A stretch of 64,000 nucleotides of DNA, taken from Eledone cirrhosa. Taxonomy: Eukaryota. Under the pieces are notes generated by a model that saw only the letters and a list, made by a program, of their open reading frames with translations, was not told the origin of the DNA and did no database searches. The translations under genes and the position numbers were made by a program. The stretch covers positions 306,032,001 to 306,096,000 of the forward strand of contig OZ024742.1 in NCBI GenBank assembly GCA_964016885.1, in the 5' to 3' direction. This document shows positions 1-64,000 of the stretch, piece after piece (within the stretch, counting starts at the first letter, position 1; every line of letters begins with the position of its first letter).

Positions 1-285
1 AGTGGGGTCTGGTAGTTATAGCGTTGGATTTACGATCATAATGTCATGGGTTCAATTCCTGGTCCGTGTGGTTCCGTTGTGTTCTTTCGCAAAACAGTTC
101 ATATCCCGTTACTCCAGTATACTCATTTGAATCTGAGTGCAATCAGGAGCTGAGAGTTTAACTTCTGATAGAATGGGGTCCTGTCCTGAGATGTCTTTTA
201 CTAACAGTTGCTTACATTGATGAAACCCGAATAACAACCGGTAAGTTGAACCTCAAGGCTTCGGACAGACTTTAACCATTTTTAT
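1..285 (+). mobile_element. tRNA-derived SINE (CORE-like), degenerate
   Basis: Box-B-like GGGTTCAATTCC near 48-59 after a box-A-like TGGTAGTTATAGCG, followed by CORE-like TTGTGTTCTTTCGCAAAACA; ends in a T-rich tail. Confidence 0.5.
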
Positions 286-589
286 CTTTTAGTAGATAGA
301 GTAGGCGATGAAATCTTGGGGATGCTCTACAGATGTTCTGGGTGTCATTAAATAATGAACACAGCACCCCTTTCCTCTGGGAAACGTTGAATTGGGGATT
401 ACGGAAACAAGTTTTTCACGTAGCAGTGCCAGCGGGAGGGGGAGTATTACTACCTGAAGACAAAATCTACAACAAGCACGGCTTCCCGCTCTTGCGGGCC
501 TCTCCGAGTTTTGCTTATACAGATAATCTTGTTAAACAGATATCAGCACGTTTAAGGATGATTCGTGATGATTAGCACCTCTAGTCTGA

Positions 590-812
590 TGAAGCTGGTA
601 ATGTTGATGATTATGATGATGAAGAAGACGACGATGAATATGATGATGATTAGGGTGATGATGACGATGATGATGACGATGATGATGATGATGCAGATGA
701 TGATTATGATGATGATGGTGAGAAGAAGAAGAAGAAGAAGAAGAAGAAGAAGAAGAAGAAGAAGAAGAAGAAGAAGAAGAAGAAGAAGAAGAAGAAGAAG
801 AAGAAGAAGAGA
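590..812. repeat. (ATG)n then (AGA)n microsatellites
   Basis: Directly visible; explains the poly-M/R/S/H ORFs. Confidence 0.95.
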
Positions 813-1259
813 ATGTCTCGAGAAACCTTGTCATGAATGCCGTCTTGTTAATATTTTTGTTATTTCATTCGATAATGTTTGTGTTTTTGTCTATATGTGA
901 TAGATATTTCTCTTTATAATTCTGCTGCAGTTGTCGTCTATTGTTGCTATTTTTATTGTTTCTATTGTTGTTGATGTTTGTTGTTATTTTTGTAGATTCA
1001 GAAAATTATTTTATGATGATGCTCATCGAGGCTGCATATTATTGATATAGGAATACAGTCATCTTGCTCGTGTAGTAGTTGTAGTTGTTGTTGTTGTTGT
1101 TGTTGTACCGTTTTAGCAAATGGGATTATTATTGTTGTTATTGTTACAAAAATAAGGTATTTTTCAAATGAAGAGATTGAAAAAAATACACGCAAATTTA
1201 AATCAAAAGATATTATTTCAAATGTCAAAACCACTTTAAGTTTCAGACTTTTGTTTAGA

Positions 1260-2900
1260 AACGCAGGAGAAAGGGAAAGATGGGGAGGCAGAGTGAAAAG
1301 GGGAGGAAGAAGTGGGAGTAGAAAAAGAAAGAGATGAAATAGATGAAGGGGAGGAAAGAGATGCAATGGAATGAGGGTGAGTAACGTGAGTTAGAGGGTT
1401 AAAGAGAGGTAAATTGAGAGAAAGACGGCGAAATCGGGTAAAATAATAGGAAAGTGGGATAAAGAAGCGGATGATGAGGAAAGAGTTGTCAAAAATGAAA
1501 TTCGGCTAAAGAGGCTTAAGAGGTAGAAATATGTTGAGAGAAAGGCGAAAGACGGTGACAGTGTGCCAGAGAGGGAAAAAGTGACATATAGTGAAAAGAG
1601 GGAGAAGTGGAAAGGTGGACTGGGGGAAAGATGAGCAAAAGTTTTGTAAGGTGGGATAAATATGTCGAATGGCACCGAATAATGACGAAAGTAGGCGAAG
1701 GAAGGCGAAAAGACGGAGAAAGAGAGCATGGAGAGGAAAAAGAGGTTAGGGGAGGAAAATGAAGGCAAAAAGAGGAGCAATGATGAATGTGTTTGAAGCA
1801 TGAAATAGGGAACTTTAAAAAAAGTAAAATACTGCGAAGAAAACCGAAAGAATAATAAGATGAAACTGAGAAAAATGGGGCAGAGGGATAAAAGGGGAAA
1901 GATGCTGGGAATAAGGGACATGGGTGACGAGAAGGGGAAGGAAAGTGAGCTAAATTAGGATAAAAATAAGGAAATTTAGATAAAATGGACGAAGATGATA
2001 AAAGAAGGGTAAGGAAGGAAATTAATGAAGGGAAGGAAGTAGATAAAGGGGAGGAAAGTGAGTTAAAGGAGGGCAAAGTTGGCCAATGTTGAAAAATAGC
2101 GATTATAACTGAAAGTAGGCGAAAAGACAAAGAGGGCCAAAGGAGGAAGAGAGGTGAAGGGGAGGAAATGTGCAAAAGACATAGGTAATTAGGGGAAACA
2201 AAATTTAATAGATTGGAAGTAATAGTGTGAAAGTGAAATAAGTCGAAAGAATGCGTAAAGTATGGGAAGTGTGGGATGGGAACGAAGTAGAGGAAGAGGT
2301 GAAAGGACATAAAAGAGAGAAGAATATGAGACAATGAGGGATAAAATGGGTTAAATAAGTCGAAAAATGTCGACTGAGGGTGAAAGAAGGCAAAAAGAAG
2401 GAGAAAGATGTGATGAGATGGAAGTGGAGAGGGAAAGTGAGGCAAAGGAAGGAGAAGAAGGATTTAGAAAATGTAATATTGTTGGATAAATATAGCTAAA
2501 GGCGGATATAGATGCCTAAAGATAGCGATTAAGGCCGAAATTAGGCAAATAAATGCGAAAAGATGCATAAAGGGGGCAAGAGGAAAAACGAGAGAGAAAG
2601 GGAGGATGAAGTAGAGGGGGGAGGAGAGGAAAGATAGGAAATTAACTAAAATTGCGATGGATAGGCAAATTTAGATAAAGGAGACTAAAATGGGGAGGAG
2701 GGCGTGAAAGAGAGGAAAATGAGGAAGGGGAGCAACATGGGATAAATTAGTATACATTGGGATTAAATAAATAAAATGTACGAAATATGAGGAAAGACAC
2801 CGATATGGGAAAAGAGGAAGAATTAAATGGTAGATGCGGTGGTGGGGGTGGGGGTTTAGAAGGAAAGTCTGATAAAGATGGGTATAAAGATGGGTAACAG
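1260..2900 (+). repeat. Purine-rich (G/A) low-complexity tract
   Basis: About 1.6 kb strongly A/G-biased with no clear periodicity; the minus-strand ORFs are F/L/S/P-rich compositional artefacts. Confidence 0.8.
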
Positions 2901-3129
2901 TTGATGTATTGGATAACATTTTATACAGTATTACTAGTTGAATAAAAAACACAGCAAATACATGATGAAATCTTACATAATTAATTTTCAACTCATTTTT
3001 GTATCATAAATGATATTAGATACACAAGTATTTAAATATATATACATGCATTTAACTCGCTTTTCCACATGCTATTATCTTCTAAATATCCAGGAAATAT
3101 CATACATTATACCTTCTTCCTGAAATACC

Positions 3130-4190
3130 GTGTTGCTATTGCATGGGTTTCTTGATAGAATCGCTCTCCTTGCTCTTCGCCAAGCTTTTATGAGAAGAAA
3201 TGTAAATGACATTTGAGAAGGAGCCGAACCGTTTTAATGACACACAAAAGTCCCTTTCTTCATAGGAATTAAGGAGGTTCTCAATGCTATGCCAAATGCA
3301 GACAACTTCATGTTCTTCAGAAAGGTGTTGCATAGCTAGTTAAAATTCCTGTTAGGCTATTCAAATGAAATGAAGGATTATTCAAATTCAATATAATTCA
3401 ACATCTCTTTGAAACACTTTCCCACAAATACTCCCTTCTTTAACTAAGCCACACGCCTATTTGTGAATATTTTTAGTAACGTACTGAAATATTCATGAAT
3501 TGATTTTAACCATTTCTTTAACAATGCTTTCCATAAATCCAAGTATATGAAGCGTTGTTGTAAATGTATTCTCTTCATGAACCAAAGGAATAGATTGGCA
3601 TCTGTTCATTCCTGTGACATATGTTGATGTTAGTATCAAGTTGCGTTTAATATAGTGAAGTGTGGTTTCACAACTGTTCCATAGGCATGAGAAAAATCAG
3701 TATGTTCCGAGTCTTACTTGAATACAAATTAGCATATCAGTTTCTTTAAGTTTTCTATAGATTTTCCAATGATGAACACCGCATTGAATTTTATCAAGTT
3801 CTATATCAATGCTATACTATGTCTATTTCAGGTGGACAGATTTGGATATGGGATGCATGGCTTCACATTGTCTCAATTCCGCTAGGACTGATTTCACCAT
3901 ACTTTATGATGAAACAACGAAGTGATACAAGCCAAATTCTACAGGAGCAAGAGACGAGTGTATGAATCGTTCATTAAAATCATTGTTATAGTAGGTTGGA
4001 CAATCTACTGCAAGCTACATTGCCAATTTATAGTTTTACACCTATTTGAAATTCACACATGTCGATGATGTCAATTACCTTTTGTCATTCTTGAGATTAG
4101 AAGGTTTGCCTTCTCTTTTGACAGCAGCAACTCTTGACAATATAATTAAAATTGTCTTTAGTAAAGAATCGTAACTCAAAACCCTCTTCA
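3130..4190 (-). pseudogene. Possible highly decayed hAT (Charlie/GTF2IRD2-like) transposase remnant
   Basis: Broken minus-strand peptides loosely resemble hAT motifs (YSQIGVWLS ~ HTxVRWLS; NSYEERDF ~ SYLVERxFS); many stops and frameshifts. Confidence 0.25.
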
Positions 4191-4383
4191 GGTGTGTGTA
4201 CGAGACATGTAGAAGGTTAAAAAAATACCATCAATTGCTTTCTTACCACTCCCCAGTTCCTGGTTTATGGAAGAAAGATCAATATTTTTGCGGAAGTGAC
4301 CTGGTACTATTTTATTGTTTTGAAATAGTTTGGATAACAAACCAGGTTGTTTTTTTTGTTTTTTCATGTTTGGATAGCAAATC

Positions 4384-4477
4384 TTTACGGGGTCGATAAA
4401 ATAAAGTACCAGTAATGTACTGGATAATTGCTGGCCTTGTGCCTAAAGTAGAAACAATTATTATTATTATTATTATT
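4384..4477 (+). mobile_element. SINE 3' half with (ATT)n tail
   Basis: TTTACGGGGTCGATAAAATAAAGTACCAGT...TTGCTGGCCTTGTGCCTAAAGTAGAAACA(ATT)n, repeated at about 10240, 36240, 55700 and 56280. Confidence 0.85.
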
Positions 4478-4750
4478 GTTCTTTGAGTCTCAGTCATTGA
4501 TGTTAGTTAACTGGAAAGTTTGTTGAAATGAATGTCAAGCCACTACCTGCAGCCTCAGATATTCAGGACGTATCGGAGGGTTCTTGCTGTTCCCAGCAAG
4601 CATGCCTTTTGAAGCGTTCCAAAAAGCGTGGCGGGGCCAATTTTCTTTAACCATCCCTGGAAACTTTTTGAGATAGTACCTAGTGCGCCTATGACAATCG
4701 GGACCACTTTGACTTCAGGGCAGTTCCAAATCCTTTTTACCTCCCACTTT
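4478..4750 (-). mobile_element. 5'-truncated R4/Dong-like (RLE-type) non-LTR retrotransposon 3' end
   Basis: Minus-strand translation EVKRIWNCPEVKVVPIVIGALGTISKSFQGWLKKIG...LQKACLLGTARTLRYVLNI* (stop 4555-4557), typical of the R4/Dong C-terminus; (TAA)n on both sides. Confidence 0.8.
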
Positions 4751-4991
4751 ATTATTATTATTATTATTATTATTGAATGCCATGGTTGACGGAGGCTCGG
4801 CTCTGTAAGGTATAGTAATTTTTAACCGCTATAACAATTGTAAATTGTTTAAAAGTTTAACCAAATTGTAGATAAAAACACCCTCCTCCTCGTGAGAGGG
4901 GTCTTTCTGTCCGTTATTTGGCCCTTCGGGATTATATAAACGCTTATTGGGGTTTTGTACCCAATATTCATTTTAAACCCCCCAAAAAAAC

Positions 4992-7051
4992 ATGGCTACA
5001 AAAAAGAATTTTCACAAGTCACTCCCACTCATTCCGTCTTCTTCTTCCTCAATCTTCACTACATCAGAGAGAAGATTGTCTCTCTCCTTCCCTTCTCTAA
5101 ATGTGTCTCCCTCCCTCCCTTCTCTTTTGCAAGCGACGCCAGTAAAGAAAAATAGTTTCCAAAATCACGTGCAAAACGTGGAACATTTCTCCACGACGAC
5201 GACAACGACGAAAAAGGTGTGCGGTAAATACGAAAACCAATTTCATTCGTCTGACGTCATGAATAATAGCAGTAGCAGCCGTAATAACAGCAGCAGCAGC
5301 AACAGTGACAAGGAAAACAACAGTAGCAGCCGCAACATCATCAGCAGCAGCATAAACAACAACAACCACAGCAACAGCGGCGGCGGCAGTCGTAGTACCA
5401 GCAGCAACAACAAAAGTAACAGCAGCTCTGACGACGACAACAACAACAACAACAGCAGCAAAGAAAAACCAATCTCATTTGCAGGTATCGCAAAGAACCT
5501 GGAAACCATCCTCATAACAAATGAGGAATTACAGGAAGCAAAGAAGATGCAAGGCAGGCGAAACATTTTTCGAAACCCAACAGCACTGTACAGTCACGTA
5601 CCGTACAGTAAACACAAAATACCGTAGGGTTGAAAGGGCCACAGAGACTCAAATACAAAAAGCCTTAGGGTCTGTGTGGCAGCGGAAAACGCATATCACC
5701 CGAGGCAAGAAATATGCCACCGTGGACGTGCTTTTTGCCATACCCCAGGAGGCAAAGGCTCAATCCTTAGTGACCCTAAGAAGCGAGGAAATGGTGTTGG
5801 TGCCCTCCTATTGCTGACACAAAATTGTGAGGGTCAAACTGACCCCCCCCCCCCCGGGAATGCCCCTTCTTGTCTGGCCGCGTTTGTCCTCGTCGAATCG
5901 AGGACAAAACAACTGTACTGCAAGTACAGAAAAAAGTACGAGATGATTGGGTCGGCACCTCCATTGAGATGTTAATCCAAACCAACCAGGAGTGCATCGA
6001 AGATATCCCGGATGTGATAGACTTCGATAACGGCACTCAACTGCCCATAAGTGTTGAGGGCAGACGCCCGAAATGATTTCGCTGTGGATCGAAGACTCAC
6101 CTCGGGGCCTTCTGCAATGAGAACACCCTGGAGAAATCCCCCTCCTTCCGAAACCGGCTCCACTGCTACCAGCAGCAGGATAGGCGGCAAGCAGGAAGGA
6201 TAGGTCCCTGGCACTCATACCCACGCCACGGAAATCAAGAACAGCAGTAGCAGTGTAAGTATTAACAACAACAACAGTAATACCAACTGCAGCTGCAACA
6301 GAGACTCCACTGCAAACATCACCAACGACAACAAGTAAAAGAATAGGGCTGGTACCCCTCCCCGACCTCACAGAATCGAACATGGAGTGTGAGGTGGGAG
6401 AGGGATGGCAAAAGGTCGCAAGAAGGCACAAACAGGAAGCAGCGCATCATCGCCTTCGAAAAGGAAGGGAAGAAACGAAATAAGAGTAAAGGCTACTGCA
6501 AAAAGTTTACAGCAGCAACACCACCAACACCATCACCACCCACACTAGCATCACCATCACCACCGGCGGCAACCCCACCGCCAACAACAACAACACCGCC
6601 AACAACAATAACACAAGCACCAACATCGCAAACACAACAAAACACACACATCCAACAACAATGACAAGAAAATAGCAGAACCTCACCGCACCCCCAAAAA
6701 AACAAATGCACAGCAATAAATACACACAACAAGAAAATAATGACTTACATAATTGAACACACAGACATTTCACAGCACGAATACATAATACCAGCACCAA
6801 TCAAAACACCAACGAACATAAGACTGGTAAGAATAGCACAGAAACAATACACAAACATTAAAACGAAATTCCCCAACGCAGTTGGTGATTTCAGAGACCT
6901 AGGAGGGACACTCAACCGGAGATTATATTCAGATATACTCACAGAAGAGCCGACGACCAGCCGAAGGGGCGATTCAACGGTCCCTTCACCAGACGATCAA
7001 ATAAAAAGGGATGGTGAAACTATCCTTCCCCTGAGAGAAGAAGTAAGGTAA
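4992..7051 (+). pseudogene. Tx1 ORF1 (RRM-like + decayed CCHC knuckle + P/T-rich linker), frameshifted
   Basis: Fragments CTVTYRTVNTKYRRVERATETQIQKALG, IPDVID...VEGRRPK*FRCGSKTHLGAFC and C-terminal LPLREEVR are homologous to the 496-aa ORF at 42865. Confidence 0.85.
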
Positions 7052-7085
7052 GTGGTCTTTCCTATCTTTTCCACACCATTTCAAC

Positions 7086-9898
7086 ATGACCTCACTCAGA
7101 ATAGGCAGCATAAATGCGCGTGGCTTGGGGTCGTTATGGAAGCAGGGCTACCTGCTCAACGACCTCAGGTCACTAAACATAGATGTAGTGGCCATCAGCG
7201 AGACCAGAATCTCCGAAGCACGAGCCTTCGCACCGATCTTCGGCGGCTACGATGTGTACGCATCTCCCAGCCGTCCGGGATAGGGGGAAGGAGTTGCTGT
7301 GCTTTTTCGGAGAGGTTTGGATCTCGCCATACGGGCCATCTTCCTGGACCCAGAAGGTAAGTTGGTGGTGCTGGACGTGACCAGCGGAGAAGGGCAAGCT
7401 TTCAGGCTAGTGGCCGTCTATGCCCCGACAGGAGCAGGGCGGCCTGATTTCTTCCGGTGTCTGGAGACCTTTCTAGGAAACCCGCTCTTTAGTGTTAGTG
7501 GGTGACTGGAACGGGATCTTAGATGCACGCTGGGACTGTGTGGGATTAGCGGATAGGGGAGGAGGGTGCAAGAGCCTGACCAACCTGCTCAGGCGTTTTG
7601 AACTGTCTGAGAGGTACCGATTGGAATTCCCGAATGTGCCAATGTGGACTTGGACAAATCGTATAGGGTCATCCAGATCATATCTAGATAGAGTATTTTG
7701 TAAGAAAATAGATAGGTCTAGCATAGGCTGTCCACAATTCAAGATAGTCAGCTACACGGACCACACATTCGTGATCTGTGTGCTTGACTTAGATAGGCTT
7801 CATAGACGAGGACCCAGCTACAGGGAGCTAAACGCGTCCTTACCAGCGCGCAGGGCCTACAGAGACCAGATTAGCGAACTAGTTAAGCGGGCGTTGACGG
7901 GGGCCATCGTCAACAACAAGTGGTGGTTTGCTCTGAAAAGAGCGATTAGAATAGAGTCCATTAGGTTTATTAAGGCTTTAGCAATAGAGAAAAATAGAGC
8001 AGAGTGAGAACTAGTTAGAAAATTAGACGAGGCGCTTAGCAAAGGTATCGCGACCGACGTACTTGCGGCGAAATTGGCCCTCGACAAATTCTTCAATGCA
8101 AAGCACGAAGGCTGCATTGTCAGAGCTAGGGTGCGTGCTCTAAGACACGAGGGGACGAAAGCCGTTCAATGGGCCCGAGTGGCGGAGGCGAGTCGTGACA
8201 CAGAGCCACGATCCGGTCTTTGGGGGACCACGACGGGCGCATGCTACTCGATCTCGGGCAAATGTGTGAAGTTTTCCAGCGACACTTAGCCCAGCTGTTC
8301 GGGGGCAGCGGCAGGCTGAATCGAGGGATGGACTTTAGTGTCTACCTCGACGGACTGCCGCGGCTCTCGGCTACTGAGGCGGAGTGTTGCGAAAAGCCGT
8401 TAACAGCCGCTGAAATAAGGGAGGCATTGACTGGCTGCATAAGGGGTAAATCGCCTGATTTGGATGGTCTGCCCTATGAACTTTACGTACAGGTGCCAGA
8501 TTGTTCGGAGACCTCTTGGCGGAGGTCTACTGCAACTGGCAACAGAACGGGAGAATTCCGAGCTCTGTGAGCCGAGGAGCTGTGGCGCTACTGAGAAAGG
8601 ATCCGAACAAGGGGGATAACATAGATAATTTCAGGCCCATAACTCTGGTAAACGCAGAGTTCAAGATTTTGGCCAAGGTGCTAGCAAAGAGGTTGGCGCT
8701 TGTCGTTGGTGGTCTGGTGGGAGAGGCGCCATTCCCGACAGATCCATCCAGGACAACCTGATGTGATACATCGTAGAGAGGGTAGCTAGGGAACCTGGCA
8801 CGCGTGGGTCCTTCATCAATTTTGATCAGTCGAAAGCTTTCGATAGGGTAGACCATCGTTACCTAGCGGCAGTCCTGAAGGCGGCTGGCTTTGGGCCCGT
8901 CTTCAGAAGCTGTAGCGCTGCCATGCACATCTGCTCTGTGGTGAGAGTGAACGGTCACCTTTCGGAACCGTTCAACATCATGCGCTCTGTCCGCCAAGGA
9001 TGTCCCTTCCCGTCCCTCTTGTACGTATTGACTCTCGAGCCAATACTGCACAAACTGCAGACGTTGAGGAGGGTCCCGTCCGAACTAGGATGCGTAAGAT
9101 CCGTGTCAGCATATGCGGACGATGTCACCGTATTGGTGTCGAACGCCAAACAGATCGAGGCGATCGGCACTACACTAAGAGAATACGAAGCGGTGACAGG
9201 AGCAATGATCAACCTGGAAAAGTCAGTGGGCCTGCAGCTCGGCACCTGGAGAGGCAGGTCCATGCCGTCCAACAGCGTCGTCGGGCGCTGGACGGACAGA
9301 CCAGTTAAATTGCTAGGGGTCTGTTTCGGTCCGAACCTCCAGACGGACAAAAACTGGGACGAGCTGACGAGCAGGGTGGCTTCTCTCACCCAGAAATGGG
9401 CGGAGAGGAAGCTATCCCTGAAAGGTCGAGCGGAGGTGACTAACGCGTACATCGCGTCCGTCATCTACTACCGCCTGACCGTCTTACCTTATCCTAAGCC
9501 CCGCCTGAAACCGTCCTGCACGCACTCGTCCAGTGTCCGAGCATTGCTGACTTGTGGGTTTATGTCGAAGACCTGCTGTCACGTGTAGGACAGATCCAAC
9601 TATCAGCTGAGTCCATCGTGAGGATTGCCCCGCCCTCTTCCTTTAGCCGGGAAGGGCAGGCAGTTTTTATCTGTCTGGTGACCATGGCGAAAGAGATTGT
9701 ATGGTGGACACGTTTGAAAGGGCTGAAGACGAGCACTTACCTCTTCGGTGATGCCCTGATTAACTTTTTCAAATTTCATTTGAAAGGAAAATCAGGGTAG
9801 AGAGGGAAGTGCTCCCTTCCCAGCATTTTGTTGAAAGATGGGTGAGAGAAGCAAGTATGGCCAGAGTGAATGGGCCTACTCTGAGTATGTGTCTGTAA
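7086..9898 (+). pseudogene. Tx1 ORF2 (AP endonuclease + reverse transcriptase), disrupted, with an internal deletion of about 580 bp at ~9507
   Basis: SINARG, DVVAISETR, VGDWN, SYLDR, YTDH, NFRPITL, SVRQGCP and YADD motifs; multiple stops and frameshifts. Confidence 0.93.
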
Positions 9899-10174
9899 AT
9901 TAAAGGTGGAAAACTGGGAGAGGGCATTTGGCCTGGTGGTCAGAGTCACTGTGGCCTTTTAATGGGCTTTCCCACAAATGTCCCTCGGAAGTCTCCCCCC
10001 TATTGGGGAATTTTTCATTGTTGTTTTTTATTACATCCTCTGTTTTTTTTTTAACGCAGAAATGCCCATTTGTACCGTCCTGTATTGTCCTGTAGTGTCC
10101 TTAATGTCTACTTTATGTAACCCCTTGTGGTTAATAAAGAAAGCATTATTATTATTATTATGACTATTATTATT

Positions 10175-10323
10175 TGCAGCGTAGTTACGTCCCTTTACGG
10201 TCTGAGTTAAAATCTATTCGAGGTTAACCTTGCCTTTCGTCTTTACGGGGTTGATAAAATAAAGTACCAGTAATGTACTGGGTATTTGCTGGCCTTTTGC
10301 CAGATGTAGAAACAATTATTATT
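10175..10323 (+). mobile_element. tRNA-derived SINE
   Basis: CTGAGTTAAAATC box-B-like motif, GGTTGATAAAATAAAGTACCAGT body, TTGCTGGCCTT...AGAAACAATTATT end. Confidence 0.85.
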
Positions 10324-11579
10324 TGCGAAAGGTCATTAACATCCACGCTACAAAGTTAACAGTTTGTATGCTGATGTTTTGTTTCCCTTCATATAAAGAT
10401 TCTAGCAAAATTCATTGCTTGTCTCTTTTTGTTTAACCAATCAAGTCGTTCACTGAAACAAATAGAGCAGAATCGATGTGGTACTTACTTCTTTGTTCAG
10501 TCGCATATATGACAACCAGTGTGTAACTGGTTCATAAAATCGGAGTTGATTGTTCGTCATCGTATTCCACAAGTATGACATTATGATTAAATGTTTAAAG
10601 CTAATGATCTGAAGAAAATATTCAAAATATAATTATTCAGAAAAATAATCGCTTTTATCTCGTAAACTATATGTGCTGCCAAAAACATGACAAAAAAGTA
10701 AGCTAATTCTGAAGTTAGCATAAACACATCCATACACGTGTATACCTGTCGTTGTTTAGTGCTATGATGGATTTCAACTTCATTTGCGCTGAATCACCTT
10801 CAGCGTACTAATCAATTTGAAATTAAAATAACTGCAGGTAAATGAAAAAAATAGTAGAATGTTTAGCAGAAGAAGAACACGTTATTTAGAGAATAAAGGA
10901 TTTTCAAATTCTACTTGTTTGCCAAAAGTTCTACTACATAGATTGATGTAGTCAGTGGAGGAGAAGTTAAAATCAATGTCAGTTTTATCGAGTAAGAGAA
11001 AGAAACACGAGTTAAAAACATGCAAAACAAATGGTAGTAAAATGAACAAAATTCATAATTAATAAAATATGACAAACAAACGAAGTGTCCCTCCTACGCT
11101 TACGAAACAAGCGACAGGGAAGAGGAAAAGAAAGAAAGCCGAAAGCAGAGAGAGTGAGGAAGTAGAAGTACAGGATATTAAAAAAAACGAAAGACTTCAA
11201 AAGGAAAAAAGAACGAAAATCACAAAAAAAGAAAAGTTTAAAAAATAATTAAAAAAATATAAAGATTAAAACAGTATACCCATGACAGAACCCATATCAA
11301 AGTCGATAAAAACTAAGCAATGACCAAAGCCATCCTCAGCCTCATTTCACTCTCGGACTTCATTGAATATGCGATTTTGCATATAGTATTTCTGTTTTAT
11401 ATTTTTATTAACTGTCTTTGGCTAACACATGATTTGCAACGTATTTGCTCTTCTGATTTATTCATACACATTATTCGCTGGTGCACACCTGACCCTTCCC
11501 CCCGATTTGTTGAAAGATATATATGTATTAACGTAATTAAAAGATCTTATATTTTTGAATAAATACAGCTGTGAATTAT

Positions 11580-12312
11580 CATTATCGTTAGAGTACTGGG
11601 AAAATGTTTTGCGGTATTTAGTTACAATTGCCTACGTTCTAGGCTGAAATTCCCCGCGAGGTCAATTTTACTTTTCATCTTTTTGGGACGAAAGATAATC
11701 AGAAGAAGTGGGGGTACGCGTAAAAGACAAACGCGATGTCTTCAATACGGTATCCGTGCCAACCCTTACCTATGGTCATGAATCTTGGGTAATGACCGAA
11801 TGTATAACGTTATTACCAGAAAGTCAGTCCAGTTAGAGCCGCTTTTCTCCGAATTGAGATATCACTGCTCCTATACTATGGGCATGTGGTAAGAAATTCT
11901 CAGGAAAGAATCACTGGACAGATTTTACGGGCAAAACAACCGGCCGTAGACCCAGGTGGAAACCCTGAGCAAGACGGTTATATAACATCAATGAGCTTGG
12001 GTAGTCTGAATTGGGGATCCAGCCGGATCTGTTGGAGACTGCTGTTTCTGACAGGCCTCGCTGGAAGGTGTGTTTGAGGTGCTCTACCCCCACGACCCTC
12101 TGAAGAAGAAGAAGAAGAAGAAGAAGAAGAAGAAGAAGAAGAAGAAGAAGAAGAAGAAGAAGAAGAAGAAAAAGAAGAAGAAGAAGAAGAAGAAGAAGAA
12201 GATCCTTCTTAGATTGATAAAATAAAGTACAAGTTAAGTACTGGTGTTAATATAATTAACTTTCCTTTTCCCCAAAATTGCTGGCCTTGTGGCAATGATA
12301 GAAAGAATTATA
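11580..12312 (+). mobile_element. SINE split into a 5' half (~11580-11690) and a 3' half (12201-12312) by an RTE insertion
   Basis: 5' half ends ...CTTTTCATCTTTTTGGGA; 3' half resumes GATCCTTCTTAGATTGATAAAATAAAGTAC...TTGCTGGCCTTGTG. Confidence 0.75.
11700..12200 (+). mobile_element. 5'-truncated RTE-clade LINE 3' end with (GAA)n tail
   Basis: Translation VFNTVSVPTLTYGHESWVMT...YYGHVVRNSQERITGQIL...GRRPR matches the RTE RT C-terminus; (GAA)n at 12102-12200. Confidence 0.8.
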
Positions 12313-15300
12313 TCTAATAAGACCCATGCTCATTTCGATACTTTTTACATTACAGGAAGGATATATGAATTTTATTCTACTTTAAATCATATAATGAAAA
12401 AAAAGAATTTAAAAAGAAGCTGTTTCCGTAATGTCGAATGATCTTGGTTAGGTTGTTTCTTTTATGACAATTATTAACTTTCTAAATTGATATAATAGTA
12501 TTGAAAATCTACATTATATTTACATACTGTACTCCAAACATCAACAACTCACTTTTGGGAATTACTGTTTCTTTTTTCTTTTCTCATTGAAATATGCACA
12601 GATGTTGTTTTTCCTTCACTTATTTCGCTTCTGACACATTTATGGCCCCCTATCAAATGAAATAGTTAACAAGAGGCGTCACCATATGAGCGCTTCATAT
12701 GATAGAAATAGAATATTATACACTAAAATATTATATGGTGCAATTAATGCTATGCCAAAAATGGGATGGTCGAAATGTGGATGTTTTTGAGCATATGTTG
12801 CCGTGTGATGACGTAGGTTTAAACAGTAATAGTGATGGCAGAACAAGAACAGCAAAAAAATCTACAAAAATACACACACCATTAACGACTCTGGCCTCCC
12901 ATTCGGTATCCGTACATATTATAGTAGTGGGAGAGAAAGTGTGTTGCTGTGCTTACTATTTCAATCAATCAAAGCAAGTATTTGACAATTAGAAGCAGTA
13001 AAGCTGTATTGTGAGTCATGTAGCTACCCACTCTTCTCTCATTTTATGCATGCACCGAAATCAAATTCGATACAATACACAATACACTTGATCGACCCCA
13101 GGCAATAATACACTTAGCCCAATCAGGTGAGGACGACAGCTCTCCATCCTGATAACATACACAAAAAAACAAAACTTGTTCGATTAGGCTAGTTTTCCTT
13201 TGGTTGCTAAGTGATAAGCAATGGCTCTAGTGTTGAATCTGCATTCAGTGATCTGCAGGGGGAAGTAAAGCCGATTAGTGCCAGGTAAAGCTGGAGGGAT
13301 TTTTTTAATCCTATCACTGTATAAATCGGTAGGCATCTACGTGATAATGCTTGCTCTATGGAAGCTTAAATAAATAATGATTTTATTTCTTCGACTCAAA
13401 CTTCTTTATTTATTTATTAGGAAGTGATATGTGAAAACGAAAGATATTGTAGGGGAAAAAGACATGTTCTATTAATATTACCACTGCTATTATCACATTA
13501 TATTAATCGTTTTTACTTCACAGTACATCAGATGGGGCTGACTGACAATTTTACCCCTAGTACTGCTTGTATTAAACAAAATGTATTTAAGATTTGACTC
13601 ATGAAAATTTAATTTTTGTGAAATTGATTCTTAATTCCTTTTTTAAGTGTCAGATTTTTGTTTACGTTTATAAAATAAATAGCCTTTTTTAAATTATGGG
13701 AAAAATATTTTGTGTACGTAATATAGTACCTCAGCTTCTAACCAAATATTATATATTTATATATATATGTCTCCCTTAAGAGATGTGCTTAATAGAAGTT
13801 GTTGGGCCCGCCTTCTTAACAACAGATGTGCACATACGATATTAATAGGAGTACATTATTCTAAGTGATTTAACATGTTACATTGGACAGGTAACAGCTA
13901 CACACATACGCAAGCGTGACGTCGTGGTCAGGTTCATACCTCTTTCTGTTACCCCCCCTCTCTCTCTTTCTCAATATATTAATATATATATGTGTGTGTG
14001 TGTTGTTTCCGTGTGTGCGTTTAGCTAAATATATAGCACAATGCATGAGTAAAGTGGTCTGCATTTTAGCATAATTTGAAGCTATATTAATGACGTGAGG
14101 GAGGAACAGCAGTTTCGAGTATATGAGAATTTATTAAACTGATGTAGCTGTTGTATATTTGTCTATATCTGTGTGTTTGTGTATGTGCATGTGTTAATAT
14201 GTGCGTACGCTTGTATGTGAAATGTTTGTCTGTTTTCAATCATGTGTTGTGTGCATAACCCACAACAATTATTAGAAAATTCGAGACAATGCTCCATGCT
14301 GCAGTGTGAGATCAATCTCAGAAATAAGTGGTTGCAAAACGATCTTTCTGACCAGCCCGCCTTATCAACATCCATTATAGATATACTATAGATAAATATT
14401 GCACTTTTATAGATGACAAAATTTTGTGTTACTTTGAGGAAATGAATGAGCTTGGCCAGCTCTCTATAGATACTAAATTGGACGATAACATAAATGATTT
14501 ATTAAAATATTAACAAGAATTTCACATGGTAGGAGGAAAATCTATGATCTTAAGGACTGTTTCTAGGGAGAATGTCACGGGAGAAACTTCGGAATTCAAA
14601 TCGATTAAAATTATTCAAAAATAGACCGCTGTGGGTGTTAGCAGCACAGCAACGAAAGCTGCCGTATTTCCGTCATTCTAGACCTTAACTGGTACGAGCA
14701 GACCTAAGGTGACTTCAGAGATAAGCTTGATCAATTGGTCAATATTGAGTTGCTTTTATTTGATAAAGTTTAAAGTCTCAACAGAACCTCGGAACCACAT
14801 GTAAATCATCATGTAATATGAGTAATTTTGTTTGATAAAGATGTTTTATAAACATAAATATGTTAAATGAATCTTGGCATTCAACGAAGGGGCTGTTGAT
14901 AAATGTGGTAGCATGTAAAAAAAAAAGGGAGTGTGTGAGAGAAAAGGGACGAAAAGTAAATCAGAACAAAATAAAGGCGACATTGAACAGAAATAAAAGA
15001 AAATGCCTGCAGCAGCAGAGTGGTAACGGTATTTCAAATGATAATAGAGACGTTAGGTATAAAACACGAGATAGCCTCTACGTGGTGTCTTGTCATGCTG
15101 AAAGTAGCACCTATATATCACTCGAATCAGAGATTTCCAACGTAAAGATTTAGATGTTTATATGTATAATGTAGTTGAGAAAATACAAAATAAAAATGAT
15201 AGTAATAAGGGCAACAAATTTTATAATTCGTGAACTACTTCAGAACTTATCAGTTACGGAACAAAAATAGGTGTATACAGGCGTATCATTGCACCGATGA

Positions 15301-15575
15301 TGCACCGATCCGTAGTAATAGTAGTAGTGGTGGAAGTGACATAGAATTTAGAGGACGAGAAAGGTGTATGGTAAAAGAACTGAACGTATGTGGGAATGTT
15401 AACAATGAAATCTCTAGAAAGTTTACTGCCATCATAAAATGTAATGGTTGTGTCACAGGTGTTATTGTGTGACAGGTGGTGTCCAAATACTACTTTAATC
15501 GATGAAACTGAGAAACACAGTAAATCATTTGGATCATTCCACCCTCTCTCGTAAAATCGGTATATATATATATAA

Positions 15576-15639
<64 letters not shown>

Positions 15640-16201
15640 CCATGTCAATTCAACACACACTTTGAAATTTTGAAATTACGCATATATAGTTTTGACAATA
15701 TAATTTGAATGCAAACTTGGCTGTGTATGAGTTAGTACAACTCAACACAATTGGTGTTTGTATAACCCCTTGCGTGTGTAGAAATTCTGGTCTCTTTTTC
15801 ACCAATATTTCAACGTATGCGTGAGAGTTTGCCTATTTGACAGAGTGTATACAAGAGAACATGGGAATAAGTTAAATTAGAAAGACAAAAAGAAACTCAT
15901 ATGAAAATATCCCTGTTAAAAATCGATAATAAAATGATATATCATTGTTGGCAAACTAGCACAAAGACAAAACATTGTATGCTTTGTACAGACCCTTCTC
16001 CTCCACCTCCAATACTCCGTCAGCGTCCTCCCCCTGCTACCACTTTTACCCCCTCCCGCTTTCTCCTATCCACACTTTTCTTATCCTAGTTTAACGTTAC
16101 ACACACATACACACGGCCGCAAGTTTCTTTCCACATCTGCATATTTATATGTGAATATAAAGGCACAAGCTCACCTATCCCACTCTCTCTTTCTCCCCCC
16201 C

Positions 16202-16278
<77 letters not shown>

Positions 16279-16323
16279 AAGAATGAAGAATAACATGGTC
16301 GGCTGTATATATATATATATAGA

Positions 16324-16506
16324 AAAGCTTCTACAGGACTAGAACTTTTTCATTCGTGAGAAATCACCAGGAAGCTTCCTGATGATTTCTCACGAATGAA
16401 ACAGTTCTAGTCCTGTAGAAGCTTTGCTATATTAAAATATTTATACTCTGGTATGTATTGAGTACCTTACTTACTGTGGTTACCCCTGATTGAAACCGGA
16501 ATAACT

Positions 16507-16507
<1 letters not shown>
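16324..16507. mobile_element. Penelope-derived fold-back cassette in (TA)n: 102-bp near-perfect palindrome plus tail
   Basis: 16324-16374 is the reverse complement of 16375-16425 with about 2 mismatches; centre GGAAGCTTCC. Confidence 0.75.
16372..16424 (+). ncRNA. Type I hammerhead ribozyme motif
   Basis: Stem I AAGCTTC/GAAGCTT; core CTGATGA (16379-16385); short stem II TTC-TCAC-GAA; GAAA; stem III ACAG/CTGT; GUA cleavage site. Confidence 0.8.
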
Positions 16508-17226
<719 letters not shown>

Positions 17227-17239
17227 TATAAAACTATTG

Positions 17240-17308
17240 ATGTATTTTATCTGACGAGGGCGTACTGAAAAAACACCCAGTACCTTCGAAATATATATAA
17301 TAAAACAT
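17240..17308 (+). ncRNA. Type I hammerhead motif with short palindromic stem III
   Basis: TTTTAT-CTGACGA-G..GTACTG/CAGTAC..C-GAAA-TATATA-TA-ATAAAA. Confidence 0.75.
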
Positions 17309-17349
17309 ATATTTTGATTATGTGATTGTCTTCATTTATTAATATTCTG

Positions 17350-17426
<77 letters not shown>

Positions 17427-18178
17427 AGAGTATTGAAGTTTGCTTGAAGCATTGTGGAATAATAAGTAAATATCTTTAAGTCGTTTGGAAGCCTTGACAA
17501 TGCAAATGGGTAAATCTCCGGGTAACAAGTTCGGGTGGTGGAGAGAGAGATGTAAGTGGGTGTACGTTGAGATGCGTGGTGTGTATAAGATGTGTAAGAT
17601 GTGTAGAAGAATGAAGGGAAGAGTATAAAGGATAAAATTAAAATAACAACACAAGAGAGAGTTACCTTGGGAGAGATTTAATAATCCCTATATATTTCGG
17701 ATTCACATCCATCAACTGGGGTTTTTTTCCGGGGTGGGGGAAAGGTTGTCTGTCGGACAGGTGCGAAACGCGTCCTCCGCTGTTTGTTGTTTTGAATATC
17801 AGTATAATTTAGAAGTATAATTTACTAAAGCATAATCCAATACAAGAGATATTCAAAACAACAAACAGCGGAGGACGCGTTTCGCACCTGTCATACAGAC
17901 AACCTTTACCCCAACCCGGAAAAACCCCCAGTTGATGGATGTGAATCCGAAATATATAGGGACTATTAAATCTCTCCCAAGGTAACTCTCTCTTGTGTTG
18001 TTATTTTTATTTTATCCTTTATACTCTTCCCTTCATTCTTCTACACATCTTACACATCTTATACACACCACGCATCTCAACGTACACTCACTTACATCTC
18101 TCTCTCCACCACCGGATCTTGTTACCCGGAGATTTACCCATTTGAATTGTCGAGGCTTCCAAACGACTTAAAGATATT

Positions 18179-18241
<63 letters not shown>

Positions 18242-18571
18242 TTTATCCATGTTCAGTATTGGTTTAAAATCCTATTGACTGAAGAGTGCTCGACTTTAAA
18301 AGGGCTGGAAGGTGCCAATCTCATAAAAATGTAGAATATGCTGCGAACATTCCCTTTCAAATGGTATTTATCCATGTTCAGTATTGGTTTAAAATCCTAT
18401 TGACTGAAGAGTGCTCGACTTTAAAAGGGCTGGAAGATGCCAATCTCATAAAAATGTAGAATATGCTGCGATCATTCCCTTAGGAAGGGAATGATCGCAG
18501 CATATTCTATATATATATATATATATTATTCAGAATATTAATAAATGAAGACGATCACATAATCAAAATAT

Positions 18572-18640
18572 ATGTTTTATTATATATATTTCGAAGGTAC
18601 TGGGTGTTTTTTCAGTACGTCCTCGTCAGATAAAATACAT
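18572..18640 (-). ncRNA. Type I hammerhead motif (inverted copy of 17240-17308)
   Basis: Reverse complement with intact CTGACGA and GAAA. Confidence 0.75.
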
Positions 18641-18645
18641 CAATG

Positions 18646-18730
<85 letters not shown>

Positions 18731-18778
18731 TAATAAAAATAATGAATAAACAAAGAAACAGTTCCTTATATTAAAAAA

Positions 18779-18915
18779 TCATCATTTTACGATCGTTTCT
18801 TGGATATATATGTTAGTGTTGGTATGCATAACATATAGATCTATGTAAAATTTTACAAACTATCAGAAAGAATATACATACCTACACATATATATGCTGT
18901 CTTCAGAAATAATGA
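18779..18915 (-). ncRNA. Type I hammerhead motif with very long stem II (inverted copy)
   Basis: Reverse complement of 19562-19701 with a few substitutions. Confidence 0.65.
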
Positions 18916-19561
18916 TATTTGTTTATTGAAAAAAACCAACAAAGATTTAATACAATAGGTCTGTTTGGGAACAGGTTTTGAATTGACCAATAGAAAGATA
19001 GTGAAGGTCAAGATGATAAAATAGTAGTAATAGAACCTTAATTTAGGGGTAGTGGAAGGTAGATTTCAGTTTTGGATGGAAAGAATATTATGAATGAAAG
19101 ATTATTTTAGGGATGAAAATAGGTCATATGCTGTCTTCAGAAATAATTATATTTGTTTATTGAATAAAACCAACAAAGATTTAATATAATAGGTCTGTTT
19201 GGAAACAGGTTTTGAATTGACCAATAGAAAGGTAATAACTGGCTAAATGGTAAAATAGTAGTAATGGAACTTTAATTTAGGGGTAGAAGAAGGCAGATTT
19301 CAGTTTTGAATGGAAGGAGTATGATAAATGAAAAGGTTATTTTAGGGGTGAAAATAGGTCAGGTCGGTAAAAAGTACACGAAAAATTACTGTTATAAAAG
19401 AATAATGCCAATGTAAATATCTAAGGAGACTAAAATTTTACGATAAAAGTGTTAGTGAAAAAAATATATGGAATTTACATCTTTCTATTGGTCAATTCAA
19501 AACCTGTTCCCAAACAGACCTATTGTATTAAATCTTTGTTGGTTTTTTCAATAAACAAATA

Positions 19562-19701
19562 TCATTATTTCTGAAGACAGCATATATATATGTGTAGGTA
19601 TGTATATTCCTTCTGATAGTTTGTAAAAATTTTACATAGATCTATATGATATGCATACCAACACTAACATATATATCCTAGAAACGATCGTAAAATGATG
19701 A
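19562..19701 (+). ncRNA. Type I hammerhead motif with 103-nt stem II
   Basis: Stem I TCATTATTT/AAATGATGA; CTGAAGA at 19571-19577; GAAAC-GATC-GTA at 19681-19692. Confidence 0.7.
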
Positions 19702-19915
19702 ATTTTTTTAATATAAGGAACTGTTTCTTTGTTTATTCATTATTTTTATTAATTTATCTTGACTCTGTTTTCCTGTATTTTTCATCGAAAAACATTTTTG
19801 AATACATCTTCTCTTTTCATGATATTCGGATTACATTGAGTTCTTCATACGGATTGGACACTACCGTACATTTTGGTAGATTTATCTACATATATATATA
19901 TATGTGTGTGTGTGT

Positions 19916-19995
<80 letters not shown>

Positions 19996-20084
19996 GTGTG
20001 CGTGTGTGTGTGCGCGTGTGTGTGTGTGTGTGTGTATATATATAGTGAAAGAATGAAGAATAATATGGTAAGATGTACACACAG

Positions 20085-20134
<50 letters not shown>

Positions 20135-20140
20135 TTTGTT

Positions 20141-20191
20141 AGTTTCAGAAGATCCTGTTAAGGGTGAAAGCAGCGATTCTTTGCTTAAACT
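20141..20191 (+). ncRNA. Hammerhead-like motif, CAGAAGA variant (copy 2)
   Basis: Near-identical to 17057-17107; isolated between (TA)n runs. Confidence 0.6.
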
Positions 20192-21869
20192 TTAATTTGT
20201 TATTTTAATAAATATATATATATATATATACATACAATCCTTCAACTATATATATATATAGTTTAAGGATTGTAACGTTAAGTTATTGTATTTCACCAAA
20301 GTGAGCAGTGAGCACTCGATGCGTAGTCTCCAGTATATATTTTGGTGTTATACTAAGCAGAGTGTAATAATAATAATATGGCCGACGTGTTAAATTATCA
20401 TTACTTTTATTGAGATGTGACGCATGTTTCGCGATTGATCAGCTCTATGTTTGATATGTATCGATCGGTCGTGTCTCTGGAACCAAAAGCTCAACGGAAT
20501 TCGGTTATCGTAATAACAGAATGATTTCGTTAAGAAAATATACATCAGTTCTCATTCATTTGAGGTAGTCCAATATACTTCACTTTTATTAGTGGTTTTG
20601 TGAGAAACATGTAAGTATGTGGGATAGGGGAGGGGGATAATTAGAAGGAAGAAAGAATTGAGAAGATGAAAGATTGGTGGGGGAGGGGGGTACATTAATT
20701 GGTAGAGTTGGGAATGGCGTGATGTTTTGGCCGCTTATTAGTGGACATGTTGGTGCGTATGTGTTGGTGTAAGATTTTAGAAGTGAATTTATTTCTGTTA
20801 ACTGAAAGTGACTTGCTATATCAGGTGGATGTTTTTGTTCAGCTCCTGGTAAAATCAATTAGAGTTTTAATCAAAAACATTTCAACTATCATATTTGTGA
20901 CATTTTCAGACGTCTGGACCAAATTATCAAATGTGCCCTCAATTTTTCAAGAGGTGTGCGTAATACTTTCTGAGACATTTTGCTGATATTTCTAGTAATA
21001 CAGACGAGGGGATCAGCTTTGTTAAAGCAAACATGATAACTTTATCTCTATAGATGACTCTATTAATATGTTATTTATTTAATTCTAAATCGAAATAATT
21101 TAAATTAATTCAATTCCTGAGGTTGTCCCCCTTGCATGTCTTGAGTAGAATTAGTAATTATATATTTAGCTTTTCTTGCCAACATTTGTCTAATTATGTA
21201 TAAACAAAATTTCAATTATATTTGGACGAACTATTATGTAGAACTCTATTACTTTTGAGAGTAAAGGAATATTGACGTGTTATTTCTAGCAAATTGAACC
21301 GACAAGATTCTATTATTGGCTAGTGACTCCATATGGTTCAGTGATGTGGTGGATGATATATTCAGAAATTGTTACAAGTGTCGACTGTTATTTTCAAATG
21401 TAATATAAAAGGATTAAAATAAACAATATTTTTTTCTTTTTAAAAAATGCAAGTATTTATACCAACAACGACAAAAACAAATAATAAATACGATTCTGTG
21501 GCCATTCAACCAAAATGGGAATTTGATACGAAGAATGACAATTTATCGTCATATTTATCGCCATATTTGTAATTTTGTTTTTCTTAGATCTGACTACTAA
21601 AACTAACAGACGTTGGAAATGTCGCGACTAAATAATATGGTACGTGACTTGAATAAGAAACAAACATAACAACAATAACAGTAATAATAAGGAAATGGGA
21701 AAAAGTAATAAAGATTTATTCGAAAATTGATTCTTTTCGTATATTGCTTATATTTTAAACATATTTTGAATACCAAAACTAAATTTTTTCGGGGAAATAT
21801 TCAGTGTTAAGATTTCATTAACATACGAAATATACAGTGAGCTACATAGCCATTTAATGAAAAAAAAAA

Positions 21870-22101
21870 ATGCATACATACATTCATTCATACATACATA
21901 TATACATACATACATAATACATAAATACAATCATACATAAATACATACATACATAAATACATATATAATTCATACATACATACATAAATACATATATACT
22001 ACATGCAAACATACATACATATACAAAACATACATACATATAAAATATATACATACATAAAAATACATACATATATAATACATAGATGCATACATACATA
22101 C
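21870..22101. repeat. Degenerate (TACA)n microsatellite
   Basis: Directly visible. Confidence 0.9.
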
Positions 22102-22428
22102 AAAAAGAAAGAAAGAGCCAAAACGCTGGAGTGTAAGGTAGGGCAAGTGTGAGGGAAAGAGAGAATGAAAAATAGGGAAAACGAGATTTCAAGTAGAGAA
22201 ATGGAAGGAAAGTGTCATGTATAAATAGCAACATTATAGAGGGATACACATTCATAAACGTTGAAGTAGGTAGATAAATAGGTACTGAGAAACGTATGGT
22301 GATATAGATGGTATAGAGAAGGGGTAATATATACATGTAGACACACACACACACACACGTATATAGAACTACATCCATATTAACTACATGGATATATATA
22401 TATATATATATATAAAATAACAGATTAA

Positions 22429-22479
22429 AGTTTAAGCAAAGAATCGCTGCTTTCACCCTTAACGGGATCTTCTGAAACT
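22429..22479 (-). ncRNA. Hammerhead-like motif, CAGAAGA variant (copy 3)
   Basis: Reverse complement of 17057-17107. Confidence 0.6.
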
Positions 22480-22516
22480 AAAATTATTATTATTACTATA
22501 TATATATATATATATA

Positions 22517-22637
22517 ACGAAGGGGTGTGGTAAGGAACCATATGGACCATAATGCACCAGAGTACTTAATACTTAGGGTACTAGAGTGGGTAATAGGAAA
22601 ATGTTCAACCCCTACGGCAGAGCTCAAGCCGTTTCGA
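22517..22637 (-). mobile_element. 3' fragment of the fold-back family at 61190-62543
   Basis: Reverse complement of ~62422-62543; flanked by (TA)n and (TG)n. Confidence 0.75.
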
Positions 22638-22751
22638 TGTGTGTGTGTGTGTGTATGTATGTATGTGAAAGGTAAACAGAAATAACAACACAATCGGTAA
22701 AGTATATGAAAGGAATATATTAGGTTAACGCTTGAAATAGCAGGAAGAGGG

Positions 22752-22787
22752 TCTTTACGTTTCAGACGCTAGTCCTTCACCAGAAGA
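22752..22787 (-). ncRNA. Decayed minimal hammerhead motif (CTGGTGA core)
   Basis: rc reads TCTT-CTGGTGA-AGGACTAGCGTCT-GAAAC-GTA-AAGA; an A6G change would likely inactivate it. Confidence 0.5.
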
Positions 22788-23557
22788 AAGAATGAGAAAC
22801 AAGATAGATTGAAGAGACAGGCGGGTTGGCATTGGAAAAAATGCCTTTAGATAAACATTCCCGTCAAATTGGTGTACCGATACCACCATTTGATCGGCTG
22901 AGTTGCTTTGCGTGGCTGAACGGGGTGCTACTCTGTTTAGCATCACACCAAACTACACTTATAGCCTGTTCTAGTCAAATACTATCGGTCACAGAAGCAG
23001 TTTCATCTCTGGCTATTATTAGGGCTGCTTGATACCCCGACTTGATTTGTTAATAATACATTTCCAATACTTGTAAATAGCTATTTATTTTCAGGAGCTG
23101 AAACAAATAGTCCATGTTCTAAGAGGAAAGTATTTGAAATATTTCTTAGTCAAACTCTGGGAATCCATCGATTAGTTTGATAGTTATCAGCCTAATTTAT
23201 TCTATTCGGTATCGCTTTCCTCGGAAAGTATCACATTAAATTTCTCCGCAAAAATTTATTTTACTGCATTTTATTTTTGAGATGTTCTCTGGGAAGCAAG
23301 GTTCAAATGATTGCGATGGCATTTAGCATGGAATCGGCATAAATTCGCCAATATATTTCACCCTGATACCATGTTGGATCGTTTGAGTTGTTTTACTTGG
23401 CCGAGCAAGGTGGTGCTATCTGTTGGCATCTTCCCCTCAGTCTACCCTAGTAGCTTGTTTTTATCAGATACTGTAAAATACAGACGCCTTGCTATGCCTC
23501 TGCCTAGACATGACGACAATATTTGGCTTTAACATTGTACGGCTCTAAATTCCCTAT

Positions 23558-23651
<94 letters not shown>

Positions 23652-24144
23652 TAAACGGAATAGAAAATGCTGACAAATTGTTCACAGTGGAAAAATGGTT
23701 TAATTAGGAATAAAAGAGTATTAGTGATTGTATGGGTTAGTATTCAGTTGTGGTTTTAAGTTTTTAAGTTTTTACCGGTTGCGCATTTCTAAATGCTTTT
23801 CAAAAATAATTTTGAGATAGAGTGTCCGTGCTGTTTGCTCTGATCTGATTAGTTTTGGGAATTCTACCTGTTTTTATGTTAAAAAAGTGGCTCCAGCGTT
23901 ACTTTGGTGTTGCAAAAATTCTTGTGGTCAAAACAATTTTGATTGGTCGGTAGAGGTCATGTGAATGTAAAGAATTGATTTTGCGCCAAGACTGTTTTTA
24001 TGTTAAAAAAGTGGCTCCAGCGTTATTTGGTGTTTGCAAAACTTCTTGTGGTCAAAACAATTTTGATTGGTCGGTAGAGGTCATGTGAATAAAAAATTGG
24101 TTTTGCGCCAAGATTGAGAAATGACTCTTTCACAACAAATATGT

Positions 24145-24198
<54 letters not shown>

Positions 24199-24270
24199 TA
24201 GTAGTAGTAGTAAGGTGTTCGATGTTGTGATAATGGTTAGCAGCGATGTGTGTCAAATGGCTATTAAGAT

Positions 24271-24311
<41 letters not shown>

Positions 24312-24427
24312 GCAGAGTAATTCGTGGTGGCAGGGATGGTCAGTAAGAATGTGTCTGAAAGCAATGGGGGGTATTTTAGCATGTCAAAAGATATTTTTCA
24401 GCTTTTGTCTTATACGGAGAAGTGCGC

Positions 24428-24460
<33 letters not shown>

Positions 24461-24511
24461 AGTCTCTTTGTATGTTGATGCACGCGTGTGTATGTGTGTG
24501 TGTATATATAT

Positions 24512-24551
<40 letters not shown>

Positions 24552-24693
24552 ACCAGTATTTTTTCCCCCTGGTAAAATGGTGTATATTATTCGATTTTTT
24601 CAGTAAAATCGGTTCTCTTAATAGAACATCAAAAATCTTAACAATAAAAGGTGTGAAATGATATTCACTATATATATATACACATACATATAT

Positions 24694-24769
<76 letters not shown>

Positions 24770-24919
24770 TACATATATATACATATATATAAGCACATAC
24801 ATTTTTTTGTGTTGCACCATAGAGCATGTGTGTTTACGTATGTCATTGTGTTTATATGTGGGTAGAGATGTGTGCTGATGTAGGTATGTATGTTGACGTG
24901 TGTATGTTGTGGGTTCGTC

Positions 24920-27180
24920 TTAGGGAGAAGTGTTTAGACGGGGTCCGTATTTGTTAATGAAGTAAGATTCCTTGCTGATGCGCTGGGCGTGGGTGGCATT
25001 ATCTTTAAATTTGTAGAGGGGAAAGATTCTGAAGTTGGGATGATTTTGGGCGGCACAGGTATCAATGTGTTCACTCAGTGGTATTTTCCTGTATTCCCGT
25101 ATTTTAATTTGGGATCTATGGACAGTCATGCGTTGGCGGAGGCTGTTTTTGGTCTGGCCTATGTATTGTTCTCGACAACCTAAACAAGTTAATACATATA
25201 TTATATATTTTCCTATGCACATGTGAAATTGTGTTTTACTATAAAACGTTGTCCATCTTTGAAATAGAATTCCGAACCCTCTATTAGGTGGATGCAAATG
25301 CCACAGTTGGGTCTATCACATTTTTTTACTGTGGGTTTCGTTGTTGTGGTTGGCAGTACTTTGGCATGTGTTAAGATGTTTTTCATTGACTTGGATTGTC
25401 TTTTGCTCTTTATGATATCGTGTGTTCGTAGAATTTGGTTCATTCTATGCTCCTTTTTCAATACAGGGATGTTCTGGAGGATAGTGTCAAAGGCCTCATT
25501 ATTGAGGGGGTTGTGTGTGGAGATGTATGGAAGAGCTTTTAGTTTTGGTTGATTTACTTTAGGGTGTCTAAGGTCCTGGCTACTGGGTTTTAGGGCACGT
25601 TGGATTCCATTGTCAATTAGTGATGCAGGGTAGTCCCTGCCTATGAGTGTGTCCTTTAGTTCTTGTAGCCGTAAGTAGCAGATGTTTTTATTGGAGACTA
25701 TAGTACAGATTCTCTTGGCTAAGTTGTAGGGAATATTAATTTTAACGTGTCTAGGGTGCCAAGAGTTGAAGGGGAGATATTGCTTGGAGTCTGTGGGCTT
25801 GTAGTATATGTCTGTTTCTATTTTTTGTTATGGATCTTAATGAGGATGTCGAGGAAGGGGAGTTGTTGATGGCTGTATTCCATCGTGAAGTTAATATTTG
25901 TGTTGAGCCCATTTATAAGGGTGTGAAATTCTTTAAGTTTTTCGATGTTTTCGTGCCAAAGGATGAAGCAGTCATCTAGATATCGCTTCCAGTTCCTTTC
26001 AATGTGTAAGTGGAGGGTGTTTCCAAATTTGTTTAGGACTTTAGTGTAGAGGGTGATTTCCAGGTATCCCATGACTAGGTTGGCATAAGTGAGGGCTGTT
26101 TTTGTTCCCATAGCGGTCCCAGATTTCTGCCTGTAGGGTTTGTTATTGAAAACGAAGTAATTGTTCTCCAAGATAAATTTGAGTCCCTCTATCACGAATT
26201 CTTTTTTGATGCGTTGTGGGAGTTCATTGTGGAAATTATCCAGCCAGAATTGGATAGCTTCTATTCCTAGGTTGTGGGGGATGTTGGAGTATAGGTTGAC
26301 TACATCGAACGTCACTAGTAGGGTTTGTTCAGAAAGTGGCATATTAGGGAGGTGATTGAGCATATCTAGGTCGTCCCTTATATAGCTTTTGATGTGCTTG
26401 AGGAAGGGGTTGAGAAGGGTATCAATGAAGTTGCTAAGACGGTGCGTTTCGCAAGCGGGGCCTGCTATTATAGGTCTTAATTTGAGATCATTGGGTGAGG
26501 GGACATTGATGACTATGTCTGTGGCTTCCTTGCATGCTTTACTTATTGATTCGCTTTTATGTACTTTAGGGATACCGTAGAAAAGGCTGGATTTACTTGT
26601 GAAGTCTGTGATGAAGCTGAATTCCTTGTTAGTGAGTCCTTCTTTGTATTGGTTGATTAGAGTTTTTAGGTTTCTCATAATTTTCTGTTGATTGTAGTGT
26701 TCAGCCTTTTCGTAGTATGTTTCGTTTTCCAAAGTGGAGAGCGCTAAGTTGATATAGAATTATGTCTCCATTAGGACTACTGTACTCCCTTTATCAGCCT
26801 CTTTAATTGTAATGGTTCTGTCGGTTTTTAATCTATTTAATTCTTCCCATTCTTTCTTGTTGAGGTTTGGCTTGTGTTTTTGTCTGTGCATGTGTTGGTA
26901 AGGGAAGTTTGTGATGTGTTCACAGAATTCGTCCAGGATTTTATTTCTACCTTTTGAAGGGGTGTAATTGCTTCTATTTCTGGCTAATGATTCATCCTCA
27001 TTGTACTGGTCGAATAGTTGTTTACTAAGTCGTAACTTTCTACAGAAGTCTGTGATGTCTTCCTTCATTTCATAGTAGTTAGGACGTAGTGGGTCGGTGT
27101 GAATTTAAGACCTTTGGAGAGTAAGTTGATAAGGTTGGGTGTTGGTTCTGCACTAGTAAGATTGATAATTTTTATTACTA
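24920..27180 (-). pseudogene. PLE polyprotein: reverse transcriptase + Cys-rich linker + GIY-YIG endonuclease, frameshifted
   Basis: LLSKGLKFTP, IKEADKG, YGIPKVHK, LRPII, FDVVNLYSNIP, GTAMG, RYLDD, LPFLD, KKCDRPNCGIC, IYVLTC..C..QYIGQT, ESYFI..LN. Confidence 0.93.
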
Positions 27181-28046
27181 TCGGTTTCTCCTCCCTGTCT
27201 TGTGTTATTTTGTTTGCCTGTATCTGTGTGCTGTGTCTAAAAAATGGTTGGGGTAGAGGGGTTGTCTGCTGATGTTAAGTGGTCTCCTGTGTTTGTTATA
27301 TTCCTTGTTGTTGTAAAATGTGGTTCGGGTTGGTGGTTGTAGATTGAATGGGGTGTTCCTGTACTGCGAGTATGGGTGTGTGTTTCTATGTGCCATGTTG
27401 TATTGTGGTGTTATAAGTGGCCTACGTTGTTGGTTGTATCGTGTCGTGTGGGTTTGTTGTGTTTTGTGGAAGCGAGAGTTGAGAAAAAGGTAATTACCTC
27501 GCTGTCCCCTTGAAGCGGGGAAGTTGTTACATCTATCATGGCGGTGGTATCTTTTCCCTATGTTTGACGATGAGGCATCCGCGTAGTAGTTGAGTGATTT
27601 GGTATGGTGTCTCCTTGAAGGGGGAAAATTGTAAATGTCATTCTGGGGGAGATGATTTCTTGGGTTTTTGTTCCTTCTTATGGTAGCGAGGTTGGGAAGT
27701 TCATCTTCGGTGTGGTGCTTCCTTCTTCGTTTGTTAGAGGCTTGGGGGTTTGAGAAGTTGTTGTGCGGTTCAGTTATGGGTTTTCCTATTTTTATGAACG
27801 GGTTATTGGAGGTGTAATCCGTTCCACACCCAGCGCATCAGCAAGGAATCTTACTTCATTAACAAATACGGACCCCGTCTAAACACTTCTCCCTAAGACG
27901 AACCCACAACATACACACGTCAACATACATACCTACATCAGCACACATCTCTACCCACATATAAACACAATGACATACGTAAACACACATGCTCTATGGT
28001 GCAACACAAAAAAATATATGTGCATATATATATGTATATATATGTA

Positions 28047-28156
<110 letters not shown>

Positions 28157-28305
28157 ATATATGTATGTGTATATATATATAGTGAATATCATTTCACACC
28201 TTTTATTGTTAAGATTTTTGATGTTCTATTAAGAGAACCGATTTTACTGAAAAAATCGAATAATGTACAACCATTTTACCAGGGGGAAAAAAATACTGGG
28301 CCACC

Positions 28306-28371
<66 letters not shown>

Positions 28372-28416
28372 ACACACACACACATACACACGCGTACATC
28401 AACATACAAAGAGACT

Positions 28417-28483
<67 letters not shown>

Positions 28484-28593
28484 TTCTCCGTATAAGACAA
28501 AAGCTGAAAAATATCTTTTGACATGCTAAAATACCCCCCATTGCTTTCAGACACATTCTTACTGACCATCCCTGCCACCACGAATTACTCTGC

Positions 28594-28640
<47 letters not shown>

Positions 28641-28990
28641 ACACACACACACACATATTTGTTGTGAAAGAGTCATTTCTCAATCTTGGCGCAAAACCAA
28701 TTTTTTATTCACATGACCTCTACCGACCAATCAAAATTGTTTTGACCACAAGAAGTTTTGCAAACACCAAATAACGCTGGAGCCACTTTTTTAACATAAA
28801 AACAGTCTTGGCGCAAAATCAATTTTTTACATTCACATGACCTCTACCGACCAATCAAAATTGTTTTGACCACAAGAATTTTTGCAACACCAAAGTAACG
28901 CTGGAGCCACTTTTTTAACATAAAAACAGGTAGAATTCCCAAAACAAATCAGATCAGAGCAAACAGCACAGACACTCTATCTCAAAATTA

Positions 28991-29027
28991 TTTTTGAAAA
29001 GCATTTAGAAATGCGCAACCGGTAAAA
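28991..29027 (+). ncRNA. Hammerhead-like motif in the PLE pLTR (TTGAAAA core, GCAA in place of GAAA); mirror copy at ~23770-23806 (-)
   Basis: TTT-TTGAAAA-GCATT.TAGA.AATGC-GCAA-CCGG-TA-AAA. Confidence 0.5.
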
Positions 29028-29184
29028 ACTTAAAAACTTAAAACCACAACTGAATACTAACCCATACAATCACTAATACTCTTTTATTCCTAATTAAACC
29101 ATTTTTCAACTGTGAACAATTTGTCAGCATTTTCTATTCCGTTTACCAATATATAATAACTTGTGTGTTACACCTCTATTCTTT

Positions 29185-29246
<62 letters not shown>

Positions 29247-29249
29247 TAA

Positions 29250-29700
29250 GTTGAAGAACAGTCAGACAAAATATATCCAATTTTTCTCCTCCTTAGCCCG
29301 TTAAAATTAACTAGATAAATAATCATTTAAAAGGAACTAAATTTAGAACGTAACTTTGAAGAAATAACAGATAAATGTCACAGACTTTCCTCTGAGAGGA
29401 ACAGTCAGATAATATTTACCTAGTCTTACCTCTTAATCCATAGAAATTAACCAGACAAATAATCAATTAAACGGAGCTAAGTTTAAAATGTAAGAAAAGT
29501 TTAAAATTTAAGCAAAAATGCATATAAACTTTACCAAAGTTCTTCTAGTTCCGACTATCGATAGTTTCGCTCGTACTTTTTTGGATATGTCAATCGTGGT
29601 ATTATCCATGAGGATATATTTTGTCTGACGCTGAAGGTGGCCACACTCATGTATGTATCTGTGACTATATCTAAATATATACATATATATCCTTATGAAT
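29250..29700. repeat. (TA)n-flanked cassette with a diverged ~145-bp direct repeat and a short inverted copy
   Basis: GAACAGTCAGA..AATAT at ~29256 and ~29399; rc GGATATATTTTGTCTGAC at ~29612. Confidence 0.6.
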
Positions 29701-29701
29701 T

Positions 29702-29792
<91 letters not shown>

Positions 29793-29830
29793 CATATATA
29801 TATATATACATACATATATATATATATATT

Positions 29831-29911
<81 letters not shown>

Positions 29912-30156
29912 AAAGTGGTTTGTTAAGAAGACAGCAGCCTGACTGTTACTATAGCTGCCTTCTTCACAAACCACTTTCCACTGATTGACCTTGATGTCAC
30001 GTGATTGATTCTTTTGAATTTGCCCCCGACGCAGTAGGCAGTGATTTTCTCAATGGCTAGGAATTTAGTCCACGCTTTGCTTTTTTCCATCCACTGAATT
30101 ATTTTTGTATAAGTTCCCTGTGTCCACGTATTGCCTGGAAACTTAGCTGAGAATAG

Positions 30157-30202
30157 ACTTCACTGATGACGAAAGGGTTCTCTCTACACTTCTTCGGAAA
30201 GT
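30157..30202 (+). ncRNA. Minimal hammerhead motif lacking stem II
   Basis: ACTTCA-CTGATGA-C-GAAA-GGG...TCTTC-GGAAAGT. Confidence 0.6.
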
Positions 30203-30682
30203 ATGTTTATTCCCTTTCAGAAACTAATTAGTTGGGAGTGAAATTTTAGTAAGTAAGTTAATTTTATAATTTTCTTATTTTACGTCTCTCATATTATTGT
30301 TCTGCAACCCCGTGCATTGAACCACAAAGTTACTAAGACAAAACCTATATATTTGCTAGCATAAGTATGCATCTGTGTATATATATGTTACGAGATATAC
30401 TAATTCTTTATAATTATCTCCAAATTATTTGTCGAGCAAAAATTTGGCCAAAACTGCTGCTATATTAACAGTCAGGCTGCTGTCTTCTTAACAAACCACT
30501 TTCCACTGATTGACCTCGATGTCACGTGATTGATTCTTTTGAATTTGCCACCGACGCAGTAGGCAGTGATTTTCTCAATGGCTAGGAATTTAGTCCACGC
30601 TTTGCTTTTTTTCCATCCACTGAATTATTTTTGTATAAGTTCCCTGTGTCCACGTATTGCCTGGAAACTTAGCTGAGAATAG

Positions 30683-30728
30683 ACTTCCCTGATGACGAAA
30701 GGCTTCTCTGTACACTTCTTCGGAAAGT
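30683..30728 (+). ncRNA. Minimal hammerhead motif lacking stem II (second copy)
   Basis: ACTTCC-CTGATGA-C-GAAA-GG...CTTC-GGAAAGT; stem I TTCC/GGAA. Confidence 0.65.
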
Positions 30729-30810
30729 ATGTTTATTCCCTTTCAGAAACTAATTAGTTGGGAGTGAAATTTTAGTAAGTAAGTTAATTTTATAATTTTC
30801 TTATTTTACG

Positions 30811-30872
<62 letters not shown>

Positions 30873-31372
30873 GTATATAAATTTATGCATATATTGGTGT
30901 ATTGGTGTATGTTATATTTTACAGATATTGAGAATGGAATACCGTGTTATAACCTCTTCATGATCTGCCAACTGGTGAGCACTGCTATTTCGGTACCTTC
31001 CAACATGATAGTATATATATGAACATTTCATTAGACATAGAAACGTTTATTCACTGGAGATTGGTCATTTTAAGAAGAAGAGTAGATTATTTATTATATT
31101 TTTTTCATTAATTTAGAATAGTATGATAAATGTTATTTGTTAGACACATCTTCATAATTATGTTTTCTTTTTCTTTCATTATAGGTGATAATTATTTTCT
31201 AATTTTTTTTAATAGCAATTTCATTTATTTCATCAGAGTTTGAGGTCACGTCATTAACTCATCAATAAAACTAGAAATGTATGCTTGATCTTGTTAACTC
31301 TTTTTATGGTTTGATGTTTATTGTCATGCTCTACCTGAGTAACTATATTGAGTGGTTAATCTATACTATATA

Positions 31373-31447
31373 CAGGGTTTCCCCCAAGTTATATACACTT
31401 TTATTAGAATGGTGTTGAATTGTGTATACATTTTGGGGGACATCCTG
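31373..31447. mobile_element. 75-bp Tc1/mariner-type MITE
   Basis: TA|CAGGGTTTCCCCCAAGTTATATACAC ... GTGTATACATTTTGGGGGACATCCTG|TA: imperfect 26-bp TIRs with TA TSD. Confidence 0.8.
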
Positions 31448-32389
31448 TATTTACGTCTTATATTATGACTATGCGTGAAATCAGTTTTCTAAAGATGCGT
31501 GTTGTGAACGTACAAGAAAAATTGATTGCTGCTGTATTGTTTTTCCTGTTGAAAGAAAGAAAAGTCAAACTCTATTCGGATAGAATTTGATCCTAAAAAA
31601 ATATGAAACAAATATCCATATTTTATGTGTTTACTTAATGATTTTGTTTGAAGGAAGAGACTGTGCGAAAGTCCCCGCTCCCAGTCAGAGAGGCTATGTT
31701 CCTGCAAAGGGAACATATAGGCAGGATGAGAATTACTAAGTAAAGATGTTTGCGAGGGAAGCAACGAGTGTATTTGATAGTGTGGTGTCTAGAGGTTTGG
31801 GTGGGTGCGATATGGATGATGACAGATGAACAGAAGAATCGGGTGTACCTGAATAGTAGTGTATCATATAAATCAATGTTTTTTTTTTTTTTTAAAACCG
31901 CATATTATACTGCAGATATTATACACATTGGAAAAAGATGGAATCATGCATGACTTAGATTCGGTGACGACTACGCTTGGATGGCTCTTTCTAAAAAAAT
32001 AACACCAGAATGTCAAACAAAAATTGAAAACATGCCTTTAAATTATTTGTCTTTTAAAATGATGTGTTTTAATTATTTTGAGATCGTTCTGTATTGTTAG
32101 GCTCTAAGCTGTAGCTTGTTTGGCTTAAGCCTAATCCGCTCCCGATTGTTGGAGAAATTAAGGAAGATTTTTCCCACTTATTAGAGGACCCAGAGGAGTA
32201 AAAGTAGGGTATTTAGTATACTTTATGTCACATCTTGTGGAAAGTAGCATCGTTAGTTATATATTTCCAAGAGGCAAATCTATTTTCTATCAATCTCAAA
32301 TGTTGAAAATATTATAAATAATTTGACTGTGTTACTGAGCCGGAATGATTATTTTTAAATATTGTTTGAAAATGCCAGATTCTCTGTTC

Positions 32390-32426
<37 letters not shown>

Positions 32427-32427
32427 G

Positions 32428-32518
<91 letters not shown>

Positions 32519-32534
32519 GAGAGAGAGAGAGAGA
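32390..32534. repeat. (GA)n microsatellite
   Basis: Directly visible. Confidence 0.95.
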
Positions 32535-33298
32535 ATGTGAGCTGTGGTAGTTCATAAACACACATTTTCATAATCTTAAACCCATTTCTCATGACTCAGG
32601 CCTATTGATGCTGCAATAACAACAAGAACAAGAACTGCAACAAAATAACAACGATAACTTCCCCAAAGAAAGCAAATGTTACTCTTTGTTCGTGTCTTCG
32701 ATTTCGTTCCGTAGTTAAGGTTATAGATTTCAAAAGATGCATCTTTATTATTACTGTTGTGGACATTACAAGTTCGCAAGAATCATACAACAATCACAAG
32801 ATTAAAAAATAATACAATTTCACAGAACATTATCACATGTATTGTTCTCTTTAACCATCCAATAAGTATATTGTTTTCAAAATAACAGAAGAGATACTAG
32901 AGTAACTGCTGAATGATTTTATTTTATTTTTTTAACTGCTGAATGATTTTATCTATATAATACTAAAATACTGTGATTGCTTGCTTGCTTGTCTGTAATG
33001 TAATACAGCCAAAAGGTCGCATAATGGGAAAATTCTTTGAAAAGAAGTAAACCCTGAAATGGGAATTCAAATGGAATAAAACAAGTTTCGCATAAAGCAG
33101 ATATAATTTTTTCCTGAGAAATGGGTTTTTTCCGAGTACCTTCATAAACAGAGAGAGAGGGGGGGGGACGACACAAAGAAGGAGAATGGAAGAGCACTGG
33201 TGGTGTTGTTGTGTGAGTGTGTATGTGTATACAGGTGTGTCTGTGTGTCTATGACCAGTGTATATAGATCACAGACACCCACATATATATATATATAT

Positions 33299-33360
<62 letters not shown>

Positions 33361-33362
33361 TT

Positions 33363-33477
33363 ATTAAAATAACAGATTAAAGTTTAAGCAAAGAATCGCT
33401 GCTTTCACCCTGAAAGAAGATCCCGTTAAGGGTGAAAGCAGCGATTCTTTGCTTAAACTTTAATCTGTTATTTTAAT
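33363..33477. repeat. Inverted pair of truncated 3' ends of the CAGAAGA-hammerhead element
   Basis: 33363-33410 is the rc of ~33430-33477. Confidence 0.8.
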
Positions 33478-33566
33478 ATATATTTGCTTTACGGTTCTTA
33501 TATATTTGATATATATTTATCCTTATCGAACCCTCTTTGGATTTTAGTCTTCAAATTTATTATTAT

Positions 33567-33614
<48 letters not shown>

Positions 33615-33617
<3 letters not shown>

Positions 33618-33741
33618 ATTATACAAGTTTGTTGTTTTATGTTTATTGTGTAGAGCTGTTATAAGATATTATTGAGTAGATATATTGTATCTAATCGGTA
33701 TTGGTTTAATATATATATAAATGTGTGACTGTGTGACATAC

Positions 33742-33773
<32 letters not shown>

Positions 33774-34054
33774 ATGTTTACATAGTCACACATTTATATA
33801 CATACACACACGTATATATAGGAGCCTTCCAGTTTCATTTTACATTATATACATATCTGTGTATATTTTAATTATTTAAAAATTATTTGTAACTGAACAT
33901 GATTTTAAAAAAATATTTTGAAGTGAACGTGACCCAACGAGTAACGGGTGGTCTAGTAATATTATACAAGTTTGTTATTTTATGTTTATTGTGTAGAGCT
34001 GTTATAAGATATTGTAGAGTAGATATATTGTATCTAATCGGTATTGGTTTAATA
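33615..34054 (+). repeat. About 97-bp direct repeat (33615-33711 / 33958-34054) around a microsatellite-rich insert ending in ACCC..GGGT-GGT-CTAG-T
   Basis: Repeat read directly; the hairpin plus CTAG end resembles a Helitron 3' terminus (weak). Confidence 0.55.
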
Positions 34055-36124
34055 GATATATCATGTATACTAATTTATATTCTATATCATAGTAAGTTTA
34101 GATCAAAGTAAATTGTTAAAAAGATTACATCAATTTGAAAATATATAAGAAATACATAACATTCCTTATGTATTATATAAGTGGTTTCTAATTCAGGCAA
34201 AAGATTAAAAATTTTGAGTGTAAATGCAAAGTCAATTACATTGACATTGCTAGAAATTTTGTCAGACACCCTAGCGATTCTGTTAAATCTCCGACCTTGC
34301 GATTTAGCTTTAGAGTACATTTGTTTTTTGTTTATTATGAAATATAAAAAAATGCATTATAATAAAATGGCACTACACAGTGTTGTTGGTCAGCATTTGT
34401 ATATCAAAAGTAAAATGCATAAATCCTGTTCCACCCAGATTTATGATCATGTCAAAACAGTTTTAATTAATTAGAAATACAGTCGCAGTAAGACAGAAAA
34501 TTATTTCTGATCAAGAATGCAGGGGAAATAATTATGAAATTCAAATTGATTAAAAGTGGAATAGGAGTTAATAGAGTTCTTATTTCCATACTTCATTTTT
34601 GTGTACTCAGAGGCAAAGACTTTCACTAAATAAACGTGGATTGATACAACTTAAACGAATAATCTAAGGAAATATTCCAGGGACTTTTATATCATCGAAA
34701 ACACAGTTAAGTGATAGTAGTCCTAGTGAATCTAATGAATCAAATATAGGCTTCATTACTTAAGATTACAGCCAAAATGAGTAGAAGAAAATGTTACTGT
34801 AATAATTAATTATGATCAAGAGACCTCTGTAACAAACAAAAAGGAATAATTATAACATTTAAATATGTGATGAGTGAAGAAAATTGTCTCCAACTGTAAA
34901 TTGAAACTGCACCTCTAACACAGCAAGTTGCTTTGTCTCCTGGCAGAGGTAATTTGTATAAAATTACACATAACTATTAACATGTTTAAGTGAAGTATTC
35001 GTCGTTCTTTGTTGTCGCTGTTTGTTTATTTATTTAAAAATTAAGAACAGGAAAACTGAATACAATTAGCATTTTAAAAAGACACTTTCCGCCGATACGG
35101 CTAGAAGATTTTAACAATGAACTTCAGAATCTCGCCACAAGACAACTGTCAAATGCACAACTACACCATGCAGAAGTTTTATACATAGAATAGTTGTAGT
35201 AATGTGTCGTTGCTGCAAAACCAGCTGCAGAAATGATTTTAATGATAACAGTTAAAACATTGAGAATATAAAAATAAACTTTCTGATCAAACAGTCAGAA
35301 TAAGGAGATATAGAAGAGTGAGGAATTCTTTTGAATTTGTTTTCGATTTCGTTATTCAAAACTTTATTTTTATTTAATTCAATATACGTTAACTGGATGT
35401 TGTTTATGGTAACATCTCCTACTATACTTAGAGCTTTGACATTTTTTAATGATTTGCTTTAAAATTGTTTGACGGGCAAAAGAACATTTCATCATAATCT
35501 CTCTATCTTCCACCTTCTCTCCATCTATCAATTAATATCTTTCTTTTTCTCTCACGCAAATGGTAATCGGTAAATGTATTTTCCATTCCTGCTAGATTTA
35601 ATATCATTAGAGATATGATCTTCATTAAGATGTGTTATTTTTTTCATATAACGTAACCCGCGGTCCTCTCGAGTTGACATCAAGTGACCTTTTCCCTATT
35701 GGTACATTTTGCTCCTTTTAGCAATATTTCGATTTATTAAATATGCACAAGGTTAATTTTTTTCTAGGAGATTGAAGCAGTTAATTGAATAAACTTTAGT
35801 ATACTAATAGTACTTATTATATATTTCCTGGAATACTGAAGAGCAAATTCGCCTTGGGCATCATTTGAAGACAGATTAAAATAATAATAATAACTAATGT
35901 CAATTTAGATATGACATCAGATTTGTAAAGAAGTATTCGTTGATTGATTCTACCCGTATTCTACTTGAGTTATTAATTTTAGTGATACTTAAGAGATAAA
36001 TATTAAGTCAATCCAAATGAGATTTGATCTCGAAATTGAAAGGAAAACTGGTTAAATACATTTGGTCGGTTCGCTGCAGTGTCGGTGATGCTCATGATCA
36101 GTTATATTATTATATTCAGTTCTG

Positions 36125-36510
36125 AGGTCGGTGTATTGGCAGTGTCGGTAGCGCAGCAGTAAATATGCTTTGCAGCATTGGGGTACGGCCCTTTATTATC
36201 TGAGTTCAAATCCCACCGAAGTTAACTTTGCCTTTCCTCATTACGCGGTCGATAAAATAAAGTACCAGTCACGCACTGGGGTCGATTTAATCGACTTCAC
36301 CCTCCCCCAAATTGCTGGCCTTGTGCCTGTATAAAAAACCATTATTATATTAATTTATGAGAGCGGTGTATTGACAGTGTCGGTAGAGCATCAGAAAATA
36401 TGCTTTGTGGCATAGTGTTATGGCCCTTTACGTTCTGAGTTCAAATCCCACCGAAGTTACCGTTGCCTTTCATCCTTACGGGGTCGAAAAAATAAAGTAC
36501 CACTAATGTA
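36125..36510 (+). mobile_element. Two tandem tRNA-derived SINEs (36125-36350, 36362-36510)
   Basis: GGTGTATTGGCAGTGTCGGTAG head, CTGAGTTCAAATCCC box B, GGTCGATAAAATAAAGTACC body. Confidence 0.85.
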
Positions 36511-37474
36511 TGTATGTATTTATCTCTCTACATTCTATTTATCTATCTCTATATATATGAGGAAATTCAGCATATTTAAATATATTGACATCCAAGAACA
36601 CAAATATGCATATACATATATAAGGCTAACTTTTATATATAGACCAATGGTGTTTGCATACAGATTTTTCCTGATATTGATGAGAGAAACAAAAATTTCT
36701 CCTTGTCTTACGGCGAAATCTGACACTATATTTCATCCCGTGTATTTAAAGTGCTATTAAGTATCATGGATACCGTGAATAATGAAATCTAGAGCGCAAA
36801 TGTCAATGGAAAATGATCGAGCAACCTTAATCTATTATATATTTTAGAGCAAAGATGTTGTTGATCTATAATATCTATGAGGAAAACCCATGAACCACTC
36901 AGAATTAATTTACTTCTAATTTCTTATGCAATACAGCAGGATATTAATCTCGTCGTCGGCCACGAAAGATTTGGTAGGAATGACTGGTAGCATGTCCGAA
37001 GCATGCTGTGCATAACCGTTTTAGTGTATATTTACTAATGTAGAACCTCCAAATATCTTAAATTTTGTATGTAGTCATTCCGTTTTAGGGTACATATGTG
37101 ATTTCTAAACCCAGATTCTCTCCCATTAAAACTAAAGAACAAAGATATTCCGATTATTTTTGGTAATGATAATACACGTTTAATTAATTAAAGTTGTGTG
37201 ATAGAGTAGAAATATAGAAAAATATTGTGTTGTACAGGTTGGTCCGAAAGACTTGTCACCCCCTACCAAAAGGTAATTAGAAACAGTTTATGTTCCCGTC
37301 GCAGTATCGTCCTCCTCGGAGGAGTTGGTTTGCCGAATCTGGCAGTGAAGTCATGTCGCACCGCCTCCATGCTCTTGCCACAATGCACACGATCATGTGT
37401 CCATACACTTACAAGCAGCCTCTCTGCCAAACTGTAGGAGCTATGAAATAGAAAATTATATTATTATTATTATT

Positions 37475-40400
37475 ATGGAAGCAGAGTCGCCTGCTCAACG
37501 ACCTCCGGTCGCTGGAAATGGATGTGTTTGCCGTAAGCGAGACCAGAATTTCCGACACGCGCACACTAGCCCCCATTTTCGACGACTATCAGATCTTCGC
37601 ATGTTAGCAGGCCGGGATTGGGGGTGGGTGGCAGTGGTGTTTAGGAAAGGACTGGATCTCGAGGTAAAGTCGATCTTCCGGGACCCGGACGGTAAGTTGG
37701 TAGTCTTGGATGTGAGCAGTAGCAAAGGTGGTGCCTTTAGACTGCTGGCCGTCTACGCCCCTACAGGGGGCGGACGACCTGACTTTTTTAGGCGCCTGGA
37801 GACCTTTCTGGGTACGTCTCGCCCTTTACTGTTAGCGGGGAACTGGAATGGCATCTTAGACGCACGCTGGGATTGTGTGGTAGTAGACGATAGGAGCGGG
37901 GCGTGCAAAAGCCTCAAGCACCTACTCAGCCAGTTCCAACTGTCTGACAGGTATCGACTAGATTTCCCCAATGTGCCAGTATGGAGATGGACCAACCGAA
38001 TGGGATCATCTAGATCGTATATAGACAGGATCTTCATTAGGAAAATAGATAGAAATAGTGTGGGCTGTCCACTTTTTCAAACGGTCGCCTAATCAGATCA
38101 CAAATTTGTGATCTGTACGGTCGACCTAAATAAAACGCGTAGGTTAGGACCGGGTTACTGGAAGCTGAACATGCCATTTCCGGCACGTAAGGCTTACAGG
38201 GACCGAGTCAACAATTTAGTTAAGCAAAAGTTGACAGGGGGGATCATCAACAACAGATGGTGGGTGGCTCTCAAAAGAGAGATTAGAGTAACTTCGATAG
38301 AATTCAGCAAAGAACTAGCGTTAGAGAAAAATAGAAAGGAGGGGGAGCTGGTAGATAAGTTAGACGAGGCTATTTGTAGTGGCATTGCAACTGACGTGCT
38401 AGCGGCGAGAATGGCATTAGACCATTTCTTCAATGCCAAACACGAAGGTTGCATTGTCAGAGCTAAGGCGCGTGCGCGTAGAAACGAGGGAACTAAAGCT
38501 GTTCGATGGGCCCGCGTGGCGGAGGCGCAGCGTGGTAATAAAACCACAATTCGGTCTTTGGCGGAAGGAGACGGACACGAGATAAGCGATTCCAAGCGGA
38601 TGTGTGAGGCCTTTCGCCAGCACTTTGCTCGGTTGTTCAGAGAGAGTGGCGAGTCAGAGACAGTAGCGGATTTCAGTCCCTACCTTGACGGCTTGCCGCG
38701 CATCTCGACGGTCGACGCTGAGCGCTGCGAAAGGGCGATTACTTCACCGAAATTCAGAACGCCCTTGTCGGCTGCATGAGGCGCAAGTCACCCGGTTTGG
38801 ATGGCCTGCCCCACGAGCTTTACGTAAATATGCCAGACTTGTTCTCCGAACTCCTCCAAGCACTCTACTGCAACTGGCAGCAGAATGGGAGTATTCCCAG
38901 TTCTGTGAGCAGGGGAGTGGTGACGCTGATAAGGAAAGACGAGAACAAGAGGGATACATTAGACAACTTCAGGCCCATAACTCTGCTCAACACGGAGTTT
39001 AAGATTTTGCCCAAGGTGTTAGCAAAGAGATTGGCGCTTGTCGTCGAGGATTTGGTTGGGGAGGCGCAAATTTGCGCAATCCCAGCCAGGTCCATACACG
39101 ACAATCTCCACCTCATGCGATACACCATAGAGAGGGTAGGGTGTAAACCTGGCTTCGGTGGGGCACTGATCAATTGAGATCAATCGAAAGCATTCGATAG
39201 CGTCGACCATCGGTATCTGGAGTTTGTCCTCAGAGCAGCTGGCTTCGGCCCTGTCTTTAGAAGCTGGATCGTTGCAATGCACAGCGACACATGCTCGGTG
39301 GTCAAGGTTAATGGCCACCTCTCGGAACCATTTCGGATCTCCCGATCGGTCCGTCAAGGGTGCCCTCTCTCTTCCCTTCTGTACGTATTGACTCTCGAGC
39401 CTTTACTGGGGAAGCTGGAGCTGTTGCAGGGCATCCCGCTCGAACCGGGACGTGGAAAGGCGGTGTTGGCTTGTGCGGACGACATCACCGTGATGGTGTC
39501 GAACACCTCAGAAATCGAGGTGGTCGGCACCTTATTGAAGGGATATGAAAGGTTGACAGGAGCCAAACTTAACCCGGAAAAGTCGGTGGGCTTGCAGCTC
39601 GAAACCTGGAGAGGCAAGCCCATGCCGTCCAACAGCGTCGTCGGGCGCTGGACGGACGGACCGGTAAAGTTTCTCGGGGTTTGGTTCGGACCAGACCTCC
39701 AGGTGGAAAAGAATTGGGACGAGGTAACGAGCAGAGTAGCCAGTCTCACCCAAAAATGGGCTGGGAGGAAGCTATCACTGAAAGGTCGCGCGGAGGTGGC
39801 GAATGCGTACATCGCGTCCGTCATCTACTACCGTTTGACCGTCGTGCCTTGCCCCCGTCCGCGCCTCGTCAAGCTGGAATGGCTCCTCTTCAAATTCTTG
39901 TGGAGGGGACAAGTTCCGTAGTGAGGCGGTCCATCTGCTGCCAGCACCCTCTACGCGGAGGGCTGGGCATGCCGTGGCTAATGATGCGCAGACATGCGTT
40001 GAGGCTGCGACATTTCAAGATATTCTGCCTCAACGGTGAACAGATGTGGTCACCGTTTATCAGACGGGCCTTTCCGCAGCTCATCTCTTTGACTGAGCTG
40101 CAGTCCTGGGTCAAGAAGAGACCGAGACTGGGTGACTGGCACCTGGAATGTTGCCAGGCACTGACTGCCCTCTACCAAGCGGGCAATGCGATCAGTGGAA
40201 CTTCCACTCTCGAGTTCTATAGAGGATTAGTGGTGGGCAAGTGCGATGACGCACTCGGAGAAGCTTTGGGCCTCGACGAAGTCGAACTGACCAGTCTGTA
40301 CCGGAGGACTTTTGAGCCGGGGACGATGGACAATTTCCAGAAATCCCTCGCTTGGCAGTGCTACTGGGGGGAACTGCCGGTTCGGGATAAACTCTCCAGG

Positions 40401-41130
40401 CACGGAAGTGCTGTCAGACGGACCTGCCCAAGAAACCGTTCTGCACGCACTTGTCCAATGTCCGTGCATTACTGAATTGTGGAGTTATGTCGAACCGCTA
40501 CTGTCGTGTGTGGAACGAATCCGGCTATAGGCCGAGTCCATAGTGAAGATCGAGCCACCGCTTCCTTAGGTCAGGAAGAGCAGGAAATGTTCCTCTGTCT
40601 GGTGGCAGTTGCGAAAGAGATTATATGGTGGACCAGGTTGATAGGACTAAAGACAGACACTTTTCTCTTCGGCCAATCCCTCATCAACTTCTTCAAGTTT
40701 CACCTGGAAAGGAAGGTGAGGGTGGAGAGAGAAGTGATGCCCCCCCCCCCCCCAGTACATTTTCTAAAAGGTGGGTGAATGTGGCGAGAATGGCTCGTGT
40801 GAATGGGCCTACTCTGACCATGCGCCTATAGGCTGGCTAACTTGAGGAGAGGGGTGCTCTCGCTGGGTGCCCTAGAAGCGCAGGGTGGTACAGAAATGGT
40901 GGGGTACCTGAAGCACCCCAGGATCGTACACCCCCCTATCGGGGTATTTATTTTGTTATATTTATGCATAGTTTATTTTATATTTTTATATTTTATATTG
41001 TTAAATTAGTCTTGCCATTGTGCACTTTTACTCCATCTTATTGTAAACCCCCACTGTTCCTGTCTTTGTATTGTCCCCTACATGTTGGCCCTGGTGGCTA
41101 ATAAATGAAATCATTATTATTATTATTATT
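37475..41130 (+). mobile_element. Tx1-clade element, divergent family B, 5'-truncated near the start of ORF2
   Basis: APE/RT/zf remnants 37475-40831 (LAGNWN, PGYWKLN, KSPGLDG, SVRQGCPLS, CADD, GGLG); distinct 3'UTR; AATAAA at 41100-41105; (ATT)6 tail. Confidence 0.93.
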
Positions 41131-42107
41131 CCAACTCTTCCTCGACGGTGATCAGGTGTGGTCGCAATTTGCTGGACGCGTCTTTCCCCCAAGCTCGTTT
41201 CCTTGACGGAGCTGCAGTCCTGGGTCAAGCGAAGACCGAGAGGGAGCGCTTGGAGACTGGAATGTCTTCAAGCGTTCACAGCCCTCGACCAATCGGGCAA
41301 TGTGATCGGTGGAAACTCCACCTTGGCGTTCTATAGAGGATTAGTGGAAGGTAAGAGCGACGACGTACTTGGGGAAACTCTAGGCGTCGACGAAAATCAA
41401 CTAGCCAATCTCTTCGGAAGAATTTTCGGGCCGGGGCCTATGGACAACTTCCAGAAATCCCTGGCCTGGCAGTGCTACCGAGGAGCTTTGCCAGTTCGGG
41501 ATAAACTCTACAGGCATGGAGGTGCCGTCATCCTGGCATGTCCCAGATGCGCGCAGTGCGACGAAACCGTCCTGCACGCACTCGTCCAGTGTCCGAGCAT
41601 TGCTGACTTGTGGGTTTATGTCGAACACCTGCTGTCGCGTGTGGGACGGATCCAGCTATCAGCTGAGTCCATCGTGAGGATTGCCCCGCCCCCTTCCTTT
41701 AGCCGGGAAGGGCAGGCAGTTTTTATCTGTCTGGTGGCCATGGCGAAAGAGATAGTATGGTGGACACGGTTGAAAGGGCTGAAGACGAGCACTTACCTCT
41801 TCGGTGATGCCCTGTTTAACTTTTTCAAATTTCATTTGAAAAGGAAAATCAGGGTAGAGAGGGAAGTGCTCTCTTCCCAGCATTTTGTTGAAAGATGGGT
41901 GAGAGAAGCAAGTATGGCTCGAATGAATGGGCCTTCTCTGAGTATGTGTCTGTAAATTAACGGTGGGGAATTTTTTCATTGTTCTATTATTACATCCTCT
42001 GTTTCTTGTTTTTTTTACACGCAGAAATGCCCATTTGTGCGGCCCTGTATTGTCCTGTACTGTCCTTAATGTCTACTTTATGTAAACCCTTGTGGTTAAT
42101 AAAGAAA

Positions 42108-42148
<41 letters not shown>
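41131..42148 (+). mobile_element. Tx1 family A, 5'-truncated ~1-kb copy (zf-RVT C-terminus + 3'UTR with ~95-bp deletion)
   Basis: Matches from 46988 onward; CPRCAQCDETVLHALVQC; (ATT)13 tail at 42110-42148. Confidence 0.93.
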
Positions 42149-42357
42149 GGCGACCTACGTAGTAAATCGTATCATCGTGAGCTCCGCAAAGGTTTGTTAT
42201 TTCCGTTTGTTAAAAATTGCCGTTTATGGAAAATTTTTATTGTTAACCATATATAAGCGCACATACATTGTTTTCCGAAAAGGACACCCAAAAAGATTGG
42301 GGCCTTGTGCCCAAAATTTTAACTTTTATTATTATCAAAAAATTTCTTTGTAAAAAA

Positions 42358-44355
42358 ATGGCTAATTCACCTCTGCAGCAAGCAGCTGAAAGCCTTTCTC
42401 ACAAATTAACACCTCACACCGACACCACCATTGTAAATGTTACTACGTTGCCAACACTAAAAAAAATATAAGCAATAGCAATATTTTAAATTTGTCTCAG
42501 GCAGACATTCATTTCCGGCCATTACCAATGACTGCAGGTGTTAAAGCCTCCACCACCACCACCACCGCGACAAGCCCCACCCCCACCACCACCGCGACAA
42601 CAGAAACAAAAGAAGAAAAAAATAAATTAACTCGTGATGTCGAAATGAAATCAAGCAAAATGGACTCTTCCCCACCAAAGACGACTGACGTCACCACCAC
42701 CACAACTGAAACTAAAATTAATATTAACACAAATAACGATAGCAACAACAACAACAATGACATTATAAAAACCACCCTCAGTTTCGCCAGAGTAGCAAAA
42801 CAGTTCGAAGCATTTACGGTAACTCAGGAGGATTTAGAAAATGCCAAACAAATGGTAAAGAAAGATGGGTACAGGGTCAGCCTCACCCCCCCCCCCACCT
42901 AATAAAATGGACCATCGGCACCTATGCACCGTGTCGTATCGAACAATAAATGTAAAATCGCGCCGAGTGGAACGGGCATCCGAGTCCCAAATCCAAAAAG
43001 CTTTGGGACATGTGTGGGCAAGAAAAACCCACATCAGACGTGGGCAGAAGTATGGAACTGTGGACGTGTTCTTTGAAACACCAGAGGAGGCTAGAGAACA
43101 CTCCATGGCCCCATTAAGATGTGACGACTTCACATTTGTCCCAAGCTATTGTGGCCAGAGACTCGTAAAGATCAGGGTGACCCACGTTCCACCGGCCATC
43201 GAAATTCCCTGGCTAATAGCGGCCGTCCTCGCTGGCATCGAAGCCAACACAAAAATAATAGCAATAGCAAAAGAAAAGCAGGAGTACTGGTCCGGATCTG
43301 GGATGGAGCTCCTGATCCAAGCGGACCAAAAAAGCATTGAGAAGATCCCAGAGGTAATAGACCTCACTGACGACAGCCACCTCACGGTAATTGTCGAGGG
43401 CAGAAGACCTAGGTGTGTCGTTTGTGGTGAAGGAACCCACCTAAGGGTTTTCTGCCCTCAGGCTAAAAGTTTGAGGCCACCTCTCCTACCCACCCCAGTG
43501 ATACAACCATCAACACCACCAGTAGCAGAGATGGCAGCAACAACTGTAGCAGCAACAACAGAAGCAACTATAACAGCAACAACCCCAGCAACAGTAGCAA
43601 AACCAACACCACTACCACCACCAGCAAAACCAACACCACCACCACCCAACGCTTCAGAACTAGCACCAGCGCCTACACCATCCACCACACCACAACCAAA
43701 ACTAACGGCTGTGGAGGATTTTCCACTCCCCGGCCTATCACAACTGGAGACAGATTGTGACGACGAGGAGTGGGAAACGATATCCGGAAAAAAAAAAAGA
43801 AACCAAAAAAGAAAAAATTCTCTTCCTTCCCCCTCCAAAAACAAAATACAGAGGGAAACAAATAAACTAAGAAACAAAAAAGTTAGGACAGATATGCCAC
43901 CATCCACACCAGCATCACCAACCCCATCAACCCAAACACCAACACCATCACCATCATTAACTCCAACACCACCATCACCTACACCACAAAAGTCACCAAA
44001 ATGCGAAATAGAAACAAACCCACAACGAACGCAAACAAAACAAAACAACCAAAACGATACACACTACACAGCATTAAATTTGAACAACAAGCAATTATTA
44101 CACTACATCCAACACAACACCAGCATCACAGAAAAAGACTACACAACAACCCCAAAATTCACACCACATCCACACATACAAATCACTCGCATCACACAGA
44201 AAACGTACATGACACTAAAACAAAAATTCCCCAAAGACATCGGAGACTTCCGACAAGCACTCTCCAGGAGGATTTATAAGGACATCCTTCCTGAGGAGGC
44301 CACAAGCAGTGAAAAGGATGGAAAAGCCGTCCTTCCCCTACGAGAAGTAAGGTAA
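42358..44355 (+). CDS. Tx1 ORF1 nucleic-acid-binding protein (RRM-like domain, CCHC zinc knuckle, P/T-rich linker); frame breaks at ~42449 and in the C11 run at ~42886-42896
   Basis: MANSPL start; CVVCGEGTHLRVFC = CX2CX4HX4C; 496-aa open segment 42865-44355. Confidence 0.85.
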
Positions 44356-44389
44356 GTGGTCTTTCCCATCTTTTCCACTCCTTTTCAAC

Positions 44390-47300
44390 ATGACCTCACT
44401 CAGAATAGGCAGCATAAATGCGCGTGGCTTGGGGTCGTCATGGAAGCAGGGCCACCTGCTCAACGACCTCAGGTCACTAAACATAGATGTAGTAGCCATC
44501 AGCGAGACCAGAATCTCCGAAGCACAGGCTTTCGCACCGATCTTCGGCGGCTACGATGTGTACGCATCTCCCAGCCGTCCGGGATCGGGGGGAGGAGTTG
44601 CTGTGCTTTTTCGGAGAGGTTTGCATCTTGCCATACGGGCCATCTTCCTGGACCCAGAAGGTAAGTTGGTGGTGCTGGACGTGACCAGCGGAGACGGGCA
44701 AGCTTTCAGGTTAGTGGCCGTCTATGCCCCGACAGGAACAGGGCGGCCTGATTTCTTCCGGCGTCTGGAGACCTTTCTTGGAGCGTCCCGCTCTTTAGTG
44801 TTAGTGGGCGACTGGAACGGGATCTTAGATGCACGCTGGGATTGTGTGGGATTAGTGGATAGGGAAGGAGGGTGCAAGAGTCTCACCAACCTGCTCAGAC
44901 GTTTTGAACTGTCTGACAGGTACCGAATGGATTTCCCGAATTTACCAATGTGGACTTGGACAAATCGCATAGGGTCATCCAGATCATATCTAGATAGAGT
45001 ATTTTGTAGGGAAATAGATAGTTCTAGCATAGGCTGTCCACAATTCAAGATAGTCAGCTACACGGACCACAAATTCGTGATCTGTGTGCTTGACTTAGAT
45101 AGGCTTCATAGACGAGGACCCGGCTACTGGAAGCTAAACGCGTCCTTACCAGCGCGCAAGGCCTACAGAGACCGGATTAGCGAACTAGTTAAGCGGGCGT
45201 TGACGGGGGCCATCGTCAACAACAAGTGGTGGTTTGCTCTGAAAAGAGCAATTAGAATAGAGTCCATTAGGTTTAGTAAGACATTAGCAATAGAGAAAAA
45301 TAGAGCAGAGGGAGAATTAGTTAGAAAATTAGATGAGGCGCTTAGCAAAGGCATCGCGACCGACGTACTTGCGGCGAAATTGGCCCTTGACCAATTCTTC
45401 AATGCAAAGCACGAAGGCTGCGTTGTCAGAGCTAGGGTGCGTGCTCTCAGACACGAGGGGACGAAAGCCGTTCAATGGGCCCGAGTGGCGGAGGCGCGTC
45501 GTGGCAACAAAGCCACGATCCGGTCTTTGGTGGACCACGACGGGCGCATGCTACTCGATCCAGGGCAAATGTGTGAAGCTTTTCAGCGACACTTCGCTCA
45601 ACTGTTCGGGGGCAGTGGCGGGCCGGATCGAGGGATGGACTTTAGTGTCTACCTCGACGGACTGCGGCGGCTTTCGGCCACTGAGCCGGAGTGTTGCGAA
45701 AAGCCGATAACAACCGCTGAAGTACGGGATGCAATGACTAGTTGCACAAGGGGTAAATCGCCTGGTTTGGATGGTCTGCCCTATCAACTTTACGTACAAA
45801 TGCCAAACTTGTTCGGAGGCCTCTTGGCGGACGTCTACTGCAACTGGCAACAGAACGGGAGAATTCCCAGCTCTGTGAGCCGAGGAGCGGTGGCGCTGCT
45901 GAGAAAGGATCCGAATAAGGGGGATAAGATAGATAATTTTAGGCCCATAACTATGCTAAACACAGAGTTCAAGATTTTGGCCAAGGTGCTAGCAAAGAGG
46001 TTGGCGCTTGTCGTTGGTGGTCTGGTGGGAGAGGCACAGACATGCGCCATTCCCGACAGATCCATCCACGACAACCTCCACCTCATGCGATACATCGTAG
46101 AGAGGGTAACTAGGGAACCTGGCACGGGTGGTTCTTTGATCAATTTAGATCAGTCGAAAGCCTTCGATAGGGTCGACCATCGTTACCTAACGGCAGTCCT
46201 GAGGGCGGCTGGCTTTGGGCCCGTCTTCAGAGGCTGGATCGCTGCCATGCACAGCGACATCTGCTCTGTAGTGAGAGTGAACGGTCACCTTTCGGAACCG
46301 TTCAACATCATGCGCTCGGTCCGCCAAGGATGTCCCCTCTCGTCCCTATTGTACGTATTGACTCTCGAGCCATTACTGCACAAACTGGAGACGTTGAGGG
46401 GGGGTCCCGCGCGAACTAGGATGCGGAAGATCCGTGTCAGCATATGCCGACGATGTCACCGTAGTGGTGTCGAACGCCAAACACATCGAAGCGATCGGCA
46501 CTACACTAAGAGAATACGAAGCGGTGACAGGAGCAATGATCAACCAGGAAAAGTCAGTGGGCCTGCAGCTCGGCACCTGGAGAGGCAGGTCCATGCCGTC
46601 CAACAGCGTCGTCGGGCGCTGGACGGACGGACCGGTTAAATTGCTAGGGATCGGGTTCGGTCCAAACCTCCAGACAGACAAAAACTGGGACGAGGTGACG
46701 AGCAGGGTGGCTTCCCTCACCCAGAAATGGGCCGATAGGAAGCTATCCCTGAAAGGTCGAGCGGAGGTGGCGAATGCGTACATCGCATCCGTCATCTACT
46801 ACCGCGTGACCATCGTACCTTGTCCTAAGCCCCGCCTGACTGCGCTGGAGCGTTTACTCTTTCGCTTCTTGTGGAAGGGACGCGCTCCGATGGTAAGGCG
46901 GTCCATCTGCTGTCAACACCCGCTACGTGGAGGGCTGGGCATGCCGTGGCTGATGATGCGCAGACACGCGCTCAGGCTACGACATCTCCACCTCTTCCTC
47001 GACGGTGATCAGGTGTGGTCGCCGTTTGCAAGACGCGTTTTCCCCCAGCTCGTCTCCTTGACGGAGCTGCAGTCCTGGGTCAAGCGAAGACCGAGAGGGA
47101 GCGCTTGGAGACTGGAATGTCTTCAGGCGCTCACAGCCCTCGACCAATCGGGCAATGTGATCGGTGGAAACTCCACCTTGGCGTTCTATAGGGGATTAGT
47201 GGAGGGGAAGAGCGACGACGTACTTGGAGAAACTCTAGGCGTCGACGAAAATCAACTAGCCAATCTCTTCGGAAGGACTTTCGGGCCGGGGCCTATGGAC

Positions 47301-47810
47301 AACTTCCAGAAATCCCTGGCCTGGCAGTGCTACCGAGGAGCTTTGCCAGTTCGGGATAAACTCTACAGGCATGGAGGTGCCGTCAAACGGGCATGTCCGA
47401 GATGCGCGCAGGGCGACGAAACCATCCTGCACGCACTCGTCCAGTGTCCGAGCATTGCTGACTTGTGGGTTTATGTCGAACACCTGCTGTCACGTGTAGG
47501 ACGGATCCAGCTATCAGCTGAGTCCATCGTGAGGATTGCCCCGCCCCCTTCCTTTAGCCTGGAAGGGCAGGCAGTTTTTATCTGTCTGGTGGCCATGGCG
47601 AAAGAGATAGTATGGTGGACACGTTTGAAAGGGCTGAAGACGAGCACTTACCTCTTCGGTGATGCCCTGATTAACTTTTTCAAATTTCATTTGAAAAGGA
47701 AAATCAGGGTAGAGAGGGGAGTGCTCTCTTCCCAGCATTTTGTTGAAAGATGGGTGAGAGAAGCAAGTATGGCCTGAATGAATGGGCCTTCTCTGAGTAT
47801 GTGTCTGTAA
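44390..47810 (+). CDS. Tx1 ORF2: AP endonuclease, reverse transcriptase, zf-RVT; one frameshift in a G run (~46400) and a late CGA>TGA stop (47775)
   Basis: 749-aa and 447-aa ORFs with VGDWN, TDH, PGYWKLN, KSPGLDG, LDQSKAFDRVDH, RQGCPLS, YADD, GGLG, CPRC...H...C. Confidence 0.95.
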
Positions 47811-48052
47811 ATTAAAGGTGGAAAACTGGGAGAGGGCTCTTGCCCTGGTGGTCATGGCCACTGTGGTCTTCTAATGGGCTTTCTCCACAAATGTCCCTTG
47901 GAAGTCTCCCCCCTATTGGGGAATTTTTCTTTGTTATTTTATTTCAACCTCTGTTTTTTTACACGCAGAAATGCCCATTTGTACCGTCCTGTATTGTCCT
48001 GTACTGTCCTTAATGTCTACTTTATGTGAACCCTTGTGGTTAATAAAGAAAA

Positions 48053-48089
<37 letters not shown>

Positions 48090-48297
48090 GGCGACCTAGG
48101 TAGTAAATCGTATCATCGTGAGATCCGCAAAGATTTGTTATTTCCGTTTGTTAAAAATTGCCATTTATGGACATTTTTTTTGTGAACCATATATAAGCGC
48201 ACATACATTGTTTTCCGAAAAGGATACCCAAAAAGATTGGGGCCTTGTGCCCCAAATTTTAACTTTTATTATTATCAAAAAATTTCTTTGTAAAAAA

Positions 48298-50298
48298 ATG
48301 GCTAATTCACCTCTGCACCAAGCAGCTGAAAGCCTTTCTCACAAATTAACACCTCACACCGACACCACCATTGTAAATTTTACTACGTTTGCCAACACTA
48401 AAAAAAATATAAGCAATAGCAATATTTTAAATTTGTCTCAGGCAGACATTCATTTCCCGCCATTACCAATGACTGCAGGTGTTAAAGCCTCTACCACCAC
48501 CACCACCACCGCGACAACCCCCACCCCCACCACCACCGCGACAACAGAAACAAAAGAAGAAAAAAATAAATTAACTCGTGATGTCGAAATGAAATCAAGC
48601 AAAATGGACTCTTCCCCACCAAAGACGACTGACGTCACCACCACCACAACTGAAACTAAAATTAATATTAACACAACTAACGATAGCAACAACAACAACA
48701 ATGACATTATAAAAACCATCCTCAGTTTCGCCAGAGTAGCAAAACAGTTCGAAGCATTTACGGTAACTCAGGAGGATTTAGAAAATGCCAAACAAATGGT
48801 AAAGAAAGATGGGTACAGGGTCAGCCTCACCCCCCCCCCCACCTAATAAAATGGAGCATCGGCGCCTATGCACCGTGTCGTATCGAACAATAAATGTAAA
48901 ATCGCGCCGAGTGGAACGGGCATCCGAGTCCCAAATCCAAAAAGCTTTGGGACATGTGTGGGCAAGAAAAACCCACATCAGACGTGGGCAGAAGTATGGA
49001 ACTGTGGACGTGTTCTTTGAAACACCAGAGGAGGCTAGAGAACACTCCATGGCCCCATTAAGATGTGACGACTTCACATTTGTCCCAAGCTATTGTGGCC
49101 AGAGACTCGTAAAGATCAGGGTGACACACGTTCCACCGGCCATCGAAATTCCCTGGCTAATAGCGGCCGTCCTCGCTGGCATCGAAGCCAACACAAAAAT
49201 AATAGCAATAGCAAAAGAAAAGCAGGAGAACTGGTCCGGATCTGGGATGGAGCTCCTGATCCAAGCGGACCAAAAAAGCATTGAGAAGATCCCAGAGGTA
49301 ATAGACCTCACTGACGACAGCCACCTCACGGTAATTGTCGAGGGCAGAAGACCTAGGTGTGTCGTTTGTGGTGAAGGAACCCACCTAAGGGCTTTCTGCC
49401 CTCAGGCTAAAAGGTTGAGGCCACCTCTCCTACCCACCCCAGTTACACAACCATCAACACCACCAGTAGCAGAGATGGCAGCAATAACTGTAGCAGCAAC
49501 AACAGAAGCAACTATAACAGCAACAACCCCAGCAACAGTAGCAAAACCAACACCACCACCACCACCAGCAAAACCAACACCACCACCACCCAACGCTTCA
49601 GAACTAGCACCAGCGCCTACACCATCCACCACGCCACAACCAAAACTAACGCCTGTGGAGAATTTTCCACTCCCCAGCCTATCACAACTGGAGACAGATT
49701 GTGACGACGAGGAGTGGGAAACGATATCCGGAAAAAAAAAAGAAACCAAAAAAGAAAAAATTCTCTTCCTTCCCCCTCCAAAAACAAAATACAGAGGGAA
49801 ACAAATAAACTAATAAACAAGAAAGTTAGGACAGATATGCCACCATCCACACCAGCATCACCAACCCCATCAACCCAAACACCAACACCATCAACATCAT
49901 TAACCCCAACACAACCATCACCTAGACCACAAAAGTCACCAAAATGCGAAACAGAAACAAACCCACAACAAACGCAAACAAAACAAAACAACCAAAACGA
50001 TACACACTACACAGCATTAAATTTGAACAACAAGCAATTATTACACTACATCCAACACAACACCAGCATCACAGAAAAAGACTACACAACAACCCCAAAA
50101 TTCACACCATATCCACACATACAAATCACTCGCATCACACAGAAAACGTACATGACACTAAAACAACAAATCCCCAAAGACATCGGAGATTTCCGACAAG
50201 CCCTCTCCAGGAGGATTTATAAGGACATCCTTCCTGAGGAGGCCACAAGCAGTGAAAAGGATGGAAAAACCGTCCTTCCCCTACGAGAAGTAAGGTAA
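48298..50298 (+). pseudogene. Tx1 ORF1, frame breaks at the C11 run (~48830-48840) and an A run (~49735)
   Basis: Homologous to 42358-44355. Confidence 0.88.
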
Positions 50299-50332
50299 GT
50301 GGTCTTTCCCATCTTTTCCACTCCTTTTCAAC

Positions 50333-53300
50333 ATGACCTCACTAAGAATAGGCAGCATAAATGCGCTTGGCTTGGGGTCGTCATGGAAGCAGGGCCACCT
50401 GCTCAACGACCTCAGGTCACTAAACATAGATGTAGTGGCCATCAGCGAGACCAGAATCTCCGAAGCACAGGCTTTCGCACCGATCTTCGGCGGCTACGAT
50501 GTGTACGCATCTCCCAGCCGTCCGGGATCGGGGGGAGGAGTTGCTGTGCTTTTTCGGAGAGGTTTGCATCTTGCCATACGGGCCATCTTCCTGGACCCAG
50601 AAGGTAAGTTGGTGGTGCTGGACGTGACCAGCGGAGAAGGGCAAGCTTTCAGGCTAGTGGCCGTCTATGCCCCGACAGGAGCAGGGCGGCCTGATTTCTT
50701 CCGGCGTCTGGAGACCTTTCTTGGAACGTCCCGCTCTTTAGTGTTAGTGGGCGACTGGAACGGGATCTTAGATGCACGCTGGGATTGTGTGGGATTAGTG
50801 GATAGGGAAGGAGGGTGCAAGAGTCTCACCAACCTGCTCAGACGTTTTGAACTGTCTGACAGGTACCGAATGGATTTCCCGAATGTACCAATGTGGATTT
50901 GGACAAATCGCATAGGGTCATCCAGATCATATCTAGATAGAGTATTTTGTAGGGAAATAGATAGGTCTAGCATAGGCTGTCCACAATTCAAGATAGTCAG
51001 CTACACGGACCACAAATTCGTGATCTGTATGCTTGACTTAGATAGGCTTCATAGACGAGGACCCGGCTACTGGAAGCTAAACGCGTCCTTACCAGCGCGC
51101 AAGGCCTACAGAGACCGGATTAGCGAACTAGTTAAGCGGGCGTTGACGGGGCCATCGTCAACAACAAGTGGTGGTTTGCTCTGAAAAGAGCAATTAGAAT
51201 AGAGTCCATTAGGTTTAGTAAGACTTTAGCAATAGAGAAAAATAGAGCAGAGGGAGAATAAGTTAGAAAATTAGATGAGGCGCTTAGCAAAGGCATCGCG
51301 ACCGACGTGCTTGCGGCGAAATTGGCCCTTGACTAATTCTTCAATGCAAAGCACGAAGGCTGCGTTGTCAGAGCTAGGGTGCGTGCTCTCAGACACGAGG
51401 GGACGAAAGCCGTTCAATGGGCCCGAGTGGCGGAGGCACGTCGTGGCAACAAAGCCACGATCCGGTCTTTGGTGGACCACGACGGGCGCATGCTACTCGA
51501 TCCCGGGCAAATGTGTGAAGCTTTTCAGCGACACTTCGCTCAACTGTTCGGGGGCAGTGGCGGGCCGGATCGAGGGATGGACTTTAGTGTCTACCTCGAC
51601 GGACTGCCGCGGCTTTCGGCCACTGAGGCGGAGTGTTGCGAAAAGCCGATAACAACCGCTGTAGTACGGGATGCAATGACTAGTTGCACAAGGGGTAAAT
51701 CGCCTGGTTTGGATGGTCTGCCCTATCAACTTTACGTACAAATGCCAGACTTGTTCGGAGGCCTCTTGGCGGACGTCTACTGCAACTGGCAATAGAACGG
51801 GAGAATTCCCAGCTCTGTGAGCCGAGGAGCGGTGGCGCTGCTGAGAAAGGATCCGAACAAGGGGGATAACATAGATAATTTCAGGCCCATAACTCTGCTA
51901 AACACAGAGTTCAAGATTTTGGCCAAGGTGCTAGAAAAGAGGTTGGCGCTTGTCGTTGGTGGTCTGGTGGGAGAGGCACAGACATGCGCCATTCCCGACA
52001 GATCCATCCACGACAACCTCCACCTCATGCGATACACCGTAGAGAGGGTAGCTAGGGAACCTGGCACGGGTGGGTCTTTGATCAATTTAGATCAGTCGAA
52101 AGCCTTCGATAGGGTCGACCATCGTTACCTAGCGGCAGTCCTGAGGGCGGCTGGCTTTGGGCCCGTCTTCAGAGGCTGGATCGCTGCCATGCACAGCGAC
52201 ATCTGCTCTGTAGTGAGAGTGAACGGTCACCTTTCGGAACCGTTCAACATCATGCGCTCGGTCCGCCAAGAATGTCCCCTCTCGTCCCTATTGTACGTAT
52301 TGACTCTCGAGCCAATACTGCACAAACTGGAGACGTTGAGGGGGGTCCCGCGCGAACTAGGATGCGGAAGATCCGTGTCAGCATATGCCGACGATGTCAC
52401 CGTAGTGGTGTCGAACGCCAAACACATCGAGGCGATCGGCACTACACTAAGAGAATACGAAGCGGTGACAGGAGCAATGATCAACCAGGAAAAGTCAGTG
52501 GGCCTGCAGCTCGGCACCTGGAGAGGCAGGTCCATGCCGTCCAACAGCGTCGTCGGGCGCTGGACGGACCGGTTAAATTGCTAGGGGTCTGGTTCGGTCC
52601 AGACCTCCAGACGGACAAAAACTGGGACGAGCTGACGAGCAGGGTGGCTTCTCTCACCCAGAAATGGGCCGATAGGAAGCTATCCCTGAAAGGTCGAGCG
52701 GAGGTGGCTAACGCGTACATCACGTCCGTCATCTACTACCGCCTGACCGTCGTACCTTGTCGTAAGCCCCGCCTGACTGCGCTGGAGCGTTTGCTCTTTC
52801 GCATCTTGTGGAAGGGACGCGCTCCGATGGTCAGGCGGTCCATCTGCTGTCAACACCCGCTACGTGGAGGGCTGGGCATGCCGTGGCTGATGATGCGCAG
52901 ACACGCGTTTAGGCTACGACATCTCCACCTCTTCCTCGACGGTGATCAGGTGTGGTCGCCGTTTGCTAGACACATTTTTCCCCAGCTCGTCTCCTTGACG
53001 GAGCTGCAGTCCTGAGTCAAGCGAAGACCGAGAGGGAGCGCTTGGAGACTGGAATGTCTTCAGGCGCTCACAGCCCTCGACCAATCGGGCAATGTGATCG
53101 GTGGAAACTCCACCTTGGCGTTCTATAAGGGATTAGTGGAGGGGAAGAGCGACGACGTACTTGGAGAAACTCTAGGCGTCGACGAAAATCAACTAGCCAA
53201 TCTCTTCGGAAGGACTTTCGGGCCGGGGCCTATGGACAACTTCCAGAAATCCCTGGCCTGGCAGTGCTACCGGGGTGCCATGCCAGTTCGGGATAAACTT

Positions 53301-53747
53301 TACAGGCATGGAGGTGCCGTCAGCCGCGCATGTGCGAGATGCGCACAGGGCGACGAAACCGTCCTGCACGCACTCGTCCACTGTCCGAGCATTGCTGACT
53401 TGTGGGTTTATGTCGAACACCTGCTGTCACGTGTAGGACGGATCCAGCTATCAGCTGAGTCCATCGTGAGGATTGCCCCGCCCCCTTCCTTTAGCAGGGA
53501 AGGGCAGGCAGTTTTTATCTATCTGGTGGCCATGGCGAAAGAGATAGTATGGTGGACACGTTTGAAAGGGCTGAAGACGAGCACTTACCTCTTCGGTGAT
53601 GCCCTGATTACCTTTTTCAAATTTCATCTGAAAAGGAAAATCAGGGTAGAGAGGGAAGTGCTCTCTTCCCAGCATTTTGTTGAAAGATGGGTGAGAGAAG
53701 CAAGTATGGCCCGAATGAATGGGCCTTCTCTGAGTATGTGTCTGTAA
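50333..53747 (+). pseudogene. Tx1 ORF2 with several stops and frameshifts
   Basis: Fragments of 283, 138, 255, 247 and 217 aa homologous to 44390-47810. Confidence 0.93.
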
Positions 53748-53991
53748 ATTAAAGGTGGAAAACTGGGAGAGGGCACTTGCCCTGGTGGTCAGGGCCACTG
53801 TGGTCTTTTAATGGGCTTTCTCCACAAATGTCCCTCGGAAGTCTCCCCCCTATTGGGGAATTTTTCTTTGTTATTTTTATTTCATCCTCTGTTTTTTTTA
53901 CACGCAGAAATGCCCATTTGCACCGTCCTGTATTGTCCTGTACTGTCCTTAATGTCTACTTTATGTAAACCCTTGTGGTTAATAAAGAAAA

Positions 53992-54052
<61 letters not shown>

Positions 54053-54562
54053 ATTAATGATATTATATATTATATTATTAAAACAAAAAATAAGGAAAGT
54101 TAAAACAATATGTGACAAGAGGTGACAAGACTTTCGGACCACCCTGTAGATTATGGGTACGGTTTAACGTTTCCGTGGTCCAGATCACTGTTTATAGAGA
54201 GTAAATTCTTCTTTATTTATCGGAATGTTCTTTATTGGATTTGCTTGTTATTGTGTAGCTCCAATCAGCTCGTCATGATCAAGAAGACATAGATTTATCG
54301 TGCGAATTGTTATCTGACCATCTCCTTTCCGATTACTTTTCTGGCATATTGTATTTAGAAATAGATTTATTTTCATTTTAAGATGTTACGAAGTAGTTTG
54401 AAGGAGATTTTGTTTCTATTTCTAGCAGATCAAAAGACCGTGTAGTTAATACGTGTTTAGTTAATACTTTCCTCTGGCATCGGGATGATGTATTATTATT
54501 ACGAGAAATCTTGTAATCATCGTAGACGCTGTTGTTGATGTTTGTGTTGCAAGCAATTTTCC

Positions 54563-54635
54563 GAGAGAGAGCGAGAGCGAGAGAGAGAGAGAGAAAGAGA
54601 CCAAGAGAGAGAGGGGAGATATAGAGAGATGGAGA

Positions 54636-54721
<86 letters not shown>

Positions 54722-54790
54722 GGAGAGAGAATGAGTGAATGAAAGAGAGGTGGATAGAGAGGTGGATAGAGAGAGAGACAGGGAAAGAGA
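54563..54790. repeat. (GA)n microsatellite
   Basis: Directly visible. Confidence 0.95.
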
Positions 54791-55624
54791 TGGTGAAAGA
54801 AAGAAAATATAAAGGGTGTTAAGGTGGTCGAACAATAACGATATATTAACAGGATTTTTTTACGTGTCAGTCAGAAAACTTGAACATCTGCGATATATAG
54901 AACGATATAATAACACGGATTATGCGATATAATACTGGCTGTAATAGATTATAAATCAGGATAGATTCTAATGTGTTTACACTTTAACTGAACGGCAATT
55001 TATGATTCAAGGCCAAACTACATTCGAATATTCCTTATTTGCTTTTTAAAGTTATTCTTCTTTCGCGGAAGCTTAGATTCTCGTAGTAGAAATATTAGCA
55101 GTGTTACTATAAATACTGCCATTATATCTCCTGTTGTTTTGTAGTACAATCCTCTTTCGTAACTCATTAAATATTCTCTTAAGTTTGATGCTTATATTCT
55201 GTTCCATTTCGGCGTTATTACCCAAAACATTTCTCCTCTTCGTTCAATGACCTTCTCCTAATCATAATTTAATTCCTCAATCCGAGCCCCTATACCAATA
55301 GTTTTCTATCACTCGTTTCCAGTCGTGCAAGCTTTATCAGACCCACGCTTCAGTAAAGAACAAAGTCTCCCCGATTCCTATAGGGGTGCCTCCCTCTCAA
55401 TAAAACATGTCTATTTTCTGCTGTACCCTCCCCGTTTGCACATAGCCCGAGCACATATACCATGGCCATTATCCTGAAAACTACCCAATCTATCTACCAC
55501 ACACCTTATCACCTCCCAGAAATACTGAAGGTACAACAGCCTCTCAAACAACATCAACCATCTTTGCACCAGCTGGCACCACCATCATTATCACACCAAT
55601 ATTTTCATCATTATCATTATCATA

Positions 55625-55775
55625 TGCTTTCTAGCATAGTACGTCCCTTTACAGTCTGAGTTCAAATCCCGCCGAGGTTAACTTTGCCTTTTATCCTTAC
55701 GGGGTCGATAAAATAAAGTACCATTAATGTAGTGGTTAATTGCTGGCCTTGTGCCTAAAATAGAAACAATTATCA
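55625..55775 (+). mobile_element. tRNA-derived SINE
   Basis: CTGAGTTCAAATCCCGCCGAGGTTAACTTTGCCTTT...GGGTCGATAAAATAAAGTACC...TTGCTGGCCTTGTGCC. Confidence 0.88.
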
Positions 55776-56224
55776 TTATCATAATCATTAGCAAGACACA
55801 TCCCTGTTTCAAAGGCCAGCAATACAAACACCACTATCAACATCACGGTCGTCAGTACACTATCACCATCAACATAACCACCATATATACTAAGAAGAAA
55901 CATAGCAATAACCAGTGCCATCATTATACCTCGATTGCCACCATAAACACAACAATCACTAACAACAACACCACTCCAAGCATCACCATCAATGCCCTCA
56001 TGTATACTAAGAAGACACTTAGCAATAACTAGTGTCACATAGATACAAAGCTCGTCACCACGATCCCCCCTTTCACCAGAAATAATCTCACAAGTAGCAT
56101 TACCATTAATATCACTTTGAACATAACAATTACAAATATAACCGTGCTGCATCGACCGTCAACACAATAACAAAACCAACAACAGCTAAAACAAAATTAT
56201 ATCAGCAACAAGTGTGAAAGTAAC

Positions 56225-56425
56225 AATAATTGTTTCTACTTTGGGCACAAGGCCAGCAATTACCCAGTGCATTACTGGTACTTTATTTTATCGACCCCGT
56301 AAGGATGAAAGGCAAAGTTAACCTCCACGGGATTTGAACACAGCCCACGAAGAGGCATAATTCTATGCTGAAAAGCATGGCGTCCCCCCCTTCTACTGAG
56401 CAAGAACGACAATCTGCCAATCCCA
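56225..56425 (-). mobile_element. tRNA-derived SINE
   Basis: Reverse complement of the same family (GGCACAAGGCCAGCAA...GGTACTTTATTTTATCGACCCC). Confidence 0.85.
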
Positions 56426-56654
56426 TTTTCTATGGCAAAGACAAAAACATCATCAGCAACAGCAGCAGCAACAGCAGCAGCAACAGCAGCAGCAGCAGCA
56501 GCAGTAGCAGCAACAACAACAACAACAACAACAATAACTCAGAGAGTAACACCAATATCGATGACAATAACAAATTTACCATGGCTACAGAAGATAACCA
56601 CAAGGACAAAAACAAAAATAGTAGCAATTATAATATCTGACGTAAGCTCAATGC

Positions 56655-56825
56655 CAACAATTTTAGGGAGGGAAATCCTCGATTAGATTGATCCCAGTAC
56701 GTTACTGGTAATTTATTTTATCGACATCCGTTTGAATGAAAAGGAAAACTAACCTCGGCGTAGTTTCTTATTCAGGAGTAACTATATGCCGCAAAGCATG
56801 TTATCTGGTAATGCCAATCTACCAC
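56655..56825 (-). mobile_element. tRNA-derived SINE (older)
   Basis: ACTGGTAATTTATTTTATCGAC...GAAAAGGAAAACTAACCTCGGCG. Confidence 0.7.
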
Positions 56826-57499
56826 CCTAATAATAATGATAATAGTAATACTGATGAGGATGATGATGATAATGATGGTGGTGATAATGATGATGATGAT
56901 GGTGGTGGTGATAATGATGATGATGATGGTGGTGATGATGATGATGATGATATTAATAACAATAGTTAAAGGCGAATAGATAGCACAACAAAACGAAAGA
57001 AAAAACAACACAAACAGCCGTAATGGCATCCACACCACCAATACTTCCAGCAGCAGCAGCAGGAAAAATCCCACCACCACCACCATTGCCACTACCATAA
57101 CCACCACCATCACTACCATCACCGCCAACAGTAGCACGACCATCACCACAGAAACATTTTAAAAAGTAACATTTTCAGACTTCACCTATCTCAACCTCAC
57201 AACTGTCAGCACCACTACCAATACCAACACTGCTAGCTATTAGGGATGGGGGGGTGGAAGGGAGCCTCTTGTAGGCAACCGGAGAGAAAGTAGTCGGGCA
57301 GGACAAGTGTGGTAGGAGTGGAGCTGTTAAAATTTCACCTCAGTTGGTACTAGCCTTTACAGGTCCTCTTTGTGTAACTGTGCCACAAAATGAACCACAG
57401 ATTTATAACGACAGAAAATTAAAACGACGCAAGGAAACCGAAGACAAAGAAGCGGAGCAAAGAAGATAACAAAATTACAATCAATTGTGACATTCTTAC

Positions 57500-59115
57500 A
57501 AAATATGGAGGAGCACTTGGTGTTGGTACTTCAGTGTCGGAAAAGGTTCGAATGTTTGAAATCAGCCTGAAAAGTTTGATAGGAGATACAAGGAAAATTA
57601 GACGTTGTAATTGACTCACCAAGGTTCAATTAGATGACCTGGATTTGAAGTTCAGAGCATGAATGTTAATAATATTGAAGATAACGTAGATGATGACAAT
57701 CTGTAAAGTAAGAAACATAGGGAACCCAATGAAAATGAATCAGGTGGGAGATGTGTTTAATTATCTTAGAATCAATAGGACTCCGCTGAATATTCGGAAT
57801 ATAGAGAGAAGTCGTATAGCGAGTGGAATAGGCAAAGGAATTCATGCAATGATGTACATGAAAACTAATGGTATCGCCGATTTGAGAAAGTTAATTAGCG
57901 CTTCAGGGTTTCAGGTGGGTGAGTGGTTAGGTATTAAGCAAACAGAAAGGAAGAAACGGAAAGAACCCTGGAGGAATATGAGAGTAATATAATTCAGCTC
58001 AGAAAATATCTAGGTAAAATGGATACCGGAAGATGGAAAAAATGCCAAAGCTGGGGAGAAACGATGCATGGACATGAGGTATGAAATAAAGTTGAAAGGT
58101 TTGAATGAAGTAATGGAAGGAGTGAAATAGCGTATTAAGGTAAAATCCAATTGGGCTAGGCGATATACAAATATACAAAAACGACAGGAAGACAACAGAT
58201 TGTTCTCTGCAAATCAGAAAAATGTGTTTTATTACACTATTAAAGGAAAATAGTGCAGAGGCTGCACGCAATGCTGAAGAATCCACACAGATTTTCTCAA
58301 ATTTATGGGGAATTGCAAAGGTCTATATCTAAAATGCGAGATGTAAAAATGAAGTTGAGTATAAGTTTACAACAAGACGTTGAAGTTAAAAAAATGCGAA
58401 ACTCGGCCCGCATGGGATGAAATGATTCCGGTTGAAAAGATTTATAAGTGTTCATTCAAAGCTAGCAAAACACCTACATGATTGTATTGTAGAAATTCTA
58501 ATTTCGATGGTTGAAGAAAAGACAACTTTGATGATGGAGGATAAAAGGAAAAGTCCCTTAGTTGAAAATTACAGACCGATTGCTTGCTTGAATTTCTATT
58601 GAAAGAATGAGCAGAAGTGGTGTATGAAACATTCCCGGAGAAACAAAGACCATCTTGCTTTTTACAAAGCAATCATGAATACCTGCAATTGACATCTATC
58701 AAATCATCGATGTGGCCATACCAAATGTCACAATAATATTTCGAGTAAGGAGATTGAAAAAACTTACCAAGTACTCTAAATTGAAAGTGTAGCAAGCAAG
58801 TCGATTTGGAATGTAAGAGGGTAATGGGAAATTGATATCGGTAGTGATCGGGGCAATAGGGTCAATCACATTGACACTTCAAGACTTCTTAAAAAGACTG
58901 GTAATACTATGCATGTTGGGTGTCATAAAAGAGGTGGCTTTGCTAGGTTCTGCGCACATTTTGTGGAATGGATTATCTGACTGAGATCTTTGTTAGAAGA
59001 AGAAGAAGAAGAAGAAGAAGAAGAAGAAGAAGAAGAAGAAGAAGAAGAAGAAGAAGAAGAAGAAGAAGAAGAAGAAGAAGAAGAAGAAGAAGAAGAAGAA
59101 GAAGAAGAAGAAGAA
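57500..59115 (+). mobile_element. Decayed, internally deleted R4/Dong-like non-LTR element with (GAA)n tail
   Basis: RLFSANQK (~58200), ENYRPIACLN (~58564), VVIGAIGSI...VALLGSAHIL (~58840-58965); (GAA)n at 58996-59115; left boundary uncertain. Confidence 0.7.
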
Positions 59116-59724
59116 AATCGAGATTTAACAATGGTCAATGATACTTAAAATGACAGGTTATCTTATGCATATAAATCTAGACACATAAACTCCTCTCATA
59201 TAAAAGACAGCCCTTATAAAAGACAGCCTCCAATGTCCATATTCTCTGGAATGTACTGAATGTCTAAGTTCATTGTTGATGAAATAAGTGTCAACTGAAG
59301 AAATAAGTACATGGCTAGACTCGAACGATTGATGTCAGGGAATGAGTAAAATATTATATAGTACCTTGTTGGATGGTTAACTGTTTCTTTGACCCCAGTG
59401 GGATTATGGCTGTGTCTACTACATTATAGGGGTCTGTAATGAATAAATGTCTAGGTGAAGTTGAAAATGGGGAAATAAATCTGGAAATACCAGATACACA
59501 AGACATGGCAGGTTTTATATGTATATTGAATAGAAGAACGTGTCTTTATATTTTTGCAGTTTTTGCTCTGTAGTATAGATTTTTATACTTAAGCAAGCAC
59601 GCACAATCACACACACACAAACACGCACGTGTATATATATATACGCATATATGTACGCATATATGTATTAATTTACGCATATATACGTATGTTTGTGTGA
59701 GTACAATGTATATATATATATATT

Positions 59725-59831
<107 letters not shown>

Positions 59832-60295
59832 TGCTCATGTTTCTCACACGCACATTTCATTACTTCCACATTCCTACGTACACACCTTCCATACATTTTT
59901 TCATGCATACACACACTACACAAACACTACAGAGGCATCACACATACGCGCGCACTATAACGCACACGCATACACATACCGCAGCCTCTCCCCTCCATTT
60001 GCTTCATATATCACCCCATTCCTCTTTGAATTCGTTAATTTATTTGTTTTTTTTTATTTAATTATTTATGTATTCTATTTTGTTATTTATGTGTTTATGT
60101 ATATTATAATATATTTATTTAAAATTGTTTTCTTTTTTTTTTTTCAATAATTTTCTGTTCTGTACATCTCCTTGATTTCACATTCTCTATAAATGTTGTT
60201 CACTGTCTCAACCGATGTCCTTCGAGATCGGTTGTATTTTATATTTAATTTCTTTAATTCTTTAAATCTTTTTTTCTTTTTTACTTTTCTTTCAA

Positions 60296-60379
<84 letters not shown>

Positions 60380-60395
60380 ATTATTATTATTATTT
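60296..60395. repeat. (ATT)n microsatellite with no Tx1 insertion
   Basis: Directly visible. Confidence 0.95.
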
Positions 60396-60891
60396 TACAT
60401 TCAGCAACGAAAACAATAGTGATTGATGAAGTGAAAGCGTACCCCACCACCTCGAGGAAAACTAAAACCCACACTGCCATCACACATTTCTCTGAATCAG
60501 TTTGTCTGTAAGAAATTTGAACACATAACGTTGAACAGAAGCACACACCCAGCTATAAAATTAGAGACAGTAAAAAAATAAATACATAAATAGATTAAAA
60601 AAATAAAATAAAAGAAGTGTGAGCCAAAAAATATAAAAGAATAATTAAAAAATTAATAAATGTAAAAATGATATAAAGGAAAATGTGAAAATATTATGAA
60701 AAATAGTTGGAAAAATGGAAGAAAACAGATATTTTTGTCAGTGTTTGCATACATACTTTAACGCATACAGATAGATACATACATATATAAGTACATACAT
60801 CCATTCAAATCTGAATACTTATACAGATATATGTACACCCATATATGAATCCAAATATATGCATAGATACATGCATATTACATATATCATA

Positions 60892-60996
<105 letters not shown>

Positions 60997-61008
60997 ATAT
61001 ATAAATAT

Positions 61009-61091
<83 letters not shown>

Positions 61092-61121
61092 TACATATAT
61101 ATATATAAATATATATATATT

Positions 61122-61178
<57 letters not shown>

Positions 61179-61203
61179 ATATATATATATAGGAAAATGT
61201 TTG

Positions 61204-61299
61204 ACCCCGACGGCAGAGCTCAAGCCGTTTCGACTGCTGTTTCTGGATTAAATAAGAATTTTTAGCGTGGTAAATAAATAACCGAACTTTTCAAGGGGT
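61204..61299 (-). ncRNA. Type I hammerhead motif, U3-A8 core variant
   Basis: rc reads ACCCC-TTGAAAA-G...C-GAAACGGC-TTGAGCTCT-GCCGTC-GGGGT. Confidence 0.75.
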
Positions 61300-62355
61300 A
61301 ATTCCTTATATGGGAAGATTGTAGTCATCAAGAGGATTGGTCAACATTTCTTGTAAACACAATTAAGTCTATCATGGCAGTGGGTGGGAGGTGGGGGTGG
61401 CTGAACTTGCCTGTAGAACAATGAGGGAGTGGGTGGAGCCGGTCAAGCATTGGAAGTGAATTCTATACACCAAATTCTTAGGATCGTGTATGAAAATGGG
61501 TTAGAGTAAGCAGGCGAAAAAGGATTCTGGGGAAAATAGAGAAGCGACGTTATAGAATAGGTGAATCAAATGAGATTAGAAGATAATAAATAAAACAAAA
61601 ATATATAAAAATATAAAATTGGATAGTAAGAAGTGATAAAATAGCGCTAGAGTCTAAAACAGCTGCTATATTTAGTGGTATTGCGTTTTCGGCCAATTCT
61701 ATATGGTTAATAAGTTGAGAATAGAAGATACTAAATAAATAAAAAATTATAAAATTATAGAATTGGGTAGCAAAAAGCAATACAAAATCTCTAGGTTCTA
61801 AGACAGCTGCTATAATTAGTTGGTATTGCGTTTTCGGCCAATGCTATCTATAATTTCCTGGGGTGGGATACTGGGGCTACAAAAGCACGATAGGATGCCT
61901 CGGGGTAGGCGAAAGAGGAAAAAGCAAAAGGAAGAGCATACGGAGTGGAAGGAAGTGATAGGAAGAGATAAAGGGAAGAAGAAAAGAGGTAAATCTACTA
62001 TTTAGACTCTAGCGCTATTTTATCACTTCTTACTATCCAATTTTATATTTTTATATATATATTTTTTTATTATCTTCTAATCTCAATTGATACACCTATT
62101 CTATAACGTCTCTTCTCTATTTCCCCAGAATCCTTTTTCGCCTGCTTCCTCTAGCCCATTTTCATACGCAATCCTTAGAATTTGATGTATAGAATTCACT
62201 TCCAACGCTTGACCGGCTCAACCCACCCCCTCATTATTCTACAGGCAAGTTCAGGCGCCCCCACCTCCTATCCACTGCCATGATAGACTTAATTGTGTTT
62301 ACAAGACATTTTGACCAATCCTCTTGAGTACTATAATCTTCCCATATAAGGAATT

Positions 62356-62451
62356 ACCCCTTGAAAAGCTCGGCTATTTATTTACCACGCTAAAAATTCT
62401 AATTTAGTCCAGAAATAGCCGTCGAAACGGCTTGAGCTCTGCAGTCAGGGT
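62356..62451 (+). ncRNA. Type I hammerhead motif, U3-A8 core variant (mirror copy)
   Basis: Stem II GGCTATTT/AAATAGCC; two substitutions weaken stems I and III. Confidence 0.65.
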
Positions 62452-62541
62452 CAAACATTTTCCTATTTCCCACTCTACTGCCCTAAGTATTGAGTATTCT
62501 GGTGTGTTATGGTCCATCTGGTTCCTTACCACACCTCCTTC

Positions 62542-62584
<43 letters not shown>

Positions 62585-63205
62585 GTAGAACACTGGAAGG
62601 TAATATCCGTAGTGGTAGAGCACTCAGTCCATGGGACGAGTTAGGTAGAAGTGGTTACACAACAGTTAGTTCACCATACCGAGAACAATTGTTTCACCTT
62701 AGCGGATCCTAAGCTCGTAATGGACATGGTTATACGGAACAGGAAGGTCAACTGTACGAACGCGTATGCACAGAATTGATCACTTCACACAGGCAATACT
62801 AAATTGCGTGCGAGTGGTGTAAGGGAGGTAACTGCGAAAGTCCGAAAGTTTCTGGTTGATAAGAAAATTAGAATGTAGTTGTAATTCAATCCGGAACTTT
62901 GAAGTTATGTAAGAGGTGTTTCACCTTACGCACGCAATTCAGTATTGCCTGTGTGAAGTGAATATTTGATTCTTATAGAATTCTAGTAATAATCAGGAAC
63001 TGATTATACAGAGCGGTTGCCTGTCAAGCAGAAATTGAAAATTAGAATTGGTGCTCTGAAATAGCGATATATATATGAATGTATATATAGTGTATTTTGC
63101 AATACACTGTATGTTAATTAAAAAGCACTTCGAAGACCTTACGCTATTGTTTTAGAGTAGTGACAGTCTCACTTACTTTAAATTTTCAGCAAACAGGGGA
63201 GATAA

Positions 63206-63250
63206 AGCTGACAGAGCTCTGTTTCGTACTTTTTGGTACTTATCAAAGCT
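63206..63250 (-). ncRNA. Type I hammerhead motif, U3-A8 variant, all stems intact
   Basis: rc reads AGCT-TTGATAA-GTAC.CAAAAA.GTAC-GAAAC-AGAGCTCT-GTC-AGCT. Confidence 0.8.
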
Positions 63251-63467
63251 AAGTACTTCACCTGTTTGCTGAAACTCATGAATGTTTGATTCTTATAGAA
63301 TTCTAGTAATAATCAGGAACTGATTATACAGAGCGGTTGCCGGTCAAGCAGAAATTGAAAATTAGAATTGGTGCTCTGAAATAGCGATATATATATAAAT
63401 GTATATATAGTGTATTTTGCAATAAGAATCAAACATTCATGATTTTCAGCAAACAGGTGGAGTACTT

Positions 63468-63512
63468 AGCTTTAATAAGTACCAAAACGTACGAAACAGA
63501 ACTCTGTCAGCT
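63468..63512 (+). ncRNA. Hammerhead copy with G5A mutation
   Basis: AGCT-TTAATAA-GTAC..GTAC-GAAAC-AGAACTCT-GTC-AGCT. Confidence 0.6.
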
Positions 63513-63787
63513 TTATCGCCCTTGTTTGCTGAACATTTAAAGTAAGTGAGACTGTCACTACTCTAAAACAATAGAGTAGGGTCATCGAAATGCTTTTAAT
63601 TAAGCATACAGTGTATTGCAAAATACACTATATATACATTCATATATATATTGCTATTTCAGAGCACCAATTCTAATTTTCAATTTCTGCTTGACCGGCA
63701 ACCGCTCTGTATATTCAGTTGCTGATTATTACTAGAATTCTATAACAATCAAACATTCTTGATTTTCAGCAAACAGGTGGAGTACTT

Positions 63788-63832
63788 AGCTTTGATAAGT
63801 ACGAAAAGGTACGAAAAAGAGCTATGTCAGCT
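63788..63832 (+). ncRNA. Hammerhead copy with stem III mutations
   Basis: AGCT-TTGATAA-GTAC..GTAC-GAAAA-AGAGCTAT-GTC-AGCT. Confidence 0.6.
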
Positions 63833-64000
63833 TTATCTCCCCTGTTTGCTGAAAATTTAAAGTAAGTGAGACTGTCACTACTCTAAAACAATAGCGTAAG
63901 GTCTTCGAAATGCTTTTTAATTAACCATACAGTGTATTGCAAAATACACTATATATACATTCATATATATATATATATATACGATATTAAACAAATGGAA

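Follow-up and report, generated by a model that had tools for sequence, protein, structure and literature searches.

Tx1-type LINEs and a Dong/R4-like partner in (ATT)n tracts of the Eledone cirrhosa genome

The window and its elements

The window, a stretch of 64,000 nucleotides of Eledone cirrhosa DNA, holds an array at 37460-54049 in which four L1/Tx1-type LINEs of two families, A and B (about 74% identical in a pairwise comparison of the window copies), all lie on the plus strand, divided solely by (ATT)6, (ATT)13 and (ATT)12 (Table 1). All four end in AATAAA(T)GAAA(A/T)C|ATT (the bar marks the junction), and the full-length copies B1 and B2, which share 97.6% identity, both begin at ATT|GGCGACCTA. 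Re-reading of the coordinates bears out the original prediction of two families, four co-oriented elements and pure ATT spacers, as well as the 3'-end motif and the exact ATT starts; the array is real and its pattern far beyond chance. At a second site (4381-10159) lies an element, copy 1, whose 93-95% identity to B begins only at the end of ORF1. Copy 1 had been said to share the context of the array, which is true of the ATT on both of its flanks; however, it ends in GAAAGC, carries another head, and shares its upstream (ATT)8 with a Dong-like copy. A free (ATT)25 tract is present at 60302.

Table 1. Features of the window, in order of position.
Feature	Position	Strand	Basis or remark
ATT-ending SINE, 3' part, plus its own (ATT)7	4381..4477	+	
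Dong/R4-like element, 273 bp, 5'-truncated	4478..4750	-	between (ATT)7 and (ATT)8
(ATT)8	4751..4774	+	common to Dong-like 5' end and Tx1 head
Copy 1, E-type Tx1	4775..10144	+	B-like ORF2; ~580-bp internal deletion
Copy 1, distinct 5'UTR/ORF1 head, 2.2 kb	4775-7004	+	starts ATT|GAATGCC
(ATT)5, right flank of copy 1	10145..10159	+	
(ATT)5, left flank of array	37460..37474	+	repeat read directly
Family A Tx1-type LINE, 5'-truncated within endonuclease region, frames broken	37475..41112	+	alignment and domain search
(ATT)6 spacer	41113..41130	+	repeat read directly
5'-truncated B copy, 3' 979 bp, ~95-bp internal deletion	41131..42109	+	alignment
(ATT)13 spacer	42110..42148	+	repeat read directly
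B1, full-length B copy, 5905 bp	42149..48053	+	alignment, frames, domains
B1 APE endonuclease domain	44390..45120	+	in-frame motifs SINARG, SETR, VYAP, GDWN, YLDRV, TDH
B1 reverse transcriptase and C-terminal zinc-binding region, two frames	45920..47777	+	frames and domains
(ATT)12 spacer	48054..48089	+	repeat read directly
B2, full-length B copy, 5903 bp, several stops or frameshifts	48090..53992	+	alignment, frames
Predicted 3'-terminal hairpin, 5-nt loop, and AATAAA	53959..53992	+	predicted fold only
(ATT)19, right flank of array	53993..54049	+	repeat read directly

What kind of element is this? Judged by its sequence, it is an L1/Tx1-type LINE. Pfam finds the APE endonuclease (PF03372), the reverse transcriptase (RT; PF00078) and zf-RVT (PF13966); ORF2 thus has the N-terminal APE, the RT and the C-terminal zinc-binding region of the L1 group. 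The best solved-structure match is human L1 ORF2p (E=1e-51, versus 1e-20 for R2), and the structures nearest to the B1 APE are L1 endonucleases. Two ORFs, with a CCHC knuckle in ORF1, characterize the Tx1 clade, and this layout is found here: ORF1 of B1, split over two frames, carries the knuckle CxxCxxxxHxxxxC, and its ORF2 has one frameshift. The frames of both window B copies are broken; in other genomic copies, ORF1 runs without stops for 665-723 aa and ORF2 for more than 1100 aa. No named Tx1 reference turned up, all 26 homologues being unnamed, and one cluster member is labelled exonuclease III. A hairpin similar to that at the B2 3' end is predicted, from folding, in A, B1, the truncated B and copy 1; in Rfam, the E head has no match and the B head one weak miRNA match, far below threshold. 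No RNA data set was listed as containing the element.

Target and neighbours across the genome

Thousands of copies lie almost exclusively inside (ATT)n, in one orientation, as predicted. ATT precedes 1734 of 1772 exact full-length B 5' ends, and (ATT)3 precedes 1643. Of the 38 exceptions, 26 were read: in 25 the final unit of the ATT tract is changed or shifted, and the remaining head abuts a Dong-like 5' end; neither an (AAT)n tract nor the reverse orientation occurs among the 26. Mostly non-ATT 5' flanks, which would have made ATT only a tail, are clearly not what the genome contains. The E head, unrelated to the B head, follows (ATT)3 in 2416 copies, and at the 3' side ATTATT comes after 6365 ends and a non-A base after 144; reversed control patterns gave no match in the same genome search. 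Other trinucleotide runs are about as common as AAT runs (of at least seven units in 790 kb: AAT 28, ATC 21, ACC 17, AAC 15). One repeat type is found at both ends and makes up more than 20% of flanks, the measure of a microsatellite-specific Tx1 family taken from the methods of PMC4494074. The 5' head is retained by about 70% (29/40) of 3' ends in a position-ordered sample; such samples cover the first 45 Mb of one contig. Truncated copies, predicted to abut ATT as well, do so in part: in a hand-curated set, 17 of 26 abut ATT or an ATT-like tract and nine do not, two of the latter being at (TTC)n. The element is neither Kibi nor Koshi, since its target is (ATT)n and only these two of 26 truncated copies are at (TTC)n. 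The 3' ends followed by CTT were considered as one inherited subfamily, an idea rejected when the five read proved to be from different lineages; nor are 5' flanks significantly purer than 3' flanks (interrupted in 8/100 versus 18/150, p=0.4). Comparison of four contig sets with the 3' end gave pieces only; their loose ends are ATT in one set, whereas the others have mixed ones or none. These ends are left out of the support, and the best-matching sets may come from the sample of the assembly itself.

The original prediction overlooked the chief partner within these tracts: on the opposite strand, a Dong/R4-like element that has a restriction-like endonuclease. It shows RT, then CCHC, then PD..D motifs; its 823-aa C-terminal frame contains an RT and no APE in Pfam, and its best solved matches are R2 proteins (E=1e-26), the name Dong/R4 resting on motifs and target. 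All of 30 position-ordered 3' ends of this element are at an ATT/AAT tract, and the 5' truncation points among those listed are mostly at such tracts too; 10034 exact Dong-A 3' ends are present in the genome. As the commonest neighbour, it presents its 5' end to 18 of 29 Tx1 heads and its 3' end to 33 of 70 tails. Within 790 kb sampled, Tx1-like sequence accounts for 4.1% and Dong-like for 1.8%. The proposed stacking of Tx1 elements in each other's tails fails as a preference: a Tx1 tail precedes 4/29 full-length heads and 5/30 random ATT tracts (p=1.0), and neither tail-to-head (p=0.17) nor tail-to-Dong adjacency (p=0.08) is significantly above background.

Could the arrays simply be tandem duplications or assembly errors? 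B1 and B2 are 97.6% alike, and local duplications do exist (L092, L223 and L059/L060, the latter with identical downstream flanks), but the window array mixes families 26% apart, and its neighbours are not each other's nearest relatives: over the last kb, B1 and B2 rank only 25th and 20th of 72 partners. Among 16 neighbouring pairs, the neighbour is the best match for only one member. Moreover, five same-strand pairs at unit length occur among the first 100 heads listed, and longer arrays recur. Duplication or misassembly is thus very improbable, and the independent insertions originally proposed are upheld.

Probable net gain of target sequence

Summed ATT flanks average 27.6 units in 62 elements, and 29 units in the seven of them without an adjoining library element, versus a mean of 12.9 and a maximum of 22 in 30 background tracts (from 79 stretches of 10 kb at chosen round coordinates, a small sample in which tracts are clustered). 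Only 2/62 5' flanks are shorter than six units, where cutting without gain predicts 43%. The most informative locus (G000:C1:57.09-57.10 Mb) contains an interrupted 42-bp tract three times, once in the native 5' flank and once immediately behind each of two units, which belong to different subfamilies and have the tract at their 3' ends; empty paralogues of this site have 8-9 pure units, versus 8+10 at the filled site. The triplicated interruption points, at this one informative locus, to a 3' ATT that is duplicated target and not an element-borne tail. The mean gain per insertion would be about 13-15 units, and insertion likely leaves the element with usable ATT repeat at either end. The predicted renewal of the target is therefore supported by the flank sums and by the triplicated tract.

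Renewal competes with an account in which nothing is gained: insertion would need very long tracts and split them, slippage later lengthening the halves. A clear interruption common to both flanks was found in none of 80 elements read at both ends, so that direct evidence of duplication comes from one locus, where gene conversion could alternatively have modified an earlier tandem triplication. Flank lengths can grow through slippage or through insertions of neighbours, the background may lack long tracts that have already been hit, and a free tract of 25 units exists in the window. The 80 include 19 of 20 copies picked for a changed 5'-junction base, which none of the 19 repeats downstream; many of the changed-base copies are 90-93% identical to B2, so these changes are probably later mutations. 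Still, all 30 background tracts fall short of the mean summed flank, and the 42-bp tract is triplicated where paralogous empty sites are half as long, which makes splitting without gain unlikely. Far less credible is the notion that ATT is part of the element, a tail plus a 5' repeat carried to unrelated sites. Full-length junctions alone would look the same for a carried repeat and a target, and nine of 26 truncated copies lack a 5' ATT; against this, ATT adjoins both of two unrelated heads as well as the majority of truncated copies, SINE tails and Dong-like flanks contain heads, and empty sites (paralogues only) are already ATT tracts.

Proposed mechanism, specificity and related systems

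Taken together, Tx1-type LINEs probably insert into (ATT)n in one orientation, the insertion likely duplicating about 40 bp of repeat alongside which later Tx1 copies, an ATT-ending SINE and the opposite-strand Dong-like element likely insert; the target and the orientation, the exact junctions, the long flanking tracts and the mixing of elements in arrays are all seen directly. In the proposed sequence of events, the APE domain would nick the (AAT)n strand at a T/A step; the RNA, held via its 3' hairpin, would prime at the nick, probably helped by pairing of read-through (AUU)n with the primer; about 13 units further downstream, the (ATT)n strand would then be cut behind an ATT and the cDNA joined to it, exactly if full-length or via 1-4 bases of microhomology if truncated; finally, fill-in would copy the stretch between the nicks, turning one target into two. 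Array growth would reflect the multiplication of targets rather than any search by Tx1 for its own tail.

What selects the repeat? The orientation is accounted for as well by the (AUU)n end of the RNA, paired to the nicked (AAT)n strand, as by the endonuclease originally proposed. The endonuclease may be a loose, L1-like T/A nicker, with target and orientation set mainly by this pairing and perhaps also by a 5' (AUU)n on the RNA, from which the unvarying 5' joint and the abundance of full-length copies would follow. L1 endonuclease prefers T/A steps, and both proposed nicks are at such steps; the stretch matching its hairpin loop aligns with L1 without gaps and is shorter than in the LTX variant. 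The frequent retention of the head (29/40) fits as well, as does a sister family, about 72% identical and with the same terminal motif, that sits in (TATC)n, so that the repeat at a family's end is also the one it occupies. Read-through pairing improves the accuracy of R2Ol (partial text of PMC6795142). However, specificity moves with an endonuclease swap in SART1/TRAS1 (PMC7265360, in part), truncated cDNAs carry no 5' repeat and yet 17/26 end in ATT, and what follows the 3' end at the informative locus is target sequence rather than RNA-copied ATT. Selection mainly by RNA pairing is, on this evidence, the less probable course, though a serious one. Microsatellite choice by APE-type LINEs was called "poorly understood" in the part consulted of a 2013 review (PMC3812793); thousands of exact junctions, stop-free ORF2 copies and the (TATC)n sister make endonuclease versus RNA pairing testable by swaps.

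A microsatellite-specific Tx1 class and the sharing of one repeat by two elements are known already; according to literature searches, (ATT)n appears to be new as a target. Kibi inserts into (TC)n and Koshi into (TTC)n, and crocodilian Tx1 families use (TTCC)n/(TTTC)n (PMC4494074; PMC3812793, both seen in part). Like these, the present elements are APE-type LINEs of the L1/Tx1 group within one microsatellite; unlike them, they target (ATT)n, which is not given for Tx1 in the parts seen of either source, number thousands of copies, keep the head at about 70% of sampled 3' ends, use two alternative heads, and have a target in common with a restriction-like-endonuclease element. Searches for an ATT- or AAT-targeting Tx1 found none; Repbase may list the family, and flank figures in PMC4494074 could bear on targets. 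Dong, of the R4 clade, is TAA-specific in silkworm, mosquito and snail (PMC3812793, in part), and PMC13282606 counts Dong-R4 and L1-Tx1 among the active elements of Octopus vulgaris, naming no target in the part seen. The neighbour resembles Dong in its microsatellite, its RT/CCHC/PD..D motifs and the (AAT)n at both ends; it differs from the Tx1-type element in endonuclease and strand, and is a partner only.

Two further pairs are comparable, each known from partial text. TRAS1 and SART1, LINEs in (TTAGG)n (PMC7265360), likewise occupy one simple repeat in opposite directions, TRAS1 nicking at a T/A step; however, both are R1-group APE elements of telomeric repeats, and SART1 ends in poly(A), whereas here one APE and one restriction-like element occupy interstitial tracts, without visible poly(A). 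Keno and Utopia, both found in U2 snRNA genes (PMC4640811), are a Tx1-clade APE element and a restriction-like element that converged on one target; they share the same 3' flank in a low-copy gene and hence one orientation, while here the orientations are opposite and the target multiplies.

A broader reading, plausible but held tentatively, is that APE and restriction-like elements converged on opposite strands of one trinucleotide repeat, each insertion duplicating approximately the whole tract, and that this self-amplifying shared niche made a large share of the long ATT tracts and about 6% of the DNA, close Tx1 relatives with the same 3' end having switched to (TATC)n. If so, the ATT- and TATC-targeting relatives are a natural pair in which to find the determinant of microsatellite specificity. 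Developers of insertion tools could take an interest in an element that inserts near-perfectly, and mostly at full length, into a non-coding repeat that is common. The ATT microsatellites of this genome are themselves to be read differently: 13 of 30 random long tracts touch a Tx1-like or Dong-like element.

The ATT array and its elements

As originally predicted, the array contains four elements in one shared orientation, separated by pure (ATT)6, (ATT)13, and (ATT)12 spacers. They belong to two Tx1-type LINE families, A and B (~74% identity), with B represented by two full-length copies, B1 and B2, that are 97.6% identical. ORF2 encodes APE, RT, and zinc-binding domains, human L1 ORF2p being its nearest solved structure; the putative assignment to the Tx1 clade rests on anatomy and behavior rather than on a tree. 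Reading frames are broken in the window copies; because nine frames exceed 1140 codons among the fetched loci of at least 6 kb, the family is probably of recent origin. Copy 1, supposed to share the context of the array, differs from that description: its head is type E (2.2 kb), its 3′ end is GAAAGC, and its upstream neighbor is a truncated element of another kind. The alternative B and E 5′UTR/ORF1 heads share one ORF2, which they meet at a constant position close to the ORF1 end, and G is the first base after ATT in both. Comparable 5′ head swaps occur in L1. The methyl-CpG-binding domain match listed below recurs in B and E ORF1 and is probably due to chance. Four B copies (L065, L229, L251, L283) carry a SINE at one same ORF1 position, and in L229 and L251 ~16 bp of element sequence can be seen repeated; this is either a subfamily that moved with its SINE or a hot spot.

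Features of the window and related loci
Feature	Window position	Other loci	Remarks
Array of A and B elements	37455-54050		
Copy 1	4775-10144		E head, B-like ORF2
E/B head swap	4775-7004	L072, L213, L215, L231, L242, L247, L249, L250, L324	
ATT-ending SINE	4381-4458, 10173-10316, 36125-36508, 55624-56760		
PF01429 match	42966-43190		weak, below threshold
Stretch between inverted repeats	23642-29155		~5.5 kb; repeats 555 nt, 99% complementary; further inverted arms inside
RT match	25818-26756, minus strand		weak; inside 23642-29155
Near-perfect inverted repeats, tandem pairs	17139-18741, 61189-63925		230-350 nt; 124-234 bp

How specific is the target? In 3.0 Gb of genome, an exact 19-base match to the B head occurs 1772 times, 1643 of them preceded by (ATT)3. 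Non-ATT bases at the three preceding positions number 11, 15, and 12, so 1734/1772 heads directly follow ATT in one phase, ruling out mostly non-ATT 5′ flanks. Among the first 26 of the 38 exceptions, 25 follow an ATT tract whose last unit is altered or shifted, short and degenerate in one case, and the remaining head immediately adjoins the 5′ end of a Dong-like copy (a Dong/R4-like element on the opposite strand, with a restriction-like endonuclease); none of the 26 follows an (AAT)n tract. The E head, counted only where it directly follows (ATT)3, does so 2416 times. B/E 3′ ends continue into ATTATT in 6365 cases and into C, G, or T in 144; seven of eight such exceptions inspected lie at ATT-type tracts, the eighth in a (TATC)n family. 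Alternative repeats were on offer, since 790 kb of background DNA holds runs of at least seven units of AAT (28), ATC (21), ACC (17), AAC (15), ACT (12), and AAG (10). The array and the ATT targeting are real.

Truncated copies, also predicted to abut ATT, do so in 17/26 cases (including hand-scored ATT-like tracts) but lie elsewhere in nine, two of them at (TTC)n. From 62 listed internal junctions, 30 were removed by script as internal deletions or head swaps and six by hand (duplications, L092, L223; deletions, L212, L276; SINE insertions, L251, L283); four were re-scored by hand as ATT-like (L038, L084, L127, L245). Judged by eye, five of 13 clear ATT joints have at least three bases common to tract and element, and most are compatible with a target strand ending in ATT. 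A 5′ head lies within 6.3 kb of 29/40 position-ordered 3′ ends (one of the 29 is rearranged), a high proportion for a LINE. Many 5′ ATT tracts have a long (TTC)n run close upstream (L062, L067, L093, L096, L226, L242); that in L014 (= L093) extends the GAA-rich 5′ terminus of a full-length Dong-like copy, and truncated Tx1 copies L134 and L137 directly abut such runs.

Independent insertion and probable target renewal

Are the arrays products of insertion or of local duplication? Unit-spaced same-strand pairs number five among the first 100 listed heads. Over the last kilobase, B1 and B2 (97.0% identity) rank only 25th and 20th for each other among 72 partners, and across 16 aligned neighboring pairs the neighbor is the best match for only one member. 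Neighbors are thus not closest relatives, which argues, at the sequence level, for independent insertions, as proposed; local duplications are present in the genome but do not account for the arrays.

The further proposal, that insertion renews its target, is supported by flank lengths that suggest net gain and, directly, by one locus. The summed flanks of 62 full-length elements average 27.6 units (29 in the seven with no library element alongside) versus 12.9 for background tracts (14.3 length-weighted, maximum 22), and flanks below six units occur at 2/62 5′ and 7/62 3′ ends, against ~43% expected from cutting with no gain of units. Direct evidence of duplication comes from the single locus G000:C1:57.09-57.10 Mb, with three E copies of different subfamilies (95-98% identity over the last kilobase). 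Here the native flank preceding the first copy contains a 42-bp tract, GTT(ATT)2ATC(GTT)2(ATT)8, that recurs immediately downstream of two of the copies; the “tail” at this locus reads as duplicated target. Two empty paralogues of the site have 8-9 pure units, the filled site 8 and 10. By contrast, none of 80 other elements has a clear interruption common to both flanks; pure tracts conceal duplications, and interruptions probably arose mostly after insertion, but duplication is seen directly at one locus. In the array at G000:C1:57.09-57.10 Mb (L326-L329), the three heads have a rare variant in common despite differing 3′ ends; new cDNAs may have been joined by homology with the resident head, or conversion may have followed. 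A truncated Dong-like copy (L143, G000:C1:1.61 Mb) has an AAT-interrupted ATT tract on each side, a hint that this element may also duplicate its target.

Neighbors within the tracts

Opposite-strand sequence adjoins half of the first 30 tails; it encodes an RT, a CCHC motif, and a PD..D endonuclease, with R2 proteins as its best solved matches. Two such Dong-like families have (AAT)n at both ends, as in the description of Dong available in PMC3812793, and the 3′ end of one occurs 10034 times as an exact match. The neighbors upstream of 29 full-length heads (leaving aside the copy in the window, and with one Dong-like assignment added from a later comparison) are 18 Dong-like 5′ ends, four Tx1 tails, two SINE tails, and five others. 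Downstream of 70 position-ordered tails are 33 Dong-like tails, 16 Tx1 heads, two SINEs, and 19 others, including two low-complexity matches reassigned by hand. Do Tx1 elements prefer each other's tails, as originally predicted? Among 30 background tracts of at least seven units, five belong to Tx1 tails, 7-8 run up to a Dong-like tail, and three run up to a Tx1 head; with 4/29 heads versus 5/30 tracts at Tx1 tails (p = 1.0), head frequency there is no higher than tract supply and the preference falls away. Heads lie beside Dong-like 5′ ends more often than the background predicts (p = 0.003 for 17/29, even with 6/30 allowed in the background), and comparisons of tail neighbors with background (Dong-like tails, Tx1 heads) are not significant; the background being small and clustered, these tests are rough.

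A further repeat, which starts with CTCTACATTCC (L172, L177, L068, L244, L278), is found repeatedly on the right of ATT tracts and is probably one more element ending in AAT; a second starts with GTTGGTGAAGCC (L097, L232, L281). As both were scored as “other,” tract sharing is underestimated. The SINE of the window, 2.5% of the 790 kb, has a terminal motif resembling that of the Tx1 3′ end, followed by (ATT)n, and is a candidate passenger.

A putative mechanism and its relatives

Target, orientation, phase, flank lengths, and neighbors are directly observed; we infer the remaining steps. Target-primed reverse transcription would (i) start at a nick in the T/A step of (AAT)n; (ii) be followed by a second nick after ATT, ~40 bp downstream; and (iii) end in a fill-in that converts one tract into two. 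The Tx1 3′ ends are predicted to fold into a small hairpin, and no tail inspected has poly(A) after AATAAA; priming would likely proceed via repeat sequence within the RNA, and the available text on R2Ol describes priming with read-through target sequence (PMC6795142). What, then, selects the target? A sister Tx1-type family (L346-L353; ~70-74% identity over fetched stretches that lack the endonuclease region) shares this terminal motif, which at 15 exact matches leads into (TATC)n, and one 28-base copy is flanked by TATC on both sides; target choice thus does not lie in the terminal motif. It would fall to the endonuclease or to the read-through repeat, and the sequence fits either equally. 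The endonuclease is favored as the main determinant, with pairing fixing the 3′ joint, because of the SART1/TRAS1 swaps, as far as described in PMC7265360.

The element is a variant, with a new target, of the known microsatellite-targeting Tx1 type: it resembles Kibi, Koshi, and the crocodilian families in mode of action and differs in its (ATT)n target, as far as PMC4494074 describes them. Literature searches, whose scope excluded Repbase and Kojima and Fujiwara 2004, found no ATT-targeting Tx1, and the accessible part of PMC3747384 contains nothing on this target. TRAS1 and SART1 are a precedent for a single repeat that two elements invade in opposite orientations. In the portions available, Keno and Utopia offer one for APE and restriction-like elements with a common target (PMC4640811), and octopus L1-Tx1 and Dong-R4 are reported as abundant or active without stated targets (PMC13282606, PMC8967140); the present host is probably an octopod. 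Elsewhere in the window, the stretch between 555-nt inverted repeats is possibly a Penelope-like or fold-back element.
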